DNA of 64,000 bases. It comes from Oceanispirochaeta sp. (lineage in GTDB: Bacteria; Spirochaetota; Spirochaetia; DSM-2461). Of the stretch, positions 1-64,000 are shown piece after piece (the stretch's first letter is position 1; every line of letters starts with the position of its first letter). The stretch covers positions 608,001 through 672,000 of the forward strand of contig CAXXXD010000003.1 in NCBI GenBank assembly GCA_963663385.2. Reading direction: 5' to 3'. The translations under genes and the position numbers were made by a program. Under the pieces are notes generated by a model. That model did no database searches, was not told the DNA's origin, and saw only the letters and a list, made by a program, of their open reading frames with translations.

Positions 1-73
1 CCGTAATAGCGGAAAACTCCTGATTTTTTATACCCTGACAGGACCGGGAGTACCCCTCCCGGTTTCGGTCCTG

Positions 74-850
74 TTATTTTTCCGGGATTTCACCAACGCC
101 GTTTAAAACGTAATGGGGGCGATAGGCAAAACGTTCTATCTCGGCTCTGTCCGTAACACCGCTTAAAACCAGAACAGTTTCTATTTCCGATTCAATTCCG
201 GCAATTATATCCGTGTCCATTCTGTCTCCTACAATGGCAGTTTCCTCTCTCCGGCAATTAAGCCTTTTAAGAGCGCTGCGCATCATTAACGGATTGGGTT
301 TTCCCACGAAATAGGCTTTACTCCCTGTAGACAGTTCAATTGGACTGATCAGAGCGCCTGTGGAGGGGGCAATACCTTTCTCGACAGGTCCTGTCAGGTC
401 CGGGTTTGTCCCGATTAATTTGGCTCCGTTCTTTACCAGATTGACTGCATGAATAAGCGTATCCATATTGTACGTACGGGAATCTCCCACAATCACATAG
501 TCGGGATTTATATCATTCATGGAGAACCCCGCATCATAGAGGGCATTGGTCAGCCCGGCTTCACCGATAACGTAGGCGCTGCCTCCGGGACACTGGTTCT
601 TCAGAAAATCGGCGGTAGCCAGGGCGCTTGTATAGAAATGATCAACCGTTACTTCCACACCAAGACGTGACAGCTTCTGCTGGAGTTCGCGTGGAGACCG
701 CTCGGAGGCATTGGTCAGAAAAAGGAACTTTTTATCCCTTTCTTTCAGCCAGTTTACAAATTCCGGAACCCCGGGAAGCAGCTTGTTGCCGTGGTAGATT
801 ACACCGTCCATATCGCATATAAAAGCATTCTTGTTCTGCAGGTTTATCAT
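74..850 (-). CDS. nagD: HAD-IIA family hydrolase (NagD-like)
   Basis: DMDGV motif I, LTN motif II, GKP and GDRMDTDI motifs. Confidence 0.88.
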   Translation of the reverse strand: MINLQNKNAFICDMDGVIYHGNKLLPGVPEFVNWLKERDKKFLFLTNASERSPRELQQKLSRLGVEVTVDHFYTSALATADFLKNQCPGGSAYVIGEAGLTNALYDAGFSMNDINPDYVIVGDSRTYNMDTLIHAVNLVKNGAKLIGTNPDLTGPVEKGIAPSTGALISPIELSTGSKAYFVGKPNPLMMRSALKRLNCRREETAIVGDRMDTDIIAGIESEIETVLVLSGVTDRAEIERFAYRPHYVLNGVGEIPEK

Positions 851-902
851 GGGACCTCTTGTTCTATTCGGGATTTATCGAATTTTATCATTTATGTTCG
901 AT

Positions 903-2444
903 TCAGGGAAGGAATCTCCTTAAATCTTCAAAGAGGGTCTCCACATCCAGTGATGCGGCTACTTCAGGCAGGTTATCCGCATCATACCGGGTTTCTCCAA
1001 TCCTGTTTCCCAAATCGTCGTAACTGTACTCAAATTTCCATACCCCGTTACCGGAGCTGTCGTAACTGCCGAGGCTGGCCGTATGGCCGTCATCATCGTA
1101 CAGCAGAATAAAAGACCCGTTTTCCCTGTCATCCGATGTATCGGTTGTGCCTTTGGCATCCCAGACCGCAATTGTGATCTTTTTATTTGCCTCATCGTAA
1201 GAAAAGGAATAGTACCCTATATAACTGTCATCTCCATCGTAGTGCCGGATTGTCTGGATACTCCTGGCATAGTCTTCCGATACCGCAGGTGTAACAGAGT
1301 ATTCGTAGACAAATCTCTGCAGCAGCGTATCCCCGTTATAAATACAGATGCCGGCGGGAACACCCGATGTGTAGGTAAAATCATAGCGCAGGGGAATATA
1401 CAGGCTGTCACCTGATGTGTTAAGGCTTGTCAGATAAGAGTTGGAATCGTAAGTAAACTCAAGTTTCAGAACCGTTTCTCCGTTATACGTTGTGTTTTTA
1501 CTCTTCACCCTGCTGTTTTCATAGGCAATGACCGTTTCTATGGGAAGATCGTTCAGCTGTTCGGGGGCGCTCCTTTTCAGGTAAACAGGAAGGTAGCTGC
1601 TGTTCAGAGTCGCCATTGTATAGCCGAAGCTGTCGTAAACCCATAGACTCATCCAGCTGTAATCCCTGCTGTCGTCAATCAGATTCAGAACCGGGATGGA
1701 CGGGGCTGCCGGTGCTGCAGGGGCGGTCAGACCGGCGCTGTTGCGGCTCTCCGTATTTACACCGCCCCAGGCAGGAAAGCTCTCTGCGGAAAAGCAGGAT
1801 TTAAAAGTATCGGAAGAGGTCGTCGAACCGTAGCCTGTGTTTTTTATGCTTCTGTTGCTGCCGTCGTAAGAGCTTGCAATATAGGCAGTCCGGTGAGAAT
1901 CCGGACCATAGAGGGAGCTGAGGGTTGTATTTCCCGCGCTGTCATATTCATAGCTGTAAGCCCATTCCAGAGAAAAGGTCTCTTTGTATCGGGCGGATGT
2001 AAGAGTCCGGCTGTTTCCGTCATAAGTCCAGGTTTCAAACCACTTGAGGCTGCTTTTTTCATCATAGTTATTCTGCTGCAGAGCTTTCCCGCCGGAATAC
2101 ACATTGGTATTGAACCAGGAAAGGGTATTGTCGCTGTCAAAGTAGGCTTCCATAACAAGGTCGTTTCCACTCCAGCCGTACACATAGGACCATAAAACGC
2201 TGTTCGAGGGGAGGCAGTGCTTCATAAAAATACACTGGCCATCAGCATTAAAATCGTAGTACTCCATCCAGATGAGCGTCCCGTCGCCTTGGTAGTAGTA
2301 TTTTATATCATTTTCAGAATCGTATCTGTAATAGGATGCGGCTTCGCCTTCATCATCCCCGCTGTCATCCAGAAAATCCAGGGAACAGCTCTGTATCAAA
2401 ATCAACAGAATAAGAGACGTAAACATTCCTGCTTTACGGATCAT
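903..2444 (-). CDS. YD/RHS-like repeat lipoprotein
   Basis: Likely start ATG at 2444 (AAGGT SD). Lipobox-like IQSC, then ~24-aa repeats of the W-x4-5-YD-x2-G type. Confidence 0.7.
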   Translation of the reverse strand: MIRKAGMFTSLILLILIQSCSLDFLDDSGDDEGEAASYYRYDSENDIKYYYQGDGTLIWMEYYDFNADGQCIFMKHCLPSNSVLWSYVYGWSGNDLVMEAYFDSDNTLSWFNTNVYSGGKALQQNNYDEKSSLKWFETWTYDGNSRTLTSARYKETFSLEWAYSYEYDSAGNTTLSSLYGPDSHRTAYIASSYDGSNRSIKNTGYGSTTSSDTFKSCFSAESFPAWGGVNTESRNSAGLTAPAAPAAPSIPVLNLIDDSRDYSWMSLWVYDSFGYTMATLNSSYLPVYLKRSAPEQLNDLPIETVIAYENSRVKSKNTTYNGETVLKLEFTYDSNSYLTSLNTSGDSLYIPLRYDFTYTSGVPAGICIYNGDTLLQRFVYEYSVTPAVSEDYARSIQTIRHYDGDDSYIGYYSFSYDEANKKITIAVWDAKGTTDTSDDRENGSFILLYDDDGHTASLGSYDSSGNGVWKFEYSYDDLGNRIGETRYDADNLPEVAASLDVETLFEDLRRFLP

Positions 2445-2455
2445 TTTTTCACCTT

Positions 2456-2481
2456 TATTAATACATTTCTTTGTATTAATA
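2456..2481. promoter_or_regulatory. Perfect inverted repeat TATTAATACA-N6-TGTATTAATA between divergent genes; candidate operator
   Basis: 10-bp perfect arms seen in sequence. Confidence 0.45.
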
Positions 2482-2552
2482 TATCCCAATACATACGTAA
2501 AATCAAAAGGGATGAGGATATTATCAGAAAACAATTTTCAGGGATTTATATA

Positions 2553-3620
2553 TTGGTTCTCCTCCTCTTCTGTCAGAGAATTTCTGCGGAAATAGCGGTT
2601 TCCCTGGAGATGCCCGAGCTGGGCGAGGGCATGGGGCGCCTGGAAGCCCTGCTGGCGGAAAACATTGCCCCCGCCATGGCGGAGATTGACGCATCCGTTG
2701 CGGATCTGCTGGAAAAACCGAAGCTTACGGGAGCTTTCAGTACCGCTGCCGGGCTGAGCAGCTCCCTCCCCCTGCAGGGAAATGGGATGGTTTCATCCGA
2801 ATACAGCCTTTCCCTGGGCAGTTATGCCTCACTCTACTCCTATACATTTGATACGGATGCTCTGGAAGAAAGGTTCAGTCAGCTGAGCGAAGAGGACGAT
2901 TTTGAGTTCGGAGTCAATATCCATCTGGTAAATGCAGGGTTTTTCTTTCCCTTGAAAAAACTTCATCCCTGCTCTTCCGGGTTTGTTTCTCTTGCCTATT
3001 CCGATCTGTCGGGAGAAGAGGTCTTTATCAGAAGTTTCTTTATTCAAACCGCTCTGGGACACATGCCTTTCCGGGAGAAAAAACTTAACCGCAGTTTCAA
3101 GTGGTCCCCCCTTTACGGGCAGATCGCTGTCAGTTACAGCTCAAGCCGTCTTGGTACCGAATTTGAAACAGGTGTCATCGAAGAGGAATTTGAACTGGAT
3201 CCCGACGGGAACGGTCCCCTGATAGCACAGGATGTGAGCATTGAAATTGATCCCCTGGTAAAGCTCGGGCTGGAATCCCGGATAGGGACTCTGACGGCCG
3301 CCTTCTCATCGGGAATCACTCTTCTGGATTTCCTGCATTGCTATATCGGCGCCGGAATCAGCACAGCCTTCGGCAGAACGGATATTGCCGTAGACAGCTC
3401 GGATGAAATTACCGTGATGGGGTACCTTTCGGGGCTGATTGAAAAGGAGGGACGTTTTATTATCAGCGGAAGCGTTGAGGGATCAGCCCCTGTGGTTCTG
3501 CTTCCCTATTTTTTTACGGGCCTTCAACTCGACATCAGCTCCCTGTTTCTGCGAATCCCCTTTCAGTATAATCCTGAAACCGGTATCAGCGGCGGGATCA
3601 GTATGGGGGTTTCCCTGTGA
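2553..3620 (+). CDS. Exported, probable outer-membrane beta-barrel protein (spirochaete Lsa36-like?)
   Basis: Signal-peptide-like N-terminus, amphipathic beta strands, C-terminal GISMGVSL. Start is uncertain (TTG 2553, or ATT/ATC at 2520/2523). The ORF-track start 2217 overlaps the opposite-strand gene. Confidence 0.6.
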   Translation: MVLLLFCQRISAEIAVSLEMPELGEGMGRLEALLAENIAPAMAEIDASVADLLEKPKLTGAFSTAAGLSSSLPLQGNGMVSSEYSLSLGSYASLYSYTFDTDALEERFSQLSEEDDFEFGVNIHLVNAGFFFPLKKLHPCSSGFVSLAYSDLSGEEVFIRSFFIQTALGHMPFREKKLNRSFKWSPLYGQIAVSYSSSRLGTEFETGVIEEEFELDPDGNGPLIAQDVSIEIDPLVKLGLESRIGTLTAAFSSGITLLDFLHCYIGAGISTAFGRTDIAVDSSDEITVMGYLSGLIEKEGRFIISGSVEGSAPVVLLPYFFTGLQLDISSLFLRIPFQYNPETGISGGISMGVSL

Positions 3621-4882
3621 TCCGTTTTTTTAATCCCTGTTTCATACTATGCCTGACAATTGTGCTATCCCCGTACCTGATAAGTGCAGAGGACACCCCT
3701 TCTGGGGTGTACCCGGGTGACGTATTTTATATTACCCCTTCTTTTTCCAGTGCTTACCTTCTTTCCGGTTCTGATGCGGCAGGAGGGGAACTTCGGGCCG
3801 GGCTGCAGTGCTCCCAGCTGGTAGATTCCTATATATTCGGTATGGAAGGAGGCTACGGCTTTCTGGATGAAAAAGGAGAGGATCCCCGGCCATTTTCAAT
3901 GATTACTTTAAAAGGGGCTTACCGTTATACCCCCTTTTTCCTGTTCAGTGTGGACCCCTTTCTTTCCCTCTCCCTTCTGAACCTGTCCGTTCCGGCTCTT
4001 TCTTTAGGCAGCTCTCTGAATTTTCATATCACTGACAGAAATTTCCTGTCTCTGGATCTGGCGGTTCAAATCCCCTTCAGTACTGTAAAACCCCATTTCT
4101 CTTTAGGGATAGGGATAAAGCACCGCATTCCGGTTCTTCGCAAATTCCCGCCCCTGAATGCGGAAGTCGAGCTCTCCACTACTGTTTTTTCTCCCGACGG
4201 TGACGGCGTGAATGACACTCTGGACATTGCATTGCAGACGAAAAACGGTTCATCCTGCCGGGAGTGGACGGTTGAAATAAGGGATCATCATCAGAATCCC
4301 GTTAAAACCTGGTCGGGAAAGGGGGAGCCTCCCGGAGAAATCCGCTGGGACGGTTACTCCAGCGAAAACAGTATGGTCTTTTCCGCTTCCGATTATTATC
4401 TTGAAATCCGAATGACCGACAAGCTGGGTAACCGCCTTTCGGATACGGCAGAATTCGTAACCGATGTGTTTGTCGAAAACGTGGGGGGGCAGCTGAGAAT
4501 CCGGATTCCCGGAATTCAGTTCTCACCGGGAGCGGCGGATTTTTCACTGCTCAGCCGGGAGGAGATAGATAAAAACAGGGAAAAGATAGCCAGACTGAGC
4601 ACTATCCTGGATAAATTCCCCGACTACCGGATCATGATAGAAGGTCACGGGAACCTGATCTACTGGGCGTCGAAAGAGAAAGCGCAGAAAGAGCAGGAGG
4701 ATGTTCTTATCCCCCTTTCAAGAGCAAGGGCCATGCAGATAAAGAGGGTGCTGATCGAAGAGGGGATAGACCCGGACAGGCTGGATGTTTCCGGCAAAGG
4801 GGGGGAGTCTCCTCTGGTTCCCTTTTCGGATGAACAGAACCGCTGGAAAAACCGGCGGGTGGAATTTATTCTTCTCCGTTAA
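3617..4882 (+). CDS. OmpA-family protein with FlgD-type Ig domain
   Basis: FSPDGDGVNDTL Ig motif; C-terminal OmpA_C (IEGH...LSRARA...NRRVEF). GTGA overlap with the upstream stop codon. Confidence 0.88.
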   Translation: MIRFFNPCFILCLTIVLSPYLISAEDTPSGVYPGDVFYITPSFSSAYLLSGSDAAGGELRAGLQCSQLVDSYIFGMEGGYGFLDEKGEDPRPFSMITLKGAYRYTPFFLFSVDPFLSLSLLNLSVPALSLGSSLNFHITDRNFLSLDLAVQIPFSTVKPHFSLGIGIKHRIPVLRKFPPLNAEVELSTTVFSPDGDGVNDTLDIALQTKNGSSCREWTVEIRDHHQNPVKTWSGKGEPPGEIRWDGYSSENSMVFSASDYYLEIRMTDKLGNRLSDTAEFVTDVFVENVGGQLRIRIPGIQFSPGAADFSLLSREEIDKNREKIARLSTILDKFPDYRIMIEGHGNLIYWASKEKAQKEQEDVLIPLSRARAMQIKRVLIEEGIDPDRLDVSGKGGESPLVPFSDEQNRWKNRRVEFILLR

Positions 4883-5219
4883 GAAAATAATCAACCATAA
4901 CCGCAAACAGGGCTGTTCCGATAAGGCAGGTTCCTGTGAGGATAATTCCGTTCTGCATCTCCCTTCCATCCGGATTGCTTAATCCCTTGTCAATTGTGTT
5001 ATGGGCGGTGCAGAGGGAGAGGCCCATCATACCGAGGGTTCCTGCTGCGCTGATCCATAATCCCGTGTTGTCGCTGTAATGATCAGGCAGATAGTCTGTC
5101 AGGGGTTTTTCGGAAGGCGGGGGTGGGCTGAAGTCATCTCTGGTTTTAATCTCTTCCGATGACAGAGATGCGGATGTCAGGTAAAACAGAAGAACCGGGA
5201 TGAGGAATACACGTTTCAT
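4866..5219 (-). CDS. Hypothetical exported/membrane protein
   Basis: Signal peptide plus two hydrophobic segments; TTGACG-18-TATACT promoter 7 nt before the ATG. Confidence 0.6.
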   Translation of the reverse strand: MKRVFLIPVLLFYLTSASLSSEEIKTRDDFSPPPPSEKPLTDYLPDHYSDNTGLWISAAGTLGMMGLSLCTAHNTIDKGLSNPDGREMQNGIILTGTCLIGTALFAVMVDYFLNGEE

Positions 5220-5265
5220 GGCAAAAAGTATAAGTGGTCCCGGGACATCCCGTCAATCAGCTTCA

Positions 5266-5313
5266 GGGGTGTACTGTAAAGTGTGCGGGATTGCATACCT
5301 TACAGTACACCCT
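5266..5313 (-). terminator. Long hairpin downstream of the NSS/MetS operon
   Basis: GGGTGTACTGTAA...TTACAGTACACCC inverted repeat just after the small-subunit stop codon. Confidence 0.55.
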
Positions 5314-5321
5314 CTGGTTTT

Positions 5322-5417
5322 TTACTGTTTTCTAACGGCAATATACAGACAGAAGGCGGCTCCGCCCCATGTCACAGCCAATCCGAAAATCATCATGATT
5401 ACAGCTTCAAGGCTCAT
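5322..5417 (-). CDS. MetS-family NSS transporter small subunit (31 aa; not in the ORF track)
   Basis: MSLEAVIMMIFGLAVTWGGAAFCLYIAVRKQ: single TM with WGG motif. ATGA overlap with the NSS transporter stop, GGAG SD upstream. Confidence 0.82.
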   Translation of the reverse strand: MSLEAVIMMIFGLAVTWGGAAFCLYIAVRKQ

Positions 5418-7009
5418 GCGCTTTCTCCTTCCAGGTGTATTTTATGACTCTTCAATTTCTGAAAAACAAAAGAGAAAACAAAAACTCCTATGACGGAAAT
5501 CCAGCCATAGAGAATGAGTTCCCTGCTTCCATACCCTTCATACCCGGGGGCAACCTGATCAATGGTAATGACAATCCCGTTGTCCACCAGGATATCCAAT
5601 GCATTGACCTTCGCAAGAAGACCGGCTGCTCCGATTCGCAGCTCTGAAGCAAAATTGGTAATGGCCATGCTTCCCAGAACAACAGGGGTCAGGACTTTCA
5701 GGCAGAAATTCCACCATTTTTTTACAGGATAATCCGAAAGGGGATTGATATGTTCCTTCAGGTCATCCAGACGGAACACCCAGGCAAACAGGATGACCTC
5801 TGTCAGTCCCACAAAAAGAATCCCGAAGTTATTGATAAAATGATCGACAATATCAAGGATATAGATCCCCGCCCCGGTGGCATACACTGTACTGAACAGG
5901 AATCCGCCGCTACAGTAGACGGTTACGGTCTTTTTCCGCTGCAGACCGAATTTATCTATAAAACTGGCAATGACGGTTTCATTGATGGAGATAGCGGAAG
6001 AGAGTCCTGCAATCGTCAGGGACAGGAAGAAGAGAGGGCCTATCAGCCAGGGGGCAGGCATGTAATTAATCGCCTGCGGGATGGTAACAAAGGCGAGACC
6101 TATACCGGCGGAAACCACCTGATCCACTCCAACGCCCTGAGCCTGAGCCATATGGCCGAGGATGGCAAAAATCATGATTCCGGCGATGACACTGAAACCG
6201 CAGTTCAGAAGTCCGGTCATAAATCCGTTGTTGACAATATCCGAATCCTTGGGCAGGTAACTGGAGTAGGTGATCATAATGGCGAATCCGATACTCATGG
6301 AGTAGAAAATCTGTCCATACGCGCTGGTCCATACGGAAACGTCCCACAGTTTTGAAAAATCCGGTTTGAACAGCCAGTCCAGACCAACGCCCGCTCCTTC
6401 CAGAAAAAGGCTTCGTCCTGTCAGAAACAGAACCAGAACGATCAGGGTGGGCATAAAAATCTTGTTGGCCAGCTCTATACCTTTGGATACACCGCTGAAA
6501 AGGATATACCACATGATACCCCAGACCGCTGCCAGAGCAGCCAGGACAGGCCAGTTCATTCCCCCCAGGCTGAGAGGACTGCTGCTGATTTTCAGAAAAT
6601 CATTGAAAAAGAAGCCGCCCGTGTCCGAACCCCATACCTGTCCGAAAGCCATAAAGGTATAGGATACTGTCCAGGCAATGATAATTACATAGTAAAGCCC
6701 TATCACCAGGGCTACCAGAACCTGCCACCAGCCGACCCATTCAAATTTGTTCAAATGTCTGTAACTCTTTGTCAATCTGGCAAATACGCTGGGTGCGCCC
6801 CCGCGGTATTTATGACCCAGACCGAACTCCATTACAAGAATGGGAATCCCCGCAGTCAGCATGGCGAAGAAGTAGGGGATCAGAAAGGTGCCCCCTCCGT
6901 TACTATATGCCTGATAGGGGAAACGCCAGATGTTTCCCAACCCGATGGCGGAACCGACGGCGGCCATTATAAAGCCCATTCTGGTTCCCCACTGTTGTCG
7001 TTTTTCCAC
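5414..7009 (-). CDS. Sodium-dependent amino-acid transporter, NSS/SNF family
   Basis: GSAIGLGNIWRFPY signature, about 12 TM helices. Confidence 0.93.
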   Translation of the reverse strand: MEKRQQWGTRMGFIMAAVGSAIGLGNIWRFPYQAYSNGGGTFLIPYFFAMLTAGIPILVMEFGLGHKYRGGAPSVFARLTKSYRHLNKFEWVGWWQVLVALVIGLYYVIIIAWTVSYTFMAFGQVWGSDTGGFFFNDFLKISSSPLSLGGMNWPVLAALAAVWGIMWYILFSGVSKGIELANKIFMPTLIVLVLFLTGRSLFLEGAGVGLDWLFKPDFSKLWDVSVWTSAYGQIFYSMSIGFAIMITYSSYLPKDSDIVNNGFMTGLLNCGFSVIAGIMIFAILGHMAQAQGVGVDQVVSAGIGLAFVTIPQAINYMPAPWLIGPLFFLSLTIAGLSSAISINETVIASFIDKFGLQRKKTVTVYCSGGFLFSTVYATGAGIYILDIVDHFINNFGILFVGLTEVILFAWVFRLDDLKEHINPLSDYPVKKWWNFCLKVLTPVVLGSMAITNFASELRIGAAGLLAKVNALDILVDNGIVITIDQVAPGYEGYGSRELILYGWISVIGVFVFSFVFQKLKSHKIHLEGESA

Positions 7010-7235
7010 TGTTTATTCTCCTGAATTATTAAATTATTCAATCAAACTCCGGGAAATATAACATTTTTTACGAATAAGAAAAGTATATGGGGCAATAAAT
7101 AAGAATATTTTTAATCTACCCATTGATTTTATCATAATCCGTAGTATACCGTTGCATTTCGGGTCGGTCAGCCTGAACTGATGCAGGGATGCTGTATTGC
7201 TTTTGAACAACCTATCTACTATCTTTAATAGTGAA

Positions 7236-8009
7236 ATGATAAAACCACGCTGGATTTTATTTTTGATTCTGGTTATGCGGTTTGCCTGTTTATCGGCTTA
7301 TCCCGAAAGCAACCTGATAACCCTGGCAGCCGATCCGTGGCCTCCTTTTGCCGATCCTGACGCGGAAGGGGAGGGACTGGCCATCCGGATTGTAAGGGCT
7401 GCTTTTGAAAGTCGGGGGTATGAAGTGGAAATGAAGTTTCTACCCTGGGCGAGGGCGATGCAGAGTGTGCAGGAGGGGCTCTTCGATATCATTCCCACAA
7501 TATGGAAAAGCAGGGAACGGGAGGAAAAGTACGATTTCAGCGATCCCTTTCTGATAAACACCATTGTTATTATCAAGAGAGCAGCCGATCAATTCGAGTA
7601 CACCGGATTAAACAGCCTGTCCGGCAAAAAAATCGGTCTTATAAGGGGATACAGTTATGACGAAGAGTTCCTGGCGGCTGCGAACTATCAGAAGGTAACT
7701 GTTTCCTACCTGATACAGAGTCTCTTCCTGTTAACCTCCTACCGGATCGATCTGGCTGTGGAGGATCTTATAGTGGCCAGGATGCTTCTCAACCGGCAGG
7801 AGGAGTCTCTGCGTAACAGCATTACTTTTGTCGACAATCCCCTGAGCCAGAAGCCGCTTCATATTGCGGTAAGTAAAAGTAGCCCCAGGGGCCGGGAGAT
7901 CCTTGATATTTTTAATACCGGTTTGAGGGAGATCAGAAATAATGGCACCTACGATGCTCTGATCCGGGAATACCATATCACTCCGGAATCCATACCCCCC
8001 TTAAAGTAA
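7236..8009 (+). CDS. Periplasmic substrate-binding protein (SBP family 3-like), orphan
   Basis: Signal peptide, DPWPPF, LPWARA and GTYDAL motifs; likely ATG at 7236. Confidence 0.82.
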   Translation: MIKPRWILFLILVMRFACLSAYPESNLITLAADPWPPFADPDAEGEGLAIRIVRAAFESRGYEVEMKFLPWARAMQSVQEGLFDIIPTIWKSREREEKYDFSDPFLINTIVIIKRAADQFEYTGLNSLSGKKIGLIRGYSYDEEFLAAANYQKVTVSYLIQSLFLLTSYRIDLAVEDLIVARMLLNRQEESLRNSITFVDNPLSQKPLHIAVSKSSPRGREILDIFNTGLREIRNNGTYDALIREYHITPESIPPLK

Positions 8010-8013
8010 CAGA

Positions 8014-8688
8014 TTATATTTCTCCCTCTTCCAGAAAGCTGAAATACCCTTTTTTGCTGAAGATAATATGATCCAGCAGAGGAATCCCCAGGATCTCTCC
8101 CGCCTCTTTTAAGCGCCTGGTTATCTCTATGTCCTCGCGGCTGGGTTCCAGGTTTCCCGAGGGGTGATTGTGGGCGACAATTACCGCTGCTGCAAAATCG
8201 GTGATAGGGCCTGTAAATATTTCACGGGGATGGGCTATTGTCCTGTTCACCAGGCCCTGACTGACCTGTCTGGTTTTAATATGCTCATGAGCGCCGTTCA
8301 AACTGATTGAGAAAAAATACTCCTGGGGCCGGTCCGCCATATGGCTCAGGAGAGGATAGATCTCTCCCGGATGGGAGATGCGGATATGATGGGGCAGATA
8401 GTAGCGCCGGGAGAACTCAAGAGCTGCCGCAATCAGGGATGACCTGGCCATTCCCATTCCCTTGATAGTCATTAACTCTTCCAGTGCCGGCATCCCTTCC
8501 GTCTGATCCAGCAGTTTCATAAGATTTCCGGCAATATTCTCAACGGGACAGTTCTTCTGCCCGCTTCCTATCAGGATTTTAAGGAGTTCCTTATCATTCA
8601 GTACGGAAATCCCATACTGATTCGCCTTTTCCCGGGGCAGCAGTTCCCCCCGGGATGTAATGCTGTACTGATTCAGGTCATTCTTCAT
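8014..8688 (-). CDS. radC: RadC/UPF0758 JAB-domain protein
   Basis: PREK N-terminus, HhH, and AHNHPSG...PSREDI...LLDHII JAB motif. Confidence 0.92.
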   Translation of the reverse strand: MKNDLNQYSITSRGELLPREKANQYGISVLNDKELLKILIGSGQKNCPVENIAGNLMKLLDQTEGMPALEELMTIKGMGMARSSLIAAALEFSRRYYLPHHIRISHPGEIYPLLSHMADRPQEYFFSISLNGAHEHIKTRQVSQGLVNRTIAHPREIFTGPITDFAAAVIVAHNHPSGNLEPSREDIEITRRLKEAGEILGIPLLDHIIFSKKGYFSFLEEGEI

Positions 8689-8955
8689 ACAGAGTATGAC
8701 AGGAGTAATATTAGTTATGCTTCAACTTCGGATAAAATTATGATCATAAGGTCTGATATGTAGTTTCAAAGAGGGGTCTATAAGTTTTTCTTGAAAACAG
8801 GATCATCTGATACTTTTTTTACGTCATTCAGAGTGCTTCAGGGGAAATGGTCGAATTTCAGAGTTTATATAAATTAACTCTATTCAAGGTATATAAAATT
8901 CAGTAAATTGGGAATTAACAACAGCTTTGTAATTACATTAGAAGGGAGAAAATCC

Positions 8956-10821
8956 TTGAAGATTCAGTATAAACTATCCATCCCCATAATCGGCATCCTT
9001 CTCTTATTCTTTTTCTGCATCCAGTTCTCTGTTTCCTTTGGATTGAAACGGTACAAAGACTATGTTATCTCGGTTCAGAGAACCGCCCTGCTGGAGGGAT
9101 ACAAACAGGAACTGAAGGGGGAGACGGATATCGCCGTGTCCCTGATACAATCCATCTATCAAATCCCGGATCTCACTGATGAGGAGAAGCTCGAACTGAT
9201 TCGTAAAACGATTCGTCCCCTCCGCTTTGGCAGGGAGGGTTATTTCTACGCCTACAGCGCCGGTAACGGGGTGAATCTGATTCACGGGCAAACTCAAACC
9301 AATGAGGGAAAATCCCTGTGGAACCTGCAGTCTCCTGATAAAACGCAGTATATTATCCGGGAACTTGACGCCATTGCCGCGGAAGGATCCCTGTTTCTGG
9401 AATTCTACTGGTCTAAACCCGGAGAGGACCCTGCCGAGGTTTTCCCGAAGCTGGGAACCGCCATGATGGTTCCCGGTACGGATATCTGGGTGGGAACCGG
9501 TGTGTATATTGATGATATAGATCAGCATATCATGGAGCATATTGCCCCCCTTCAGCAAACGTATAATCAGCTTACCCGTACTCTAATGGGGCTGATGCTG
9601 ATTGTTACGGGTCTGCTCTTCGCAGTAGCGGTTCGTCTTATAAGGGGGGTGGTCTCTCCCATTGTCCATCTAAGCAGGATTGCCCGGGATTCCAATGGAA
9701 CAGATTTCACTGTTATCCCGCAGCTGACCAGAAGGCGTTTCCCCGATGAAGTTTCAATACTGGAAGAGAGTTTTTCTAATCTTCTGGTTCGTTTCACTTC
9801 GGTAATCAGAGGTGTACAGCAGGCGGTACAGGGATCTATTGAATCAAGCAGTTCCATGAATGTCTCCATTAAAGATATCAGTGAATCACTGGCCGATTCC
9901 TGGATGTCCCTTCAGGGAATCGCAGTTGCCGAAAAACAGCTTACTACGGAAGCCGGCGCCAACCTGCGGATCAGTGTCGATTTAAAAGCCTTTCTGGAAG
10001 AGAGTAAAACCCTCGCTTATGAACAGTATAAAAATGTTGATAATTCTGTCCGGTATATAGATGCTATGCAGAATGAGATAAAACAGGTGGATCAGGGAAT
10101 CAATGAGTACCATCAGCTGATCAGTGAACTGGACAGTCGTGCTCACAGAGGTTCAGAAAGTATCAGTACTGCCGTACAGAGTCTGGAAGCGGCGGACAAG
10201 GCCGCGGGAACCATCAATGAAGCTATTTCAATGATCAGCGACCTGACTGAACAGACTAACATTCTGGCTATTAATGCTTCCATCGAGGCGGCCCGGGCCG
10301 GGACCGCGGGTAATGGTTTTGGAGTCGTTGCCAAGGAAATACGAACCCTGGCGGAGAATTCAAGGGGGAATATGGCCATGATCGGGCAGCAGCTTCAGGA
10401 TGTCGCGCAATCTATCAGATCAGGTCGGGAGAGGACGGAAGAGGCGGAAGGAACTTTCAAAGATATTCAGAATTTCTCCAGGGATGTGCTGCTGGGGATT
10501 GAGGGAATTTCAGATCAGAACAGCAGTATCCGCGCCAGAAGTCAGGAGGTGGAGAGTTTGCTTTCCCGGCTGACCGCCGGAGCGGATAAAACAAAGGATT
10601 CTACCCTTCAGGCATTTGAAAAGGTACAAATCCTGGAAGAATCCGCTTCCGAACTGACCCAACTGGCCCGGAATATGAAAGATACCCTGGGACGGGTGGA
10701 AACCGGTTTCGGACTGATTCAAAAGCACTCCTCTGCTATCCTGAATGAATCAGTCTCAAACAATAAGAAGATGGATCTCCTCCAGGACTCTGTATCGCCC
10801 TTCAAAACGGGAGCGATCTGA
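8956..10821 (+). CDS. Methyl-accepting chemotaxis protein with Cache sensor domain
   Basis: TM-Cache (GYFYAY...YWSKPG...WVGTGVY)-TM-HAMP, then [20 protein letters not shown] start after GGGAG. Confidence 0.9.
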
Positions 10822-10827
10822 TCCTTC

Positions 10828-12063
10828 CTAGATTAAAGTGGCAAAGTAATCTTCAGCTGTTTCCGCCCGGCGGATCAGCCTGCTGCTGCCGTCTTCCCTG
10901 AGCAGAATCTCCGCACTTCTTAATTTTCCGTTATAGTTGTAGCCCATGGAAAACCCGTGGGCTCCCGTATCATGGATATAGATCAGGTCCCCCCTGTCTA
11001 TGGGGGGAAGTTTCCTGTCTATGGCAAATTTGTCGTTGTTTTCGCAAAGACCGCCTGTTACATCGTAGAGCTGATCTCTTTCTGATTCCTCTTTTCCCAT
11101 AACCGTAATATGGTGATAGGCTCCGTACATGGCCGGTCTCATCAGATTGGCAGCGCAGGCATCCACGCCGATATAGTGTTTGTGTATCTTTTTTTCATGT
11201 ACGGCTGTTGTGATCAGGGCCCCGAAGGGGCCGAGCATAAATCGTCCCAGCTCCGTATAAAGGGCAACGTCTCCAAAGCCTGTTTCTATCAGAATTTCCT
11301 GATAGTGCCTTTTTATGATATTCCCCATTTCAAAAATATCGATCCCCTTCTCGTCGGGTAAATAGGGGATACCGATGCCTCCCGACAGGTTGATAAAGCA
11401 CACTTTTATTCCTGTATCCCTCTCCAGATCGATGGCTGTTTCAAACATCATCCTTGCCAGGGCGGGGTAGTAAACGGTATTCAATGTATTACTGGCAAGA
11501 AAGGCATGGAGACCGAACTGTCTGACACCTTTGGTTTTCAGTATTTTAAAGCCTTCCACCAGCTGTTCGTAGGTAAAACCGTATTTGGCATCCGAAGGGC
11601 TGTCCATTATATCATTGCTGCTGGTAAAGGAATTCCCGGGGTTGTAGCGGCAGCAGATTCTTTCGGGTATTCCCGCCGTCTGTTCCAGAAAGTCTATATG
11701 GGTAATGTCATCCAGGTTTATTGTCGCTCCCAGTTTGCCGGCATACTGATAATCCCCGGCCGGAGTCACATTGGATGAGAACATAATATCATTGCCGGAG
11801 AAGCCGGACCTTTCGGACAGAAGCAGTTCTGTATAGGAGGAACAATCCATTCCGCATCCCTCTTCTTTCAGTATCTTCATGATTTCCGGATTGGGTGTGG
11901 CCTTTACCGCAAAGTACTCTCTGAATCCCCTGTTCCAGGAAAAAGCTTTATGCAGTTCTCTGGCATTTTCCCGGATGCCCTTTTCATCATAAAGATGGAA
12001 GGGGGTCGGGTGGGTCTCTACAATTCTCTCCAGCTGCATCTTTGTCAGGAATGTTTCTTTCAT
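10828..12063 (-). CDS. lysA: Diaminopimelate decarboxylase
   Basis: YFAVKA PLP lysine, ELGRF, GLCENND, HDTGAHGFSMGYNYNG. Confidence 0.9.
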   Translation of the reverse strand: MKETFLTKMQLERIVETHPTPFHLYDEKGIRENARELHKAFSWNRGFREYFAVKATPNPEIMKILKEEGCGMDCSSYTELLLSERSGFSGNDIMFSSNVTPAGDYQYAGKLGATINLDDITHIDFLEQTAGIPERICCRYNPGNSFTSSNDIMDSPSDAKYGFTYEQLVEGFKILKTKGVRQFGLHAFLASNTLNTVYYPALARMMFETAIDLERDTGIKVCFINLSGGIGIPYLPDEKGIDIFEMGNIIKRHYQEILIETGFGDVALYTELGRFMLGPFGALITTAVHEKKIHKHYIGVDACAANLMRPAMYGAYHHITVMGKEESERDQLYDVTGGLCENNDKFAIDRKLPPIDRGDLIYIHDTGAHGFSMGYNYNGKLRSAEILLREDGSSRLIRRAETAEDYFATLI

Positions 12064-12756
12064 CTATTTTTCTCCTTTTATTCTGATCAGTTCAATTTCA
12101 TTGGTAAGAGACTCCTTCAGGAGTTCCACCAGGTTTTTTTTGGTCGAATAAAGGCAGGTGGAGGCGGCGTCCCTGATATCACCGGTAATTACCTCGCGGG
12201 AGTCGGCTATCAGGCGTATCTCATCCATCCGTTTTTCTGTTCTGTAGATGGTTGCCCCTGTCAGTTCCACTGCCGTATTTGTAATGATGACAACCTTTAA
12301 ACCTCTCCGGATCGCTTCATTCAGGTATTCTTCAAGTTCATTCAGAACCGTTTGATGCATGGAGAGATAGATCCTTTTCCCGGCTTTAAGGATTGTATTA
12401 ACCATCTGATCAAAAATGTTATTCCTGCCCTGAATCGTTATATATCCCTGATACCTGTCCTTCCGGTCCGGCATTTCCCTGAAGATTTTCCGGGCTGTTT
12501 TCTCCATCCTCCGTATCCGGTTTGAACAGAGATCCTGAACGGGAACCGGAGAGTACAGCTTTTTCTCTCCTTCGATGAGGTTGGCAGCCCCTTTATCCGT
12601 AAGAGAGGCCAGGGCCGTGTAGGCATTTGAACGGGAAATACCGGTTAGTTTTGATACTTCGTAGCCTGTGAGGGCTCCCTCTGTGTTGAGGGTTACATAT
12701 ATGGCCGCTTCCTGATTGGTTAAGCCGAATTCCGTCAGTCCTTCGATCAGATTCAT
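12064..12756 (-). CDS. TrmB-family transcriptional regulator
   Basis: FGLT-x2-EA-x2-Y...GYEVSKLTGISRSNAY wHTH. ATG at 12756 with GGAG SD; abuts lysA. Confidence 0.88.
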   Translation of the reverse strand: MNLIEGLTEFGLTNQEAAIYVTLNTEGALTGYEVSKLTGISRSNAYTALASLTDKGAANLIEGEKKLYSPVPVQDLCSNRIRRMEKTARKIFREMPDRKDRYQGYITIQGRNNIFDQMVNTILKAGKRIYLSMHQTVLNELEEYLNEAIRRGLKVVIITNTAVELTGATIYRTEKRMDEIRLIADSREVITGDIRDAASTCLYSTKKNLVELLKESLTNEIELIRIKGEK

Positions 12757-12770
12757 ACAGTATCTCCGTT

Positions 12771-12822
12771 TTATAGTGTTCCTGAATAGGAACACTATAA
12801 GAAAAGCATGGAAATCTGTCAA
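12771..12822 (-). promoter_or_regulatory. sigma70 promoter (TTGACA-17-TATAGT) overlapped by a 30-bp palindrome; candidate TrmB operator
   Basis: TTATAGTGTTCCT-GAAT-AGGAACACTATAA at 12771-12800; -35 at 12817-12822; -10 at 12794-12799. Confidence 0.75.
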
Positions 12823-12879
12823 TGTTAAAGAAAAAGAATTCTTTATAAATAATTCCGGAATATAATCGTCTTTATAGGT

Positions 12880-13431
12880 ATGAGTGGGGCAGTAACAAGA
12901 CTATTACAGAAGGAAGAAAGGCGCTTATTGAGCCTGTTTCTCAGAAAAACAGGAGATCCACAGGAATCCCGGGACCTTCTGCAGGATCTGTATGAGTCTG
13001 TTCTCGGCAGTCTGGACAGTTTTTCCGTTGCAGAGGATCAGGCTGCCTGGCTGTTCCGGGCTGCTCACAATAAAGTAACCGACTGGTACAGAAAAAAAAG
13101 CCGCAGAAAGGAAACCAGCCTCAATGAAACGGTTGCAGAGGATACCGCTCTGGTTGACATGCTGGTAGATCCCTATATGGATCTTGAGAACCGTTTTTTC
13201 CGGGACGGACTGCTGGAAGCCCTCGATCTGGCCATAGAGGCGCTGCCCTGTAAGCTGCAGGCGGTTATTGTGGAACAGTCACTGAACGGCCGTACTTTCA
13301 GGGAACTGGCTGAGGAGTGGGATATTCCGCAAGGGACCCTTCTGTCCCGGAAAAGAGAAGCTGTACGCTTATTGAAGGACGCATTGGAAGAATTTACGGA
13401 TGTCTGGAATGATATAAAAAGGGAATTATAG
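12880..13431 (+). CDS. ECF sigma factor
   Basis: Region 2 (DLLQD...AWLFRAAHNKVTDWYRK) and region 4 (TFRELAE...GTLLSRK). Confidence 0.9.
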   Translation: MSGAVTRLLQKEERRLLSLFLRKTGDPQESRDLLQDLYESVLGSLDSFSVAEDQAAWLFRAAHNKVTDWYRKKSRRKETSLNETVAEDTALVDMLVDPYMDLENRFFRDGLLEALDLAIEALPCKLQAVIVEQSLNGRTFRELAEEWDIPQGTLLSRKREAVRLLKDALEEFTDVWNDIKREL

Positions 13432-13442
13432 GAGAAACAGGT

Positions 13443-13868
13443 ATGAAAGAGAAAAATATAGGAAGAATCGGATTTATCGGAAGAGGAATCCTGTTCGGAT
13501 TGGGCGCTCTGGTTTTTGCAGCGGCTTTCGCCCTGGTTTTCGGCTGGGTACTGATGCTTTTATGGAACTGGCTTATGCCGGCTCTGTTTAATCTGCCGGT
13601 TATTACCTACTGGCAGGGATGGGGGCTTATCCTGATCTGCCACCTTCTGTTTAAAGGCGGCGGGCATGGAGGGCCGCAGGAACATATCCGCAGCAGAAGA
13701 GACAGATGGGGAGACTCCTGCTATAAACCGCATTTTAATAATCCCGGTGATATGGATGATTTCAGGAAAGAATTCAGGAGCCGTTTGAGAAATCACTGGC
13801 GCGATAACCGGTTCGAGGGGAGTCCTGAAAAACCTATGGATGATAACCGGAAGGATGAGAAGGACTGA
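13443..13868 (+). CDS. Membrane protein co-transcribed with the ECF sigma (possible anti-sigma/target)
   Basis: Two TM segments with LWNWLMP...ITYWQ motif and a charged C-terminal tail. Confidence 0.7.
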   Translation: MKEKNIGRIGFIGRGILFGLGALVFAAAFALVFGWVLMLLWNWLMPALFNLPVITYWQGWGLILICHLLFKGGGHGGPQEHIRSRRDRWGDSCYKPHFNNPGDMDDFRKEFRSRLRNHWRDNRFEGSPEKPMDDNRKDEKD

Positions 13869-13870
13869 TT

Positions 13871-14764
13871 TCAGTTAAAAAACAGGCCTATTCTCCTCCC
13901 CCCGAGAGGGAGGAGGAAGGTTATCCAGAAACCTATTATCCCATACCGGAGCATGTGGAAGAGAAAGTAGTCCGGAAACAGCAGCTTTAATCCTCCCTGA
14001 ATCAGAATAATTCCCGTATACCCCAGGATTATACGAACGGCTTTCCGGGAGATGGAACCTTTGGCTGCATCAAAATCGAATATCCTGACTTCCAGAACAA
14101 ACCCTCCGAAAGTACCCAGCAACAGACCGGAGTTTTTAAAGAAATCCTGGATTTTTACACTTCCTTTGTACTGGAACAGTTCTATCAGGGTCATAAAAAT
14201 AACAGTAGAAGCAACAATTGACAGGCATGTAATCATCAGTCCCTGCAATTTCGCCTTATTATCCCATTTTTTATTTATTACTCCCGTTAGAAACCAGGCA
14301 AGACCAATCCCGAGCACCCAGCCCGCCAGAACATCTTTCGGCCAGTGGACGCCAAGGTAAACACGGGATACTCCTACAAGAATTATGGCCAGTGTACAGA
14401 AAATACGGATGACCCTTTTTTTAAAGAGGAGGAAAACTGAGGTATAAAAAGAAGCCGCCCCCTGGGTATGGCCGCTGGGAAAGGAGTAGCCCGTAGCCGT
14501 TTCAAGGCGTTTACCCTGAAGTCCCGGCATTGCTTCGAAGGGTCGGGGAGCCTTAATGGCAATCTTGATCAGTGAATTAAAAAAGGTTGAAACCGATAGG
14601 GCAAAGGTTATGCATATGCCTGCCCTTTTTGAAATCCCCCAGAAAAAAAGAGTGATGATCAGAATATAAATACCCGGTTCTCCCAGCATTGTTAAGGCTT
14701 CCGCTATATGGTCCAGCAACGGGGTTTCATGGGACTGGAAGAAAATCAAAATATCAGTCTGCAT
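13871..14764 (-). CDS. PAP2-family membrane phosphatase
   Basis: K-x6-RP, PSGH and SRVYLGVHW-x2-D motifs. Confidence 0.9.
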   Translation of the reverse strand: MQTDILIFFQSHETPLLDHIAEALTMLGEPGIYILIITLFFWGISKRAGICITFALSVSTFFNSLIKIAIKAPRPFEAMPGLQGKRLETATGYSFPSGHTQGAASFYTSVFLLFKKRVIRIFCTLAIILVGVSRVYLGVHWPKDVLAGWVLGIGLAWFLTGVINKKWDNKAKLQGLMITCLSIVASTVIFMTLIELFQYKGSVKIQDFFKNSGLLLGTFGGFVLEVRIFDFDAAKGSISRKAVRIILGYTGIILIQGGLKLLFPDYFLFHMLRYGIIGFWITFLLPLGGRRIGLFFN

Positions 14765-14886
14765 GGTTTACGTCTTTCTCCTGAGAATCAGTCATAAACA
14801 TAAAGGCAGGAGCCCTTCCTGTCAAATAAAGGTATCCGATTGCAGAAAAAAGGGGACTCCTTCCGGAAAGAGGAATACAATGGTTT

Positions 14887-16200
14887 ATGAAATCCCCGTA
14901 TTATCTGATATTACTGATCAGTATGACTTCCTGTGCTTCCCTGTACAGGGATACGCCTGTTAATCCGGAACCTGCCGGCGAAATCTCCTCCGTCAGAGGA
15001 TACAGGTTGAATCAGGACGGACTGGTTCTGTCTCTTCATCAGGATTCCTACCCGGAGAAGGCATGTTTCCTCTGGAGAGTTCCGGGATTCACGGTCCATT
15101 GCGAGGAGGAGAAGCTGCCTCTTTTGAAGAATCTTTTCAAGGACTGGTACAGAGGAGGGGCAAACTGGTATATGCGGGATTCAAACAGTGTGTTTGTCCG
15201 CTTCGGTGAAAATCCGGAAACCGATAAGCCTTACCTGTTCCCCGGAATAGGCCATGACGAACTGATCAGGCTGACAGAGGAAAAGGGCGTGATCTTCTGG
15301 ATGAGTTATCCCTCTCTATTCTGGATTTCTGCTCGGGATGCAGAGGCTCTTTCACAGGCCTGTGAGAATAATGAAACTCTGAAGATTTTGGTAAAGCGAG
15401 TGGCCTGTAATCGTTATGATAAAAACAGCTGGTATAATGCCGCCGGGTACCCTCTCGATTTTGATTTCACGGAGTATGGCATTCAAAAAAAGCAGTACGG
15501 CCGCAGGCAGCGGGAAATACCGGAGGCCGGGAAATCCTTCTTTTCTTTTCCGGAGATTCAGCCTCCCTCCTATTATCTGAACGCGGGCCCCCGCTCAAAG
15601 CTGGATGAATCCTATGCTGTCCGGATAAGGGATGAGCTGTCTCAATGCCCTCATACGGCGGAAGGGCTTATTCGGATTATGCACTGGGTAAATGAAAATT
15701 TTCAAAGCGGTCTGCTGGGGGATGACAGGATTACTGTCAATGATTTTTTTAAATACCGCATGATTCAGGGCTGCCGGACGAATGCTCTCGTTCTGGCTGC
15801 CGTATTACGTGCTCTGGATATTCCGGCTGCCCATATTTCCACGGTGGACCTGCCGACAGCCCGGCAGACAGAAGCAGGCGAGAGTATAGCCAGCGGGCAT
15901 GATATGGTGGAAGCCTATATAGGAGGACGATGGTATCTCCTTGACGGGTCAGGAAGAGTCTCTGAAAGTTATAATCCGTTAAACCCCTATATCATCCGTT
16001 TGGAATCAGAAAACGGGGCGGCCGGGATATCGGAAGGATTTGTTATTGCCCGGGGGCTGGATAACTGGGATTACGGGTATTTTGAGGAAGGGGACTACAG
16101 GGCGCAGTGTTCCCTTTTTCTCCAGGCTCTCAGAGGAGGGGAGCTGGACTCGTTCCTGGTCTCTCCCTCCCTGGTGGTTATGGTTCCGGGAGGGGATTAA
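14887..16200 (+). CDS. Transglutaminase-like domain lipoprotein
   Basis: Lipobox MTSC; Cys-His-Asp triad (QGCRTNA, GHDMVE, WYLLDG). Confidence 0.75.
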   Translation: MKSPYYLILLISMTSCASLYRDTPVNPEPAGEISSVRGYRLNQDGLVLSLHQDSYPEKACFLWRVPGFTVHCEEEKLPLLKNLFKDWYRGGANWYMRDSNSVFVRFGENPETDKPYLFPGIGHDELIRLTEEKGVIFWMSYPSLFWISARDAEALSQACENNETLKILVKRVACNRYDKNSWYNAAGYPLDFDFTEYGIQKKQYGRRQREIPEAGKSFFSFPEIQPPSYYLNAGPRSKLDESYAVRIRDELSQCPHTAEGLIRIMHWVNENFQSGLLGDDRITVNDFFKYRMIQGCRTNALVLAAVLRALDIPAAHISTVDLPTARQTEAGESIASGHDMVEAYIGGRWYLLDGSGRVSESYNPLNPYIIRLESENGAAGISEGFVIARGLDNWDYGYFEEGDYRAQCSLFLQALRGGELDSFLVSPSLVVMVPGGD

Positions 16201-16311
16201 TCAGTTCCGGGACAAGAACGTATCTCCCTTATAAATTATTCCGGGAGGACGGTGATCACTCTCAATACTGGTTAAATTGACAGAGTGACAGGAATGCTGA
16301 TAGCATGCCGT

Positions 16312-17958
16312 ATGAAAAAGAAATGCCCGATCAGCTTTACTTCTTCCGCTGAACATCTACTCTTTCTGCTTGTACTGGCTGCTTTGTTATGCCTGTACGG
16401 GTTTACTTTCAGCCACAAGCTGGTTTCTCCTCCTTCCGAATCCATCAGCCGGGAGATTCTGCTGGACAGGCTGGAATACGGCTTTTCAAAAATCAATAAC
16501 ACGCATATACAGGTCCTCTCCGATCCTGACGGCAGGGGTGCCTGGGTGCTGGGGGTAGACGGTGAGAAAACCCGTCTGTTCCTGGTGGATATCAGGGGAG
16601 AAATCCTGAAGGATTTTATTCTGAACCTTGATCTCTCCCAGGCATCTGATCTAAAAGCCCATATGACAGAAAAGGGGTATATCAGCCTCTATTACAAACA
16701 CCGTTCTCTTAACGGTATAATAATAAATCCGGAGGGGCAGATCGTGGCCGAGGGTATTCCGGCAGAGAAGATCACCGGTTTTTCATCCCTGGGAGATTAT
16801 CTGGTATTCTGCAACAGCGAAGGGCTTTGGGGAATCCCGTTTTATGAGGGGAATGTCCATCCGGAACCGGCTCAGCTTACAGAGGAAAGGAGCGATTCCT
16901 TCAGTTTATGCAGCGACGGGGAGGGGCAGTGCCTTCTGTATTCTGTAAAGGACGGTGATTCTGTTTCGCCCCTTGTCTATGTCGACAGCAGGGATAACTT
17001 TATAACATTTGAGACCATTCCCGTTCATCCCGAAGGAGAAAGGAAATACTTCAGCAGGATTGTCGACACCTATGTTGACGGTAATATTTTATACGCCCTG
17101 TGCCTCTACCGGGATGAACGATTCAAGATAAATTATATATCCCTTCTGCGAATAGACAGGGATAATGGTGAGATCCTGCAGAATACCAGGATGCCCTTTC
17201 CCTGCCTGAAGAGCCGTTATGAAATTACAGACGCCTGTGAGGGACAGGTACAGTTCATTCACCAGATAAGCGACCGGAACGGGATCAACCTGGGGCTGAC
17301 CACAGTATCCGAAAAAGGAGCTGTTCATACCGATCCCTGTACTAAAACCCGATCCATGAGTAAGCTGGGCGGATTTTTTACATCGGGGGAGTATGCCGGG
17401 ATTATCTTCTCCGATATTGATTATGATAAAAGAACCCTGCTGTTTGCATCGGGGGATCCGGATCTGATCCGTTCCACCACCAGTCTGCAGAGCATAGGGT
17501 TCTGGTACCCCTTTGGCACGACTCTGCTCCTTTATCTGGTATCACTGATAGTCGGAGCACTCCAGCTCCTTGTTATCATTCCTGTTCCTGTCAGCCTGTC
17601 CCTGTTGATGGACCGTCTGATGAACAGGGGGAGGAATAAAAATCAGATTTTCCCTTTAGCCGGGCTATTTGTGCTGCAGGCGAGCCTGAAACTGCTGGTC
17701 TCCTATAATCTCATTCATGTTTACGGCCTGTTTTATTTCCATCCTCCGGTTATCGGTGAGGAACCTTTTATATATTTTGCGATTCTGCTGAGCACCTTTT
17801 TTTCTCTCTGGCTTACCGTGAGGGCTAATAAGAATCATAATTTTGACCACTCCTCCTATCTGGATTTCTATATCCGTTTTGCCGTTTACGATTATCTGCA
17901 GTATACGGCGCTGATCCTGATCTATATTGCCAGCTCTGTTCTAAGCGGGAAAATCTGA
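16312..17958 (+). CDS. Hypothetical membrane protein (N-terminal TM, large beta-rich extracytoplasmic region, ~5 C-terminal TMs)
   Basis: Long ORF; TTGACA-18-TAGCAT promoter 5 nt before ATG 16312. Confidence 0.7.
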   Translation: MKKKCPISFTSSAEHLLFLLVLAALLCLYGFTFSHKLVSPPSESISREILLDRLEYGFSKINNTHIQVLSDPDGRGAWVLGVDGEKTRLFLVDIRGEILKDFILNLDLSQASDLKAHMTEKGYISLYYKHRSLNGIIINPEGQIVAEGIPAEKITGFSSLGDYLVFCNSEGLWGIPFYEGNVHPEPAQLTEERSDSFSLCSDGEGQCLLYSVKDGDSVSPLVYVDSRDNFITFETIPVHPEGERKYFSRIVDTYVDGNILYALCLYRDERFKINYISLLRIDRDNGEILQNTRMPFPCLKSRYEITDACEGQVQFIHQISDRNGINLGLTTVSEKGAVHTDPCTKTRSMSKLGGFFTSGEYAGIIFSDIDYDKRTLLFASGDPDLIRSTTSLQSIGFWYPFGTTLLLYLVSLIVGALQLLVIIPVPVSLSLLMDRLMNRGRNKNQIFPLAGLFVLQASLKLLVSYNLIHVYGLFYFHPPVIGEEPFIYFAILLSTFFSLWLTVRANKNHNFDHSSYLDFYIRFAVYDYLQYTALILIYIASSVLSGKI

Positions 17959-18017
17959 TTTTCTGCCGGGAGGAAACTCTGGATGGAAACAGGGGAATCT
18001 GTTAAACTCCCGGTGTT

Positions 18018-18260
18018 ATGAAAAAAGCAGAAATTACCTATCCCTGTAAATGGTCCTTCCGTGTCATCGGACTGGATAAAGAGGCCATGACAGGGGACAT
18101 TAGAAATATTATGGCAGATAGAGCATATACTCTGGGAGAGTCAAACAGAAAGGGGAAATATCTTTCCCTGAATCTTTCTCTTGACGTGGACTCCAGAAAC
18201 GAGAGGAATATCCTGTTTGCCGCCCTCAAAAGTTCGACTTCTGTAACCATGGTTATCTAA
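18018..18260 (+). CDS. YbeD/DUF493 (HP0495-like) protein
   Basis: ITYPCKWSFRVIG...KGKYLSL ACT-like pattern. Confidence 0.85.
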   Translation: MKKAEITYPCKWSFRVIGLDKEAMTGDIRNIMADRAYTLGESNRKGKYLSLNLSLDVDSRNERNILFAALKSSTSVTMVI

Positions 18261-18347
18261 GCAGGCATTCCTGTTCGCTTTTCCCTGTTGTTTCCCCTAT
18301 AATTGTTTAATGGAAAATCCCTTCGTGGGGAGAACCGGGGAGGAGTT

Positions 18348-20057
18348 ATGCAAAAGCTGTCCATATGGATTTCTATCCTGTTAATATCGGCTTTCGCTCT
18401 GGGAGCCCAGCAGGCACAGGGGCTGGATCCTCTGCCCGAAGGACTGAATCAGTCCATGGCGCAGGCCCAGCCCAGGGGAGTGATCACATCCGAGGCAGCT
18501 ATCCCCGGAGACGGAATCGAAACCCGTTCCCTCCCCCCCAGAGTAGACCTTTCATCCTATCTTCCGCCGGTGGGAAGTCAGGGAAATATCGGCAGCTGTT
18601 CCGCCTGGTCCACCGTTTACTATGCCAAAACCATACAGGAAAATCAGGAACGTCAGTGGGGGGCCGATACGCCTGATCATCAGTACAGCCCCCTCTTTAC
18701 ATACAATCAGATTACCGGCGGTGTGAATCAGGGCACAGCCATAACCGATCATATGATCATCCTGGAAAAGCAGGGCGTTCCCCCTCTAAGTGCTTTCCCT
18801 CATACAGAGAATATCAATATTCAGCCCGGAAAAGCCGTCATGAAAGAGGCTGAACAGTACAGGTCTCTCTCACACAGGAATCTGGATCAGTACAATGCCA
18901 AAACCGGAACCTGGTCTGTGGATCTGACTGCCGTAAAAACGGCTCTGGCTGAAGGGTTTCCTGTTGTGGGCGGGTTTCAGATTTATGAAAACTTCTATGA
19001 CTACAGGGGCGGGATCTATAACCGGACCGCCGGCGCCCCTTCGGGGGGACATGCCATGTGTATTGTCGGTTATGATGATGCCAGAGGAGCGCTTCGTATT
19101 GTAAACTCCTGGGGTACCTGGTGGGGCGAGGAGGGGTTCCTCTGGCTGGCATACGATCTGTTCGAGCCGCTCTGCACCTATAACTGCGCCCTGATGTATG
19201 ACAAAATCGATTCTGTTCCCGAACTGGTTCAGGCTCCTCCTGATCTGAGGGTTTCAAAGGGGGGCTACCGGGACAGGATCGAACTGAAGTGGGAAGGGGT
19301 CGATGGCGCAGATTTCTATCTGGTTTACAAAGTCAATAATGAGGAAGGAGTGCTGAAGGAGATCTCCCGAACCACCGAACCGGCCTATACCGATGAATCT
19401 CTGCCTCCCGGGGTCAGCTATATCTATGCGGTAAAAAGCGGTAAAAGTAAAAAGACCGGAAATCTGATCAGTGAATTCAGCGAGATAGGCGAAGGCTGGA
19501 CGGCAGAAGTCAGGTCTCCTCCCGGTATTCCCTCCAATCTGACCTATACCCTCTATAAGGAGAATCCCCTCCTGATCTGGGATCCTGTGGAAGAGGCCGA
19601 GGGGTATAACATTTATCGCTGGGATGCCGAAAAGGAAGAGTATTCCGGTATCGGCCGGTCAGGTGATTCCACCTACCTGGACCGCTCCTTCGGGGAAATC
19701 CCCGGGGGCGGCATTATCTATTACATAGTGGAAGCGTATAATGATTACGGTTCCGGCTATGCCACAGATAACCTGAGTGTTCTGAAAGAGCTCCCTGAAT
19801 CCGGAGATGACAGCTCTCCCGTTGTCATTGTATCAGTCGATACCAGGGACGATGTGGCCGCTTACGGGAATAGACAGAACAGTTTTTCCGGAGAATTCCA
19901 CAGAACAGACTACTTTGACTACGAGTATACCATGGCCAGGTTCCGGGAATTCTACGAAAAGGAACAGGAAGCCTTCCGTAACTTCAAGCAGGATGAACGG
20001 AACAGTTTTGAAGAGTGGAAAAAGAGGAATGAATCCCCCTCCCGTTTCGGAAACTGA
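18348..20057 (+). CDS. Secreted C1 (papain-like) cysteine peptidase with two Fn3-like domains
   Basis: QGNIGSCSAW, GGHAMCIVGY and VNSWG catalytic motifs; Fn3 LKW...Y.Y.V patterns; ATG 18348 after GGAGG. Confidence 0.88.
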   Translation: MQKLSIWISILLISAFALGAQQAQGLDPLPEGLNQSMAQAQPRGVITSEAAIPGDGIETRSLPPRVDLSSYLPPVGSQGNIGSCSAWSTVYYAKTIQENQERQWGADTPDHQYSPLFTYNQITGGVNQGTAITDHMIILEKQGVPPLSAFPHTENINIQPGKAVMKEAEQYRSLSHRNLDQYNAKTGTWSVDLTAVKTALAEGFPVVGGFQIYENFYDYRGGIYNRTAGAPSGGHAMCIVGYDDARGALRIVNSWGTWWGEEGFLWLAYDLFEPLCTYNCALMYDKIDSVPELVQAPPDLRVSKGGYRDRIELKWEGVDGADFYLVYKVNNEEGVLKEISRTTEPAYTDESLPPGVSYIYAVKSGKSKKTGNLISEFSEIGEGWTAEVRSPPGIPSNLTYTLYKENPLLIWDPVEEAEGYNIYRWDAEKEEYSGIGRSGDSTYLDRSFGEIPGGGIIYYIVEAYNDYGSGYATDNLSVLKELPESGDDSSPVVIVSVDTRDDVAAYGNRQNSFSGEFHRTDYFDYEYTMARFREFYEKEQEAFRNFKQDERNSFEEWKKRNESPSRFGN

Positions 20058-20117
20058 CAGCTTTTATGGCGATCATCTGCTGTATTACAGTCAGCCTTCC
20101 GTGTAACGGGAATCCCT

Positions 20118-21437
20118 TTACTCCCCGCTCCCTGCAATGTGAGCATTTCGGAATAGTACCGCATCGGGCCCCTTATAGAAGTCTTTCTGTATTATTCTGT
20201 CCGACAGGTATATCTCCTTCTGAACATCGAAGAGGCAGGCCGAGAGGGATGCTCCTGTAATGGGTTTGTACTCCTTCCCGTCAAAATACCGGGCCAGGCG
20301 GATCTCTCCGCCGAAATCACCTGTCAGGGAATCCATCTGAAAATCCGAAAAGGCCAGAACCTCCACATGGGGTTCTTCACAGTACTTTCGAAATGCCTCT
20401 CCGTTTCCCGGTTTTACCTCCCTGTGGGGAATGCTGCCCGTCGGCTTGATTCCCAGGTAATATGAGTACTGGATATCTCCGTGAAACTGTTTCAATACCC
20501 CTTTTTCGTAGAGCATGACAGGTTTCAGGGTAATCCCGTCCCTGTCATAGGGAACCGAGCCCGGCGCATTGGGAAGAGCGGGATTCAGGGTCAGATCAAT
20601 CACATCACCCTGAACATCATCTCCCTGAAAGAGCCTGCCTGTTTCCGCTCTGGATAAACCTTCGTATTTTGCCCTGGCACTGGCCTGATGGACATAAAAA
20701 TCCATCATTTCTCCAACCGCTTCCCCTTTGAGGATAATATTAACCCCTTTCAGATCAGGGGCTTTCCGGGCAAGGGCTCTTAACCGGCAGTTCTCAATCT
20801 GTTCGGCGCATTCTTTTTCTACAAGATCGGGGCAGTAATCTGAGAAGGAGAACATATTATACAGTTCCACACTTTCCTCTCCCTCCTGCCACTCGGTAAT
20901 CAGTTCAATATCACCCCTGCTGGCACTGTAGGAAACATCGATTCCGCCGGAGTTGATAAAACGGTACTCCATACGGGATACAAAGATTTCGGCAGAATTA
21001 ATCCCTCCTTTTCTCCCTGGGGTATTCGGGGTATCATTTTTATAAAGGCTTCCGGTCAATCCCTGCAGAATCTGCGTCCACTCATCCGATGCAAGGCGGC
21101 TTGAAAACCGGAAAAAAGGCTGTTCTCCCTTTCCGGGAAGAGGGTAGTAGGGATTTTTAACAAATGAGGCGGCATAATAGGCTTTATCAAGTTCCTTCCG
21201 GATTTCCTCTTCCTTCATGGTGGGAAGGATTTTAAGGGATGCGGATCCCTTATACCGATCTTCTCCCTCTTTAAAATCCCGGTAAACCGTAACGATATAT
21301 TTTCTGATCTGTTTTGCCCGGTTCATATCCAGGTCCTGTTTAATAAAAAACAGCTCTCTGGCCTCTGTTCTTTCTTCCAGAATTTTCCATTGATCTATAT
21401 TAAGCTTGTTTAAAAGTGTTTGGATTATCTCAACCAT
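20118..21437 (-). CDS. pmbA: TldE/PmbA-family protein
   Basis: PYDRDG and TGDFGG motifs, no HExxH; translationally coupled to tldD. Confidence 0.82.
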   Translation of the reverse strand: MVEIIQTLLNKLNIDQWKILEERTEARELFFIKQDLDMNRAKQIRKYIVTVYRDFKEGEDRYKGSASLKILPTMKEEEIRKELDKAYYAASFVKNPYYPLPGKGEQPFFRFSSRLASDEWTQILQGLTGSLYKNDTPNTPGRKGGINSAEIFVSRMEYRFINSGGIDVSYSASRGDIELITEWQEGEESVELYNMFSFSDYCPDLVEKECAEQIENCRLRALARKAPDLKGVNIILKGEAVGEMMDFYVHQASARAKYEGLSRAETGRLFQGDDVQGDVIDLTLNPALPNAPGSVPYDRDGITLKPVMLYEKGVLKQFHGDIQYSYYLGIKPTGSIPHREVKPGNGEAFRKYCEEPHVEVLAFSDFQMDSLTGDFGGEIRLARYFDGKEYKPITGASLSACLFDVQKEIYLSDRIIQKDFYKGPDAVLFRNAHIAGSGE

Positions 21438-22855
21438 TATGCCAATCTCCCTCTGGTTTTCAGATAGGGACCTCCGGTGGAGGTCTTTACCATCTCCTTA
21501 TAGCCTTTGCCGCAGGCTCCCGATCCGGAAAGTTTAAAGTCGCCGCTGACCATTGAGATGGATTTCAGGAGGTCCGGAACAAATCCCGTGAGGTATACAG
21601 GGGCCACTATCCGGCCGGTGAAATCCCCGTCTAGTATTTCCCGCCCTTTTAATGCGACGCACTGGATGCCCCAGTTTCTGGGATCTTCCATTCCCGATGT
21701 AAAGTTTTCAAGCAGATACCCTTTTCTGATGGATCTGACCATATCATCCAGAGAGTCGCTGCCCGGACTGAAAAATGTGTTTGTCATACGGGCGTAGGCC
21801 TTTCTCTCGAATGACTCCCTCTTGCCGTTCCCAGTGGGAACCGTATTCAGTTGTAAAGCAGAAAGAAGATCGGAAATCCCGTTTTTCAGGATGCCCCTGT
21901 CTATAACCAGAGTATCCGTTCCTATGGTTCCTTCGTCATCAAAAAGATAGGAGGACACCTGGCTGGCTGCGGCGGCACCGTCATGCATGCTGACTTTGGA
22001 CGAGGCTACCCCTTTATTCATATATTCAACTGCTTTGGCTCTCTTCTTTACAAACATATCCATTTCCACACCGTGACCGAAAGCTTCATGGGCGATTAGC
22101 CCCGACATGGAGGGATCACAGATGATGTCGTACTCACCGGGCACCAGTCTGTCCGCTTCCAGTAACTCTTTTACTTCCCGGACGGCCGGTTCAATCCCGC
22201 TTTTCATTTCATCCAGGAGTTCTGCTCCCTTTAACCCGGAAAAACTGCGGTAGGTATATTTCATCCCTTCACTGTTTTTACCGATAGGATACACATACCC
22301 CTGGGACCAGATGTAGGACTGTTCCAGATTTTTTCTGCTTGAAAGGAATATTTTTGAAACATGGGCATATTCATAAATTACCCGGATATCTATCAGATAG
22401 TCTGCCAGGGCCATACCCCGTTCCATCTCTTCGGTCAGAGTTTCTATCAGCTCTCTGGCCGGTATTGAATCGGGATGGATCTGAACGCTGCCGTTGAAGG
22501 ACCGGGTAATCTCCTCCTCTTCAATAAGTGGGTAGGTAACAGCTTTTCCTTCTTCTGCAAGTGTTTTCTGATCTTCAGCAACTGACCGGACGGCATCAGC
22601 TACCTCCAGCAGGTTGCCGGTTTCATTAAAGGAATATTCAGAATAGGAATATCCGTTATAAACACGGCAGACAAATCCACGTTCCGCCCAGGCTGATTCA
22701 TTGACAGCGGAACCGGTCCTGGCTACCTGGTAACGGGTTCCCCTGGTATCTGTCCCAAGAATTGAGACGTATGTAAAATCTTCCGACAACATGCTTATGA
22801 GTTTTTGAAGAGCTTCTTTGTGCCGAGTCAGGAATCCGGATAGTTCAACTTCCAT
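21437..22855 (-). CDS. tldD: TldD metalloprotease
   Basis: HEAFGHGVE, FDDEG, RMTNTF, GACGK...GGP. Confidence 0.9.
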   Translation of the reverse strand: MEVELSGFLTRHKEALQKLISMLSEDFTYVSILGTDTRGTRYQVARTGSAVNESAWAERGFVCRVYNGYSYSEYSFNETGNLLEVADAVRSVAEDQKTLAEEGKAVTYPLIEEEEITRSFNGSVQIHPDSIPARELIETLTEEMERGMALADYLIDIRVIYEYAHVSKIFLSSRKNLEQSYIWSQGYVYPIGKNSEGMKYTYRSFSGLKGAELLDEMKSGIEPAVREVKELLEADRLVPGEYDIICDPSMSGLIAHEAFGHGVEMDMFVKKRAKAVEYMNKGVASSKVSMHDGAAAASQVSSYLFDDEGTIGTDTLVIDRGILKNGISDLLSALQLNTVPTGNGKRESFERKAYARMTNTFFSPGSDSLDDMVRSIRKGYLLENFTSGMEDPRNWGIQCVALKGREILDGDFTGRIVAPVYLTGFVPDLLKSISMVSGDFKLSGSGACGKGYKEMVKTSTGGPYLKTRGRLA

Positions 22856-22947
22856 GCAATGCCTCCTTATGCCCGATTGTTAGAGTTGTAAGTATTCCGT
22901 TATGCTACACTGATTCCCCTGTATTTGTATATTCAAGAAAAAAAGTC

Positions 22948-23535
22948 TTATTCCTCTTTCAGGATCCTCATTTCCAGAAGAATCTTTTCCCGGGGAAAAT
23001 CAGTTCTGGCGCCTCTGTCTTGGGCGTATGTTGTAAATACCACGCTTCCAAAACGGGCTTCACGGAATTCACCGGCAAAGGATCCTGCCAGTTCATTCTC
23101 TATATAGAAATTCCATTTACCACTTTTCAGTCTGGCATGAACCTTAACAGGCTCTCCCATCTGGTATTTGCCATATCCTCTCCATGAATCTTCGAGAGGA
23201 TAGAGGGTTTGGGGGTCCGGAAAGTTATCATGCCCCTTATAATCCACCGCAAACAGCGGGAGAGAGGTTTTTTCATCTGTATCAATTTTTATTCCGAAGA
23301 GGAATCCTCTCCCGCCGGAATAGGGGGTATATTCCACAGACAGAGCATGAGCGTCCTTATGGAAACCGGACCACCCTTTATACGACACCATTCCCGTATT
23401 GTTCGGGTTGTTGCTTTCAAAAAAGTAATGGACTGTCTCCTGCATTTCCCATATTCGAGAAACAAGAGGCTCTTCATTGGTGACACAGGCTGTGATTAAA
23501 AGAATAATACCCCATACAAGATGTATCTTCTTCAT
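22948..23535 (-). CDS. Hypothetical lipoprotein
   Basis: Lipobox LITAC, GGAG SD, beta-rich mature part. Confidence 0.65.
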   Translation of the reverse strand: MKKIHLVWGIILLITACVTNEEPLVSRIWEMQETVHYFFESNNPNNTGMVSYKGWSGFHKDAHALSVEYTPYSGGRGFLFGIKIDTDEKTSLPLFAVDYKGHDNFPDPQTLYPLEDSWRGYGKYQMGEPVKVHARLKSGKWNFYIENELAGSFAGEFREARFGSVVFTTYAQDRGARTDFPREKILLEMRILKEE

Positions 23536-23683
23536 GCCTATTCTCCTGAGAGTCCTTTAGAACTACATTAGTTATACGGGATAGAAATACTTTTTTCACA
23601 GTAGTTTTCCGACAGAAGAACTCTAATCCCCATTCAGTCTCCCCGCATTATTGTATAACAGGAGGCTTCTGAAAACTGAATGA

Positions 23684-24607
23684 TCATTCAGGGGCATGCC
23701 GTTTTTCGGTGAATACGGTTATCCTGTTTTTACCGTTTCTCTTTGATTCGTAAAGCGCATAATCGGCATGATCCAGAAGCTGTTCCACTTTTTTGATTTC
23801 TTCTCCAACTTCTGCAATCCCGATACTGACTGTCACACCAACTTCTTTCCCTTCTTCAAAAAGAGTTTTTGCAGCTTCCACTTCTTTTCTCAACCGTTCG
23901 GCAAAGGAATAGGCCCCATCGCTGTCCGTATCGGGAAGGGCTATACAGAATTCTTCACCGCCGTAACGGGCCAGAATATCGCTGCCCCGGATTATGGTAG
24001 AACTGGTATGGGCAATCTCTTTCAGAATTATATCTCCGAATTGATGCCCGTATGTATCATTCACATATTTAAAGTTATCAATATCAATCATTAAAAGGCT
24101 GAATAAACGCCCTTTCCTTTTATAGCGGGTCAGTTCTTCCGATAGTCTGTTGTCCAGGTACCGTCTGTTATGAATCCCGGTTAAACTGTCCTGCTGGGTC
24201 ATCATTTTCAGGGATTTTTCCAGATAAACGCTTTCTGTCACATCCTGAATGGTCAGGACTATTTGTGACACTTTACCCTTGTCATCCCTGATAGGGGTCA
24301 TGGTGCAGCTTTGCTGCATGTTGTCAAATGCAGTGGCATGAAACCCTGCTGCCTTAAAAGGGAAAAGGTAGTTATGCAGTTTCTGAGAGTAGAACACATA
24401 ATTCCCGAAATTCAGAACGGATTTACAGCTTCTTAAAAAGCTGGGAGAACTAAGGTGGGGGTAGTGATTGAAAATTACAGTGCCGATCATATCTTCCTTT
24501 TTCTTTCCACTGTGAATTTCCATCCATCTGTTCCAGTCGACAATCGTGTATTTACTGTCCAGAATAACAATGCCCAAACTGATAACATTCAAAATCTGTC
24601 TATACAT
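23684..24607 (-). CDS. PAS-GGDEF diguanylate cyclase
   Basis: N-terminal PAS-like domain, DSLTG, RxxD I-site (RGSD) and GGEEF. Confidence 0.92.
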   Translation of the reverse strand: MYRQILNVISLGIVILDSKYTIVDWNRWMEIHSGKKKEDMIGTVIFNHYPHLSSPSFLRSCKSVLNFGNYVFYSQKLHNYLFPFKAAGFHATAFDNMQQSCTMTPIRDDKGKVSQIVLTIQDVTESVYLEKSLKMMTQQDSLTGIHNRRYLDNRLSEELTRYKRKGRLFSLLMIDIDNFKYVNDTYGHQFGDIILKEIAHTSSTIIRGSDILARYGGEEFCIALPDTDSDGAYSFAERLRKEVEAAKTLFEEGKEVGVTVSIGIAEVGEEIKKVEQLLDHADYALYESKRNGKNRITVFTEKRHAPE

Positions 24608-24610
24608 GGT

Positions 24611-25243
24611 TTACCCCTGGAATTTTTTTAATGCTTTTTTTAAATGGGGGACTGATTCCTGACTGTTAAGGAGGAACAGATAACCGGTTACCTTTCTGTC
24701 TTCGAAACTGAATCCTGTTTTCATGACAATCGCAATATCTTCGTCTTTCAGGCCGCTGTTGGCAAAAGAATCCCGCATTTGTTCTCCCCGCATGGATTGG
24801 GGGGGCATATATATTATGTCACTTTCAAGAAGCTCAAATATTTTCCCCATGCATGCCCCGATCAGAATATTCCCGATTTCCATAAGGACTTCTTTTTCCA
24901 GTTCAATCAGTTCATCCGATTCATAACTGATTACTTCAGGATGCTGAAAGTAGGAAATCAACTCTTTTTCCATTCCATAGGGAAAAATAAGAAAGGCAAT
25001 TCCACTAAAGTCGCCATGATATTTCTGCTCGACTATGCTGGAGTTGTCAAAATCCGAAACTTCGTTCTGTACATAATCTATTAAAACCGAGTTCTTGAGG
25101 ATTTTCAGAAACGGGACATTGAGATTAATAAAAATATCCATCAAATCAGCCAGATCTGATACGGCTGAACCAAAAGATATATTCAGGATTTCCTGAAGAG
25201 CATCCAGTTCCAGCTCTGTAAATTTGTCATTCGTTCTGCCCAT
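24611..25243 (-). CDS. CheC-family phosphatase-like protein
   Basis: Two D/E-x3-E-x2-N motifs (DALQEILN, EVLMEIGN). Confidence 0.85.
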   Translation of the reverse strand: MGRTNDKFTELELDALQEILNISFGSAVSDLADLMDIFINLNVPFLKILKNSVLIDYVQNEVSDFDNSSIVEQKYHGDFSGIAFLIFPYGMEKELISYFQHPEVISYESDELIELEKEVLMEIGNILIGACMGKIFELLESDIIYMPPQSMRGEQMRDSFANSGLKDEDIAIVMKTGFSFEDRKVTGYLFLLNSQESVPHLKKALKKFQG

Positions 25244-25252
25244 TTTACTCAG

Positions 25253-25615
25253 TTACCTGTTTATTCTCTTTGCCAGAATATCGGATATATCCTCCCTGCG
25301 GGGCAATTTCCTTATTACCTCATAAGCTCCAAGATTTTTGCACCGTTCCACTGATTTCTTCTGTATATCCGCTGTCAGTATTATTACAGTTGCTTCCGGA
25401 TTTATTCCTATAATTTTTTCCAGGGCTTCATATCCGTCCATAACAGGCATTGTTAAATCTAAAAATGTAATATCCGGAAGGGTTTTTCTGTAAATTTCAA
25501 CCGCCTCCCGACCATTTGAGGCTTCTTCAATCTCAATAGATTGGTCAAACTCTCTGATCAGGGAAGATATAAGCATTCTGGCAGCTCTTGAATCATCCAC
25601 AACTAGTATTTTCAT
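25253..25615 (-). CDS. Single-domain response regulator (CheY-like)
   Basis: VVDD, FLDLTMP, LTAD, K.P. Confidence 0.92.
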   Translation of the reverse strand: MKILVVDDSRAARMLISSLIREFDQSIEIEEASNGREAVEIYRKTLPDITFLDLTMPVMDGYEALEKIIGINPEATVIILTADIQKKSVERCKNLGAYEVIRKLPRREDISDILAKRINR

Positions 25616-25883
25616 ATTCTATCCTCTGATGTATTCCGGGATCAGCCCGGATAAAATTCTCAGTATTATTCTCTTAATTGTAGAGGAATTATCAGGGTTT
25701 TTCAAACTCTGTTATTTATATGTTTCCCGGATAGGCTGGTTAAGGCGGATCCGGGCGTTACTTGTTTTTAACAATTAGCTGTTTTTTTATTGATATTCAC
25801 TTTATTTATCCCGGTGATATTTGCAATTGCAAATATGAATGCCTATAATTTTTTAAAGACAATAATTATACAGAGGTTTAATT

Positions 25884-27830
25884 ATGAAGAAGAAAATGTC
25901 CGTCAAGTTTCAGATGCTTTTCAGTTTTTCAATACTGATTATATTTACCATGGTTGTAGGGGGTTCAGGAAAAAGCGGCATTGAATCCATTAATAAGCAG
26001 AATCAGATTCGCAGCTTCATTTCATCTTCACTGGTGAATGTTCAGGATGCCCAGGCTGCTTCGCTGCGCTATGTGATATATGGATCAGAAAGCTATATGG
26101 AAGAGCTGAACGCCCACTGTGACAGGGCTCTTGCCAATGTACGGAATGCCATGGCTTTAAGTCGTTTGGAAGAGATCCTGGCAGATTCCAGCAAAATGAT
26201 TGAGGCTGTTGAGGTATACAAGGAGTATAACAGCAAGTATCTGGATTTCGGCAGAAATCTTCAGAACCTTTCAGATGAGAGAGCCGAAGCGGCAGCAGTA
26301 ATTCTGTCCGAAATCAACGAGATGATCTCCCTTGAAGAAAAAAATACCCGGGGATCATTCCTTCTTCCGTTAAAGGAAATGCAGAGTCAGGTGTATCTTT
26401 TTCATAATAATGCTTACCGTTACATGCTGGCTGCAACACAGGATACCCGGGACTCCGAGTTGTCAGTCTGGCTGGAAAATCTGAATGTTTTCCGCGGTAT
26501 GGCAGAAACAGCTGCCACGGAGGATATCAGTTTCAAACAGCGGATGTCCCTGGAGAGGATTATTGAACATACTGATATGTATATTGAGAAAGTAGAAGCT
26601 TATACTGTGACTCTCTCTGAGCAGAAAGCCCTGATGCCCACCATTAAAGCAATGGCTTTGCAGGTTGTAGAAAGTGGTGTTTCAGCATCTGATGCGGTTG
26701 AAAAATCCATAGAGAACCTTTCCAGACAGAACCTGATAGTCACGCTGTCCATACTGGCGGCTGCCATGCTTTTTGGTATTGTCATAGCAATCATAATTAC
26801 CCGCTCCCTGACAAGGCAGCTTGGCGGCGAACCATATGAAATAGTCGAGCTGACAAGTAGAATCGCCGAGGGTGATCTGAATATCAATTTTCCTGACCGG
26901 GAACTGACAGGTGTTTATCAGTCCATGAAACATATGACTGCCAGACTGACACAGATTGTCAATGACATTGTGGGGGCGGCGGATCAGGTTACGGAAGGGA
27001 GCGAGCAGATCTCTTCATCCTCTCAGGAAATTTCATCCGGAACAAGCGAGCAGGCTTCCAATATGGAGGAGGTCTCAGCTTCGATCGAACAGCTTAACGC
27101 CAATATTCAGCAGAATACGGATAATTCACAGCAGTCCAATTTTATGGCAAAAAAAGTTGCGGAAGATTCTCAGGAGGGCAGTCTCGCAGTTGCCGAAACG
27201 GTAGACGCCATGAAAAATATTGCAGAAAAAATCTCGGTTATTCAGGAAATAGCCAGGAGCACCAATATGCTGGCTTTGAATGCGGCAATTGAAGCGGCCC
27301 GGGCAGGTGATGCGGGAAAAGGGTTTGCCGTTGTTGCTTCCGAGGTCCGGAAACTGGCAGAATCCAGCGGGTCCGCTGCCAAGGATATTACAGAGATAAC
27401 AGAGTCCAGTGTGCATAGGGCAATAGCTGCTCAGGAAAAGATAGAACAGATAGTTCCTGCCATGCGGAAGGCGGCAGATCTGGTGGAGGAGATTACCATG
27501 GCCAGTCAGGAGCAGAGTAAGGGAGCAGAGCAGATTAATGCAGCCATTGTTCAGCTTGATACGGTAATTCAGCAGAATGCTTCCGCATCGGAGGAACTTG
27601 CCTCCATGTCTGAAGAACTGTTTTCACAGGCTTCCTCCATGAAAGACACCATCAGTTTTTTCAAGGTAAAAAACAGGCATCTACGGCCGGCTATCGGCTA
27701 TCAGGTACAGGGTTCTGATAAAAAGAGTTTCGGAGCTGAGAAGCATACTGTCAGAAAGATTGCCGGACCGGACAAAATCAGTGAACCCGGGTACGCATAC
27801 ACGGCAGATGATGCTTTTGAGGAGTTCTGA
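25884..27830 (+). CDS. Methyl-accepting chemotaxis protein (helical sensor, C-terminal pentapeptide)
   Basis: Two TMs, [20 protein letters not shown]; ends in AFEEF. Confidence 0.93.
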
Positions 27831-27836
27831 TAAACC

Positions 27837-27867
27837 AAGGGATCCTGTTCAGGGTCCCTTTATTTTT
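27837..27867 (+). terminator. Rho-independent terminator
   Basis: AAGGGATCCTG-TT-CAGGGTCCCTT followed by a T-rich tract. Confidence 0.65.
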
Positions 27868-27904
27868 CCTGTTTTTTGTATATGATAAATCCAGGAGTTA
27901 AATC

Positions 27905-28633
27905 ATGGAGTATACAGAACAGTTTCGGATTTATTCATATGAAGTGGATATGACAAATAGAGCAACTCTCCAGACCATATGCCAGTATCTGCAGGAAGTT
28001 GCCTCCAATCATGCTGAAAAACTTGGATTCGGCATGACCTGGCTCCTTTCCAATCAGAGAACCTGGATGCTGTCCCGTCTAAAGGTCAATATGTTTTCCT
28101 ACCCTCGAGTCGGAGAGGATATTATTATTAAAACCTGGCCTTCCGGGGTGGAGCGCTTCTTTTTGCTGAGGGATTTTCTCATTATGAATAAGAACGGCGA
28201 GGTGCTTGGAGCTGCCGTAAGCAGCTGGGTTTATATGAATCTGGAGACTCATCGCCCGGTTCATCCTTCATCCGGAGAGATCTCCTTTATCCCCGAAAAC
28301 CCGGAACGGGCTATTGAAGAGAATCCCGGTAAGTTAAAAGCTTCAGAAAACTCTGAGGAAATTATCGCCTTCCAGGTTCGTTATAATGATCTGGACATGA
28401 ATAATCATGTCAATAACATCAAGTATATTGAATGGATCCTGGAGTGCCTGGACCCTGAATTCAGAAAAACTCATATTCCCGCGGAAATTACAATCAATTT
28501 TCTGGCAGAAGCCTTATATGGTCATGGTATTTCTGCTCATCTGGAAAAAAATGAAGAGATCTATGCCCATACCATCATAAGTAATGATAAGGATATCTGC
28601 AGAGCCGAAACCCGGTGGACCACCCTGCAGTAA
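27905..28633 (+). CDS. Acyl-ACP thioesterase
   Basis: Double hot-dog pattern, DLDMNNHVNNIKY. Confidence 0.92.
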   Translation: MEYTEQFRIYSYEVDMTNRATLQTICQYLQEVASNHAEKLGFGMTWLLSNQRTWMLSRLKVNMFSYPRVGEDIIIKTWPSGVERFFLLRDFLIMNKNGEVLGAAVSSWVYMNLETHRPVHPSSGEISFIPENPERAIEENPGKLKASENSEEIIAFQVRYNDLDMNNHVNNIKYIEWILECLDPEFRKTHIPAEITINFLAEALYGHGISAHLEKNEEIYAHTIISNDKDICRAETRWTTLQ

Positions 28634-28736
28634 AACCGAACCCTGCCAATTTAATACAGAAAATTTTTTGGCTTGTATTCTGGCTTATCTCATTTATAAT
28701 GACTCTATTGAAAAAATGGTTCGGCGGGGTTTAAAT

Positions 28737-29900
28737 ATGAATATACTGGTTATACTTCTTTTTTCTGCACTTTTTGTTTCTGTTTTTCTTCTGCTCAGAG
28801 AAATATCGGCCTATCGAAGAAACTGTTCCCTGCTGTATAAGTATTTAAAGGGCTTGGACCCTGGAACACCCGACAGGTATAACCTGGAAGCTCTGATTCA
28901 GGTATTGGTTGATAGCGATAGGAGTCTCCGTAATACTCTGAATGATCTCAATGGCAGAATACCAGACAAGGATCAGATAAAGCAGCTGTACCTGAAAGCG
29001 ATGACTGCCAAAAACGAATTTAATGAAATTCTGGATAAAGCGGCGGAAGTCGGTCGGATGACTGTCGATAAGATGGCTCTGGTTGAGGATGCGGCTCAGA
29101 CAGCTTCCGACGTGGCTGATTCTGTAGAACATATCACAGCTGAAATGAGTGAAAATGCCAAATCCCTTAATGAAACAATCCCAAGAATGCAGAGTTTCCT
29201 GAGGAAAACCGGAAAGTTGAGGGAGGAATCCGCTTCGAGCAGTGCGCGGTCTGAGGAGCTTGTAAAAATCCTTGCAGAAGGAGATCAGACGATCAGGCAG
29301 ACTGTCGCTTCTATTGAGAAAATTAACGAAGTGGCCCAGGAAGTCCGGGAGAGTCTGATTCAGATTTCATCAATTGCCGATCAGACAAATATACTGGCTA
29401 TGAATGCAGCGATTCAGGCCGCTCATGCCGGGGAATCCGGCAAGGGATTTGCTGTTGTCGCCGGAGAAGTAAGAAAGCTGGCCACTGATGCGGGAACTGC
29501 TGTCGGATTTATTGCAAAGCAGATAGAGGAAATGTCTGTAAGAATTGAAACGGGGCACAATCTTTCCGGCAGAACGGAAGCCATCTTTGCAGAAATAACC
29601 CGGGGAGTCCGGGAATCTGATGAACTGATAAATGGTATGGACAGGAGTCTGACAGAGCAAATGGATGAAGCCCGTGTAATCCTGCCCGCAATGGAAGCTT
29701 TGTCGGGTCAGGTTCATAACCTCAATCAGACAGCAGGTAAAGAGAGGGGTAAATCTGAACGCATTAAGGATGATATGCAGAAAATTGCCGAAACCTCGGA
29801 GCGTATCCATGAAACGGAGCAGGAACTGATAAAAAAAGATTATAAAGTTCTGGAGATCATTGACAGTCTGATCCAGGGGGCAGGGCAGATCCGTTCATAA
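28737..29900 (+). CDS. Methyl-accepting chemotaxis protein, single TM, no obvious sensor domain
   Basis: [27 protein letters not shown]; likely ATG at 28737. Confidence 0.85.
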   Translation: MNILVILLFSALFVSVFLLLREISAYRRNCSLLYKYLKGLDPGTPDRYNLEALIQVLVDSDRSLRNTLNDLNGRIPDKDQIKQLYLKAMTAKNEFNEILDKAAEVGRMTVDKMALVEDAAQTASDVADSVEHITAEMSENAKSLNETIPRMQSFLRKTGKLREESASSSARSEELVKILAEGDQTIRQTVASIEKINEVAQEVRESLIQISSIADQTNILAMNAAIQAAHAGESGKGFAVVAGEVRKLATDAGTAVGFIAKQIEEMSVRIETGHNLSGRTEAIFAEITRGVRESDELINGMDRSLTEQMDEARVILPAMEALSGQVHNLNQTAGKERGKSERIKDDMQKIAETSERIHETEQELIKKDYKVLEIIDSLIQGAGQIRS

Positions 29901-30042
29901 TCCCTTTATAATTCAACTTGTATAAATTATGCTGAAAAAAGGGAGCTCTGTAAATATATTTATTTACATGAAATGCTTTCCCTAAAAGAGTATAATTATT
30001 GAGAATGCACCTGTTACGGGTAAAAGATTTAAAGGAAACTCC

Positions 30043-31719
30043 ATGAAAAAGGCAGTAATACTAATCTTTTTTTGCACCTTTATCTCAAATATATACTCCC
30101 AGAACGAATCGGTTATCCGTTTCGGGCTTGTTCCGGACTATCCTCCAACCACGTTTGTAGACGAAAACGGAACACCCACAGGTTTTTTTATAGAGCTTTT
30201 TTCCAGAATTATGGATGATCTGGGTTATGAATACGAGTATGAGATTGGTCTGTTTACAGAATTGTACGAAGGAATCCTGAATAATGAAATCGATTTTTTT
30301 TGTTCTCTATTGAGAATTCCGTCCCGGGAAGATCAGATTTATTGGCCGTCTGAGGCGGCTACCACAGGATGGGGACAGTTCTTTATCAAACCGGGAAACT
30401 CGTTTAACGATATCCTAACCCTGCAGAATCAGAAGATAGGTCTGGTAACGGAGGAAGCTGAGGGACAGAATTTTATCGAGTATTTGAAATCTCTGAATAT
30501 ACAGACCGAAGTGGTCTATTTCGACAGTTTTGAGAAGCTGATTCAGGCGGTCTGGGATGAATCCGTTATAGGTGGCGTGGCGCATAATACCCGGTTGCTG
30601 GAAGAAGACCGGATACAGCCTACTACTATTGTATTTTCTCCTCTATCCAGTTATGCCACCACGGGCGCCCGGAATAAGGATATGATCCCGCGGGTGGATG
30701 CCATCAGTACCCGTCTGCACGAATTGAAGAATGATCCGGATTCCTATTACTGGCAGCTCTATGAAAAATGGATGTCAACCGAAAGGGTGGAGAAGAAGGT
30801 GGTTCCCCAATGGGTCACTGTATTCTTTATCTTTCTCTTTTCTATTATTCTGCTGCTTTATTCTTTTTCCAGAATTCTGCGTTTAAAAATTGAATTAAGC
30901 ACCAGGGCGTTAAGAGATTTAAATGATTCCCTGGAAGAGAAAGTTGCCGAAAGAACACTGGAACTCAAGGACACATCAGAAAAGCTTATTCAATCAGAAA
31001 AACTGGCTTTAACATCCCGTCTTGTTGCCGGAATAGCACATGAAATCAACACTCCCATAGGGGTGGCATTAACATCCATGTCCTACAGCGAGGAGTTATT
31101 GGCCAACCTTGAAGAAGCATATCGGAGTGATGAGCTTTCTACGGATGATTTTGATAATTATATAAAAAACTCCAGGGAATCCCTGACTATCAGTCTGAAG
31201 AATATCCGCCGGGCAGTTGATCTGATCCGGAATTTTAAAAACATCTCTTCCGACCAGGTCCGTTATGATTTAATCACCGTTAACCTGAAGGAGTATTTCA
31301 ACAGTATTCTTCTGACCGTTTCTCCCGAATTGAAGAAAACCCGCTTACGGGTCCACACCAATTTTACAGATAAGGAAATAACTTCCTATGCCGCCGTATT
31401 TACCCAGATTATAGTTAATTTTGTCATGAACTCCCTGAGCCATGCCTTTAGAAAGGGCGAAACGGGGAACCTGTATATCTCGGTACTGGCTTCCGGCGGT
31501 ATCTGCAGAATTATCTATACAGATGACGGAGCCGGAATCTCACCAGACATCAAGGAGCATATATTCGAACCTTTTTTTACTACAAACAGGAGTCAGGGGA
31601 ATACTGGTCTCGGGTTGAGTGTTGTGAACAATCTGATTACAGAGAAACTTAAAGGGACGATTCAGGTCAGAAGTAAACCGGACAGGTATACCTGTTTTAT
31701 TATAGAATTCCCCTGCTAA
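30043..31719 (+). CDS. Sensor histidine kinase with periplasmic SBP domain
   Basis: DYPP SBP N-terminus, TM, AHEINTP H-box, N-box, DDGAG, FEPFFTT, GLGL. Confidence 0.92.
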   Translation: MKKAVILIFFCTFISNIYSQNESVIRFGLVPDYPPTTFVDENGTPTGFFIELFSRIMDDLGYEYEYEIGLFTELYEGILNNEIDFFCSLLRIPSREDQIYWPSEAATTGWGQFFIKPGNSFNDILTLQNQKIGLVTEEAEGQNFIEYLKSLNIQTEVVYFDSFEKLIQAVWDESVIGGVAHNTRLLEEDRIQPTTIVFSPLSSYATTGARNKDMIPRVDAISTRLHELKNDPDSYYWQLYEKWMSTERVEKKVVPQWVTVFFIFLFSIILLLYSFSRILRLKIELSTRALRDLNDSLEEKVAERTLELKDTSEKLIQSEKLALTSRLVAGIAHEINTPIGVALTSMSYSEELLANLEEAYRSDELSTDDFDNYIKNSRESLTISLKNIRRAVDLIRNFKNISSDQVRYDLITVNLKEYFNSILLTVSPELKKTRLRVHTNFTDKEITSYAAVFTQIIVNFVMNSLSHAFRKGETGNLYISVLASGGICRIIYTDDGAGISPDIKEHIFEPFFTTNRSQGNTGLGLSVVNNLITEKLKGTIQVRSKPDRYTCFIIEFPC

Positions 31720-32203
31720 AATCCTTTGGTTTCAGAACGCAGAATTGCTCAGTCCTGAAATCCTTCCATGTTCCTTCCAGGGTCAGCACAACGGCGCAGC
31801 AGGTGGGCATAGGGATCTCTTTTGCTCCCAGAATGGAGGCCAGATAGCTGATCCCCGGGTTATGAGCTATCAGGAAAAGGGTTTCAATCCTCTCTTCCGT
31901 TCTGTCTATGGCCGCCGTGAGGTCATTCGGACTCCCCAGGTAGAGGGATGGAATCTCCTTTATAATCTCTTTTTCCTTGCCTGCCTCATTCTTGTATTCT
32001 GATAAAATCAAACAGGCCGTAGTTCGGGCCCGGTTGGCGGGACTGCTCAATATCAGGTCCGGGTTAATCCCCATTCCTTTTAATCTTCTGGCTATTGCCG
32101 GAGCATCCTTCTGTCCCCGTTTGTTTAAAGGTCTATCAAAATCAGAAAGCTCATGATGTCCCCAGTCTGATTTGGCATGTCGGATAAGAACAAGGGTTTT
32201 CAA
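31700..32203 (-). CDS. sixA: SixA-like histidine phosphatase
   Basis: RHAKS, SSPANRA, AHNP. Confidence 0.88.
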   Translation of the reverse strand: MKTLVLIRHAKSDWGHHELSDFDRPLNKRGQKDAPAIARRLKGMGINPDLILSSPANRARTTACLILSEYKNEAGKEKEIIKEIPSLYLGSPNDLTAAIDRTEERIETLFLIAHNPGISYLASILGAKEIPMPTCCAVVLTLEGTWKDFRTEQFCVLKPKDFSRGIL

Positions 32204-32212
32204 TGTTTTTCC

Positions 32213-32599
32213 TTATTTGTCATATAACTTTTTTTCCAGGTCATTGATCTTTTTATCTACCTGATTAATGCGGTATTCAATAGAGTTCAGAATCCAGAAC
32301 TGGAAATGGTTTACCTTGTGGGATGTATACATCATCCATACTATCTTGATCGATAGAAAAAGAATCCCTATTTCCAGGGACACAAAAGGGGGGAGCCAGT
32401 GAGTGACTATCTCAAGTGTGAAAAATGTAAGAACTACAACCAGAAAAAAGATATTAATAAGTCTTTCCTTGCGATGGCTCATGCTGCCGCCAAGATTTCC
32501 GAGGAGTTTCTTTACTCGTTCTTTCTCTTTTTTAAACTCCTCAACTTCTCTTGCCAGTTCCTTTTCAAGATCTGTCTGGGGTATCTGGTTCGCTTCCAA
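32213..32599 (-). CDS. Hypothetical membrane protein (coiled coil, two TMs)
   Basis: Likely TTG start at 32599 after AGGAG; HFQFWILNSIE motif. Confidence 0.7.
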   Translation of the reverse strand: MEANQIPQTDLEKELAREVEEFKKEKERVKKLLGNLGGSMSHRKERLINIFFLVVVLTFFTLEIVTHWLPPFVSLEIGILFLSIKIVWMMYTSHKVNHFQFWILNSIEYRINQVDKKINDLEKKLYDK

Positions 32600-32774
32600 A
32601 ACACTCTCCTTTAGTTCAGCATTATTCTTATTATAATATGAAAATAACATAATAAGGTTTCAGGGAAAAATCTTCAACAACTTTCGCCTTGGTTGACTCA
32701 TATCAATTATATCTATAATATGTTGCACTGATGCCCTGTATGGGTGTTAAGAAATTTTAGGAGTATGTAAAGTA

Positions 32775-33392
32775 ATGGCAAGAAATTCCAAATCAAGAGG
32801 AAAAGTTGTCCGCCGTTTAGGTGTCAATATTTACGGAAACAGTAAATATGATAGATTACTTAAAAAGAAACCTCATACCCCCGGACAGGAAAAAGGTAAA
32901 CGGGTTCGGAAAAAAGAGAGTGACTACGGTAAACAGCTGGCTGAAAAGCAGAAAATCAAATTTTCTTACGGCATGAGCGAGAAACAGTTCTATAACCTGT
33001 TTCTGAAAGCCAAGAAAATGAGCGGACTGACCGGTGATAACATGATGATCCTTCTCGAAAGAAGACTGGATAACATCGTTTACAGACTGGGAATCGCTTC
33101 TACAAGAGCTCAGGCTCGTCAGATGGTAAGTCACGGACACATTCATGTGAACGGCCGCCGTTGTAACATTCCTTCAAGAAGCCTTCGCGAGGGTGATGAA
33201 GTCTCCGTCAAAGATAATGACAGAACAAAGAAACTGATTAGGGAATGCTTGTCTTCCAACAACATGCCCGTTCCTGTTTGGCTGACTCTGTCTGAAGATA
33301 ACCTGATTGGCCGTGTGGAAAGAAGTCCTTACAGGACAGACATCGCCAGCGTTGCCAATGAACAGATGGTTGTTGAGTTCTACTCCAAATAA
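32775..33392 (+). CDS. rpsD: 30S ribosomal protein S4
   Basis: [11 protein letters not shown]...ARQMVSHGH...VVEFYSK; no Zn-binding cysteines; stand-alone location as in spirochaetes. Confidence 0.98.
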
Positions 33393-33412
33393 TCCTGACT
33401 GTTTGTTATCTG

Positions 33413-33439
33413 AAACCCGGCATCAGCCGGGTTTTTTTT
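33413..33439 (+). terminator. Rho-independent terminator of rpsD
   Basis: AAACCCGGC-ATCA-GCCGGGTTT followed by a T run. Confidence 0.85.
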
Positions 33440-33695
33440 ATAATACTTTATATATCAGCCAGTGCTCCCTGACAGGATGGATCGGTCAGTGGAGAATGGT
33501 TTTTACAGTTTCCAGAGTATCATAACTGTTAAGAACCAGAAACCGGGATGATTAACGGCCTTAAATTCTGATATACGTGGATTTCACAGGATAATAGTTA
33601 AGTTCAGGAATGGTTGCAACTCTCTAGGTGTGGATAGTCATGATTTACTCCTGAAAGAAATGCGGAGTAAGCAGCTATCTCTCTTAATATTCAAA

Positions 33696-33709
33696 TTAGT
33701 CTTGCCTAA
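33696..33709. promoter_or_regulatory. TTAG-N6-CTAA palindrome, candidate metal-repressor (DtxR/IdeR-type) box upstream of hutW
   Basis: TTAGTCTTGCCTAA; related boxes at 33745, 43051, 43070 and 45016. Confidence 0.55.
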
Positions 33710-33816
33710 AATAATTATTTTAGCAATAATATATTTGGAAAAACTTAGGTAAATCCAGATTAACTATAAATAATAAAAAAGAATCATTTCGATTCTGCTT
33801 GTAGGAGAATCAAATA

Positions 33817-35373
33817 ATGACTGTAGAAGAAATGGACTATAAAGGCAAATGGGAAAGGTCTGCTGAAGATATGATGAATAGAATGCCTTCTTTTATGAAA
33901 GAGACAGTCAAAAAAAAGGTTGAGCAGGAAGCCCTGAGAAGGGGTATGGCAAGGATTACCAGTGATTTATTAAATGATATTAAATCAAGTATGATGAGAG
34001 GGTCTCCCCGACATTCGGAGAGGGAAGAGAGGGGCATCAGTGATTTCTATGCTTTGACTGACAAAGAACCCATCTTGGCCGGATTCAAAAAGAGGAGTAA
34101 AACTCCCCATGCCGGTATGGGGAGTATGGCACCTGTAGAGGACAGTTCCCGGATCTGGGACGATTTTTCCAGGCAGATTGACAGCGAGAAAGTCAGGGCT
34201 CTCTATATCCATATCCCCTTCTGCCTGGCTCGCTGTAAGTTCTGCGGCTTCTATCACTCGAAGACGAATAAAGAAGCAATCTCCGCCTATGTGGACGAAC
34301 TCCTCCGTGAAATGGATATGGTAGCGGATTCAACTTATGCCTCATCGACCCCATTCAATGCGGTCTATTTCGGCGGAGGGACGCCCACGGATATAGCTGC
34401 GGCAGATCTCAAACGGATCATGACCCATCTCCAAAGCCGCTGGAATCTGGCCAACGACTGCGAAATAACACTGGAAGGCCGTCTACACGGCTTTGACGAC
34501 GACAAGATGGCGGTGTGCCTTGACCAGGGAGTAAACAGATTCTCCTTCGGAATACAGTCCTTCAATACCCGGATACGCCGTTCGATGGGGCGTATTGAAA
34601 AGAAGGAATTCCTTCTCAAACGCCTTGATGAGATACTGAAAACCAATGGGGCCAATGTGTCCATCGACCTTATCTACGGTTTTCCCGAACAGAGTAATGA
34701 GATCTGGCTCGACGACCTGAAGTCTGCTGTGGAAAGCGGTGTAGACTCAGCCAGTATCTATCGTCTGAAACCTATGCCCGATTCTCCCATTCAGGAACTG
34801 GTGAAGCAGGGCAGACTCGCTCCTCCTGCCTCTATGGATGTTCAGGCCGAGCAGTTCGGCCTCTCCAACGATTTTTTCCGTTCTATGAATGCCCGTCGTG
34901 CCGGTGTGACCCACTGGGCTTTCACCAACCGGGAGCGCTGTGTGTACAACTCCATATCGGCCTACGGAGGTTCCATCCTGCCCGTGGGCTGCGGCGCCGG
35001 GGGAAATTTAGGAAAGTACAGCGTGATGCAGAGGATGAGCCTTAAAGAATATTCCGGCTATATAGAAAAAGGGCTAAAGCCCCTGGGTTCTATGATTGCC
35101 GAAAAGAAACAGAACCGGGCCCTTACCATGCTCAACGGAGAGCTTCACCTGAATCTGGGGATCAACCTTATTGAACACTCCCGAAGAACGGGCGAAGTGG
35201 GATTGAATGAAACCTTCGCCCCTCTTCTCGAACAGTGGGATGAGGCGGGGATGGTTTCATACAACAGGGAAATCGGTCTTGTGCGGCTGACTGATGCGGG
35301 TGTATTTCATGCGCCTCAAATCCAGCAGAACTTACTTGATTATTATGAATGGAAGAAAGGAGGAGAGGAGTGA
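33817..35373 (+). CDS. hutW: Anaerobic haem-degrading class C radical SAM methyltransferase (HutW/ChuW) with an N-terminal PCP_red-like domain
   Basis: LYIHIPFCLARCKFC (CxxxCxxC), YFGGGTPT, LANDCEITLEGR, RFSFGIQSF, HW...RER..YN; haem-gene context. Confidence 0.85.
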   Translation: MTVEEMDYKGKWERSAEDMMNRMPSFMKETVKKKVEQEALRRGMARITSDLLNDIKSSMMRGSPRHSEREERGISDFYALTDKEPILAGFKKRSKTPHAGMGSMAPVEDSSRIWDDFSRQIDSEKVRALYIHIPFCLARCKFCGFYHSKTNKEAISAYVDELLREMDMVADSTYASSTPFNAVYFGGGTPTDIAAADLKRIMTHLQSRWNLANDCEITLEGRLHGFDDDKMAVCLDQGVNRFSFGIQSFNTRIRRSMGRIEKKEFLLKRLDEILKTNGANVSIDLIYGFPEQSNEIWLDDLKSAVESGVDSASIYRLKPMPDSPIQELVKQGRLAPPASMDVQAEQFGLSNDFFRSMNARRAGVTHWAFTNRERCVYNSISAYGGSILPVGCGAGGNLGKYSVMQRMSLKEYSGYIEKGLKPLGSMIAEKKQNRALTMLNGELHLNLGINLIEHSRRTGEVGLNETFAPLLEQWDEAGMVSYNREIGLVRLTDAGVFHAPQIQQNLLDYYEWKKGGEE

Positions 35374-35921
35374 AGGAGAAAATTAAGGAATTCCTTTACT
35401 GGGAGAACATTGACCTGATATCAGTGGGGACCTTTGCGGCCCTGATAAGAGTCTCCACCTATCTTATCTCCATTTGCGGCGGGGGGATGAATCCCCTGGC
35501 TTTCATCCTTAAGAATATCATCGGAATAAGCCTCATTGTTGTATTGTGTCATAAGGTAACCCGCTTCGGAGTCCTGACCCTGTATTCCGCCGTCACCTAT
35601 CTGTTTTCCATGATCATATCGGGCAGCTTTACCCTTTCAATGCCTGTTGTTCTGATCTTCGCCCTGTTGTCGGATACACTGATGTACTTCGGAGGACGAA
35701 AGAAACGGCTGGGGGCGGTTCTTTTTTCGGTTATCTTCTATGAAATCGGGACAAAGCTATTCGGACTGGCCTACTCGTTCCTGTTCGTCAGGGAGGATAT
35801 AAGGCTTTTAATCATGCCGACTATCGTGGTTGTTATTGGACTTATCGGATCTTTTATAGGCCTTTACAGTGGAGCCAAATTGCTGAAGGAGCTGCGTCAT
35901 GCCGGGATTATTCGGAAGTAA
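35370..35921 (+). CDS. ECF transporter substrate-specific S component (MptD/Trep_Strep-like)
   Basis: About 6 TMs, ends KELRHAGII; GTG overlaps the hutW stop codon. Confidence 0.75.
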   Translation: MKEKIKEFLYWENIDLISVGTFAALIRVSTYLISICGGGMNPLAFILKNIIGISLIVVLCHKVTRFGVLTLYSAVTYLFSMIISGSFTLSMPVVLIFALLSDTLMYFGGRKKRLGAVLFSVIFYEIGTKLFGLAYSFLFVREDIRLLIMPTIVVVIGLIGSFIGLYSGAKLLKELRHAGIIRK

Positions 35922-36747
35922 ATTTCACAGATCGGAAGACTCATTCGCCATCAGACTGAGCGGTTGGACCAAGCTGGGCATGTGTACAGCCGTATCCGTG
36001 GTAACCCTATTCCTTAAGCATGAGCCGGCCCTTATGATTCTCCTGGCAGCGGGAGCGGTTTTCGCCTTTTCTCAACTGAAGCTGCGGGTCATCCTTTTTC
36101 TTTATCTTGCCATTGGAGTCATGTCGGCCCTCTCTGTGGGCTTTGCCTCCCTGCTGGGGCGGCTTGCTTCAAATATCCACCCCGCTTTTACCGGATATAA
36201 CGCCTTCGTTATGCTCCTCCCCTTTATGCGTGTTATCGCAGTAATGCAGGTCCTGGTGGTAACGGCCCTCTCCACCAGCCCCCAGGAGATCCTTACTAAT
36301 CTTAAAAGCATCAGACTGCCCCGCTTCCTCTACCTCCCCGTTCTGGTGATGCTCCGCTTCGTTCCCTCCTTTATCAACGATATGAAGCAGATCAATGAGA
36401 GCCTGAAAGTACGGGGTCTGCGGGTCAATCTGTTGACGTTGATAACCCGTCCCGGTCTCACCATCCGCTGCAGTGTCATTCCCCTAATCTTCAGAGCCTT
36501 CAGGTCGTCAGATGAGTTGGCCGTTGCCTCCGAATTGAAAGGGGTCGGTTATTTAAAGAAGACCACCTCCTTCAGGCCCAACAGAATGGGCCGGATCGAC
36601 GTTGTTATGATCCTTGTCTCAGTCCTCCTTCTCACTTCGTCTCTTTACCTTCAGTCTCTGGCCCCTCCCGAAGAATCGATGATGCACGGAAGAATGGGAT
36701 ACAACACGGAAGTGAAGATCAGCCCCTCTCCGGGACAGGATGTTTAA
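35899..36747 (+). CDS. ECF transporter T component
   Basis: LRFVPSF...ESLKVRG and ASELKG coupling-helix motifs. Confidence 0.88.
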   Translation: MPGLFGSKFHRSEDSFAIRLSGWTKLGMCTAVSVVTLFLKHEPALMILLAAGAVFAFSQLKLRVILFLYLAIGVMSALSVGFASLLGRLASNIHPAFTGYNAFVMLLPFMRVIAVMQVLVVTALSTSPQEILTNLKSIRLPRFLYLPVLVMLRFVPSFINDMKQINESLKVRGLRVNLLTLITRPGLTIRCSVIPLIFRAFRSSDELAVASELKGVGYLKKTTSFRPNRMGRIDVVMILVSVLLLTSSLYLQSLAPPEESMMHGRMGYNTEVKISPSPGQDV

Positions 36748-36749
36748 CA

Positions 36750-38180
36750 ATGGTAAAACTACGGAATATATCCTACAGCTATCCCCATAGCGATAAGAAT
36801 GTACTCTCCGGTTTGGATTATCACATCTCTCCGGGGGATGTGGTACTTGTCACCGGGGCAAGCGGCTGCGGGAAGTCTACCTTCATGCGCTGTCTCAACG
36901 GTCTTGTTCCCCACTTCTTCCAGGGAGAGCTGCAGGGAGAGGTGTTCATCGACGGAACGGATAGCCGGGATGAGAACATACCGGAGATTGCCTGCAAGGT
37001 GGGCTCCCTCTTTCAAGACCCTGAGCAGCAGTTCTTCACCCTGGATGTGGAAAGCGAGATTGCCTTTGGCCATGAGCAAAGGGGTGTGGAAGCGGAAAGG
37101 ATCAACTCTATCATTACCCGGATGGCCGAACGTCTGGGCATCTCCCATATTTTAAAATCCTCCCTCTTTACCCTTTCCGAGGGGGAGAAACAGAAGACGG
37201 CCCTGGCCTCGACTCTCTCCATGAAGCCGAAGGCAATCCTGCTGGATGAGCCGACGGCCAATCTGGACCACGAATCGACACTGAATCTGGCCGGGTTTGT
37301 AAGGGATTTAAAGGAAGAAGGGATCACTGTCATCATCGTGGACCACCGCCTCTACTGGCTCGACGGGATTGTTGATGCGACCCTGATCATGAAAGAGGGC
37401 CGGATCGTCAGGCAGTGCGCTTTTAAAGAACTTTATAATAAGGAGCTGAGAAAAGAGTTTGGATTGAGATCACCGGATATCAAAGGACTGAACAGGCATA
37501 TCGAAGGGATTCCCTCTACGGAGGCATGGACGGGAGACGCCGTAACCGTTTCGGGTCTGACATTCGGCTACAAGGGCAAGGACCTGCTTTTCGAGAATGA
37601 TAATTTCCGCTTCCCCATGGGTAAGGTCAGTTCCATCATCGGGCATAACGGATGCGGAAAAACCACTCTGGCCCGGCTTATGACTGGTTTAAGTAAGTTA
37701 AAAACAGGGGATATCTGTGTTGCCTCCGAGAGTCTCAGTACGAAACAACTGTGTAAACGGGCGGGACTGGTTTTTCAGAACTCGGATCATCAGCTGTTTA
37801 TGAGTACCGTTCTGGAAGAGATGGAAACAGCCGGCATGAAAATTAGAAAAAGAGAACGCAGGAAGAAGGCCGTAGATCTGCTGACCCACTTCAATCTGAA
37901 GGATTCCCTCCATGCTCATCCCCAGTCCCTTTCGGGAGGGCAGAAGCAGCGTCTGGTCATCGCCTGTGCTCTGATGAAGGAGCCGGACATCCTGATTCTT
38001 GACGAGCCCACCAGCGGATTGGACGGAAAGAACATGTCTGTCATAGCCCACACCCTTGAGAAGATAGGAAAAGAGGGGAGCTGCGTCATTCTCATCACAC
38101 ACGACCTTGAGCTTATCGCAAGTGCAAGTGACTATATATTGAATCTGGGAGATGTCCGCAAGGGAACTCCCGCTAAATAA
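36750..38180 (+). CDS. ECF transporter fused dual ATPase
   Basis: Two Walker A motifs (GASGCGKS, GHNGCGKT), FQDPEQQFF, two LDEPT. Confidence 0.92.
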   Translation: MVKLRNISYSYPHSDKNVLSGLDYHISPGDVVLVTGASGCGKSTFMRCLNGLVPHFFQGELQGEVFIDGTDSRDENIPEIACKVGSLFQDPEQQFFTLDVESEIAFGHEQRGVEAERINSIITRMAERLGISHILKSSLFTLSEGEKQKTALASTLSMKPKAILLDEPTANLDHESTLNLAGFVRDLKEEGITVIIVDHRLYWLDGIVDATLIMKEGRIVRQCAFKELYNKELRKEFGLRSPDIKGLNRHIEGIPSTEAWTGDAVTVSGLTFGYKGKDLLFENDNFRFPMGKVSSIIGHNGCGKTTLARLMTGLSKLKTGDICVASESLSTKQLCKRAGLVFQNSDHQLFMSTVLEEMETAGMKIRKRERRKKAVDLLTHFNLKDSLHAHPQSLSGGQKQRLVIACALMKEPDILILDEPTSGLDGKNMSVIAHTLEKIGKEGSCVILITHDLELIASASDYILNLGDVRKGTPAK

Positions 38181-38191
38181 GGATGTTAAAA

Positions 38192-39208
38192 ATGAAGATT
38201 GCCGTTATCTACTCCTCTAAAACCGGAAATACAAAGAAAGTGGCCCGGGCTATAAAAGATGCCCTGCCCGAGACCACAGATCTGATCGAAGCCAAAGATT
38301 TCAAGGGGGGCCATGATTACGATTTCATCTTTATGGGCTACTGGGTTGATAAGGGTACTGCCGATCGGGAAGCTCAGAAGGTGATGTCTCAGATCACCAA
38401 TAAGGAGGTGGCTATCTTCGCCACTCTGGGAGCCTATCCTGAGTCTGATCATGCCAGACAGAGCCTTGTGGGTGCCGCCTGCTGCTTCGGAAAGAACACG
38501 AAGGTTGTGGCCAGCTATATCTGTCAGGGAGCGATCGATCCGAAGATCATTGAAATGATGCGGAAAAACTCAGTCATACCCCATGGAAACTCGGAAGAGA
38601 GTGAAAAGCGCTGGGCCAACGGGGCAAGCCGCCCCGATGAGAACGATCTGAAAAAGGCAGCTGAGTTCGCCGTTAAAGCGATGGAAATGAGGGAGATTTT
38701 TGCTCCCTATAAAGAGAAGATAAAGACTGCCATGAAAGAGGCACTCGCTCAGGATCCGGGAATGCCGGCCATGGCGGCAATGAAATTTGGTGTGAGTGAG
38801 AAGGAAGTTTATGAGAACCTGCCGGAAGGAACGGTGAAATTTGTTGATATATCCAATTTTAAGGAAATCTGGGAAGAGATGGCGAGCTGGGAGAAGGTGC
38901 AATTCTTAAGCGTAAACTCAGGGCTGGTTATGGAAGTCCCGGGCAGACTTTCCCGGGGAAAGGAGGGACACGGCATGTTCAATCTGTCCGACAGGGATGC
39001 CCCCGTTCACGGTCATGTGATAGTCGACAATCTGGATTCCCTGGCCTTCGTATCCATACCTTTTATGGGTCGGGAGAGCCATAACGTGACCTTCTTTGCC
39101 AAGGACGGCAGCGTCGCTTTCGCTCTTTATCTGGGACGCAATGAAAAACGGGAAATCATTCCCGAAGTTAGAGAGTCCTTTCTGAAGCTTAAAGAATCTT
39201 TCTCATAG
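38192..39208 (+). CDS. Fusion of HmuF-like flavodoxin (N) and HutX/ChuX haem-binding domain (C)
   Basis: YSSKTGNT FMN loop, GYWVDKG, FATLGAYP, cap His; C-terminal GMFNL...HGH...PFMG...LYLGR ChuX motifs. Start 38192 fits the AAGGA SD. Confidence 0.82.
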   Translation: MKIAVIYSSKTGNTKKVARAIKDALPETTDLIEAKDFKGGHDYDFIFMGYWVDKGTADREAQKVMSQITNKEVAIFATLGAYPESDHARQSLVGAACCFGKNTKVVASYICQGAIDPKIIEMMRKNSVIPHGNSEESEKRWANGASRPDENDLKKAAEFAVKAMEMREIFAPYKEKIKTAMKEALAQDPGMPAMAAMKFGVSEKEVYENLPEGTVKFVDISNFKEIWEEMASWEKVQFLSVNSGLVMEVPGRLSRGKEGHGMFNLSDRDAPVHGHVIVDNLDSLAFVSIPFMGRESHNVTFFAKDGSVAFALYLGRNEKREIIPEVRESFLKLKESFS

Positions 39209-39394
39209 CACTCTTGTGCCCCCCTGTCCCGAAGAGGACGGGCCGCACCAGAAGTTAAATTGTGTATCTGTCTTTATAAAATTTCTTCTCATTCTCAGAA
39301 AATTATCCCGCAGTGCAACAAGTCGTAGTTTACAGGAGTCGGAAAACGAGGAGCTGCTGCTAAAAAAGCAGATACGACTTTAACTCTTTTTTTA

Positions 39395-40282
39395 TCAGCT
39401 CCTTCCTGTCTGGGTCATATTGTCCGGCACAACAATAATAAAATCGGCGATCTGCTCTCTCTCTTCGGTTGTCATCATATCCCATTCACTTTCCATTAAA
39501 GTAGTGATTGATTTGATGTTTATCCCGGGTTGTATTTCATTGATCCACCACATAATCCCCTGGCGATTGTTGCTGTGGTAGGAACCTGAAAAATGTAAAA
39601 GCAGGTTTCCAGGTTGATAGTTTTTCAGGGAGAAATAGGCCATTGTCGCATCCTTGGCAGCCTGAGCGGCCTGGAGATTTTTAATCTTAGGATTTGCATG
39701 GCCTCCCATAATAGAAGCCATATCGGCATAACACTTCACCTCATGATCAAAACGGGTTTTGAAATCCGGGCTGATCATGGTTAAAGCCTCAGGACTCAAA
39801 TGATCAAGAACTTCAATACCTCCTTTATTGATCATGGAGGCGTATCTGCGTGGTATATTGGTGGCAATGAAGCGGAGGCCCTTTTCCCTGGCGAAATCAA
39901 GAAGCGGTTTATAATCCGTTTTATAGTTTCCCCATAGCTGAGTTATTTCAGGAAGCATTTTATCTTCCTCATAGAATCCTTCTAAATATTCATTCAGCAC
40001 CAACTGGTTTCCGCTTTCAAACATTTCTGCTCCAAAAAACAGATCATCTCTTCTGATTTCGTATAGACTGTGACTCAACTCCTGCTGAAGCCAGTGGGAT
40101 ATCGGGTTGGTGTGGTACTCTCCAAAGAAGATCATATCCGATCGGGAAATATTGCTGATCATTTCTTCATATTTGATAGGCTTTCCTTCATTGGAATAGA
40201 GACGCCAGGCCGGCTTATCCTGGGCTATCGCCGATCCTGATATGCTGATCATCAGCAGTGATATAAGTTTTATGTTATTCAT
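39395..40282 (-). CDS. ChaN/PhuW-family haem-associated protein (SPase I-type signal)
   Basis: FFGEYH, EMFE, DYKPL, ATNIPR, DATMA and GSYHS motifs. Confidence 0.85.
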   Translation of the reverse strand: MNNIKLISLLMISISGSAIAQDKPAWRLYSNEGKPIKYEEMISNISRSDMIFFGEYHTNPISHWLQQELSHSLYEIRRDDLFFGAEMFESGNQLVLNEYLEGFYEEDKMLPEITQLWGNYKTDYKPLLDFAREKGLRFIATNIPRRYASMINKGGIEVLDHLSPEALTMISPDFKTRFDHEVKCYADMASIMGGHANPKIKNLQAAQAAKDATMAYFSLKNYQPGNLLLHFSGSYHSNNRQGIMWWINEIQPGINIKSITTLMESEWDMMTTEEREQIADFIIVVPDNMTQTGRS

Positions 40283-40447
40283 ATGTAACTCCTCAATGAA
40301 TGTCTTGATGTTTCCTCAGTTATTGGAGTGGGGCAGTAAAAAAAATAGAGGGCCATTACATAATTTCTTATGCATTAACCCTATGCATGCCTAGAGTATA
40401 GAGAGAAGGATCACCGGTAGATAATGACCGGCAATCCCATAGGAAAT

Positions 40448-40891
40448 CTACATTTCTACCTGAGAAAATTCTACTATGTTACCCATAATAGTAAACTCCA
40501 TAGTAACGCCATCCTCAAGGATGGTGAATACTTTGTCGGATGCTGATTCAGCAGTCATTCCCATATCTGGACAGTAGGCTTTGAAGGAAAAAATAATCTT
40601 ACCATCTTCTTCTGTAGTGGTAACATCCGTCGTATAGATATATGCCATTTCTCCCATCCCCCCGGACGACACATAGGAATCTTCCTTCAGTTCATAGTTG
40701 AGTGTGCTTACCTCACCCTGAATTGTTGCATTACCTGTCCATTGAACACCCATCATGTCGTCATATTCGGAAATCGTTTTAGGAAAATCATCATCACCGG
40801 AAGAGGAAGAACCATCATCGCAGGAAACGAACACCAGGGATGCAAAAACTACCAACACTACCAGAAAACTGCTGAAAAAACCTTTCTTCAT
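40448..40891 (-). CDS. Acidic Met-rich lipoprotein of unknown family
   Basis: Lipobox FVSC, Ser/Asp tether, beta-strand-rich; directly downstream of the TonB-dependent receptor. Confidence 0.75.
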   Translation of the reverse strand: MKKGFFSSFLVVLVVFASLVFVSCDDGSSSSGDDDFPKTISEYDDMMGVQWTGNATIQGEVSTLNYELKEDSYVSSGGMGEMAYIYTTDVTTTEEDGKIIFSFKAYCPDMGMTAESASDKVFTILEDGVTMEFTIMGNIVEFSQVEM

Positions 40892-40911
40892 TTTTTCACT
40901 CCTTAAATCTA

Positions 40912-42903
40912 TTAATATTCTATGCGGCCGCCGATCGTTCCGATGACGCCGTCATAATAACCAAAGTAATCTTCCTGATTCATACCTTCATAACTACTGC
41001 CCTCTCCTTCTAAGAAGTGATAGTTATTCAGGAGGTTTTCGCCGCGGATATATACGGAAAAATGCTCTCCAATACCTTTTTCAGTTCCCAGAACCAAGAG
41101 CAATTTATCGGGAGATTTAACATCTCCTGAACTCGTCAGCTTCATGGGAGCGTCCCAGGTCGTCGAGCCGAAGACTTTTAATGCTATCTTTGAGAACCTG
41201 TAGCTGGAGCTTAAACACACTGTATGAGGGACTCGGCCAGTCAAGTCTGTGTATTCACCATCCTCATAACTCTTGGCGGCTGTATAGGCGTATGAGAGGG
41301 AACCGGAATAATCGTTATGGTTGTAGTGAATGGCAGTATCTCCACCATAGGTCACGGCCTTTCCGATATTTTCGTAGCTGGTGTCCACATAGCCCCCGCT
41401 GCCGTCGGAATTGGAAGGGGTTTCGATAAGATCGATTATATAGTTGTAATAGGCTGCGGCTGAAAAGCTGAATCGCTCCAGGAATTCCTGTTCCAGCGAA
41501 ATATTGAAACCATGGGATTTCTCCGGTTTCAAATCGGGATTCCCATAGATATTAAAAACCGCAGACCCGCCGCCGGTATGGTGAAAAAACCAGTACTTTT
41601 GCTTTAAAGTGGGAATCTTATACCCCATCCCATAGGAGACACGAATTGTCGTATCTTCCGTTGGATCCGCCTTCAGGCTCAGCTTGGGCGTAAACTGGGA
41701 TAGCCCCGATTCTTCATCTCCGATGGGAGGAGTAAAATCAAAACGGAAACCGGGGGTCAGGAGAAAGAGATCCCGGGAGCCTATATTCCAGTCGTCCTGT
41801 GCGAACAGGCTGAGATGAAGCGCTTTTTTCCACTCCTCTTTTCCGAAGGACACCTCGTCTTGTAGAGCTTCGAGTTCAATGTGGGTCCCCGCAAGCAGGG
41901 TATGGGAAATATGAGGAATCATTTCAATACGATATTCCCCCTCGAAACCGGCATACTTCCTCTCGGACGATGACGATCCGCTTTCCAGATTCAGGCCGAA
42001 ATAGTTACCCGAAAGAAAGCCGCTGCCGGATAACCGGTCGGTGATCTCATGGTCTCCTCTGAAACCGCCGTAGATGCGGGGATTATCATATGTAGATTCT
42101 GAGGAGGGAATTCCTGCCGATGAAAGGGAGTTGTATTTACTGATGTACTGGTCATAGTTTGCGAAAATGCCCCACGTTCCCTGATCATTAAAGAAATCGG
42201 CTGTCAGCCCCAGTGAACTCAAGAAAGAAGAGGGAAGCTCGTAATACTCCTCCTCTTTCCGTCCTCGATTATAGGACTTTTTCTTTCCGTTATCATAATC
42301 CAGGGACGCTGTGGTACCTATGCTGTATCCTTCCGTTGTATAACTGAGCGCACCTGTTGTGTATGTTCTGAGATTCGTGGAGATCTCAGAGTTTGCATTA
42401 GCGCTGAATTCAGGCGTTGAGGGCTTTTCCTTTTTTGTAATGATATTAATGACACCACCGATCGCATCAGAACCGTAAAGAGCGGAGCTTGAGCCTCTGA
42501 TGATTTCGATTCTCTCTATATTGGAAACGGGGATCTGTCCTGTAGGGAGTGAACCGGCTATATCTCCAACCAGTTTCACACCGTCAACCAGGAATCTGAT
42601 GTATTCTCCTTCAAATCCCTGCATCATGATGGAACTCGACATCCGTCCGCCCACAGAAATACCTGGGATCTGCTCCAGGGCCTCGGAGAGATTCGTTGCC
42701 CCAGACTCCCGGATTTCTTCTGCTGTCACAACTTCGACTTTTTCACTTGCCTCATCTGATGTTTCAGCAAACTTGCTCCCAGTTATAACAATTACGGCCT
42801 CTCCGTCCGGAGCGGTCCTATCCTGAGCATAAAGAAAAAAAGAACCAGAAAAGAGTATTGTTGCGATAATCATGCCGTTCTTGATCGTTTGAGCTGTCCT
42901 CAT
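40912..42903 (-). CDS. TonB-dependent receptor, haem/HmuR-like
   Basis: TonB box VIVITGS, plug IERIEIIRGSSSALYGSDAIGGVINIITK, FRAP/NPNL-like YKIP...HH...NPDLKPE, C-terminal aromatic residue. Confidence 0.9.
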   Translation of the reverse strand: MRTAQTIKNGMIIATILFSGSFFLYAQDRTAPDGEAVIVITGSKFAETSDEASEKVEVVTAEEIRESGATNLSEALEQIPGISVGGRMSSSIMMQGFEGEYIRFLVDGVKLVGDIAGSLPTGQIPVSNIERIEIIRGSSSALYGSDAIGGVINIITKKEKPSTPEFSANANSEISTNLRTYTTGALSYTTEGYSIGTTASLDYDNGKKKSYNRGRKEEEYYELPSSFLSSLGLTADFFNDQGTWGIFANYDQYISKYNSLSSAGIPSSESTYDNPRIYGGFRGDHEITDRLSGSGFLSGNYFGLNLESGSSSSERKYAGFEGEYRIEMIPHISHTLLAGTHIELEALQDEVSFGKEEWKKALHLSLFAQDDWNIGSRDLFLLTPGFRFDFTPPIGDEESGLSQFTPKLSLKADPTEDTTIRVSYGMGYKIPTLKQKYWFFHHTGGGSAVFNIYGNPDLKPEKSHGFNISLEQEFLERFSFSAAAYYNYIIDLIETPSNSDGSGGYVDTSYENIGKAVTYGGDTAIHYNHNDYSGSLSYAYTAAKSYEDGEYTDLTGRVPHTVCLSSSYRFSKIALKVFGSTTWDAPMKLTSSGDVKSPDKLLLVLGTEKGIGEHFSVYIRGENLLNNYHFLEGEGSSYEGMNQEDYFGYYDGVIGTIGGRIEY

Positions 42904-43050
42904 TTTTTTCCTCAATTATTAGTCCAATATATAGAATTATGTATATATTCATTCCGAGGTTTAAACACTGCCAGGGATGGTTGCCTGTCAATAAGCCCGG
43001 TTTGGACTCAATGAGAAAGGGTTCCAATAATTCCCTTGCTGAATGAAAAA

Positions 43051-43130
43051 TTAGTAGTGCACAATAAAAGTATGCATGGCTAACATAATTAATATAAGAT
43101 AACATATTCTGATTGGGGAATATGTGTCAA
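43051..43130 (-). promoter_or_regulatory. Receptor promoter (TTGACA-18-TATGTT) with two downstream TTAG-N6 boxes
   Basis: -35 at 43125-43130; boxes TTAGTAGTGCACAA (43051) and GTATGCATGGCTAA (43070). Confidence 0.5.
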
Positions 43131-43237
43131 GAGAATTCAGTGTTTTTTGATTACCAGGTGGAATAATTTATGATTATGAATTGAATTCAGCTTGAAAATC
43201 GGCCTTGTAAAATCCCAGTGACAAAGAGTGGGGAGGA

Positions 43238-43951
43238 TCAATCAAGGCTGTATTCCAGGTAAAAAGTCAGTTCGAATTCGCTTTTCCCATCGGGTAATCC
43301 GGGAAAAGGAGCCGCTCTTTCAACAGTTTTCACGGCAGCTTCGTTTAAAAGAGAGTAGCCCGAATGCTCCATTATGAGACAGGAAGTCAACTCTCCGTCG
43401 GCTGAAATGACCAGGTGAAGTTTAATAAGACCTTCCTGACCTTTCCTGCGGGCACTCGAGGGGTAGATCTTTTTTCGTGCGATACGTGTGAGAACCTTGG
43501 TTTGATAGCGGACAATGGCGGGGCTTAACTCTTTTACAATGGGGCGGGGCGGTTGTGTATCTATAGGGGACTGAATGTTATTCAGCTGTGTAAACTCCGG
43601 CCCGGGAAGTGGCTCCGGCCCGGGAAGTGGCTCCGGCCCGGGAAGTGGCTCCGGCCCGGGAAGTGGCTCCGGCCCGGGAAGTGGCTCCGGCCCGGGAAGT
43701 GGCTCCGGCCCGGAAAGTGGCTCCGGCCCGGAAAGTGGCTCCGGCCCGGAAAGTGGCTCCGGTCCGGAAAGTGGCTCCGGCCCGGAAAGTGGCTCCGGCT
43801 CAGATACAGTCTGAGAGAAGGACATGGCCTTCAGAGCAACTTCTATCACGGTATCCTGGGCCATTTCCTCTGTCTTTATCGGGGGAGGGAGAAGGAACAG
43901 TGTCATAAAAAGGGAAGCGGAGAACAGGACGCTAAGAATCCATCTGATCAT
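43238..43951 (-). CDS. tonB: Energy transducer TonB
   Basis: N-terminal TM, Pro-rich repeat, YPSSARRKGQEG...SGYSLLNEAA...PFP C-domain. Confidence 0.9.
   Translation of the reverse strand: MIRWILSVLFSASLFMTLFLLPPPIKTEEMAQDTVIEVALKAMSFSQTVSEPEPLSGPEPLSGPEPLSGPEPLSGPEPLSGPEPLPGPEPLPGPEPLPGPEPLPGPEPLPGPEPLPGPEFTQLNNIQSPIDTQPPRPIVKELSPAIVRYQTKVLTRIARKKIYPSSARRKGQEGLIKLHLVISADGELTSCLIMEHSGYSLLNEAAVKTVERAAPFPGLPDGKSEFELTFYLEYSLD
43595..43798. repeat. 18-bp tandem repeat, 11 copies, encoding (PEPL[S/P]G)n in TonB
   Basis: CTCCGGCCCGGGAAGTGG x6, then CTCCGGCCCGGAAAGTGG-type x5. Confidence 0.97.
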
Positions 43952-44339
43952 GACGAATCCCTATTTTCTCTATGCCGGATTTTTTCACCTCATCAAGGAT
44001 CTGAACCACCGTCTCAAAGACAATGTCTCGGTCACAGGCGAGAACCAGAGCCACCTCCGGATTTTTCTTCTTAAGTTTGTAAAGACTGGATTCCAGTTCT
44101 TCCCTTACTATGATCTGCCCGTCCAGGCTGATGACTTCCTCCCTGGATACAGTGAGGGTAACGGCTTTGTTCTCCTCCTTTTCCTCTCCTGAGGAACGGG
44201 GCAAATCGAGGGGAAGGGAATTCTGTCTGAACTGGGTGGAGATCATGAAAAAGATCAGTAATATGAAAATGACATCGATAAGAGGAGTCACATTCATTCC
44301 AGCTTGTTTCTTTTTCTTCCCTTGACCCATGTTAAGCAT
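43932..44339 (-). CDS. exbD: Biopolymer transporter ExbD
   Basis: NVTPLIDVIFILLIFFM. Confidence 0.93.
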   Translation of the reverse strand: MLNMGQGKKKKQAGMNVTPLIDVIFILLIFFMISTQFRQNSLPLDLPRSSGEEKEENKAVTLTVSREEVISLDGQIIVREELESSLYKLKKKNPEVALVLACDRDIVFETVVQILDEVKKSGIEKIGIRHDQMDS

Positions 44340-44919
44340 GGTTTTTCCTTTTTACCGGATAATCAAGTTCATCCTCATCTTCACAAGCGGGAACAGCCAT
44401 TCCCATATGGAGTAACCTTACCTCCTGCTTCCTGCGAAAGTAATGGACGAAGAAAAGGGAAGGAAGGGCTACGATCAATCCGAATGCCGTTGTAAGCATG
44501 GCTTCCCAGATTCCCCCTGAAAAATTCTGGATATCCAGGGAGGTCGCTCCTGCCATCCCTTGAAAACTCTTTATCAGACCGAAAACAGTCCCCAGAAGAC
44601 CCAGAGACGGAGATGCGGCGCTAATGAATTCCAGCAGCCACAATCCCCTTTCCATTTCATGATTCAGCAGGGCGCCGAATCTTTCCAATTCTTCATTCTT
44701 GTGATCTTGAGGAAAGTCTTTCAGTTCCAGATAGCGGTTGAACAGCCTCTGTATCTGGGATCGACATGGCGTATGGCTTCCCGCAAGGGAGTCGAGTTTA
44801 CGGTAGGTTATCAGAAAATAGAGACTCCTCTCTATTATCAGGGTCATACTTAGAAAGAGCATGCCTGTGAGGATCCATCCTATCAATCCTCCCAGGCGGA
44901 TGTATTCTATTAATTCCAT
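44332..44919 (-). CDS. exbB: ExbB/TolQ/MotA proton channel
   Basis: SPSLGLLGTVFGLI...GIWEAMLTTAFGL. Confidence 0.92.
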   Translation of the reverse strand: MELIEYIRLGGLIGWILTGMLFLSMTLIIERSLYFLITYRKLDSLAGSHTPCRSQIQRLFNRYLELKDFPQDHKNEELERFGALLNHEMERGLWLLEFISAASPSLGLLGTVFGLIKSFQGMAGATSLDIQNFSGGIWEAMLTTAFGLIVALPSLFFVHYFRRKQEVRLLHMGMAVPACEDEDELDYPVKRKNHA

Positions 44920-45015
44920 TTCATCTGTCCCCCTGCCAGCAGGCCCATCGAGCGGCGCTATCTACCGGTTTTTCAAGTGATCAAGCATAGTCGATTTCTA
45001 TACATCCTATAAATA

Positions 45016-45067
45016 GTATAGTCTACTAAAGTTATGTTAAACTATTTTTTTATTCTCATTTTGTCAA
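45016..45067 (-). promoter_or_regulatory. exbB promoter (TTGACA-17-TAGTTT) with a downstream TTAGTAGACTATAC box
   Basis: -35 at 45062-45067; -10 at 45039-45044; box at 45016-45029. Confidence 0.55.
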
Positions 45068-45620
45068 TAGAGCTTTACCATTGAGGCCAAAACCAGACTC
45101 AGCAAGGTTTTCATCATAATCTCCAATTCCTCCATCTTCCTGGTTATGAAGCCGACAATCCGTGAAGGTTCCCTGTATGATTGGCCTCTGACGAAACAGA
45201 TGAAGGCAATACATACTTGGCAGCTCAAGCCGACTCCCTTCGAACAGGGGACAGGATAACCCGGCTGTCCGGCTTTCGGTGTCAGGGCCAAATCGGCCGA
45301 TTACAAGAGAAGCGTTGCAGAAAACCTGGCCTCTCTTCTCTTGAAGTGCCTGATTTTTGGAGAAGAGATCTCCGGGATTCGCGGGCTAATGGTTCTGGAG
45401 GATCCGGTTGGTTCGGTTTTTATGGTCACCGAGCTGGAACCGGAACTTGATCTATAGAGGATCAGCTGTCCTATAGCTGTTCCTGCTGCCTCCGATGAGG
45501 ACTGTGCCACTGAGAATGTGGACCTGAAGTTCTTAATAAAGGTTGTCCCAGGTTACAGCAGAAGTGCCTCCTCATCAGGGTTAATTACAACGATAAAGGG
45601 AGGCCTATTGCTATTTTAAA

Positions 45621-48600
45621 TCACTCCGCCAGAAAAACGGTCTGCTGCCTATCCACAACAGAATACTCTGTCTCCTGAGCCGCTTCCATGAGGAGTTCCC
45701 TGTCCGACATAAACTCCCGGGGCTGTTTCCGGACCGGCATCATGGCCAGAACCACAGGCAGAACCGCCAGGGTCAGAAAGGTTCCGAAAATCAGTCCCCA
45801 GGCAATGGAGATTCCTACGGGAACCATCATCTGTCCTCCCACGCTCTTTTGGAATATAAGGGGCGCCAGACCGATGGAGGTTGTCAGTGTCGTCATCAGA
45901 ATGGGTCTGAACCTCTGAAGGGCCGCTTCTCTGGCTGCCAGTTTTTTGGGAATCCCAGAACGGATCTTTTTATTGAAACAGTCGATCAGAACCACCGAGT
46001 CATTAACAATGATACCGCCCAGGGCAACGCTTCCCAGAAAGGAGATGAAGGAAATGGGTTTTCCCATAATCATATGGCCGTATACAGCACCCAGAAAGCC
46101 CAGGGGGATCAGGGTTAATACAAGCAGAGCCTGACCCCATGATTTCATCTGAAACAGCAGCAGAGTAAACATGATCAGCAGGGCCAGGGCCATGCTGAAG
46201 ACCATGGACTTAATCATTTTATTGACCCATTCCGCCTGGCCGCCCTGGGAAAGGGTAACCCCTTCAACTCTGGAAAGGATATCGGGCAGGATCCTGTCGT
46301 TCACCTCTTTCATAACAATATTTATCTCTGTTACTCCCGTATCCACTCCTGCCATTACACGCAGGGAACGGTAGCCGTTCTCCCGGCGGATACTCCTCTG
46401 GCTTCTCTGCAGGGAGAAGTCTGCTACCTCCCGGAAAGGAACCAGACTGCCGGCGGGCGTGTGGATCATCATATCTTCCACACGGCTGAGGGAGTCCCTT
46501 TCTTCCTGGGAGAACCGGATTATAACAGGTATGGTATTTCTTCCGTCCTGGATGTTCATAACCTCGCTGCCGTAGAAACCCATACGCACCTGGTTGGCAA
46601 CCGATGCGGTTGTCAGCCCGAGGGCCATCCCTTTTTCGTTAAGCCGGATTATAAACTCTTTCTGTCCCAGAGGCGTATCATCCCGGATATCCTTGACACC
46701 GTTTATCCTGGCCAGCTCTTCCTTAAAGAGGTCGGCCGCTTCCTTCAGCTGTGTTTTATCCTTTCCCAGAAAGCGGATCGAAACAGGATCCCCCCCGAAC
46801 ATGGAATCGTTCCCTATAAACATTGACTCTACTTCAGGGTATTCGGGAACGGCCCTGGCTAACTCGAGGGAAAATTCGTTTACCGTAAAATCCCGAATCT
46901 CGTTATCCTGAAGGATCAGGTAGATATACATCTGGTTGCTGTTTCCCCAGGAGAGGTAGTCCACTATGGCATTATCAAAATCGGGGCTTTTCAGGGCGTA
47001 CTCCCTGCCGAATTCCATAGAGAACCGTTCCAGATCCTCCCGGGTTTCATTTATAACATCCGCGGAAGTTCCGGAAGGGAACTGGACCTGGGCATACACA
47101 TAGGGGGCTTCAATATCCGGGAAAAAGGCGGCTTTTATATGATTTCCCATAGCCGCTCCTGCGGAGATCATGATCGAACAGGCCAGAAGGGTCAGAATCA
47201 CCGCTTTATGATTCAGGGCAAAGTCCAGGAAAGGCTGATAGATTCTGTAGATCAGGAAATCCTGAGACTGCTGAAGCTTCTGTCTGAGGGGACGCGGCCT
47301 CCGTGCTTCGGCTGTAAGGGCTTTAGAGTGAGCCAGATGAACCGGCAGAAGTATCATGGCTTCCACCAGTGAGAAAGCCAGGCTGATTACCACAACCGTA
47401 CCAATCTGCGCGGTATACTTTCCCATATCTCCGTAGATAAAGAAATAGGGAGCAAAGGCAACCATTGTGGTGGCAATGGAGATCAGTACAGGAGACATGA
47501 CTTCCAGAGTTCCGTCTATGGCTGCCTGTTTCCGGGTTTTCCCCAGACGGTGCCACTGATCATAGATACTTTCTCCGATAACGATTCCGTCATCCACCAG
47601 TATACCGATGATCATAATCATTCCGAACAGGGACATCTCATTGATGGTAATTTTCATCATCCATTCCAGAAAAATCAGTCCCATAAAAGAGATGGGGATT
47701 CCCAGTGCTACCCAGAAAGAGATACGTGTATTCAGAAACAGCCCCAGAATCAGTATTACAAGGAGCAGCCCCCCGAGGCCGCTTTTGGTAAGGGTTCCCA
47801 GCCGTTCGTGCAGATCATCCACATCCCGGATATAGGTCTGGAAGGTAAAGGCATCCCCGTATTTTACCCGGTATTCCTCCAGTTTGGCATCCACGATTTT
47901 CGATATGGATATTACATCCTCCGTATTGCTGTACATTATCTGAAGGCCTATAGCTTCCTGGCCGTTTGCCCTGGTGTAGATGGCATTTTCCGCCCGGCCC
48001 ATCCTGATGGTGCTGATGTCCTTAAGGCGGATACTCCGGCCGTTCGGTGTGGTCATAATGACAATCTCTTCCAGTTCGGGGATGGTTGTCTTTTTTTCGT
48101 AGGAGCGTATCTGTATCTGTTCATCAGCGGTAAGAACGGATCCGGCAGACATATTGAGACTGGCAGACCGGATGGCGCCGTCAATATCATCCAGAGTCAG
48201 GCCGTACCGTTCCAGGGTGGAGGGGAGGGGTTCTATTATTATCTGTTCCCCCGGGAAGCCCCAGGTGTTAATCTGGGTTACCTGCCCTGTTCTGGACAGG
48301 TCCTCCCTGAATTCGGTTGCCACATCTTCCAGAAGCCGGAGATTTTCCTGACCGTAGATAAACAGAAGCATAACCCGGTTCCACTCGGTTTCCCTGTATA
48401 TAACGGGTTTATCCGCTTCCGAGGGGTATTCCGGTGTTGTTTCCACAGTGGAACGGACGTTGTCAAGGAGTTTGTCCATGGGATACCAGGGGGATGTTTC
48501 CAAACCGAACCAGGCGCCTCCGTCCCGGGCTGTGGATGTTACCTGGACAATGCCTTCCAACCCGCGCAGTCTTTCTTCAAGGGGAAGGACCAGCCCTTCC

Positions 48601-48782
48601 TCCACTTCAACGGCAGAGGCCCCGGGCCATGAGAGTTCAATGGAGATGTAATCAAATTCGATTTTCGGCCAGATCCGCTTCTGCAGGTTAAGCAGCCCGA
48701 AGGTACCTGCCGCAAAAATCAGAATCATAAGCCAGTTGGTTAAAAGAGAATTATCTACAAAATAGGTTAATAGCTTTTTCAT
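45621..48782 (-). CDS. RND efflux permease (AcrB/AcrD/AcrF family)
   Basis: GILVDDGIVIGE, RFRPILMTTLTT, 1053 aa. Confidence 0.95.
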   Translation of the reverse strand: MKKLLTYFVDNSLLTNWLMILIFAAGTFGLLNLQKRIWPKIEFDYISIELSWPGASAVEVEEGLVLPLEERLRGLEGIVQVTSTARDGGAWFGLETSPWYPMDKLLDNVRSTVETTPEYPSEADKPVIYRETEWNRVMLLFIYGQENLRLLEDVATEFREDLSRTGQVTQINTWGFPGEQIIIEPLPSTLERYGLTLDDIDGAIRSASLNMSAGSVLTADEQIQIRSYEKKTTIPELEEIVIMTTPNGRSIRLKDISTIRMGRAENAIYTRANGQEAIGLQIMYSNTEDVISISKIVDAKLEEYRVKYGDAFTFQTYIRDVDDLHERLGTLTKSGLGGLLLVILILGLFLNTRISFWVALGIPISFMGLIFLEWMMKITINEMSLFGMIMIIGILVDDGIVIGESIYDQWHRLGKTRKQAAIDGTLEVMSPVLISIATTMVAFAPYFFIYGDMGKYTAQIGTVVVISLAFSLVEAMILLPVHLAHSKALTAEARRPRPLRQKLQQSQDFLIYRIYQPFLDFALNHKAVILTLLACSIMISAGAAMGNHIKAAFFPDIEAPYVYAQVQFPSGTSADVINETREDLERFSMEFGREYALKSPDFDNAIVDYLSWGNSNQMYIYLILQDNEIRDFTVNEFSLELARAVPEYPEVESMFIGNDSMFGGDPVSIRFLGKDKTQLKEAADLFKEELARINGVKDIRDDTPLGQKEFIIRLNEKGMALGLTTASVANQVRMGFYGSEVMNIQDGRNTIPVIIRFSQEERDSLSRVEDMMIHTPAGSLVPFREVADFSLQRSQRSIRRENGYRSLRVMAGVDTGVTEINIVMKEVNDRILPDILSRVEGVTLSQGGQAEWVNKMIKSMVFSMALALLIMFTLLLFQMKSWGQALLVLTLIPLGFLGAVYGHMIMGKPISFISFLGSVALGGIIVNDSVVLIDCFNKKIRSGIPKKLAAREAALQRFRPILMTTLTTSIGLAPLIFQKSVGGQMMVPVGISIAWGLIFGTFLTLAVLPVVLAMMPVRKQPREFMSDRELLMEAAQETEYSVVDRQQTVFLAE

Positions 48783-48793
48783 GAGTATTCCTT

Positions 48794-49993
48794 TCAGTCC
48801 TGTTCTTCCGAATCAGTTTCAGGGGTCTCTGCTTCGTCCGTTTCTCCGGGCTTTCTCAATGCCATACCGGCAAAGGTTTTCTGAAGTCTTGTAATAACAA
48901 TCTCTGTTCCTTCGGGCAGTGTGGGAGCCAGGATTACTTTGTCTCCCTGACGGGCCAGGATTGTTACAGGCTGGAATTCCAGCTTTCCTTCCCTGTAGAC
49001 ATTTACGGTCTGATCCGCATTGATCAGAGCCCTGGGAATCGCATAGGCATGGGGCACTGTTTTACCCGATACGGAAATATCTACATAATTACCAGGCATG
49101 AACAGGGCCTGTCTTTCCGGATTGTCAAATCTGATATGAACCATGATTGTCTGTGAGCTTCTGTCCATTACCGCATCCCTTCTGGTAATGCGGCCGGGAA
49201 GGGTATACTCTTTCATACCGGCCGGATAGATGGTAACCGGAGATTCCAGCTCATCCAGAAGAAGCAGTTCCTCCCGGGTCAGGGGAACCGATACTTCCAG
49301 GTGTTCCGTATCGGTCAGAGTCAGCAGGGACTGGCCGGGAGAGACAAAGCTGTACAGTCTGATTCCGTCCCCTTCCAGATGACCGGAAAAGGGCGCTCTT
49401 ATGTGATGGTAGGATAGCAGGTTTTCCAGTTCTCTGACCTGATAGTAGGCCGAGAGCACCCCGTAGGTACTGGTCAGGATTTTCTCCCTTTCCGACTGTA
49501 CGGGAGGCAGGGCGGGGATTTTTTCCGTATCCGTGTTAAGGACTGTCAAATAGGAATTCCACCTCTGATAGATTGTACCCGAACTCTCCGATTTCATGGC
49601 TGACAGAAGGGATGCCGTAGCCTGTATTAGCTGTACCCGTGCGAGGGCCAGGTTGTTTATGGTCAATTCGTCATCCAGCTTAATCAGGAGGTCGCCCTCT
49701 GATACGGCCGTTCCGCTTTTCAGATCCTCATGGCAGTAGACAGCCTGTCCGCCGGTCTGTGCGGACAGAACCAGAGACCGTGAAGACTGAACAAATCCAT
49801 GCCCTTCTATCTGCAGGGGATAAGGGGAGTATTTGAGTATTTCTGTTTCTACAAGACGGGCTTCTTTCTCCTCTTCAGGCTTTTCCACCTCTGCGGAATT
49901 GCCAATAAGGTAGGCTGTTGCCCCTCCGGACAGGAGCAGGATAACACCTATCAGGATCAGGGACTTTTTATTTTTCTTAAAAAACTGTTTCAT
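48794..49993 (-). CDS. RND membrane fusion protein
   Basis: N-terminal TM, lipoyl-like V.EGDLL, IRAPFSG, PGNYV. Confidence 0.9.
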   Translation of the reverse strand: MKQFFKKNKKSLILIGVILLLSGGATAYLIGNSAEVEKPEEEKEARLVETEILKYSPYPLQIEGHGFVQSSRSLVLSAQTGGQAVYCHEDLKSGTAVSEGDLLIKLDDELTINNLALARVQLIQATASLLSAMKSESSGTIYQRWNSYLTVLNTDTEKIPALPPVQSEREKILTSTYGVLSAYYQVRELENLLSYHHIRAPFSGHLEGDGIRLYSFVSPGQSLLTLTDTEHLEVSVPLTREELLLLDELESPVTIYPAGMKEYTLPGRITRRDAVMDRSSQTIMVHIRFDNPERQALFMPGNYVDISVSGKTVPHAYAIPRALINADQTVNVYREGKLEFQPVTILARQGDKVILAPTLPEGTEIVITRLQKTFAGMALRKPGETDEAETPETDSEEQD

Positions 49994-50056
49994 TCATCTC
50001 TCCAGCAGGGCCGGATGGCCCCGGTATATAACTCAGTATTTCTGTATTTATGCAAA

Positions 50057-50072
50057 TGCAAATCCTGTGCCA
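50057..50072 (-). promoter_or_regulatory. sigma54 (-24/-12) promoter of the RND operon
   Basis: TGGCAC-AGGAT-TTGCA on the minus strand, 63 nt upstream of the MFP start. Confidence 0.72.
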
Positions 50073-50259
50073 AAAAAACTAATGCTTTACCATTGACTCC
50101 TGATTGGATATCGGGCGGCAAAATCACCTGTCAATGGTCAGGATCACCGTTTAATCCGGGAATCTATTACTAAAACACACAGAATAGGAAATTCTGTTAC
50201 ATATAAAATATACGATAATACCAAAAAAATACGGGATAAATGAACAATAAATATAAAAT

Positions 50260-50327
50260 CCCTCTCCCTCTGGGAGAGGGGATTAAGGGGAGAGGGTTTA
50301 CCCGACAGGATTCCCTCTGGGAGAGGG
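50260..50327. repeat. REP-like palindromic element (CCCTCTCCC-TCT-GGGAGAGGG...GGGGAGAGGG) plus a partial second copy
   Basis: Perfect 9-bp hairpin at 50260-50280; CCCTCTGGGAGAGGG repeated at 50313-50327. Confidence 0.65.
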
Positions 50328-50332
50328 CAGAT

Positions 50333-50372
50333 AAAAAAAAAGAGGCTGTTTCATCTGCCATGAAACAGCCTC
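50333..50372 (-). terminator. Rho-independent terminator of cstA
   Basis: GAGGCTGTTTCAT-N5-ATGAAACAGCCTC with an A9 tract (U run on the minus strand). Confidence 0.85.
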
Positions 50373-50408
50373 CGGTATTAAAACGGTTTCTATCTTTACT
50401 TCATCAGC

Positions 50409-51836
50409 TTACGCTGCTTCGGGTACAGTGCTGTTATCTTTCTTTGAGAAAACGATAAATGTGGCAAACAGAACGACTGCAACTATGATCCCAACGGGTG
50501 TGGAAACCGCAGCGGGCAGTTTGAATCCTTCAGGTGCCTGCAGTATATATGTGGTAACAACAGCGCTCATAAATGTGGCGGGGACAGAAGCGATCCAGTG
50601 GATCTTCTCTTTCTTGACCAGGTATACCGCCGCGGTCCACAGGACGATGGTGGCCAGTGTCTGGTTGGACCAGGCAAAGTATCTCCAGATAATGGAAAAG
50701 TCAACAAAGTTCAGGGTGAAACCGACCAGGAAGAGGGGAATCGCAACCATCAGACGATTGGTTATTTTGTCCTGTTTCATATTCATAGAGTCTGCAATGG
50801 TCAGACGGGCAGAACGGAAGGCTGTGTCTCCGGAACTGATGGGACAGGCAATAACACCAAGGAGAGCCAGAAGACCACCGACTGTTCCCAGAAGTCCGAC
50901 GGATATTTCTTTAACGACCAGACCGGCTCCTCCCTGACCAACAACACCGGCCAGGCCTTCAACACCGCCGAAGAATGTTACGGAAGCGGCCGCCCAGATA
51001 AGGGCAATTATCCCTTCTGCAATCATGGCACCGTAGAATACAGGGCGGCCCATCCTTTCATCGGGGAGACAGCGTGCCATAATAGGTGACTGTGTTGCGT
51101 GGAATCCGCTGATGGCACCGCAGGCGATTGTGATAAAAAGGAAGGGGAAGAACGAGAGACCCTTGGGATGAAGATTGGCCAGACTGATTTCGGGGATATC
51201 GTAACCGCCGGCAAAGAGCATTACACCAACGCCGACAGCCATAATCAGCAGAACAATACCGAATACGGGATAGAGTTTGGCAATGATCTTATCGATAGGC
51301 AGGATGGTCGCTACAAAGTAGTAAACAAGGATAATGGCAAGCCAGAACCATTTATTGGCAAAAATACCGGTCAGGCCGAGGTTTGCCAGAAGGCCTGCGG
51401 GTCCTGCCATAAATACGGTGCCGACAAGAATCAGGAGAACAACCGAGAAGACGCGCATAACCTGTCTCATCACATTGCCTAGATACATACCGCTGATTTC
51501 GGAGATACTCTTGCCGTCATGACGGATAGACATCATTCCGGAGAAAAAGTCGTGAGTTGCTCCGGCAAAAATACACCCCAGAACAATCCACAGAAAGGAT
51601 GCTGTTCCGAACAGGGCTCCCATTACCGCTCCGTAGATGGGGCCGAGACCGGCAATATTCAAAACCTGGATAAGGAAAATCTTCCAGGGTTTGAGGGGAA
51701 CAAAGTCCACACCGTCCTGCCGGGTAAAAGCAGGTGTTTTACGGGCAGGATCGATTCCGAAAATTTTTTCTACAATTTTACCATAAAAGAAATAACCGGC
51801 TACAAGCATAACCAGACAAATCAGGAAACTGAACAT
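50409..51836 (-). CDS. cstA: Carbon starvation protein A-family transporter (peptide/pyruvate)
   Basis: DGVDFVP, NIAGLGPI, ITIACGAISGFHATQSP, SGDTAFRSAR, WRYFAWSNQ. Confidence 0.93.
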   Translation of the reverse strand: MFSFLICLVMLVAGYFFYGKIVEKIFGIDPARKTPAFTRQDGVDFVPLKPWKIFLIQVLNIAGLGPIYGAVMGALFGTASFLWIVLGCIFAGATHDFFSGMMSIRHDGKSISEISGMYLGNVMRQVMRVFSVVLLILVGTVFMAGPAGLLANLGLTGIFANKWFWLAIILVYYFVATILPIDKIIAKLYPVFGIVLLIMAVGVGVMLFAGGYDIPEISLANLHPKGLSFFPFLFITIACGAISGFHATQSPIMARCLPDERMGRPVFYGAMIAEGIIALIWAAASVTFFGGVEGLAGVVGQGGAGLVVKEISVGLLGTVGGLLALLGVIACPISSGDTAFRSARLTIADSMNMKQDKITNRLMVAIPLFLVGFTLNFVDFSIIWRYFAWSNQTLATIVLWTAAVYLVKKEKIHWIASVPATFMSAVVTTYILQAPEGFKLPAAVSTPVGIIVAVVLFATFIVFSKKDNSTVPEAA

Positions 51837-51904
51837 AATGACTCCTTAATTAAAAGCTGTCGCCATTCTGCATAGGAGAAGTTTGTCTGTGTTGTAAAAA
51901 AGAA

Positions 51905-51934
51905 TGAATGGTAGAATTTCGGGAGTGAATGGTA
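51905..51934 (-). promoter_or_regulatory. LytTR-type direct repeat TACCATTCA-N12-TACCATTCA upstream of cstA
   Basis: TGAATGGTA at 51905-51913 and 51926-51934 (21-bp period). Confidence 0.7.
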
Positions 51935-51979
51935 ATTATAGCCGCTTTCTATTGTTGTCCCTTCCGGAAATCGGTTCAA

Positions 51980-52750
51980 TTAGTCCATATTGAGGTTTTT
52001 TTTCAGCTCTGCCGTGTGGGAACGGCTTACAGGTATACCCTCTTTTACCCCTTTCATTCTGATTTTCAGGGCATTATTGAATCCTGGTTCCACCGACTCA
52101 ATATAATTGAGATTGACAGTATAACTTCTATGACATTTAAAAAGGGCGGGATCCCTGACCAGTTTCTCCAGTTCTCCCAGGCATTTCCGGTAGGAGTAGG
52201 ATTTGTTTTCCGTATAGATACGGGACTGTTTTTCCTCGGCTGCCAGAATTACAATGCTGTCAAAGTCGATGGGGATAAACCGCCCCTCCTTATAGACAGT
52301 AATTTTACGAAAAAGGTTCTGTTTTTTTTCATCCGCTGATTCCAGTACTCTTTGTATGGCCAGTTCAAGATCAGGTGAGTTGTCCTTTTTCATAAGGCGG
52401 TTACGGACCCGGTTCAGGGCCCGGTTTAAACGATCTGTTTCAACAGGTTTCAGCAGGTAGTCCAGGGCGTTCACATCAAAAGCCTCAAGGGCAAACTGAT
52501 CGTAGGCTGTGATAAAAATTATCTGGGGGAACAGGGGAAGACTCATCAATTGCCTTGCTGTTTCAAGACCGGTCAGTCCGGGCATCTGTATATCCAGAAG
52601 AATTAGATCCACCCTTTCATTTTCCAGTATTTCTAGGGCTTTCATACCGTTTTCCGCTTCCAGGATCTCTTCTATATCCCTCTCTTTCGTCAGGAGATAA
52701 TGAAGTTCATCCCTGGCAGGCTTTTCATCATCAACAATCAGAACTCTCAT
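51980..52750 (-). CDS. LytTR-family response regulator (LytT/YehT/YpdB-like)
   Basis: REC domain (LDIQMP, AFDVNALDYLLKP) plus LytTR (FKCHRSYTVNL). Confidence 0.93.
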   Translation of the reverse strand: MRVLIVDDEKPARDELHYLLTKERDIEEILEAENGMKALEILENERVDLILLDIQMPGLTGLETARQLMSLPLFPQIIFITAYDQFALEAFDVNALDYLLKPVETDRLNRALNRVRNRLMKKDNSPDLELAIQRVLESADEKKQNLFRKITVYKEGRFIPIDFDSIVILAAEEKQSRIYTENKSYSYRKCLGELEKLVRDPALFKCHRSYTVNLNYIESVEPGFNNALKIRMKGVKEGIPVSRSHTAELKKNLNMD

Positions 52751-54459
52751 GTCTCCAGATCCCCCGCGGGAATAAAAATCTTGGCCGTGGTTCCTGTTTT
52801 TACGCTGTATTCAAGCTGAAGGTCGGCGGAGGGACCGTAGGTATTGAGCAGGCGCTGCCGTATATTGGTTAACCCTATGGAATCGGTCTGTTCGTCTTCC
52901 GGATCCATACAGCGGTTATTTTCCTTTTCATCGAGACCCTGTCCATTATCATTGACAGAAAGGATTATCCCCTTTTCCAGGGAAGAAGCTTTTATGGTTA
53001 TACATCCTCCTTCCGGCAGGGGCTGAATCCCGTGAATAACAGCATTTTCAACCAGAGGCTGGAGCAGAAGGGGCGGTATGGACAGGTTCAGTCCTTCCTC
53101 GATTTCATAACGTATCTCAAGCCTTTCCCCAAAACGGGCCTGTTCAATTTCCAGATAGGATCTGATGTGATTGATCTCCGTATCCAGGGGGACGGAAATA
53201 GCCCCTGACTGCAGGTTATTCCGATAGAACGTTCCAAGATGAAGGAGCAGGTTTCTTCCCTTTTCCGGTTCGCTGCGAATCAGGGATACTATTGTATTTA
53301 TGGCATTAAAAAGAAAATGGGGATTAATCTGTGCCTGAAGGGCTCGCAGTTCAGCCCGGCGAAGGAGTTCCTTCTGTTCATCCAGTCGGCTGAGCTCCAG
53401 CTGGGAAGAGAAGAGGGTCGCCAGACCTCTGGCCGTTTCAATATCGGCCTGATTGATAACATTCTCCTTTCCCCTGTAGAGTTTCAGGGTTCCGATACAT
53501 TCGGATTCCCGTTTGAGGGGAGCAATTACGGCCGATTTAAGGCAGCATCCGGGATGGCTGCAGCCTATCTCTTCGCTGGTCATGGCAACCTGAAGTTCTC
53601 CTGTTTTCATAACTTCTCTGGTAATCCTTGTGAGCAGATTGACTCCGGCGATATGATGATCACTGGCTTTTCCATAGTGAACCAGGATGGTATCCCTGTT
53701 TGTAATGGCAACCGCTTCCAGAGACATTTCCTTAAATATGATGGCTGCTGTTTTCTCGGCTGTTTCGGCTGTAAGGCCTTTTCTGAGAAGCGGAAGAGTT
53801 TGATCGGCAATTCTCAGAACCTGATGGGATTGCCGGGCGGCCCGTCTTTCCCCTTCGCTGAAAAGGTTTTCAAAGGCCAGGATAATGAGGGAGCATCCTA
53901 TACTGTTGGCAATAACCATAGGAAGAATAATTATACTGACAAGAGAGAGTGCGTCGGCAAAGGGCCGGGCCGTACCCAGGATAATCAGCATCTGCATCAA
54001 CTCGGCAAGTGCGGCTGTCAAAAGGGCGAAGAGGGGTTTCCGGCGGGACATATAGAAGGCTGAGCTTAAAATACCTGCCAGGGCTCCCTCCAGAATGGTT
54101 GACAGCATACAGGATATGGCTGTGAATCCGCCGATGTCGAATGCCCATCTGTGGATTCCCGCAATAACACCGGCCAGTACACCCACAATAGGACCTCCCA
54201 GAAGGCCTCCTACAAATACCGGAACCATCCGGGCGTTGGCCAGGGCCCCCTGAATGGGAACTCCCGTGTAGGTGCCCACAATACCCAGAAGTCCAAGAAC
54301 CATTACCGGGAACAGATAGTCCTTCAGGCGCCGGTTTCCCTTCTGAATGATCCGGGTGAATATTCCCAGCTGGGAGAGGAGAAGGGCAATGATTATGATC
54401 AGTCCGGCCTGCTGTACCAGAGCTATGATTATTTGAATGATTATTCGATCCGTTAACAT
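52747..54459 (-). CDS. LytS/YehU-type sensor kinase (5TM-LYT, GAF)
   Basis: ANARM, HRW, LQAQINPHFLFNAIN, LQPLVENAVIHG. Confidence 0.93.
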   Translation of the reverse strand: MLTDRIIIQIIIALVQQAGLIIIIALLLSQLGIFTRIIQKGNRRLKDYLFPVMVLGLLGIVGTYTGVPIQGALANARMVPVFVGGLLGGPIVGVLAGVIAGIHRWAFDIGGFTAISCMLSTILEGALAGILSSAFYMSRRKPLFALLTAALAELMQMLIILGTARPFADALSLVSIIILPMVIANSIGCSLIILAFENLFSEGERRAARQSHQVLRIADQTLPLLRKGLTAETAEKTAAIIFKEMSLEAVAITNRDTILVHYGKASDHHIAGVNLLTRITREVMKTGELQVAMTSEEIGCSHPGCCLKSAVIAPLKRESECIGTLKLYRGKENVINQADIETARGLATLFSSQLELSRLDEQKELLRRAELRALQAQINPHFLFNAINTIVSLIRSEPEKGRNLLLHLGTFYRNNLQSGAISVPLDTEINHIRSYLEIEQARFGERLEIRYEIEEGLNLSIPPLLLQPLVENAVIHGIQPLPEGGCITIKASSLEKGIILSVNDNGQGLDEKENNRCMDPEDEQTDSIGLTNIRQRLLNTYGPSADLQLEYSVKTGTTAKIFIPAGDLET

Positions 54460-54506
54460 ATAAAGAAGAGTATAGTACCAAGGCTGTAGAAAATGAAAGT
54501 CCCCCT

Positions 54507-54562
54507 CGACTACACTCGGGAGGCAACGACTAGGCTCAGGAGAAAACGACTACGTTCGGGGT
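54507..54562. repeat. Three degenerate 20-bp-period direct repeats (CGACTAnnnTCrGG)
   Basis: CGACTACACTCGGG, CGACTAGGCTCAGG and CGACTACGTTCGGG at 54507, 54527 and 54547. Confidence 0.7.
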
Positions 54563-54639
54563 ACTGCAGCTTCCGTACCCTCTCCGTCTGTACTGATAAA
54601 TATCAAATCGTATATATTAATCGGATAAAGGGTTTGAAA

Positions 54640-56850
54640 ATGATTAACAGATTTCAGTTATCCGCAGTATTACTGCTGATTTCAATAATATATCCTCTGC
54701 AGGCACAGGAATCGGAAGAACCGGTCGTTGCGGTTGTCCTGGCCGGGGGAGGAGCCCTCGGTTTTGCCCATGTGGGGGCTCTGAAAGTTTTGGAGGAAGA
54801 GGGGATTTTTCCGGATATGGTAATCGGGACCAGTATGGGGAGTATCATAGGCGGGATGTATTGTGTCGGATACAATCCGGTAGAAATGGAGCGGCTTATA
54901 AATGGGATTGACTGGAAGGAAACCATGCTTGACAGCACTCAACGCAATAAAATGAGCTTTGATCAGAAGAAAAGGCAGGCCAGTTATAATATCGATATCG
55001 GGTTCAAAGAGGGCAGACTGATTACCGAAGCCGGATTCTCCGAGGCCCAGCATGTGGTTGAACTCCTCGATACTCTTCTGACCCCGTATTCAGCTGAGAT
55101 GAGTTTTGATGATCTGCCGATTCAATTCAGGGCTGTTGCTGCAGACCTGCTCACAGGAGAAAAAATCACATACGATTCGGGAGATCTTAAAACAGTCATC
55201 CGGGCTTCCATGGCTGTTCCGGGTGTCTTTACTCCCGTAGAGTACCGCGGCCGTTATGCTATAGACGGGGGATGGACCGAAAATCTGCCGACCACTGTAG
55301 CCAGGGATATGGGCGCGGATATTGTTATTGCGGTGAACCTCTTCTCCATGGAAGAGGATATTAATAACCTGACATCTGTCGATAAGGTTTCGGAACAGGC
55401 CTATCAGATAAGGGCCCTGGATCAGAACCGGGCGAGCGAAGCTGCGGCTGACCTGATTATTACCCCTGATCTCAGAGGATATACCATGGCCGATTTTGAA
55501 AAGGGTAAACCCCTGATGGCGCTGGGGTATAAGGAAGCGGACAGAAACAGGGAGGCAATCAGGGCTTTGGCTGATACCATCGGGACGCGGAACCGGAACT
55601 GTACAGAACCGCCGGGTGATGATCGGAAAATCCGTATTTCCCGTATTACTGTCGACTGTGATGGTAATGCTTCCATGGAGGAACAGGTCCGGAGGGAGAT
55701 TACCGGAACAGCAGGAATGACCCCCTTTCTGTCAGAGCTGCGTAATGCCATATACAGCATATATGACCGGGGTGATTTTACCCGGATCTGGTACCGCCTC
55801 TATCCGGAATCTGCCGGGGCTTACGAACTGGTGGTGGAGGCTCCCCCGGTTCCTCAGGCTGATGAAATGTTCAGCGCTTCTCTGGATTTTTCAAATCAGA
55901 TGATAGAGAGTCAGATTACGGATTTCAATCTTAAAACCTCCTACCAGAGATGGCTGGGGGGGACAAAGAATAGTCAGGCCTTTGTGGAATTATGGGTTTC
56001 CGACTTTCCCTCTCTCATTACGGGGGTGAGTCATAATCCAAGGGGCGCCCTGCTGCAAACCGGATTCGAAACTTATATGAAGGCGAAATCCCAGTATTTT
56101 TTTAAAAACGATGCTGTAGAATCCCTTTACGGATTGAATACCGTGGGAGGGGATTTCTTTTCGTCCCGCCCCTTTTTTAACAGATTTGAACTGGGGCTGA
56201 ATTTTTACTCCCGTTATTCCTGGGCTGATCACCGCCTGGGTGAGGACTTTCTGCCTGAGGAGTCCTGGCATCAAACCGGGATTACCGGGGTTCTGGCTAT
56301 TGATACACTGGACAGGAGTATTGCTCCCCGCCGCGGGATTAATGCCGCTTTCATGATGGACTGTGGTCTGGATGACAGTTCAGAGATAAAAGGGCTCTAC
56401 AAAATGGCGGGGGAAGTGTATCTGTCTCCTCTCAAGGGATTTGTGATCATACCCAGGTGGGAGGCTCAGGGACTTCTCTGGGGAGAGCTGAATATCCTCG
56501 AAATGCCGACCCTGGGTGAGGCGGTAACAACTTACGGATATTACCCCCAGGAACTCCGGAATGAGAATGTGGCTACGGGCGGCCTGGAACTCAGAAAACA
56601 GGTGACAAGCCTGCCACTCGGACTGGGTAAGGAAGTATACCTTCAGCTTGCCGGGAACTACTCCTACATGTGGGAGGATGATGCTGCAGATACCTATGAA
56701 GATCCGACTTCGTACTTCGGGGTTGCCGCCGGTGTCGTTCTCAATACGACTCTGGGAGAGATTCAGTTTAATCTCAGCAGGAACAAGGACGGACGGGTTT
56801 CCGGTTTTATGGGAATCTCTTCGTCCGCCTCTCTTTTAAACTGTTTCTGA
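54640..56850 (+). CDS. Patatin-like phospholipase with POTRA-like linker and C-terminal beta-barrel (PlpD-like)
   Basis: Signal peptide, GGGALG, GTSMG, DGG; beta-strand C-terminal half; ATG at 54640. Confidence 0.87.
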   Translation: MINRFQLSAVLLLISIIYPLQAQESEEPVVAVVLAGGGALGFAHVGALKVLEEEGIFPDMVIGTSMGSIIGGMYCVGYNPVEMERLINGIDWKETMLDSTQRNKMSFDQKKRQASYNIDIGFKEGRLITEAGFSEAQHVVELLDTLLTPYSAEMSFDDLPIQFRAVAADLLTGEKITYDSGDLKTVIRASMAVPGVFTPVEYRGRYAIDGGWTENLPTTVARDMGADIVIAVNLFSMEEDINNLTSVDKVSEQAYQIRALDQNRASEAAADLIITPDLRGYTMADFEKGKPLMALGYKEADRNREAIRALADTIGTRNRNCTEPPGDDRKIRISRITVDCDGNASMEEQVRREITGTAGMTPFLSELRNAIYSIYDRGDFTRIWYRLYPESAGAYELVVEAPPVPQADEMFSASLDFSNQMIESQITDFNLKTSYQRWLGGTKNSQAFVELWVSDFPSLITGVSHNPRGALLQTGFETYMKAKSQYFFKNDAVESLYGLNTVGGDFFSSRPFFNRFELGLNFYSRYSWADHRLGEDFLPEESWHQTGITGVLAIDTLDRSIAPRRGINAAFMMDCGLDDSSEIKGLYKMAGEVYLSPLKGFVIIPRWEAQGLLWGELNILEMPTLGEAVTTYGYYPQELRNENVATGGLELRKQVTSLPLGLGKEVYLQLAGNYSYMWEDDAADTYEDPTSYFGVAAGVVLNTTLGEIQFNLSRNKDGRVSGFMGISSSASLLNCF

Positions 56851-56857
56851 AATACTG

Positions 56858-57601
56858 TCAGGTGAGCAGGTGCCGTATCGTTTTTCTGGCCGCTTCCCTT
56901 ACGGAACGGTCCTCCCTGCGGGCTGCTGTGACTGCCCGGACAAATACAGATCCGGCTACAACAGCATCGCAGTATCCGGACAGAAGCTGTACCTGTTCCG
57001 GTTCGGATATACCGAATCCCGCCATCACCCTGCTGCGGGCAGGAGCCAGTTTCTTCAGCAGATTCAGACTTGCCTCCTCAATCACGGTATAGCTTCCTGT
57101 TATACCGCTGCGAAGGGCTGTATAGAACCATTCCGGTTCCAGCGCGACAAGCTCTTTCAGCCGGTCCTCCTGTATGGAAGGGGTCATCACAGGCACAATG
57201 GGAACCCCCTGTCGGCGGCCTTCTTCATACAAGCCTTCATCCCTGCCGTAGACCAGATCAGGGATAATCAGCCCTGCCGCTTCGGCCTCCTTAGCCTGTT
57301 TGACAAAAGAAGGGATTCCCCGTGAAAACAGAATATTTCCATAGCTCATCAGGAACACAGGAATTCCCGTCTCCTTTCTGATCCGCTGTAGAAGAGGGAA
57401 GGCATCGTCCACTTTAAAGCCTCCCGCCAGAGCATCCCGGCAGGCCCCTTCAATAACCGGACCGTCGGCGCTTGGATCGGAAAAGGGGATCTGCATCTCC
57501 AGATAGGCCGCTCCCCCTTCGGCCAGTCCGCAGGCGGTTTCAAAGGAAGATTCCAGGTCGGGGTATCCCGCAATAAAATGAGAAACAATATCAGCTGCCA
57601 T
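56858..57601 (-). CDS. trpA: Tryptophan synthase alpha chain
   Basis: LEMQIPFSDPSADGPVI, GITG, GFGIS. Confidence 0.96.
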   Translation of the reverse strand: MAADIVSHFIAGYPDLESSFETACGLAEGGAAYLEMQIPFSDPSADGPVIEGACRDALAGGFKVDDAFPLLQRIRKETGIPVFLMSYGNILFSRGIPSFVKQAKEAEAAGLIIPDLVYGRDEGLYEEGRRQGVPIVPVMTPSIQEDRLKELVALEPEWFYTALRSGITGSYTVIEEASLNLLKKLAPARSRVMAGFGISEPEQVQLLSGYCDAVVAGSVFVRAVTAARREDRSVREAARKTIRHLLT

Positions 57602-58811
57602 AATTCCTCCTGCTTTCGGTTTTCAGAAAATCTCTCCAGTTTTCGCCGTCCAGAGCGGCTGCAGATATAAAAATATCCTTATCGCCCCTCCCTGACATAT
57701 TGATAATCAGGTTCTGTTCCGGTTTCATCTCTCTTGCCAGCTTCATGGCGGCCGCCCCGGCGTGGGCCGACTCCATGGCAAAAATAATCCCCTCGGTCCG
57801 GGCGAAAAATTTCAGGGCCTCCAGAGCTTCATCATCCCGGGCATGGGTAAACTCGAGGCGGCCCGACTCTCCCAGATCTGCCAGCTGCGGGCCTATCCCG
57901 GGATAATCCAGACCGGCCGATATGGAGTGGGTATCCAGAACCTGTCCGTCATCATCTCTGAGAAAGCGGCTCTTATACCCCTGTATAATCCCCGGTCTCC
58001 CTTCGTCGGTCATCCTGACGGCATTGTTGCCCTTTCCGGGGCCCCTTCCTCCCGCTTCCACGCCAACCATCCGGATATCCGTATCTTCCAGAAAGGGGGA
58101 AAAGAAACCGATCGCGTTGGATCCGCCCCCAACGCAGGCTACCATGGTATCAATTTTGAAATCCGCCTGCTGACGGACTTCCGTTCCGATGACAGACTGG
58201 AATTCACGGACCATATCCGGGTAGGGAGACGGGCCAAGGGCGGAACCCAGCAGGTAGTGGGTATCTTCACTGTTGGCGGTCCAGTCCCGGAAGGCTTCGT
58301 TTACCGCATCTTTCAGGGTACGGGAACCTGAGGTAACCGGCCGGACCTCCGCTCCGAACAGTTGCATCCAGTACACATTGGGGTGCTGCCGGCGGATATC
58401 CTCTTCTCCCATATAGATAACACAGGGCAGGTTCAGACGGGCGCAGGCCGAAGCAGTGGCCACACCGTGCTGTCCGGCTCCGGTTTCGGCTATAATGCGC
58501 TTCTTCCCCATCCGTCTGGCCAGAAGGGCCTGACCGGCAGCGTTGTTTATTTTGTGGGCCCCCGTATTGGCAAGGCCTTCCATTTTGATATAGATAGAGG
58601 CGCCTCCCAGTTCCCTCGAGGCATTCCGTGCCGGAAGGAGGGGGGTGGGACGTCCGATAAACTCACTCTGGAACAGTTTCCACTCTCTGAGGAAATCCTG
58701 GTCTATTATGGCCTCCTTGAAAGCTTTTTCCAGTTCAGCCAGAGGGGGCTGCAGCACTTCCGGTACATAACGGCCGCCGTAGGGGCCGAAGAAATCATTA
58801 AATGCGGGCAT
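57591..58811 (-). CDS. trpB: Tryptophan synthase beta chain
   Basis: TGAHKINN, AETGAGQHG, SISAGLDYPG, SGRGDKD. Confidence 0.97.
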   Translation of the reverse strand: MPAFNDFFGPYGGRYVPEVLQPPLAELEKAFKEAIIDQDFLREWKLFQSEFIGRPTPLLPARNASRELGGASIYIKMEGLANTGAHKINNAAGQALLARRMGKKRIIAETGAGQHGVATASACARLNLPCVIYMGEEDIRRQHPNVYWMQLFGAEVRPVTSGSRTLKDAVNEAFRDWTANSEDTHYLLGSALGPSPYPDMVREFQSVIGTEVRQQADFKIDTMVACVGGGSNAIGFFSPFLEDTDIRMVGVEAGGRGPGKGNNAVRMTDEGRPGIIQGYKSRFLRDDDGQVLDTHSISAGLDYPGIGPQLADLGESGRLEFTHARDDEALEALKFFARTEGIIFAMESAHAGAAAMKLAREMKPEQNLIINMSGRGDKDIFISAAALDGENWRDFLKTESRRNYGS

Positions 58812-60225
58812 AATCGTTTATCTCCCTGAAAAATTGTTTCATTTTTTCCAAATCCTTGATTCCCGGCGAGGATTCCAGACCGCTGGAAAGATCCACCAGT
58901 TCGGGAGACCATGTCTCCAGTATCTCCCTGATATTACGGGGATTCAAACCGCCGGCCAGCCACAGTTCTCCCTTCTCCCGGGCCTTCTGTACCAGGCCTG
59001 GATCAAGACGTTTGCCGGTTCCTCCCGCCGCATCGGGGCTGAAGGCATCCAGCAGACAGGGGAGGGGACTGTAGGCCGTCATCTTCTCAATATCCTCTCC
59101 GGATTTGATCCGCAGGGCTTTGTAGCCGCGGTTCCGTACCGTACCGGATGACTCCCTGCCGTGAAACTGCACCATATCCAGTATCCCCTCATCCAGAAGG
59201 CTCTGTATCTCCCCGGGCAGATCCTCTCCCTCTTCAAGGACTGCCACTCCGACTTTCAGAGCGGCTGTTCTGGGAAGGGAACGGATAAAATCCGGAGTTG
59301 TCCGCCGGGGAGAAGGGGCCAGGATAAAACCTGTCATATCCGCCCCCAGGCTGACGGCCGCTTCGTAATCCTCCGCACGGGTTAACCCGCAGACTTTTAC
59401 CAGAGGTCGTCCCGGCACCCAGCGGCTGCAGAGCTTCTGCCAGGCCGCTCCCGACGGGCTTTCATTCCTTCCGGTAAGGAATCCCTTCAGTTTTTCTATC
59501 AGGGAGGGGTCCCTTACGACTCCCTCTCCCACCAGCAGGCCGGCAAAACCGGCTTCTGAAGCAAAAGCCCCGTCCGTATCTTTTAAAATACCCGATTCGT
59601 AGACTATCCGGCACTCCCAGTCTATGAGCCCCCGGATTTTCAGGGGCTGAAGGGGGTATATCCTGAAGTCCCTCAGGTCCCGGCTGTTGATTCCCACCAG
59701 ATCGGGTTTAACCGCCGATGCCTTTTTGACATCCTCCCCTGAATGGACTTCCACCAGAGGGGTCATCCCTTTTTCGAGGCAGAGATCATGCATTGATTTA
59801 AGCTTCTCCGTAGAAAGGAGAGAGGAAATAAGCAGGCAGGCATCTGCACCGGCCCTGAGGGACACTTCAATATCCTCTTCATTAAGCAGAAAATCCTTTC
59901 TGAGAACAGCCAGGTCCGGACAGGCTCTTTTAACCTGCATCAGATCCTCCAGGGATCCTCCAAAATAATCCGGTTCCGTCAGAACACTCACATGCCCGGC
60001 GCCGTGGCTCCGGTACATTTCCGCCTGGGCCGCCGCATCGGGGATCTCGCTGATGTGTCCTTTGGAAGGGCTTCTGCGCTTTACTTCGCAGATCAGAAGA
60101 GGATCTGTTCCAAAGGGCACACGGGGAACTGTCCGGGTTTCGGGTATGGTAAACCCTTCCTCCGCCCCCAGTCTGCTAATCCTCTCCAGGCGCTGATCAG
60201 CAATTCTCCGTCTGATGTCGGTCAT
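58798..60225 (-). CDS. trpCF: Bifunctional IGP synthase / PRA isomerase
   Basis: [12 protein letters not shown] and LRKDF (TrpC); VKVCGLT, GGTGK, LAGGL and DLSSGLE (TrpF). Confidence 0.94.
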
Positions 60226-61823
60226 GCGCTCTTTTCCTTCTGAACTTTGCGCAGTTTCTGTACAAGCCTGGTAACATCGCCGCTTTCCAGGGCTTTACGG
60301 GCCATTTTATACCCCTCTTCAATTGATTCGGTCTTGCCGTATACAAAGGCGGCTGCCCCTGCATTGAGATAACAGGCTTCTTTCAGGGCCCGGCTGCCTT
60401 TTCCCTTCAGCATGGCAATCGCCGCCCTGGCATTGGCCTCAGCGCTGCCCCCGACCAGATCCTCTGTTTTTATACCGCTGATCCCCACATCGGAAGGATG
60501 GAAGGTGGTATCGGTTTCTATCCCGTGCTCATCTATAAAGAAAATCCTTGTGGGAGCCGCCGGGGATATTTCATCCAGGCCGTCTTCGCTGTGTACGGCC
60601 ATCACCCTCTGGACACCAAGCAGACGGGCTGCCCTGGCCAGAACGGGACAGAGCTCCCTGTCCCATACCCCTATAAGCTGGCATTCTGCTTCCGCCGGAT
60701 TGGAGAGGGGGCCGATCAGGTTCATTATGGTTTTAATCCCCATCTCCCTCCTGACGGGAGCGGCAAAACGCATGGCCCCGTGGAAGATAGGGGCAAAGAG
60801 GAAGGAAAAACCATATTTTTTCACCATTTCAGCCGCTTCTTCCGGGTCGCTGTCTACAGGTATGCTCAGGCTTTTGTAAAAATCAAAACTCCCGCTCCTG
60901 GAACTGACCGCCCGGTTCCCGTGTTTGGCTACCGGAACACCGCAGGCTGCCATAATCAGGGCTGAAAAGGAGGAAATATTAAAAGTCCCTCTCCCGTCTC
61001 CGCCTGTTCCGACAATATCCACGGACTTTCCGGGGATATGAACTTTCAGTTTCTTTTTTGCCAGTATCCTGGCGCAGCCGGCGACTTCCTGGGGACGGAT
61101 GCCTTTGGCGTTAAGGGCGGTCAGCATGGAGGCCATAAAGGCTTCCGACAGGTTTCCTTCGGTCAGTTCATCCATAAAATCGGCCGCTTCCTTTTCACTC
61201 AGATCCTGCCTATCCAGAACCTTTTTCAGAAGAGCCGTTTTGGCAAGAGGTTCCCTTTTGTATTTCAGGAAGTTTTTTAAAAGCTGATGACCCTGTTCGC
61301 TTCCGATCGATTCGGGGTGAAACTGCACGCCTTCCAGAGTATGGGATTTGTGGCGTATACCCATTATCTCTCCGTCTGCAGAACGTGCAGTAATCTCCAG
61401 GCATTCGGGGAGACTGGCTTCTTCGGCCGCCAGGGAGTGATAGCGTGTATAGGGTGTATTCCGGGGGATATTACGGAACAGCCCTTTTCCGTCATGCTCC
61501 ATAGGCTCCACTTTTCCGTGAACAATCCGTGCGGCGGATACTATTTTTCCACCCAGGGCCTGAACTATAGCCTGGTGTCCCAGACAGATTCCCAGAATGG
61601 GAACTTTGCCGTTGAAATATCTGATTGTATCCAGGGATATGCCCGCTTCTTCCGGTCTGCCCGGACCGGGGGATATGATGATATGGTCCGGGTTCAGATT
61701 TTTAAGGTCCTGAAGGGTGATTTTATCATTTCGGTAGACCTGTATCTCATCCCCGGTAATCTCTTTCAGGTACTGGTAGATATTGAAGGTGAAGGAGTCG
61801 TAGTTATCAATCATTACAATCAT
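60222..61823 (-). CDS. trpGD: Bifunctional anthranilate synthase component II / anthranilate phosphoribosyltransferase
   Basis: [15 protein letters not shown] and FHPES (TrpG); [11 protein letters not shown] and KHGNR (TrpD). Confidence 0.95.
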
Positions 61824-61825
61824 GG

Positions 61826-63238
61826 TTAAACCTCTATTCCGGCGGCCAGTGCGATGGCCCGCATTTTTTCTTTGGTCTCTTCCAGCTCTCTGGCCGGGTC
61901 GGAATCGTATACTATGCCTCCCCCTGCCTGAAGGTAGAGGAAGTCATCTTTTTTTAATGCGCTGCGGATGGTTATGCAGCTGTCCAGACTCCCGTCGGCT
62001 CCCATATAGCCGACCAGCCCGGCATAAAAGCCCCGGTTGATCTTTTCCATCCGGCTAATGGTTTTTATAGCCTGGATTTTCGGGGCCCCCGAGACGGTCC
62101 CGGCCGGGAAGGTCGCCCTTATAACGTCTCCCGCACTGACACCCTCTTTCAGGTCTCCCACTACTTCCGATACAATATGCATTACCTTGGAGTACCGCTC
62201 GATGCACATCATTTCGCTGATCCTGATAGTGCCGGCCCGGCAGACCCTCCCCAGATCGTTCCGGGCCAGGTCTACCAGCATGATATGTTCGGCTCTCTCC
62301 TTTTCATCCGAGAGCAGTTCCTTTTCCAGGGCTCTGTCTTCTTTCTCATTCCTGCCGCGTCGTCTTGTTCCGGCAATCGGGCGTATGATCGCCTGGCCGT
62401 GTTCCACTTTTACATGCACTTCCGGAGAGGCCCCCAGTAACTGGTATCTGCCGAAATCCAGGTAGAACTGGTAGGGGGAGGGGTTGCTGGACCGCAGGTT
62501 GCGGTAGGCATCCATGGCGCTCTGTTCCGTATGAACCGTCAGACGCCGGGAGGGAACAGCCTGAAGCAGGTTGCCTTTGATAATCTCCTCTTTCAGTTCT
62601 CCTACCATTTCCATATAAAACTTCTCATTTTCCGGGTCCGGCAGCAGGGTCCCTTTGCTGTTTCTGCTCTGCTCCGTCAGGTAGTTGAAGTTGAAATCAA
62701 AGATCTTCCTCTCCACCTCTTCCACGGCTTTCACCAGATCTGTTTCAAAGTCGGGGTAATTCAGACCGATCAGGGTTATCTCATCGGTGTAATGATCAAA
62801 AATCAGCATAACATGCCCGAAAAGGAACTCTCCCAGAGGAAGCCCCAGAGCATCTTCCCTGTCGGCAAAAGGGATATCATCGCAGTAGGCGGCAAACTCA
62901 AAGGAAAGGAATCCCAGGCCTCCTGCGGGTACGGGAAACTCCTCATCTATATCCTGATGGTAGGAAGCCATCTTTTCAAGGATATGGAGGATATCCTCGC
63001 CTTCATGGTTTATCCTTTCCTCTCCCCGGGAAGACCGTCTGTAGCAGATGTCCCCCTCCTGCACAATCCTGAAGGCTTCATCCACCAGAAGGATGGAGTA
63101 GCGGGAATGGCCGCCGGACAGGGAGGAGGACTCAAGAAGGCATCTGGCTTCCAGTTTGATAGACAGGGCGCAGGGGGTGAATTTATCTCCAGGCACCTTT
63201 TTATGGAAATATCTATTGGAACTGTTCTGTTCGGTCAT
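61826..63238 (-). CDS. trpE: Anthranilate synthase component I
   Basis: [37 protein letters not shown]. Confidence 0.96.
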
Positions 63239-63255
63239 GGTCTTTTCTCCAAAGT

Positions 63256-63324
63256 GTATCTGCGTATAGAAACGTTCTTGTGTGTAGAAACATACTATGG
63301 AAAAGTGTTTCTGTCAAGAGATAC
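63256..63324 (-). promoter_or_regulatory. trp promoter (TTGACA-17-TATGTT) with three 18-bp GTWTCT-N6-AGAWAC boxes
   Basis: -35 at 63312-63317; -10 at 63289-63294; boxes at 63256-63273, 63274-63291 and 63307-63324. Confidence 0.65.
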
Positions 63325-63349
63325 GTATGGAAAATGAGCTGTTCCGAAA

Positions 63350-63994
63350 TTACTGTATGACTGTACCGTTACCGGGAGGGGGAGGAGGTGGACCGGGTTT
63401 CTGTGAGGCTCCGCCTTTTTTCCGGGAGGGTTTCATACCGATAACATTCAGAAATATACCGTAGATGGCGCCGCAAAGGCCTCCGACTATATGGGACATT
63501 TGTGAAATATCATCAGTATTAACAATATTGATTACTTCCTTTACAAGGTATAAACCTAAAATGGCCAGGAAGGAGATGGGTATTTCCCTCTCCTTGGAAT
63601 TGGCAAAGGAGGTAAGGAGAATCATCATAAAGGCGATGCCGCTGGCGCCCAGGAGTTCGGTCGGGAAGAAAAGGGCATTCAGGATGCCGTTTATCAGGGT
63701 CGTCATGATCATCATCAGGGCCATGCGTCCGCTGCCGTATTTCTCCTCCAGTACCGGTCCCAGGAGGAGGATGAATGTAAGATTGCTGATCAGATGGTCC
63801 CAGTTGGCATGGCCGAAGGCATGGGTTACCAGGCGTATATAGGCCGGGAAGTCATCCAGCTTGAACGTTAATGCCCCCTCCGCCGTGAAAACGCCCTGAA
63901 CCATTCCGGGAACAAGGTATTGATCGCACACCAGTATAAATGTGCATACCAGGGCAAAGCTGAGGGAAACGGGGGCATTGTACTTCAATCTCAT
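63350..63994 (-). CDS. Rhomboid-family intramembrane serine protease
   Basis: H...HLISN, GASG, SHIVGG; Pro-rich C-terminal tail. Confidence 0.9.
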   Translation of the reverse strand: MRLKYNAPVSLSFALVCTFILVCDQYLVPGMVQGVFTAEGALTFKLDDFPAYIRLVTHAFGHANWDHLISNLTFILLLGPVLEEKYGSGRMALMMIMTTLINGILNALFFPTELLGASGIAFMMILLTSFANSKEREIPISFLAILGLYLVKEVINIVNTDDISQMSHIVGGLCGAIYGIFLNVIGMKPSRKKGGASQKPGPPPPPPGNGTVIQ

Positions 63995-64000
63995 CTATCG

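Follow-up and report, generated by a model that had tools for sequence, protein, structure and literature searches.

A two-part locus in Oceanispirochaeta joins a TonB-dependent receptor to an ECF transporter and HutW, probably to take iron from haem without oxygen

How might a bacterium with two membranes take up haem and strip it of iron without oxygen, if the transporter encoded beside its haem-degrading enzyme is of the ECF type? The question is raised by a locus of Oceanispirochaeta sp. lying in the 64,000-nucleotide stretch of DNA analysed here (the window). The open reading frame list and a family-model scan of the window place all eleven of its genes at the coordinates claimed in a preliminary description, whose gene calls were all right (Table 1).

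Table 1. Features of the locus, with positions in the window and the match or mark on which each is based
Feature	Position	Strand	Basis
18-bp perfect palindrome CTAAAATAATTATTTTAG	33706..33723		~95 nt upstream of hutW
hutW	33817..35373	+	TIGR04107 427.1 bits (cut-off 400); Radical_SAM + PF08369
ecfS	35349..35921	+	Pfam Trep_Strep PF09605 30.6 bits (cut-off 28.7)
ecfT	35899..36747	+	CbiQ PF02361 52.4 bits
ecfA-A'	36750..38180	+	two ABC_tran stretches; TIGR04520 328.4 bits (cut-off 315)
fld::hutX	38183..39208	+	Flavodoxin_3 162 bits; TIGR04108 153 bits (cut-off 110)
chaN	39395..40282	-	PF04187 (Cofac_haem_bdg) 172 bits
147-aa lipoprotein	40448..40891	-	signal peptide ends ...FVSC; directly downstream of receptor
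TonB-dependent outer-membrane receptor, HmuR-like	40912..42915	-	Plug + beta-barrel
tonB	43238..43951	-	TonB_C 58 bits
exbD	43932..44339	-	PF02472 104 bits
exbB	44332..44919	-	PF01618 88 bits

The genes form two convergent sets: hutW, ecfS, ecfT, the fused ecfA-A' and a flavodoxin::HutX fusion on the plus strand, and exbB-exbD-tonB, the TonB-dependent receptor with the small lipoprotein, and chaN on the minus strand. Each set reads as an operon, since its member genes overlap or are spaced by 2-20 nt, and a terminator-like hairpin of rpsD (33412-33435) separates hutW from upstream transcription. The palindrome ahead of hutW overlaps promoter-like hexamers, is unique genome-wide and is a candidate operator; when up to 3 mismatches are allowed, the genome has 7 such sites and the reversed control 28, so the palindrome has no genome-wide partners and there is no sign of a regulon. 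No Fur-like box was conspicuous, the closest differing at 7 of 19 positions; iron regulation we infer.

HutW carries a CxxxCxxC motif (Cys136/140/143) that is invariant across an alignment of 75 sequences, an N-terminal PCP_red domain (aa 12-56), and is the sole copy above the TIGR04107 cut-off in its own genome. As the preliminary description had proposed, its sequence marks it as a ChuW/HutW-family radical-SAM methyltransferase, predicted to open the haem ring anaerobically. The family lies near HemN and HemW, and among solved structures the protein's sequence matches HemN (1olt, E 1.3e-27), so one might see in it a HemW-like haem chaperone or a HemN-like biosynthetic enzyme, acting in haem insertion and not degradation. 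We consider this highly improbable: the protein clears the ChuW/HutW equivalog cut-off but stays far below those for HemW (145.7 bits; cut-off 205) and HemN (135 bits; cut-off 325), and its gene is linked to those for HutX and an HmuF-type flavodoxin. TIGR04107 was matched at E<=1e-50 by 75/75 HutW-like proteins scanned, and the HemW model was also matched by one of them.

The last gene of the plus-strand operon encodes a Flavodoxin_3 domain (aa 7-163) followed by a ChuX_HutX domain (aa 199-334). The latter matches 5exv (E 2.4e-31; deposited as 'Hemin-degrading HemS.ChuX domain protein') and ChuX (2ovi, E 1.4e-18), the former FldH (8g64, E 6e-14), by which the protein is recognized as a fusion of an HmuF/FldH-type flavodoxin with the predicted cytosolic haem carrier HutX. 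There are 27 other clusters of such fusions; with the window's own counted, 6 have the order Fld-HutX and 22 the order HutX-Fld. Fusion in both orders points to joint working of the two domains.

Between hutW and this fusion lie the genes of a dedicated ECF transporter. EcfA-A' consists of two ABC ATPase domains fused into a single protein, its translation showing the Walker A, signature and Walker B motifs twice each, and EcfT scores 33 bits on the cobalt CbiQ equivalog, below the cut-off of 112. EcfS, whose database form begins 7 codons further on (GTG 35370), remains below the cut-off of NCBIfam TIGR02185 (21.2 bits; cut-off 76), and with its invariant GGGMNP and C-terminal KELRHAG motifs it is best classed as a distinct S-component subfamily at the edge of Trep_Strep/MptD. 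Its sequence gave no match among solved structures; its AlphaFold model (pLDDT 82.9) has six membrane helices and is closest in the PDB to the ECF S component 5edl (TM 0.60), followed by RibU, ThiT and PanT.

A search for relatives of this S component found them in 80 species-level genomes of Lentisphaerota, Kiritimatiellota, Verrucomicrobiota, Thermodesulfobacteriota and Planctomycetota. Within 10 kb of them are encoded HutW in 74/80, an HmuF-type flavodoxin in 56/80, a TonB-dependent receptor in 47/80 and HutX in 23/80, figures that gauge the frequency of hutW given S and not that of S given hutW, the loci having been chosen through S. The same loci have ecfT in 79 cases (after S), ecfAA' in 75, exbB in 30 and exbD in 29; where the flanks suffice (52 loci), hutW is present in 51, the flavodoxin in 45 and the receptor in 36. 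Recurrence of these families around S relatives in 74 of the 80 other genomes puts the association above chance. Two parts of the preliminary description give way here. It had called the ECF step Gram-positive-style, but in this survey the subfamily was found only in double-membraned anaerobes (all 80 loci listed); and it had seen a singular hybrid, but S shares an operon with hutW elsewhere, often together with receptor, exbBD, flavodoxin and hutX, so that the combination is, on these gene neighbourhoods, a widespread gene set common in other anaerobes. What is unusual here is only the host, the order of the fld::hutX fusion and the adjacent chaN. Neither chaN nor the 147-aa lipoprotein gene was found in any of the 80 ECF-type loci, and these two are thus not core parts.

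That the transporter moves haem, and moves it inward, we infer. It could instead be tied to HutW chemistry while carrying a different tetrapyrrole or a corrinoid, or while handling the linear product (anaerobilin, reduced or not): EcfS has no solved relative by sequence and its family membership is marginal, a product transporter would give the same gene linkage, and the B12 model gives the receptor 151 bits as well. However, the receptor gene stands between hutW and S in a single operon in 28/80 loci, which fits an uptake path; the preliminary description had named B12 specificity as a ground for refutation, and no cobalamin riboswitch was detected within 32000-46500; and the 80 loci show no second haem importer of the inner membrane, the ECF ATPase being the sole ABC-type match in a tblastn scan of them, FecCD and Peripla_BP_2 lying outside that scan. 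To our knowledge, moreover, the ECF systems characterised to date are importers. We therefore hold such a role to be unlikely and return to haem import. As had been claimed, HutZ, ChuY and a haem-type binding protein are all missing from the window, with no match to Peripla_BP_2, PNPOx (HutZ) or ChuY-type models at E<=1e-3 among the locus genes or at E<=1e-8 in the rest of the window (ORFs of >=100 aa).

On the minus strand, the receptor (likelier start ATG 42903, preceded by GAGGA) has TonB-hemin as its best model, at 176.9 bits under a cut-off of 316.9. It is 48-50% identical to the receptor in the canonical hmu operon of the congener G001 (hmuF-hmuU-hmuV-hmuW-hmuT-exbB-exbD-tonB-receptor), and has an invariant His442 between the YK(I/M/V)PT and NP(D/N)L boxes. 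ExbB is 53% identical to the exbB product of that operon, and the proline-rich spacer of TonB stems from a tandem repeat of 18 nt in its gene (11.4 copies, 43595-43799, 98% matches). The 147-aa lipoprotein matched no family, HmuY included, in family-model scans, and among 1.84 billion representatives a single close relative turned up. Residues 42-147 are modelled at a pLDDT near 88 with nine strands; structural comparison gave only weak matches (LolA 1.3e-2, a Bacteroides lipocalin-like protein 1.6e-2), Lipocalin_4 being a lead only, and the fold is predicted to be all-beta, possibly lipocalin-like. The protein is 23% identical to the 140-aa ORF that follows the receptor gene of G001, and in another congener (G014) an HmuY-family gene follows the receptor, in the same operon position. 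ChaN, encoded by a single-copy gene in this genome, has a signal peptide at its N terminus but no lipobox cysteine, and is a candidate secreted, periplasmic haem binder. In 8/15 metagenome contigs its homologues occur together with receptor, exbBD, flavodoxin and hutW genes, these eight being partly near-identical and hence not independent.

The two convergent sets might be mere neighbours: the whole minus-strand set, from the TonB system and receptor to the lipoprotein and ChaN, would then serve a different substrate such as a siderophore or other metal complex, and hutW-ECF-fld::hutX would act on haem taken up in some other way. They do lie on opposite strands, each with its own promoter, no operator common to both was detected, and the receptor falls short of the haem subfamily cut-off; yet the closest receptor examined sits in a complete hmu operon, receptor and exbBD genes stand alongside hutW-ECF in 47/80 and 30/80 loci, and ChaN belongs to a haem-binding family that co-occurs with hutW elsewhere. 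On this balance we give mere adjacency slightly less credence still than another ECF substrate.

The best reading thus remains the one first proposed, haem uptake and degradation, and we put the probability of the whole scheme, a two-part locus taking iron from haem without oxygen, at roughly 0.7. ExbB-ExbD-TonB would energise the HmuR-like receptor to bring haem into the periplasm, where the beta-rich lipoprotein and the secreted ChaN-family protein probably hold it or pass it on. The ECF transporter (S, T and fused A-A') would carry it across the inner membrane without a periplasmic binding protein; the flavodoxin::HutX fusion would take the haem and present it to HutW, whose radical-SAM methyl transfer would open the ring and yield iron and anaerobilin. 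The FMN domain of the fusion would then reduce anaerobilin, like HmuF in Fusobacterium, which would explain why ChuY or HutZ is not needed.

The rarity of this architecture in spirochaetes, also suspected beforehand, stands: the S subfamily is absent from the 400 other Spirochaetota genomes sampled, HutW exceeds its cut-off in this genome alone (G000) of 401, and ChaN exceeds the PF04187 cut-off in none of 40 relatives' genomes. On the ChuW/HutW model, the HmuW-like lineage of spirochaetes reaches 207-255 bits. HutW pairs with a Lentisphaeria sequence at an SH-aLRT of 100, in a tree from a fast LG+G4 search, with SH-aLRT as its sole measure of support and a root on rows of our choosing. The base composition of the locus is not odd (0.50 and 0.46, against 0.48 for the window), so the case for lateral origin is one of phylogeny and distribution only. 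These suggest that the plus-strand ECF/HutW module was acquired laterally, with its nearest relative in Lentisphaeria, and that it came to adjoin a spirochaete-type receptor set akin to the second half of the congeners' canonical hmu operon.

The literature searched yielded no paper linking an ECF transporter to ChuW, HutW or HmuW; an ECF-type importer is not yet described for haem uptake and anaerobic breakdown in double-membraned bacteria. Individual parts do recall known systems. Campylobacter jejuni ChaN is the founding member of Pfam PF04187 and has a haem-binding role; the present ChaN resembles it in its strong family match, secretion signal and place beside a TonB-dependent receptor, but differs in having no lipobox cysteine and in its partner systems (ECF, HutW). 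The direct coupling of a lipoprotein gene to a haem receptor recalls the hemophore-like lipoprotein and receptor HmuY-HmuR of Porphyromonas gingivalis, whereas the 147-aa lipoprotein is far smaller than HmuY, does not match it, and has a predicted fold pointing weakly to lipocalin/LolA-like barrels. With Vibrio cholerae hutWXZ and chuW-chuX-chuY of E. coli O157:H7 the locus shares a HutW over the same equivalog cut-off and a HutX domain; unlike them it has no HutZ or ChuY, HutX is part of a flavodoxin fusion, HutW has the extra PCP_red domain, and import would proceed without a binding-protein-dependent ABC system. The report on the Fusobacterium nucleatum hmuTRUVWF operon describes HmuW as an anaerobic radical-SAM haem degrader and HmuF as reducing anaerobilin, and notes similar hmu clusters in Treponema denticola and T. 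pedis (PMC10404700). Like that operon, the present locus brings together a TonB-dependent receptor, a radical-SAM haem degrader and an HmuF-type flavodoxin, with no need of ChuY or HutZ. The congeners G001 and G014 are exactly of the Fusobacterium type, whereas here an ECF transporter takes the place of both the binding protein HmuT and the type-II ABC importer HmuUV, flavodoxin and HutX form one fused protein, and HutW is of the ChuW/HutW and not the HmuW lineage. Finally, Staphylococcus lugdunensis LhaSTA is an ECF-type haem importer of a single-membraned host, fed by Isd surface proteins (PMC7299338). The present locus is like it in gene context, having a dedicated S-T-A ECF transporter inside a haem-acquisition locus, but it belongs to a double-membraned host, where a TonB-dependent receptor stands upstream and the operon of the transporter also encodes a radical-SAM degrader.

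The haem locus of the window is a member of a widespread HutW-ECF operon type, probably placed in an unusual host by lateral transfer. Our ORF map and two family scans confirmed the gene list of the preliminary description (see table), and its reading of the locus, which is real, as one for haem uptake and degradation was judged correct. Neighboring genes of the plus-strand set overlap or lie 2 nt apart, and the set is preceded by a terminator-like hairpin behind rpsD and a 424-nt AT-rich leader. The flanks are ordinary chromosome, with rpsD, a histidine kinase, an RND pump, chemotaxis genes and the trp operon, in a 5.3-Mb genome of four contigs that encodes three FlaA flagellar sheath proteins (FlaA is found in 0 of 14 control genomes), which identifies the host as a spirochaete. 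The RND efflux pump (AcrB-type permease and adaptor) adjoins the locus and looks ordinary; the 700 nt from exbB to the pump gene hold only short ORFs (69–89 aa) and match neither an Rfam model nor a protein family.

Features of the locus and its surroundings, with two regions elsewhere (window coordinates unless another contig is named)
Feature	Position	Strand	Remarks
terminator-like hairpin behind rpsD	33412-33435		
palindrome upstream of hutW	33706-33723		perfect, 18 bp
hutW	33817-35373	+	ORF map and family scans
PCP_red domain of HutW	33850-33984		aa 12-56
ecfS	35349-35921	+	ORF map and family scans
ecfT	35899-36747	+	ORF map and family scans
ecfA-A' fused	36750-38180	+	ORF map and family scans
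flavodoxin::HutX fusion	38183-39208	+	ORF map and family scans
chaN	40282-39395	-	165-nt gap after lipoprotein
147-aa lipoprotein	40891-40448	-	20 nt past receptor
TonB-dependent receptor	42915/42903-40912	-	320-nt gap after tonB
exbB, exbD, tonB	44919 down to 43238	-	mutually overlapping
tandem repeat in tonB	43595-43799		18-nt unit
stretch from exbB to RND pump gene	44920-45620		700 nt
RND efflux pump	45621-49993	-	
CbiK-like cluster, same genome	L111 8173-12076		G000:C4, ~1027-1031 kb
high-G+C tract, same-genus genome	G008:C2:172000-227999		L019, L020, L138; at least 56 kb

The radical SAM protein is of the ChuW/HutW type rather than HemN/HemW, as had been proposed: it passes the ChuW/HutW equivalog TIGR04107 with 427.1 bits (cut-off 400), whereas the sister models STM4012 (153 bits), HemW (146) and HemN (135) each remain under their own cut-offs. 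It is encoded by the only gene over the HutW cut-off in the genome. We scanned 75 HutW-like proteins: the window's own, three encoded by spirochaete relatives and 71 taken from the loci described below, leaving out the truncated L056, L067 and L079; all 75 match TIGR04107 at E ≤ 1e-50 and one of them also matches HemW. The CxxxCxxC motif (C136, C140, C143) and the GGGTP SAM-binding region (G186–P190) are invariant across the 75-sequence alignment. The window's protein is a putative anaerobic haem-degrading radical SAM methyltransferase, of a family that converts haem to anaerobilin and iron. Its N-terminus carries a PCP_red domain (PF08369, the family of the domain that ends subunit B of protochlorophyllide reductase at its C-terminus). 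Since the domain is present on 9 of the 75 scanned proteins, PCP_red-HutW is a recurrent minority architecture, in which PCP_red may act as an extra tetrapyrrole-handling or docking domain.

The importer encoded downstream has the makings of a dedicated ECF transporter, with a six-helix S fold and a T component and two A ATPase domains encoded beside S. EcfT belongs to the CbiQ family (52.4 bits), and the fused EcfA-A' scores 328.4 bits with ECF_ATPase_1 (cut-off 315) and has two ABC_tran domains. The S component is barely over the threshold of PF09605 (Trep_Strep; 30.6 vs 28.7 bits) and was ruled out as a member of TIGR02185 (MptD/Trep_Strep), where it reaches 21.2 bits against a cut-off of 76.45. 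Only 20 related clusters turn up among 5.8 billion proteins (E ≤ 1e-5); GGGMNP and a C-terminal KELRHAG are invariant in them, and to judge from sequence the S component represents a separate subfamily beside MptD/Trep_Strep. Its sequence matches no solved structure at E ≤ 10; its AlphaFold model (91 sequences, pLDDT 82.9) has six long helices and finds as top Foldseek match the ECF S component 5edl (E 6e-3, TM 0.60), followed by TmRibU (TM 0.56–0.61), ThiT (0.52) and PanT. In the model GGGMNP lies in the helix 1–2 loop, R141-E142 in the helix 5–6 loop and KELRHAG at the end of helix 6. The usual S-component topology has those two loops facing outward near the binding pocket and the C-terminal tail in the cytoplasm, which would place GGGMNP and R141-E142 at the outer side of the pocket here and KELRHAG on the cytoplasmic side. 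A cobalt transporter of the CbiMNQO type was ruled out, EcfT reaching 33 bits with the CbiQ equivalog TIGR02454 against a cut-off of 111.8; the family scan finds neither CbiM nor CbiN in the locus. A cobalamin uptake locus is made less likely, as positions 32000–46500 hold no cobalamin riboswitch (Rfam, E ≤ 1) or any other, the only matches there being to two sRNA models far under their gathering scores. As to a second haem importer in this genome, the best HmuT-like match shares 31% identity and belongs to a different kind of cluster, CbiK-binding protein-ABC. The L111 cluster encodes a chelatase resembling CbiK together with a Peripla_BP_2 binding protein and a fused ABC protein, and may represent a second uptake system, for a tetrapyrrole or a metal.

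Using a profile of the S relatives, we obtained 80 loci in contigs from one genome per species, whose hosts are Lentisphaerota, Kiritimatiellota, Verrucomicrobiota, Thermodesulfobacteriota, Planctomycetota and a few others; the best match is from Lentisphaerota (60% identity) and no spirochaete is listed among them. tblastn with the window's proteins on these loci, many of which are cut by contig ends, recovered ecfT in 79, ecfAA' in 75, hutW in 74, flavodoxin in 56, receptor in 47, exbB in 30, exbD in 29, hutX in 23, tonB in 7, and chaN and the lipoprotein in none. For the 52 loci whose contig extends 4 kb or more upstream of S and 6.5 kb or more downstream, the corresponding counts are 51 for hutW, 45 for flavodoxin, 36 for receptor and 20 for hutX. 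The dominant layouts are hutW-S-T-AA'(-fld) and hutW-receptor-S-T-AA'-hutX-fld(-exbB-exbD). The preliminary description had taken the window's arrangement for a hybrid of Gram-negative and Gram-positive-style steps; with hutW in 74 of the 80 loci holding S relatives, it is a widespread operon type and no unique hybrid. The hutW counts together with the TIGR04107 matches make the S subfamily a near-obligate partner of HutW in this sample, which was seeded on S, the share of HutW genes that use an ECF transporter being a separate quantity.

The flavodoxin part of the flavodoxin::HutX fusion matches Flavodoxin_3 (162 bits) and FldH of F. nucleatum (8g64; E 6e-14, residues 4–128). The FldH alignment ends at residue 128/130, short of the cap ligand His134, and in its own numbering the fusion carries a His at 134 as well, a candidate counterpart. 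As described in PMC10404700, with the gene clusters and alignment given in its figures 1 and S10, HmuF and FldH bind FMN and haem, the helical cap carrying the ligand His134; they hand haem to HmuW and reduce anaerobilin, and by these two activities replace ChuX/ChuS and ChuY. The HutX part (aa 185–336) passes TIGR04108 with 153 bits (cut-off 110) and matches the solved structures 5exv (E 2.4e-31) and ChuX 2ovi (E 1.4e-18). Besides the window's own, 27 clusters combine both domains in one protein: 22 in the order HutX-Fld, two of them with Mucispirillum named in the source record, and 5 in the window's rarer order Fld-HutX, one of them assigned to an uncultured Desulfuromonas in its source record. 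Where the genes are unfused, hutX immediately precedes fld in 22 loci and follows it in none. The fusions in both orders argue that HutX and the HmuF-type flavodoxin act together, and if the haem reading is true the two would form one unit.

Among receptor models the best match of the TonB-dependent receptor is TIGR01785 (haem/haemoglobin), with 176.9 bits, yet under the cut-off of 316.85; the B12 receptor model gives 151 bits. Haem receptors have a conserved His between FRAP-like and NPNL-like boxes, and the corresponding YKIPT...H442...NPDL is invariant in the three receptors aligned. The closest relatives compared lie in haem operons, those of G001, of the same genus (48–50% identity), and G014, of the same family (37–39%); both operons read hmuF-hmuU-hmuV-hmuW-hmuT-exbB-exbD-tonB-receptor, followed by a 140-aa ORF in G001 and by HmuY in G014. 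The exbB product is 53% identical to that of the G001 operon, and the best receptor match in the 80 ECF-type loci has 29% identity (169 bits). The tandem repeat in tonB (11.4 copies, 98% matches) encodes a PEPL(S/P)G spacer, and its copy number could vary from strain to strain. In the family scans the lipoprotein matches no family, HmuY (PF14064) included, and it was rejected as a HmuY, its gene position being all that it shares with the HmuY of G014. One close relative was found among 1.84 billion representatives; the predicted domain is all-beta, with weak lipocalin or LolA-like fold matches, and its model matches no PDB entry at E ≤ 0.001. This beta domain resembles a unit repeated 5–13 times in giant proteins of 1211–5520 aa (P0072, P0073, P0074).

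The upstream regions give little indication of shared control. The palindrome upstream of hutW, unique in the genome, overlaps promoter-like hexamers, and a sequence partly like it lies upstream of the receptor; as a shared operator the palindrome was rejected, sites with at most three mismatches numbering 7 genome-wide vs 28 in the control. The best Fur box in the four upstream regions has 7–8 mismatches out of 19, and matches as good occur in the rest of the window.

The phyletic distribution points to lateral transfer. Among 40 relatives, only G008, of the same genus, has a HutW over the cut-off, and of 400 other Spirochaetota, 14 possess a HutW-like gene (207–255 bits), none passing it, and none encodes an S component of this subfamily. 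With the HutW of G001 the window's HutW shares 29% identity, with a Lentisphaeria protein 63%, and it pairs with the latter in a quick tree (SH-aLRT 100). The receptor set is spirochaete-like, and HutW is not. ChaN (PF04187, 172 bits vs a gathering cut-off of 27.7), with a visible signal peptide, exceeds the cut-off in none of the 40 relatives and is foreign to the window's group too. ChaN homologues of 29–37% identity occur in receptor-ChaN-ABC-exbBD-fld-hutW loci on 8 of 15 metagenome contigs found via the flavodoxin, several of these contigs being near-identical, and a metagenome contig scan for kin of the whole locus returned only flavodoxin-level relatives (36–51% identity). The metagenome loci L120–L133 have a third layout, receptor-ChaN-ABC ATPase-exbB-exbD-flavodoxin-hutW, without an ECF S component, in which HutW is accompanied by ChaN. 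The cluster of G008 reads TetR-S-T-AA'-hutX-fld-PNPOx-...-hutW, with 35–43% identity to the window, and its HutW nests inside Desulfovibrio (quick tree, SH-aLRT 100). It lies with Tad/Flp pilus genes in a tract of 64–65% G+C vs 49–54% elsewhere on the chromosome, which also carries FlaA; the tract probably represents a large island of lateral origin. We interpret these patterns as the ECF-type module having entered one spirochaete genus laterally on two independent occasions. In the window's genome it lies next to a receptor set related to the second half of a canonical hmu operon, whose first half it probably displaced; if so, this genus provides a clear example of a module being replaced through lateral transfer. 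In this host the ECF module is combined with a native-type receptor set, ChaN and the rare fusion order.

Our joint reading, to which we give about an even chance, is that many anaerobes with two membranes (Desulfovibrio and other Thermodesulfobacteriota, Kiritimatiellota, Lentisphaerota, Opitutales and some Planctomycetota) import haem across the inner membrane chiefly through the S subfamily, that this ECF system takes receptor-delivered haem without a periplasmic binding protein and feeds a HutX/flavodoxin/HutW degradation complex directly, and that it reached spirochaetes on two or more occasions, the donors being different. The hand-over from S to this complex would possibly proceed via the invariant cytoplasmic KELRHAG tail. 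A literature search with most subscription journals outside its scope found nothing joining energy-coupling factor, heme and ChuW; among the best-ranked matches, ECF and HutW came together only in an enterococcal review merely citing the LhaSTA work, and the 'ECF' strings in two HutW papers proved to be EcFldA and EcFpr rather than a transporter. The HutW-ECF operon type is undescribed within the literature covered, and a prior mention outside it is possible. If the joint reading is true, an inner-membrane route as yet undescribed, and in strict coupling with HutW, serves a large group of anaerobes from gut and sediment, and ECF transporters can handle a large hydrophobic cofactor that a TonB-dependent receptor delivers. 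To our knowledge, anaerobic haem degradation by ChuW/HutW/HmuW has been studied only with binding-protein-dependent importers, and the known cases of ECF-type haem uptake come from a few bacteria with a single membrane.

What the first reader, a model, noticed from the sequence alone, without database searches (positions are those of the whole stretch)
38192..39208. Single polypeptide fusing an HmuF-like haem/FMN flavodoxin to a HutX/ChuX haem carrier
Seen: one stop-free ORF with an N-terminal ~170-aa flavodoxin (YSSKTGNT, GYWVDKG, TLGAYP) and a helical insert holding a His (codon 38582-38584, VIPHG), followed by a complete ChuX-like domain (HGH, PFMG, LYLGR). Established, from recall: Fusobacterium HmuF/FldH binds haem through a cap-domain His and reduces anaerobilin, and ChuX/HutX shuttles haem. 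Inference: the fusion could deliver haem to HutW and reduce its product, replacing ChuY, and so links two pathways normally seen as alternatives. The GYYNL-like segment here reads GMFNL, so haem ligation may differ.
Basis: partly seen in the sequence, partly recalled or inferred. Interest (0 to 1): 0.82.

Follow-up and report, generated by a model that had tools for sequence, protein, structure and literature searches.

The report
Flavodoxin–HutX fusion in haem-degradation operon
One real gene joins an FMN flavodoxin of the haem-binding FldH/HmuF type to a HutX haem carrier at the end of an anaerobic haem-uptake and haem-breakdown operon, a rare but recurrent and so far unstudied arrangement of two known parts.

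Summary
Window 38192-39208 (+) is one stop-free 338-aa ORF. Residues 4-160 match Flavodoxin_3 (E 1e-47) and residues 182-333 match HutX above NCBIfam's equivalog cut-off.

The AlphaFold model (pLDDT 92) matches haem-bound FldH (8G64) over 166 of 169 residues, helical cap included. Cap-less flavodoxins align over only 125-131 residues. His131 aligns with FldH's haem ligand His134.

The gene is last in an operon with HutW and an ECF importer, next to TonB-dependent haem-uptake genes. It is not an assembly artefact: contigs about 97% identical from two further studies carry it without indels.

The architecture is rare. I found 11 protein clusters, 7 in this domain order and 4 in the reverse order, and databases name them only "HutX". 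A congener and a Turicimonas have adjacent separate chuX and fld genes.

Best reading: a bifunctional haem chaperone plus anaerobilin reductase serving HutW. This is inferred, not shown.

Verdict: a new variant of a known kind, of moderate interest.

The parts
33817..35373 (+). HutW/ChuW-type radical SAM anaerobic haem-degrading methyltransferase (518 aa), first gene of the operon. It has an extra N-terminal PCP_red-like domain (residues 12-56).
   Evidence: NCBIfam TIGR04107, 427.1 bits against a cut-off of 400. Pfam Radical_SAM and PCP_red. It is the only match above the cut-off in the genome. A terminator-like hairpin after rpsD at 33412-33435 sets the operon apart.
35349..35921 (+). Putative ECF-transporter S (substrate-capture) component, Trep_Strep family. 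It overlaps the end of hutW.
   Evidence: Pfam PF09605, E 4.3e-07, 30.6 bits against a cut-off of 28.7. The same gene sits beside hutW in Desulfospira L008, Turicimonas L010 and congener G008.
35899..36747 (+). ECF T component (CbiQ family).
   Evidence: Pfam PF02361, E 7e-14.
36750..38180 (+). Fused double ECF ATPase (A1-A2).
   Evidence: Two ABC_tran stretches. ECF_ATPase_1 scores 328 bits against a cut-off of 315.
38192..39208 (+). The finding: a 338-aa flavodoxin-HutX fusion protein (P0001), last gene of the operon.
   Evidence: AlphaFold model with pLDDT 92.2 and pTM 0.86.
38192..38671 (+). N-terminal FMN flavodoxin domain of the FldH/HmuF type (residues 1-160). The phosphate loop is S8-T14. 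The FMN-contact equivalents are K54, T78, G80, A81 and H87.
   Evidence: PF12641, E 1e-47. 8G64 gives Z 21.9 with 166 of 169 residues aligned. The A3 profile against 8G64 gives E 3.6e-49. T11, G12, N13, T14 and T78 are each 68 of 68 in A3.
38531..38632 (+). Helical cap insert (about residues 114-147), equivalent to the FldH cap Lys116-His150.
   Evidence: The alignment to 8G64 runs through the cap. Cap-less flavodoxins align over only 125-131 residues. The model has helices 117-125 and 135-144.
38582..38584 (+). His131 codon (cat), equivalent to the haem-iron ligand His134 of FldH.
   Evidence: The profile alignment places the family 'PH' His on chain residue 137, which is His134. His occupies this column in 54 of 68 sequences.
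38630..38632 (+). Arg147 codon, at the position of FldH His150. This is a departure from the family consensus.
   Evidence: The column holds H in 63 of 68 and R in 4 of 68. The paper lists His150 among the conserved linker residues (PMC10404700, section 12, passage read).
38639..38752 (+). Long predicted helix (residues 150-187) that runs from the last flavodoxin helix into the HutX domain and acts as the linker.
   Evidence: DSSP on the model gives H150-187; the 10-residue blocks covering the helix have mean pLDDT 95-98 (residues 141-170) and 87-89 (residues 171-190).
38735..39190 (+). C-terminal HutX/ChuX haem-carrier domain (residues 182-333).
   Evidence: TIGR04108, 153.1 bits against a cut-off of 110. 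5EXV HutX by sequence, E 2.3e-31. Z 21-22 to 2HQV, 2PH0, 2OVI, 5EXV and 6U9J.
39014..39016 (+). His275 codon, the second His of HGH. It aligns with His98 of E. coli ChuX.
   Evidence: Invariant in 45 of 45 ChuX-type domains.
38975..38977 (+). Met262 codon, the M of GMFNL, at the first Tyr of HutX GYYNL.
   Evidence: The column holds Y 23, F 11, M 10 and L 1 of 45.
39395..40282 (-). ChaN/Cofac_haem_bdg haem-binding uptake protein. It converges on the fusion gene.
   Evidence: PF04187, E 2e-50.
40448..40891 (-). Small protein with a signal-peptide/lipobox-like N-terminus (…FVSCDD) and no family match.
   Evidence: 0 families.
40912..42915 (-). TonB-dependent outer-membrane receptor. Its best NCBIfam hit is the haem/haemoglobin receptor subfamily, below that model's cut-off.
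   Evidence: Plug and barrel domains. TIGR01785, E 6.6e-52, 176.9 bits against a cut-off of 316.85.
43238..44919 (-). TonB (43238-43951), ExbD (43932-44339) and ExbB (44332-44919).
   Evidence: Pfam TonB_C, ExbD and MotA_ExbB.

Best explanation
The gene encodes a bifunctional cytoplasmic partner of the anaerobic haem-degrading enzyme HutW.

Proposed route: haem is taken up by the TonB-dependent receptor and ChaN-like protein encoded on the opposite strand. The ECF-type transporter encoded between hutW and this gene brings it across the inner membrane. The C-terminal HutX domain, with its invariant His275, captures the haem and passes it to HutW. The N-terminal FMN domain has the helical cap and the His (His131) with which FldH holds a tetrapyrrole flat over the flavin. 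It takes the reactive ring-opened product, anaerobilin, and reduces it by hydride transfer from FMNH2. That is the job done by ChuY in E. coli and by HmuF in Fusobacterium.

Shown here: the domain identities, the cap and His equivalence, the operon context, and the recurrence of the pairing.

Inferred: FMN and haem binding, the direction of hand-over, and the reductase activity.
For: Domain identity and structure:
- Flavodoxin_3 and HutX hits.
- The model has pLDDT 92.2 and pTM 0.86.
- FldH (8G64) is the best flavodoxin match: Foldseek E 1.5e-12 with TMt 0.84, and Z 21.9 with 166 of 169 residues aligned. Ordinary flavodoxins reach at most Z 17.6 with 125-131 residues aligned.
- His131 aligns with His134, Pro148 with Pro151 and Asp152 with Asp155.
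- His131 is conserved in 54 of 68 sequences. FMN-loop residues are invariant.
- HutX His275 is invariant, 45 of 45.

Operon and genome context:
- HutW scores above its equivalog cut-off in the same tightly packed operon.
- This is the only HutX domain and the only HutW in the 5.3-Mb genome.

Recurrence of the pairing:
- 7 clusters carry Fld-ChuX and 4 carry ChuX-Fld.
- Separate but overlapping chuX and fld genes follow the same ECF genes in congener G008 and in Turicimonas.
- A HutW-ChuX fusion, P0039, also exists.
- A flavodoxin of this family lies beside HutW in Veillonella, Megasphaera and Desulfospira loci.

Biochemistry of the relatives:
- FldH and HmuF bind FMN and haem, pass haem to HmuW and reduce anaerobilin (PMC10404700, abstract and passages read).
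- HutX carries haem to HutW under anaerobic conditions (review PMC12670364, passage read).
Against: - Nothing biochemical is known for this protein.
- Identity to FldH is only 27%.
- FldH His150, conserved in 63 of 68 family members, is Arg147 here, and Ala147 is Gly144.
- Of the six hydrophobic residues on the proximal haem face of FldH, only Leu121 and Phe125 have hydrophobic equivalents (Ile119, Met123). Leu130, Val137 and Met140 map to Ser127, Ser134 and Ser137, and Ile133 maps to Pro130. This is my mapping.
- The propionate partner Lys92 is Gln90.
- The paper itself notes HmuF homologues that lack the His, so the His is not obligatory.
- If the cap already binds haem, a second haem-binding domain looks redundant, and the division of labour proposed here is a guess.
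- Whether a ChuY-type reductase exists elsewhere in the genome was not searched.
Confidence: 0.6

Rival explanations
1. The flavodoxin domain is the ordinary one-electron donor that reduces the [4Fe-4S] cluster of HutW. Fusion to HutX would then bring substrate and electrons to the enzyme together. The product would be reduced by HutW itself or elsewhere.
For: ChuW is reduced by the E. coli flavodoxin/flavodoxin reductase/NADPH system (PMC10114669, passages read). The flavodoxin fold and an intact FMN phosphate loop are present. HutW of V. cholerae gives an already reduced product without a separate reductase (PMC10114669 and PMC12670364, passages read).
Against: The nearest solved relative, FldH, does not stabilise the semiquinone needed for one-electron transfer. 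It cycles between the oxidised and hydroquinone states (PMC10404700, abstract). That study lists purification of a different flavodoxin, FN0724, among its methods (outline). Its use as the HmuW reductant is my inference. The cap and His131 have no role in plain electron transfer, yet they are kept.
Confidence: 0.2
2. The flavin domain acts on haem itself rather than on the product. It could be a haem-iron (ferric to ferrous) reductase or a protective haem store. Both domains would then simply buffer incoming haem.
For: FldH/HmuF bind haem tightly, and the authors stress protection from labile haem (PMC10404700, passages read). Two haem-binding modules sit in one chain, directly after an importer.
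Against: The tight and recurrent linkage is to HutW, not only to importers. The HutW-ChuX fusion P0039 points to delivery rather than storage.
Confidence: 0.12
3. The N-domain is a BilS-like electron-transfer partner for a bilin reductase of the BilR type.
For: The second NCBIfam hit is the BilS equivalog, E 5.9e-30. BilS is the flavodoxin-like gene of bilirubin-reductase operons (PMC10769871, passages read).
Against: The score of 104.3 is under the cut-off of 155. No Old-Yellow-Enzyme/BilR-like gene was seen among the window genes scanned between 24 and 54 kb. The operon partner is HutW.
Confidence: 0.05
4. The fusion is an assembly or sequencing artefact that joins two neighbouring genes.
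For: A congener and Turicimonas have the two genes separate.
Against: In those genomes the gene order is chuX then fld, the reverse of the order here, so losing a stop codon cannot produce this ORF. Contigs from runs X1 and X2 are identical over 37900-39400, although they may be the source of the assembly. Contigs from X6 and X7, from two other studies, differ by 41 and 40 substitutions and have 0 gaps over 37900-39168. P0002 (74% identity) and P0003 (62% identity), from other assemblies, are collinear over the full length.
Confidence: 0.01

Closest known systems
FldH / HmuF of Fusobacterium nucleatum (PDB 8G64; PMC10404700)
   Same: Flavodoxin_3 fold with an FMN phosphate loop. A helical cap of about 35 residues is inserted before the last helix. 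The His aligns with the haem ligand His134. Pro151 and Asp155 equivalents are kept. The gene is encoded with a HutW/HmuW-type radical SAM enzyme and haem-uptake genes.
   Different: Identity is 27%. It is fused to a HutX domain rather than standing alone at about 170 aa. His150 is Arg and Ala147 is Gly. The residues after the His are polar rather than hydrophobic. It is separated from hutW by three ECF-transporter genes. No biochemistry exists.
HutX of Vibrio cholerae (PDB 5EXV) and ChuX of E. coli O157:H7 (2OVI, 6U9J)
   Same: The score is above the HutX equivalog cut-off. Identity to 5EXV is 37-41%, with Z 21. The His of 'GH' (ChuX His98) and the Asn of FNL are invariant. It is encoded with the 'W' gene, as in the W-X-Y/Z operons (PMC10114669, passages read).
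   Different: It is the C-terminal half of a larger protein. The first Tyr of GYYNL is Met, as in 10 of 45 homologues. ChuX His65 is Val here (alignment). No HutZ or ChuY gene follows it.
ChuY anaerobilin reductase of E. coli
   Same: The proposed job is the same: reduction of the HutW/ChuW product, encoded as the last gene of the 'W' operon (PMC10114669, passages read).
   Different: There is no homology. ChuY is an NADPH-dependent enzyme, whereas this is an FMN flavodoxin domain. The likeness is functional and inferred only.
BilS, flavodoxin-like protein of bilirubin reductase operons (NCBIfam NF045594; PMC10769871)
   Same: It belongs to the same Pfam family. It is also tied to reduction of a linear tetrapyrrole.
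   Different: The score is below the BilS cut-off (104 against 155). No BilR was seen in the part of the window scanned.
LhaSTA ECF-type haem importer of Staphylococcus lugdunensis (PMC7299338)
   Same: It is the precedent for an ECF transporter (S, T and A components) importing haem. The three genes between hutW and the fusion have that S/T/A make-up.
   Different: I did not test homology of the S components. Here the ATPase is a fused double unit and the organism has an outer membrane with a TonB system.

Membership tests
HutX/ChuX cytoplasmic haem carrier (TIGR04108, PF06228) | Sequence score above the curated family cut-offs | tested here: met
   TIGR04108 scores 153.1 bits against 110. 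PF06228 scores 85.1 bits against 25.
HutX/ChuX cytoplasmic haem carrier (TIGR04108, PF06228) | ChuX fold (antiparallel sheet with peripheral helices) | tested here: met
   Z 20.9-22.2 with rmsd 1.6-2.3 over 154-170 residues to 2HQV, 2PH0, 2OVI, 5EXV and 6U9J. Foldseek TMt 0.80-0.91 across the listed ChuX/HutX chains.
HutX/ChuX cytoplasmic haem carrier (TIGR04108, PF06228) | Conserved His equivalent to E. coli ChuX His98. Its role in haem binding is recalled from Suits et al. 2009, which I did not read here. | tested here: met
   His275 is invariant in 45 of 45 domains and aligns with His98 of 2OVI.
HutX/ChuX cytoplasmic haem carrier (TIGR04108, PF06228) | Encoded with a HutW/ChuW gene | tested here: met
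   HutW (TIGR04107, 427 bits against 400) is the first gene of the same operon.
HutX/ChuX cytoplasmic haem carrier (TIGR04108, PF06228) | Binds haem 1:1 and passes it to the degrading enzyme | not testable with these tools
   Needs purified protein.
FldH/HmuF haem-binding flavodoxins (PMC10404700) | Flavodoxin core with an FMN phosphate-binding loop (FldH Ser9-Thr14) | tested here: met
   S8-S-K-T-G-N-T14. T11, G12, N13 and T14 are each 68 of 68. PF12641, E 1e-47.
FldH/HmuF haem-binding flavodoxins (PMC10404700) | Helical cap domain inserted before the last helix (FldH Lys116-His150) | tested here: met
   166 of 169 residues of 8G64 align at Z 21.9, against 125-131 residues for cap-less flavodoxins. 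The profile alignment runs through the cap without gaps, except for one missing loop residue.
FldH/HmuF haem-binding flavodoxins (PMC10404700) | Proximal haem ligand His134 | tested here: met
   His131 occupies the aligned column. His is present in 54 of 68 relatives. This is positional equivalence only. Ligation itself is untested.
FldH/HmuF haem-binding flavodoxins (PMC10404700) | Conserved linker residues Ala147, His150, Pro151 and Asp155 | tested here: inconclusive
   The equivalents are Gly144, Arg147, Pro148 and Asp152, so two of four are kept. Arg occurs at the His150 position in only 4 of 68 sequences.
FldH/HmuF haem-binding flavodoxins (PMC10404700) | Hydrophobic proximal haem face (Leu121, Phe125, Leu130, Ile133, Val137, Met140) and Lys92 salt bridge | tested here: inconclusive
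   The mapped residues are Ile119, Met123, Ser127, Pro130, Ser134 and Ser137, with Gln90 for Lys92. The family consensus is also polar after the His, so FldH may be the atypical member.
FldH/HmuF haem-binding flavodoxins (PMC10404700) | Encoded with HmuW/HutW in a haem-uptake locus | tested here: met
   It is in the same operon, three genes downstream of hutW. The haem-uptake genes converge on it.
FldH/HmuF haem-binding flavodoxins (PMC10404700) | Binds FMN and haem, forms no stable semiquinone, and reduces anaerobilin | not testable with these tools
   Needs spectroscopy, potentiometry and a HutW-coupled assay.
BilS (NCBIfam NF045594) | Score above the equivalog cut-off | tested here: not met
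   104.3 bits against a cut-off of 155.
BilS (NCBIfam NF045594) | Operon with BilR | tested here: not met
   No BilR-like gene was found among the window genes scanned from 24 to 54 kb. The rest of the genome was not searched.

The most novel reading that the evidence does not exclude
HutX-type and HmuF-type proteins may not be alternative solutions. They may be two consecutive stations of one intramolecular tetrapyrrole relay: haem goes from importer to HutX domain to HutW, and anaerobilin goes from HutW to the capped FMN site. In that case the fusions in both orders, the adjacent gene pairs and the HutW-ChuX fusion would all mark a physical HutW-HutX-flavodoxin complex.

More broadly, capped Flavodoxin_3 proteins would be a general tetrapyrrole-handling reductase module. 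They are also seen fused to CbiC and CbiK, and they include BilS.
Probability: 0.3. Interest if true: 0.6.

Novelty: new variant of a known kind. Interest (0 to 1): 0.45.

Why it matters
Anaerobic haem breakdown by HutW/ChuW makes a reactive product, and it needs haem delivered safely. Three accessory solutions have been described so far: ChuX with ChuY, HutX with a self-reducing HutW, and HmuF alone. The HmuF authors wrote that HmuF supplants ChuX/ChuS and ChuY.

A natural protein carrying both a HutX and an HmuF-like domain argues that the two functions can be complementary. So do the reverse-order fusions and the adjacent gene pairs in unrelated lineages. The fusion also offers a single-chain system in which the hand-over of haem and anaerobilin could be followed.

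The finding shows as well that database names hide the flavin half: all named examples are called only 'HutX'. It is useful for specialists in bacterial haem catabolism. It is not a new principle.

Tried and rejected
- Complex prediction of HutW with the fusion protein gave no answer. The three runs scored 0.49, 0.00 and 0.00 and no controls were run. This is no evidence either way.
- Alignment A2 put the ChuX-only sequences against the flavodoxin half (checked). I discarded it and used A3 instead.
- Independent origins of the Fld-ChuX order. The quick tree of flavodoxin domains (74 rows, none dropped) needs 3 changes for the 7 Fld-ChuX rows. The AU test does not reject a single clade (p 0.44, after unfinished runs). 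I therefore claim independence only between the two domain orders.
- RNA evidence. No RNA holder was listed for the stretch, so nothing can be said about expression.
- Fur-box-like palindrome AAAATAATTATTTT at 33708-33721. There is one match, with 0.63 expected by chance, so it is not significant and I found no second copy.
- Haem ligands of HutX and ChuX from the literature. The ChuX paper and the HutW paper are not held. A search for 'HutX' with 'Tyr90' found nothing. The ligand roles of HutX Tyr90 and ChuX His65/His98 are therefore recalled, not checked.
- Earlier findings of this scan: none.
- Print on the fusion. I searched 'anaerobilin'+'flavodoxin' (18 papers listed), 'flavodoxin'+'ChuX'+'fusion' (2 listed, both unrelated by title and abstract start), HutX/heme/HutW/flavodoxin and 'HmuF' from 2023 (only the JBC paper relevant). 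In the JBC paper 'fusion' and 'fused' occur 0 times. Its supplementary alignment (Fig. S10) was not seen and might include fused homologues.
- ChuY in the rest of the genome was not searched, because I had no family accession at hand.
Full report
**The observation**

The window holds one uninterrupted ORF from 38183/38192 to 39208 on the + strand. I place the start at ATG 38192. An AAGGA lies 8-9 nt upstream, directly after the stop of the preceding gene, and all homologues begin MK(I/C)AV. That gives 338 residues (P0001).

Pfam finds Flavodoxin_3 at residues 4-160 (E 1.1e-47) and ChuX_HutX at 196-331 (E 5e-24). NCBIfam places residues 182-333 above the HutX equivalog cut-off, at 153.1 bits against 110.

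**Not an artefact**

Contigs of two runs (X1, X2) carry the stretch 37900-39400 without any difference, though they may be the source of the assembly. Contigs of two further studies (X6, X7) cover 37900-39168 with 41 and 40 substitutions and no gap. A strain about 97% identical therefore keeps the same open frame through both domains.

Proteins P0002 (74% identity) and P0003 (62%), from other assemblies, are collinear over the whole length.

**The N-terminal half**

I folded P0001 with alignment A3, which has 68 rows: 7 fusions of the same order and 61 stand-alone flavodoxins. The model has pLDDT 92.2 and pTM 0.86.

The best flavodoxin match in the PDB is haem-bound FldH of Fusobacterium nucleatum (8G64):
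- Foldseek gives E 1.5e-12 and TMt 0.84.
- VIA-align gives Z 21.9 and rmsd 2.4, with 166 of 169 residues aligned.
- Ordinary flavodoxins reach at most Z 17.6 with only 125-131 residues aligned.

The difference is the helical cap. The paper on FldH/HmuF (PMC10404700; abstract, outline and passages read) defines this cap as Lys116-His150. It shows that the cap holds haem flat over the FMN, with His134 as the iron ligand.

A profile of A3 matches the 8G64 sequence at E 3.6e-49 over the whole chain. In that alignment the family's 'PH' histidine falls on chain residue 137, which is His134. In P0001 this is His131.
- The His131 column holds His in 54 of 68 sequences.
- Pro148 and Asp152 correspond to the conserved Pro151 and Asp155.
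- Arg147 stands where 63 of 68 relatives, and FldH, have His (His150). Gly144 stands for Ala147.
- FMN-loop residues T11, G12, N13 and T14 are invariant, as is T78. H87 corresponds to FldH His89.
- Of the hydrophobic residues that FldH lays against the haem, only the first two have hydrophobic counterparts here. The residues after the His are polar, as they are in the family consensus.

The cap and the ligand position are therefore present. The pocket is not a copy of FldH's.

**The C-terminal half**

It is a complete HutX. Identity to V. cholerae HutX (5EXV) is 37-41%, with sequence E 2.3e-31. Z is 20.9-22.2 to five solved ChuX/HutX-type structures.

I aligned 45 ChuX-type domains: 7 + 4 fusions, one HutW-ChuX fusion and 33 stand-alone proteins.
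- The second His of HGH (His275, aligned with E. coli ChuX His98) is invariant, as is the Asn of FNL.
- The position of the first Tyr of HutX GYYNL holds Y 23, F 11, M 10 and L 1.

Which residues ligate haem in HutX and ChuX I know only from memory, because the papers could not be read.

**Context**

The gene is the last of five tightly packed or overlapping + strand genes. These lie behind a terminator-like hairpin that follows rpsD.
- HutW: TIGR04107, 427 bits against a cut-off of 400, with an extra N-terminal PCP_red-like domain.
- A Trep_Strep membrane protein.
- A CbiQ-type T component.
- A double ECF ATPase.
- The fusion gene.

Converging on it from the - strand are a ChaN-type haem-binding protein, a small lipoprotein-like ORF, a TonB-dependent receptor, and TonB-ExbD-ExbB. 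An ECF transporter for haem has a precedent in LhaSTA (PMC7299338, abstract and passages read).

The genome (5.3 Mb, 4 contigs) has one HutX domain, one HutW above the cut-off and three Flavodoxin_3 matches. No ChuY-like or HutZ-like gene appears among the window genes I scanned between 24 and 54 kb. The rest of the genome was not searched for one.

**How common it is**

In the 5.8-billion-protein collection, 8 of 29 hits in the searched length range carry both domains.

In the exhaustive search of 1.84 billion representatives there were 1202 hits at E ≤ 0.001, of which 150 were listed. Five listed representatives carry both domains:
- P0001, P0005 and P0033 in the order flavodoxin-ChuX.
- P0030 and P0031 in the order ChuX-flavodoxin.

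In all I saw 11 clusters at 90% identity, 7 of one order and 4 of the other. One of them (P0008) has an odd C-terminal part. Named members come from an uncultured Desulfuromonas, a deltaproteobacterial MAG and a Mailhella MAG, and all are labelled only 'HutX'.

Among 61 related genomes, only the window's genome has the fusion. One congener (G008) has ECF-S, -T, -A, then chuX and fld as separate genes, with hutW further downstream. A Turicimonas MAG has hutW, a receptor, ECF-S, -T, -A, then chuX and fld with overlapping stop and start.

A Desulfospira MAG has exactly the window's order (hutW, S, T, A, fld) but no ChuX. Veillonella and Megasphaera loci have fld next to hutW without ChuX.

In a sample of 401 genomes of the phylum, 45 have a match at E ≤ 1e-8. 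All 44 besides the window's genome match only the flavodoxin half.

Further fusions point the same way:
- HutW-ChuX (P0039, 679 aa).
- Flavodoxin_3 with CbiC (P0109), with CbiK (P0146) and with an ABC ATPase (P0028).

The two domain orders must be separate fusion events. Within the window's order, a single origin is not rejected (AU p 0.44), although the quick tree scatters the rows.

**Mechanism**

Established for relatives:
[quoted passage not shown] They do not stabilise the semiquinone (PMC10404700).
- HutX carries haem to HutW anaerobically (PMC12670364, passage).
- ChuY reduces the ChuW product in E. coli, and V. cholerae lacks ChuY (PMC10114669, passages).

From this and the anatomy, I take the protein to be a combined haem chaperone (HutX half) and anaerobilin reductase (capped FMN half) for the operon's HutW (confidence 0.6).

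The main rival is that the flavodoxin half merely feeds electrons to the radical SAM cluster, as flavodoxin does for ChuW (confidence 0.2). The kinship to FldH and the retained cap and His speak against that but do not exclude it. Haem-iron reduction or storage (0.12), a BilS-like role (0.05; score under the cut-off) and an artefact (0.01) rank lower.

**Comparison and novelty**

Both halves pass the tests I could run for their families, with two reservations for the FldH/HmuF side: His150 is Arg, and the pocket is only partly hydrophobic.

What is new is the union. The HmuF authors describe HmuF as supplanting ChuX/ChuS and ChuY. Here, and in about ten other protein clusters and two adjacent gene pairs, an HmuF-like flavodoxin and a HutX go together.

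I found no paper that mentions such a fusion (searches; 'fusion' and 'fused' occur 0 times in the JBC paper). The supplementary alignment of that paper was not seen.

It is a new variant of a known kind: moderately interesting to specialists, readily testable, and not a new principle. I score interest at 0.45.

Noticed in passing
window 33850-33984 (HutW residues 12-56): The HutW here carries an N-terminal PCP_red-like domain (PF08369, E 1.3e-09) ahead of the 419-position HutW model, which starts at residue 89. The HutW-ChuX fusion P0039 has the same domain. tblastn matches of other HutW genes begin only at residues 70-98, so the extension may be clade-specific. It could be a docking or tetrapyrrole-binding module.
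   Followed up: partly
P0039 (679 aa): A natural fusion of a HutW-type radical SAM enzyme (with the PCP_red domain) to a C-terminal ChuX/HutX domain. This is direct architectural evidence that HutX works with HutW.
   Followed up: partly
P0109, P0146, P0028, P0036: Flavodoxin_3 domains of this clade also occur fused to CbiC (precorrin-8X methylmutase), to CbiK (cobalt chelatase) and to an ABC ATPase, and as a tandem pair. NCBIfam's nearest named relative is BilS of bilirubin-reductase operons. The family seems tied to tetrapyrrole chemistry in general.
   Followed up: no
window 43238-43951 (-), TonB: The TonB has a long run of GPEPL(S/P) repeats, about 11 units, in its periplasmic spacer (translation). 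The same DNA gives long repetitive ORFs in other frames.
   Followed up: no
window 33708-33721: A perfect 14-bp AT palindrome, AAAATAATTATTTT, lies about 100 bp upstream of hutW and overlaps promoter-like hexamers. It is Fur-box-like in composition. There is a single copy, with 0.63 expected by chance.
   Followed up: partly
L028 (G008:C2:183000-201000), minus strand: In the congener the cassette is preceded by a TetR/CecR-type regulator (L028 12301-13020). hutW (4976-6589) lies downstream of chuX-fld, with an unassigned 474-aa ORF (6330-7751, no Pfam hit) in between.
   Followed up: no
L001, L009 (Megasphaera): These loci show TonB-dependent receptor, ChaN, ABC ATPase, flavodoxin and HutW in a row. 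The same receptor-ChaN pairing as in the window therefore recurs in Firmicutes with an outer membrane.
   Followed up: no
window 39168-39208: The ~97%-identical contigs of runs X6 and X7 stop aligning at 39168, 40 nt before the stop codon. The last 13 or so residues and the downstream region may differ in that strain.
   Followed up: no
window 45621-49993 (-): An AcrB-type RND pump (1053 aa) and a HlyD-type adaptor lie next to the haem locus, beyond exbB. No link to haem was examined.
   Followed up: no
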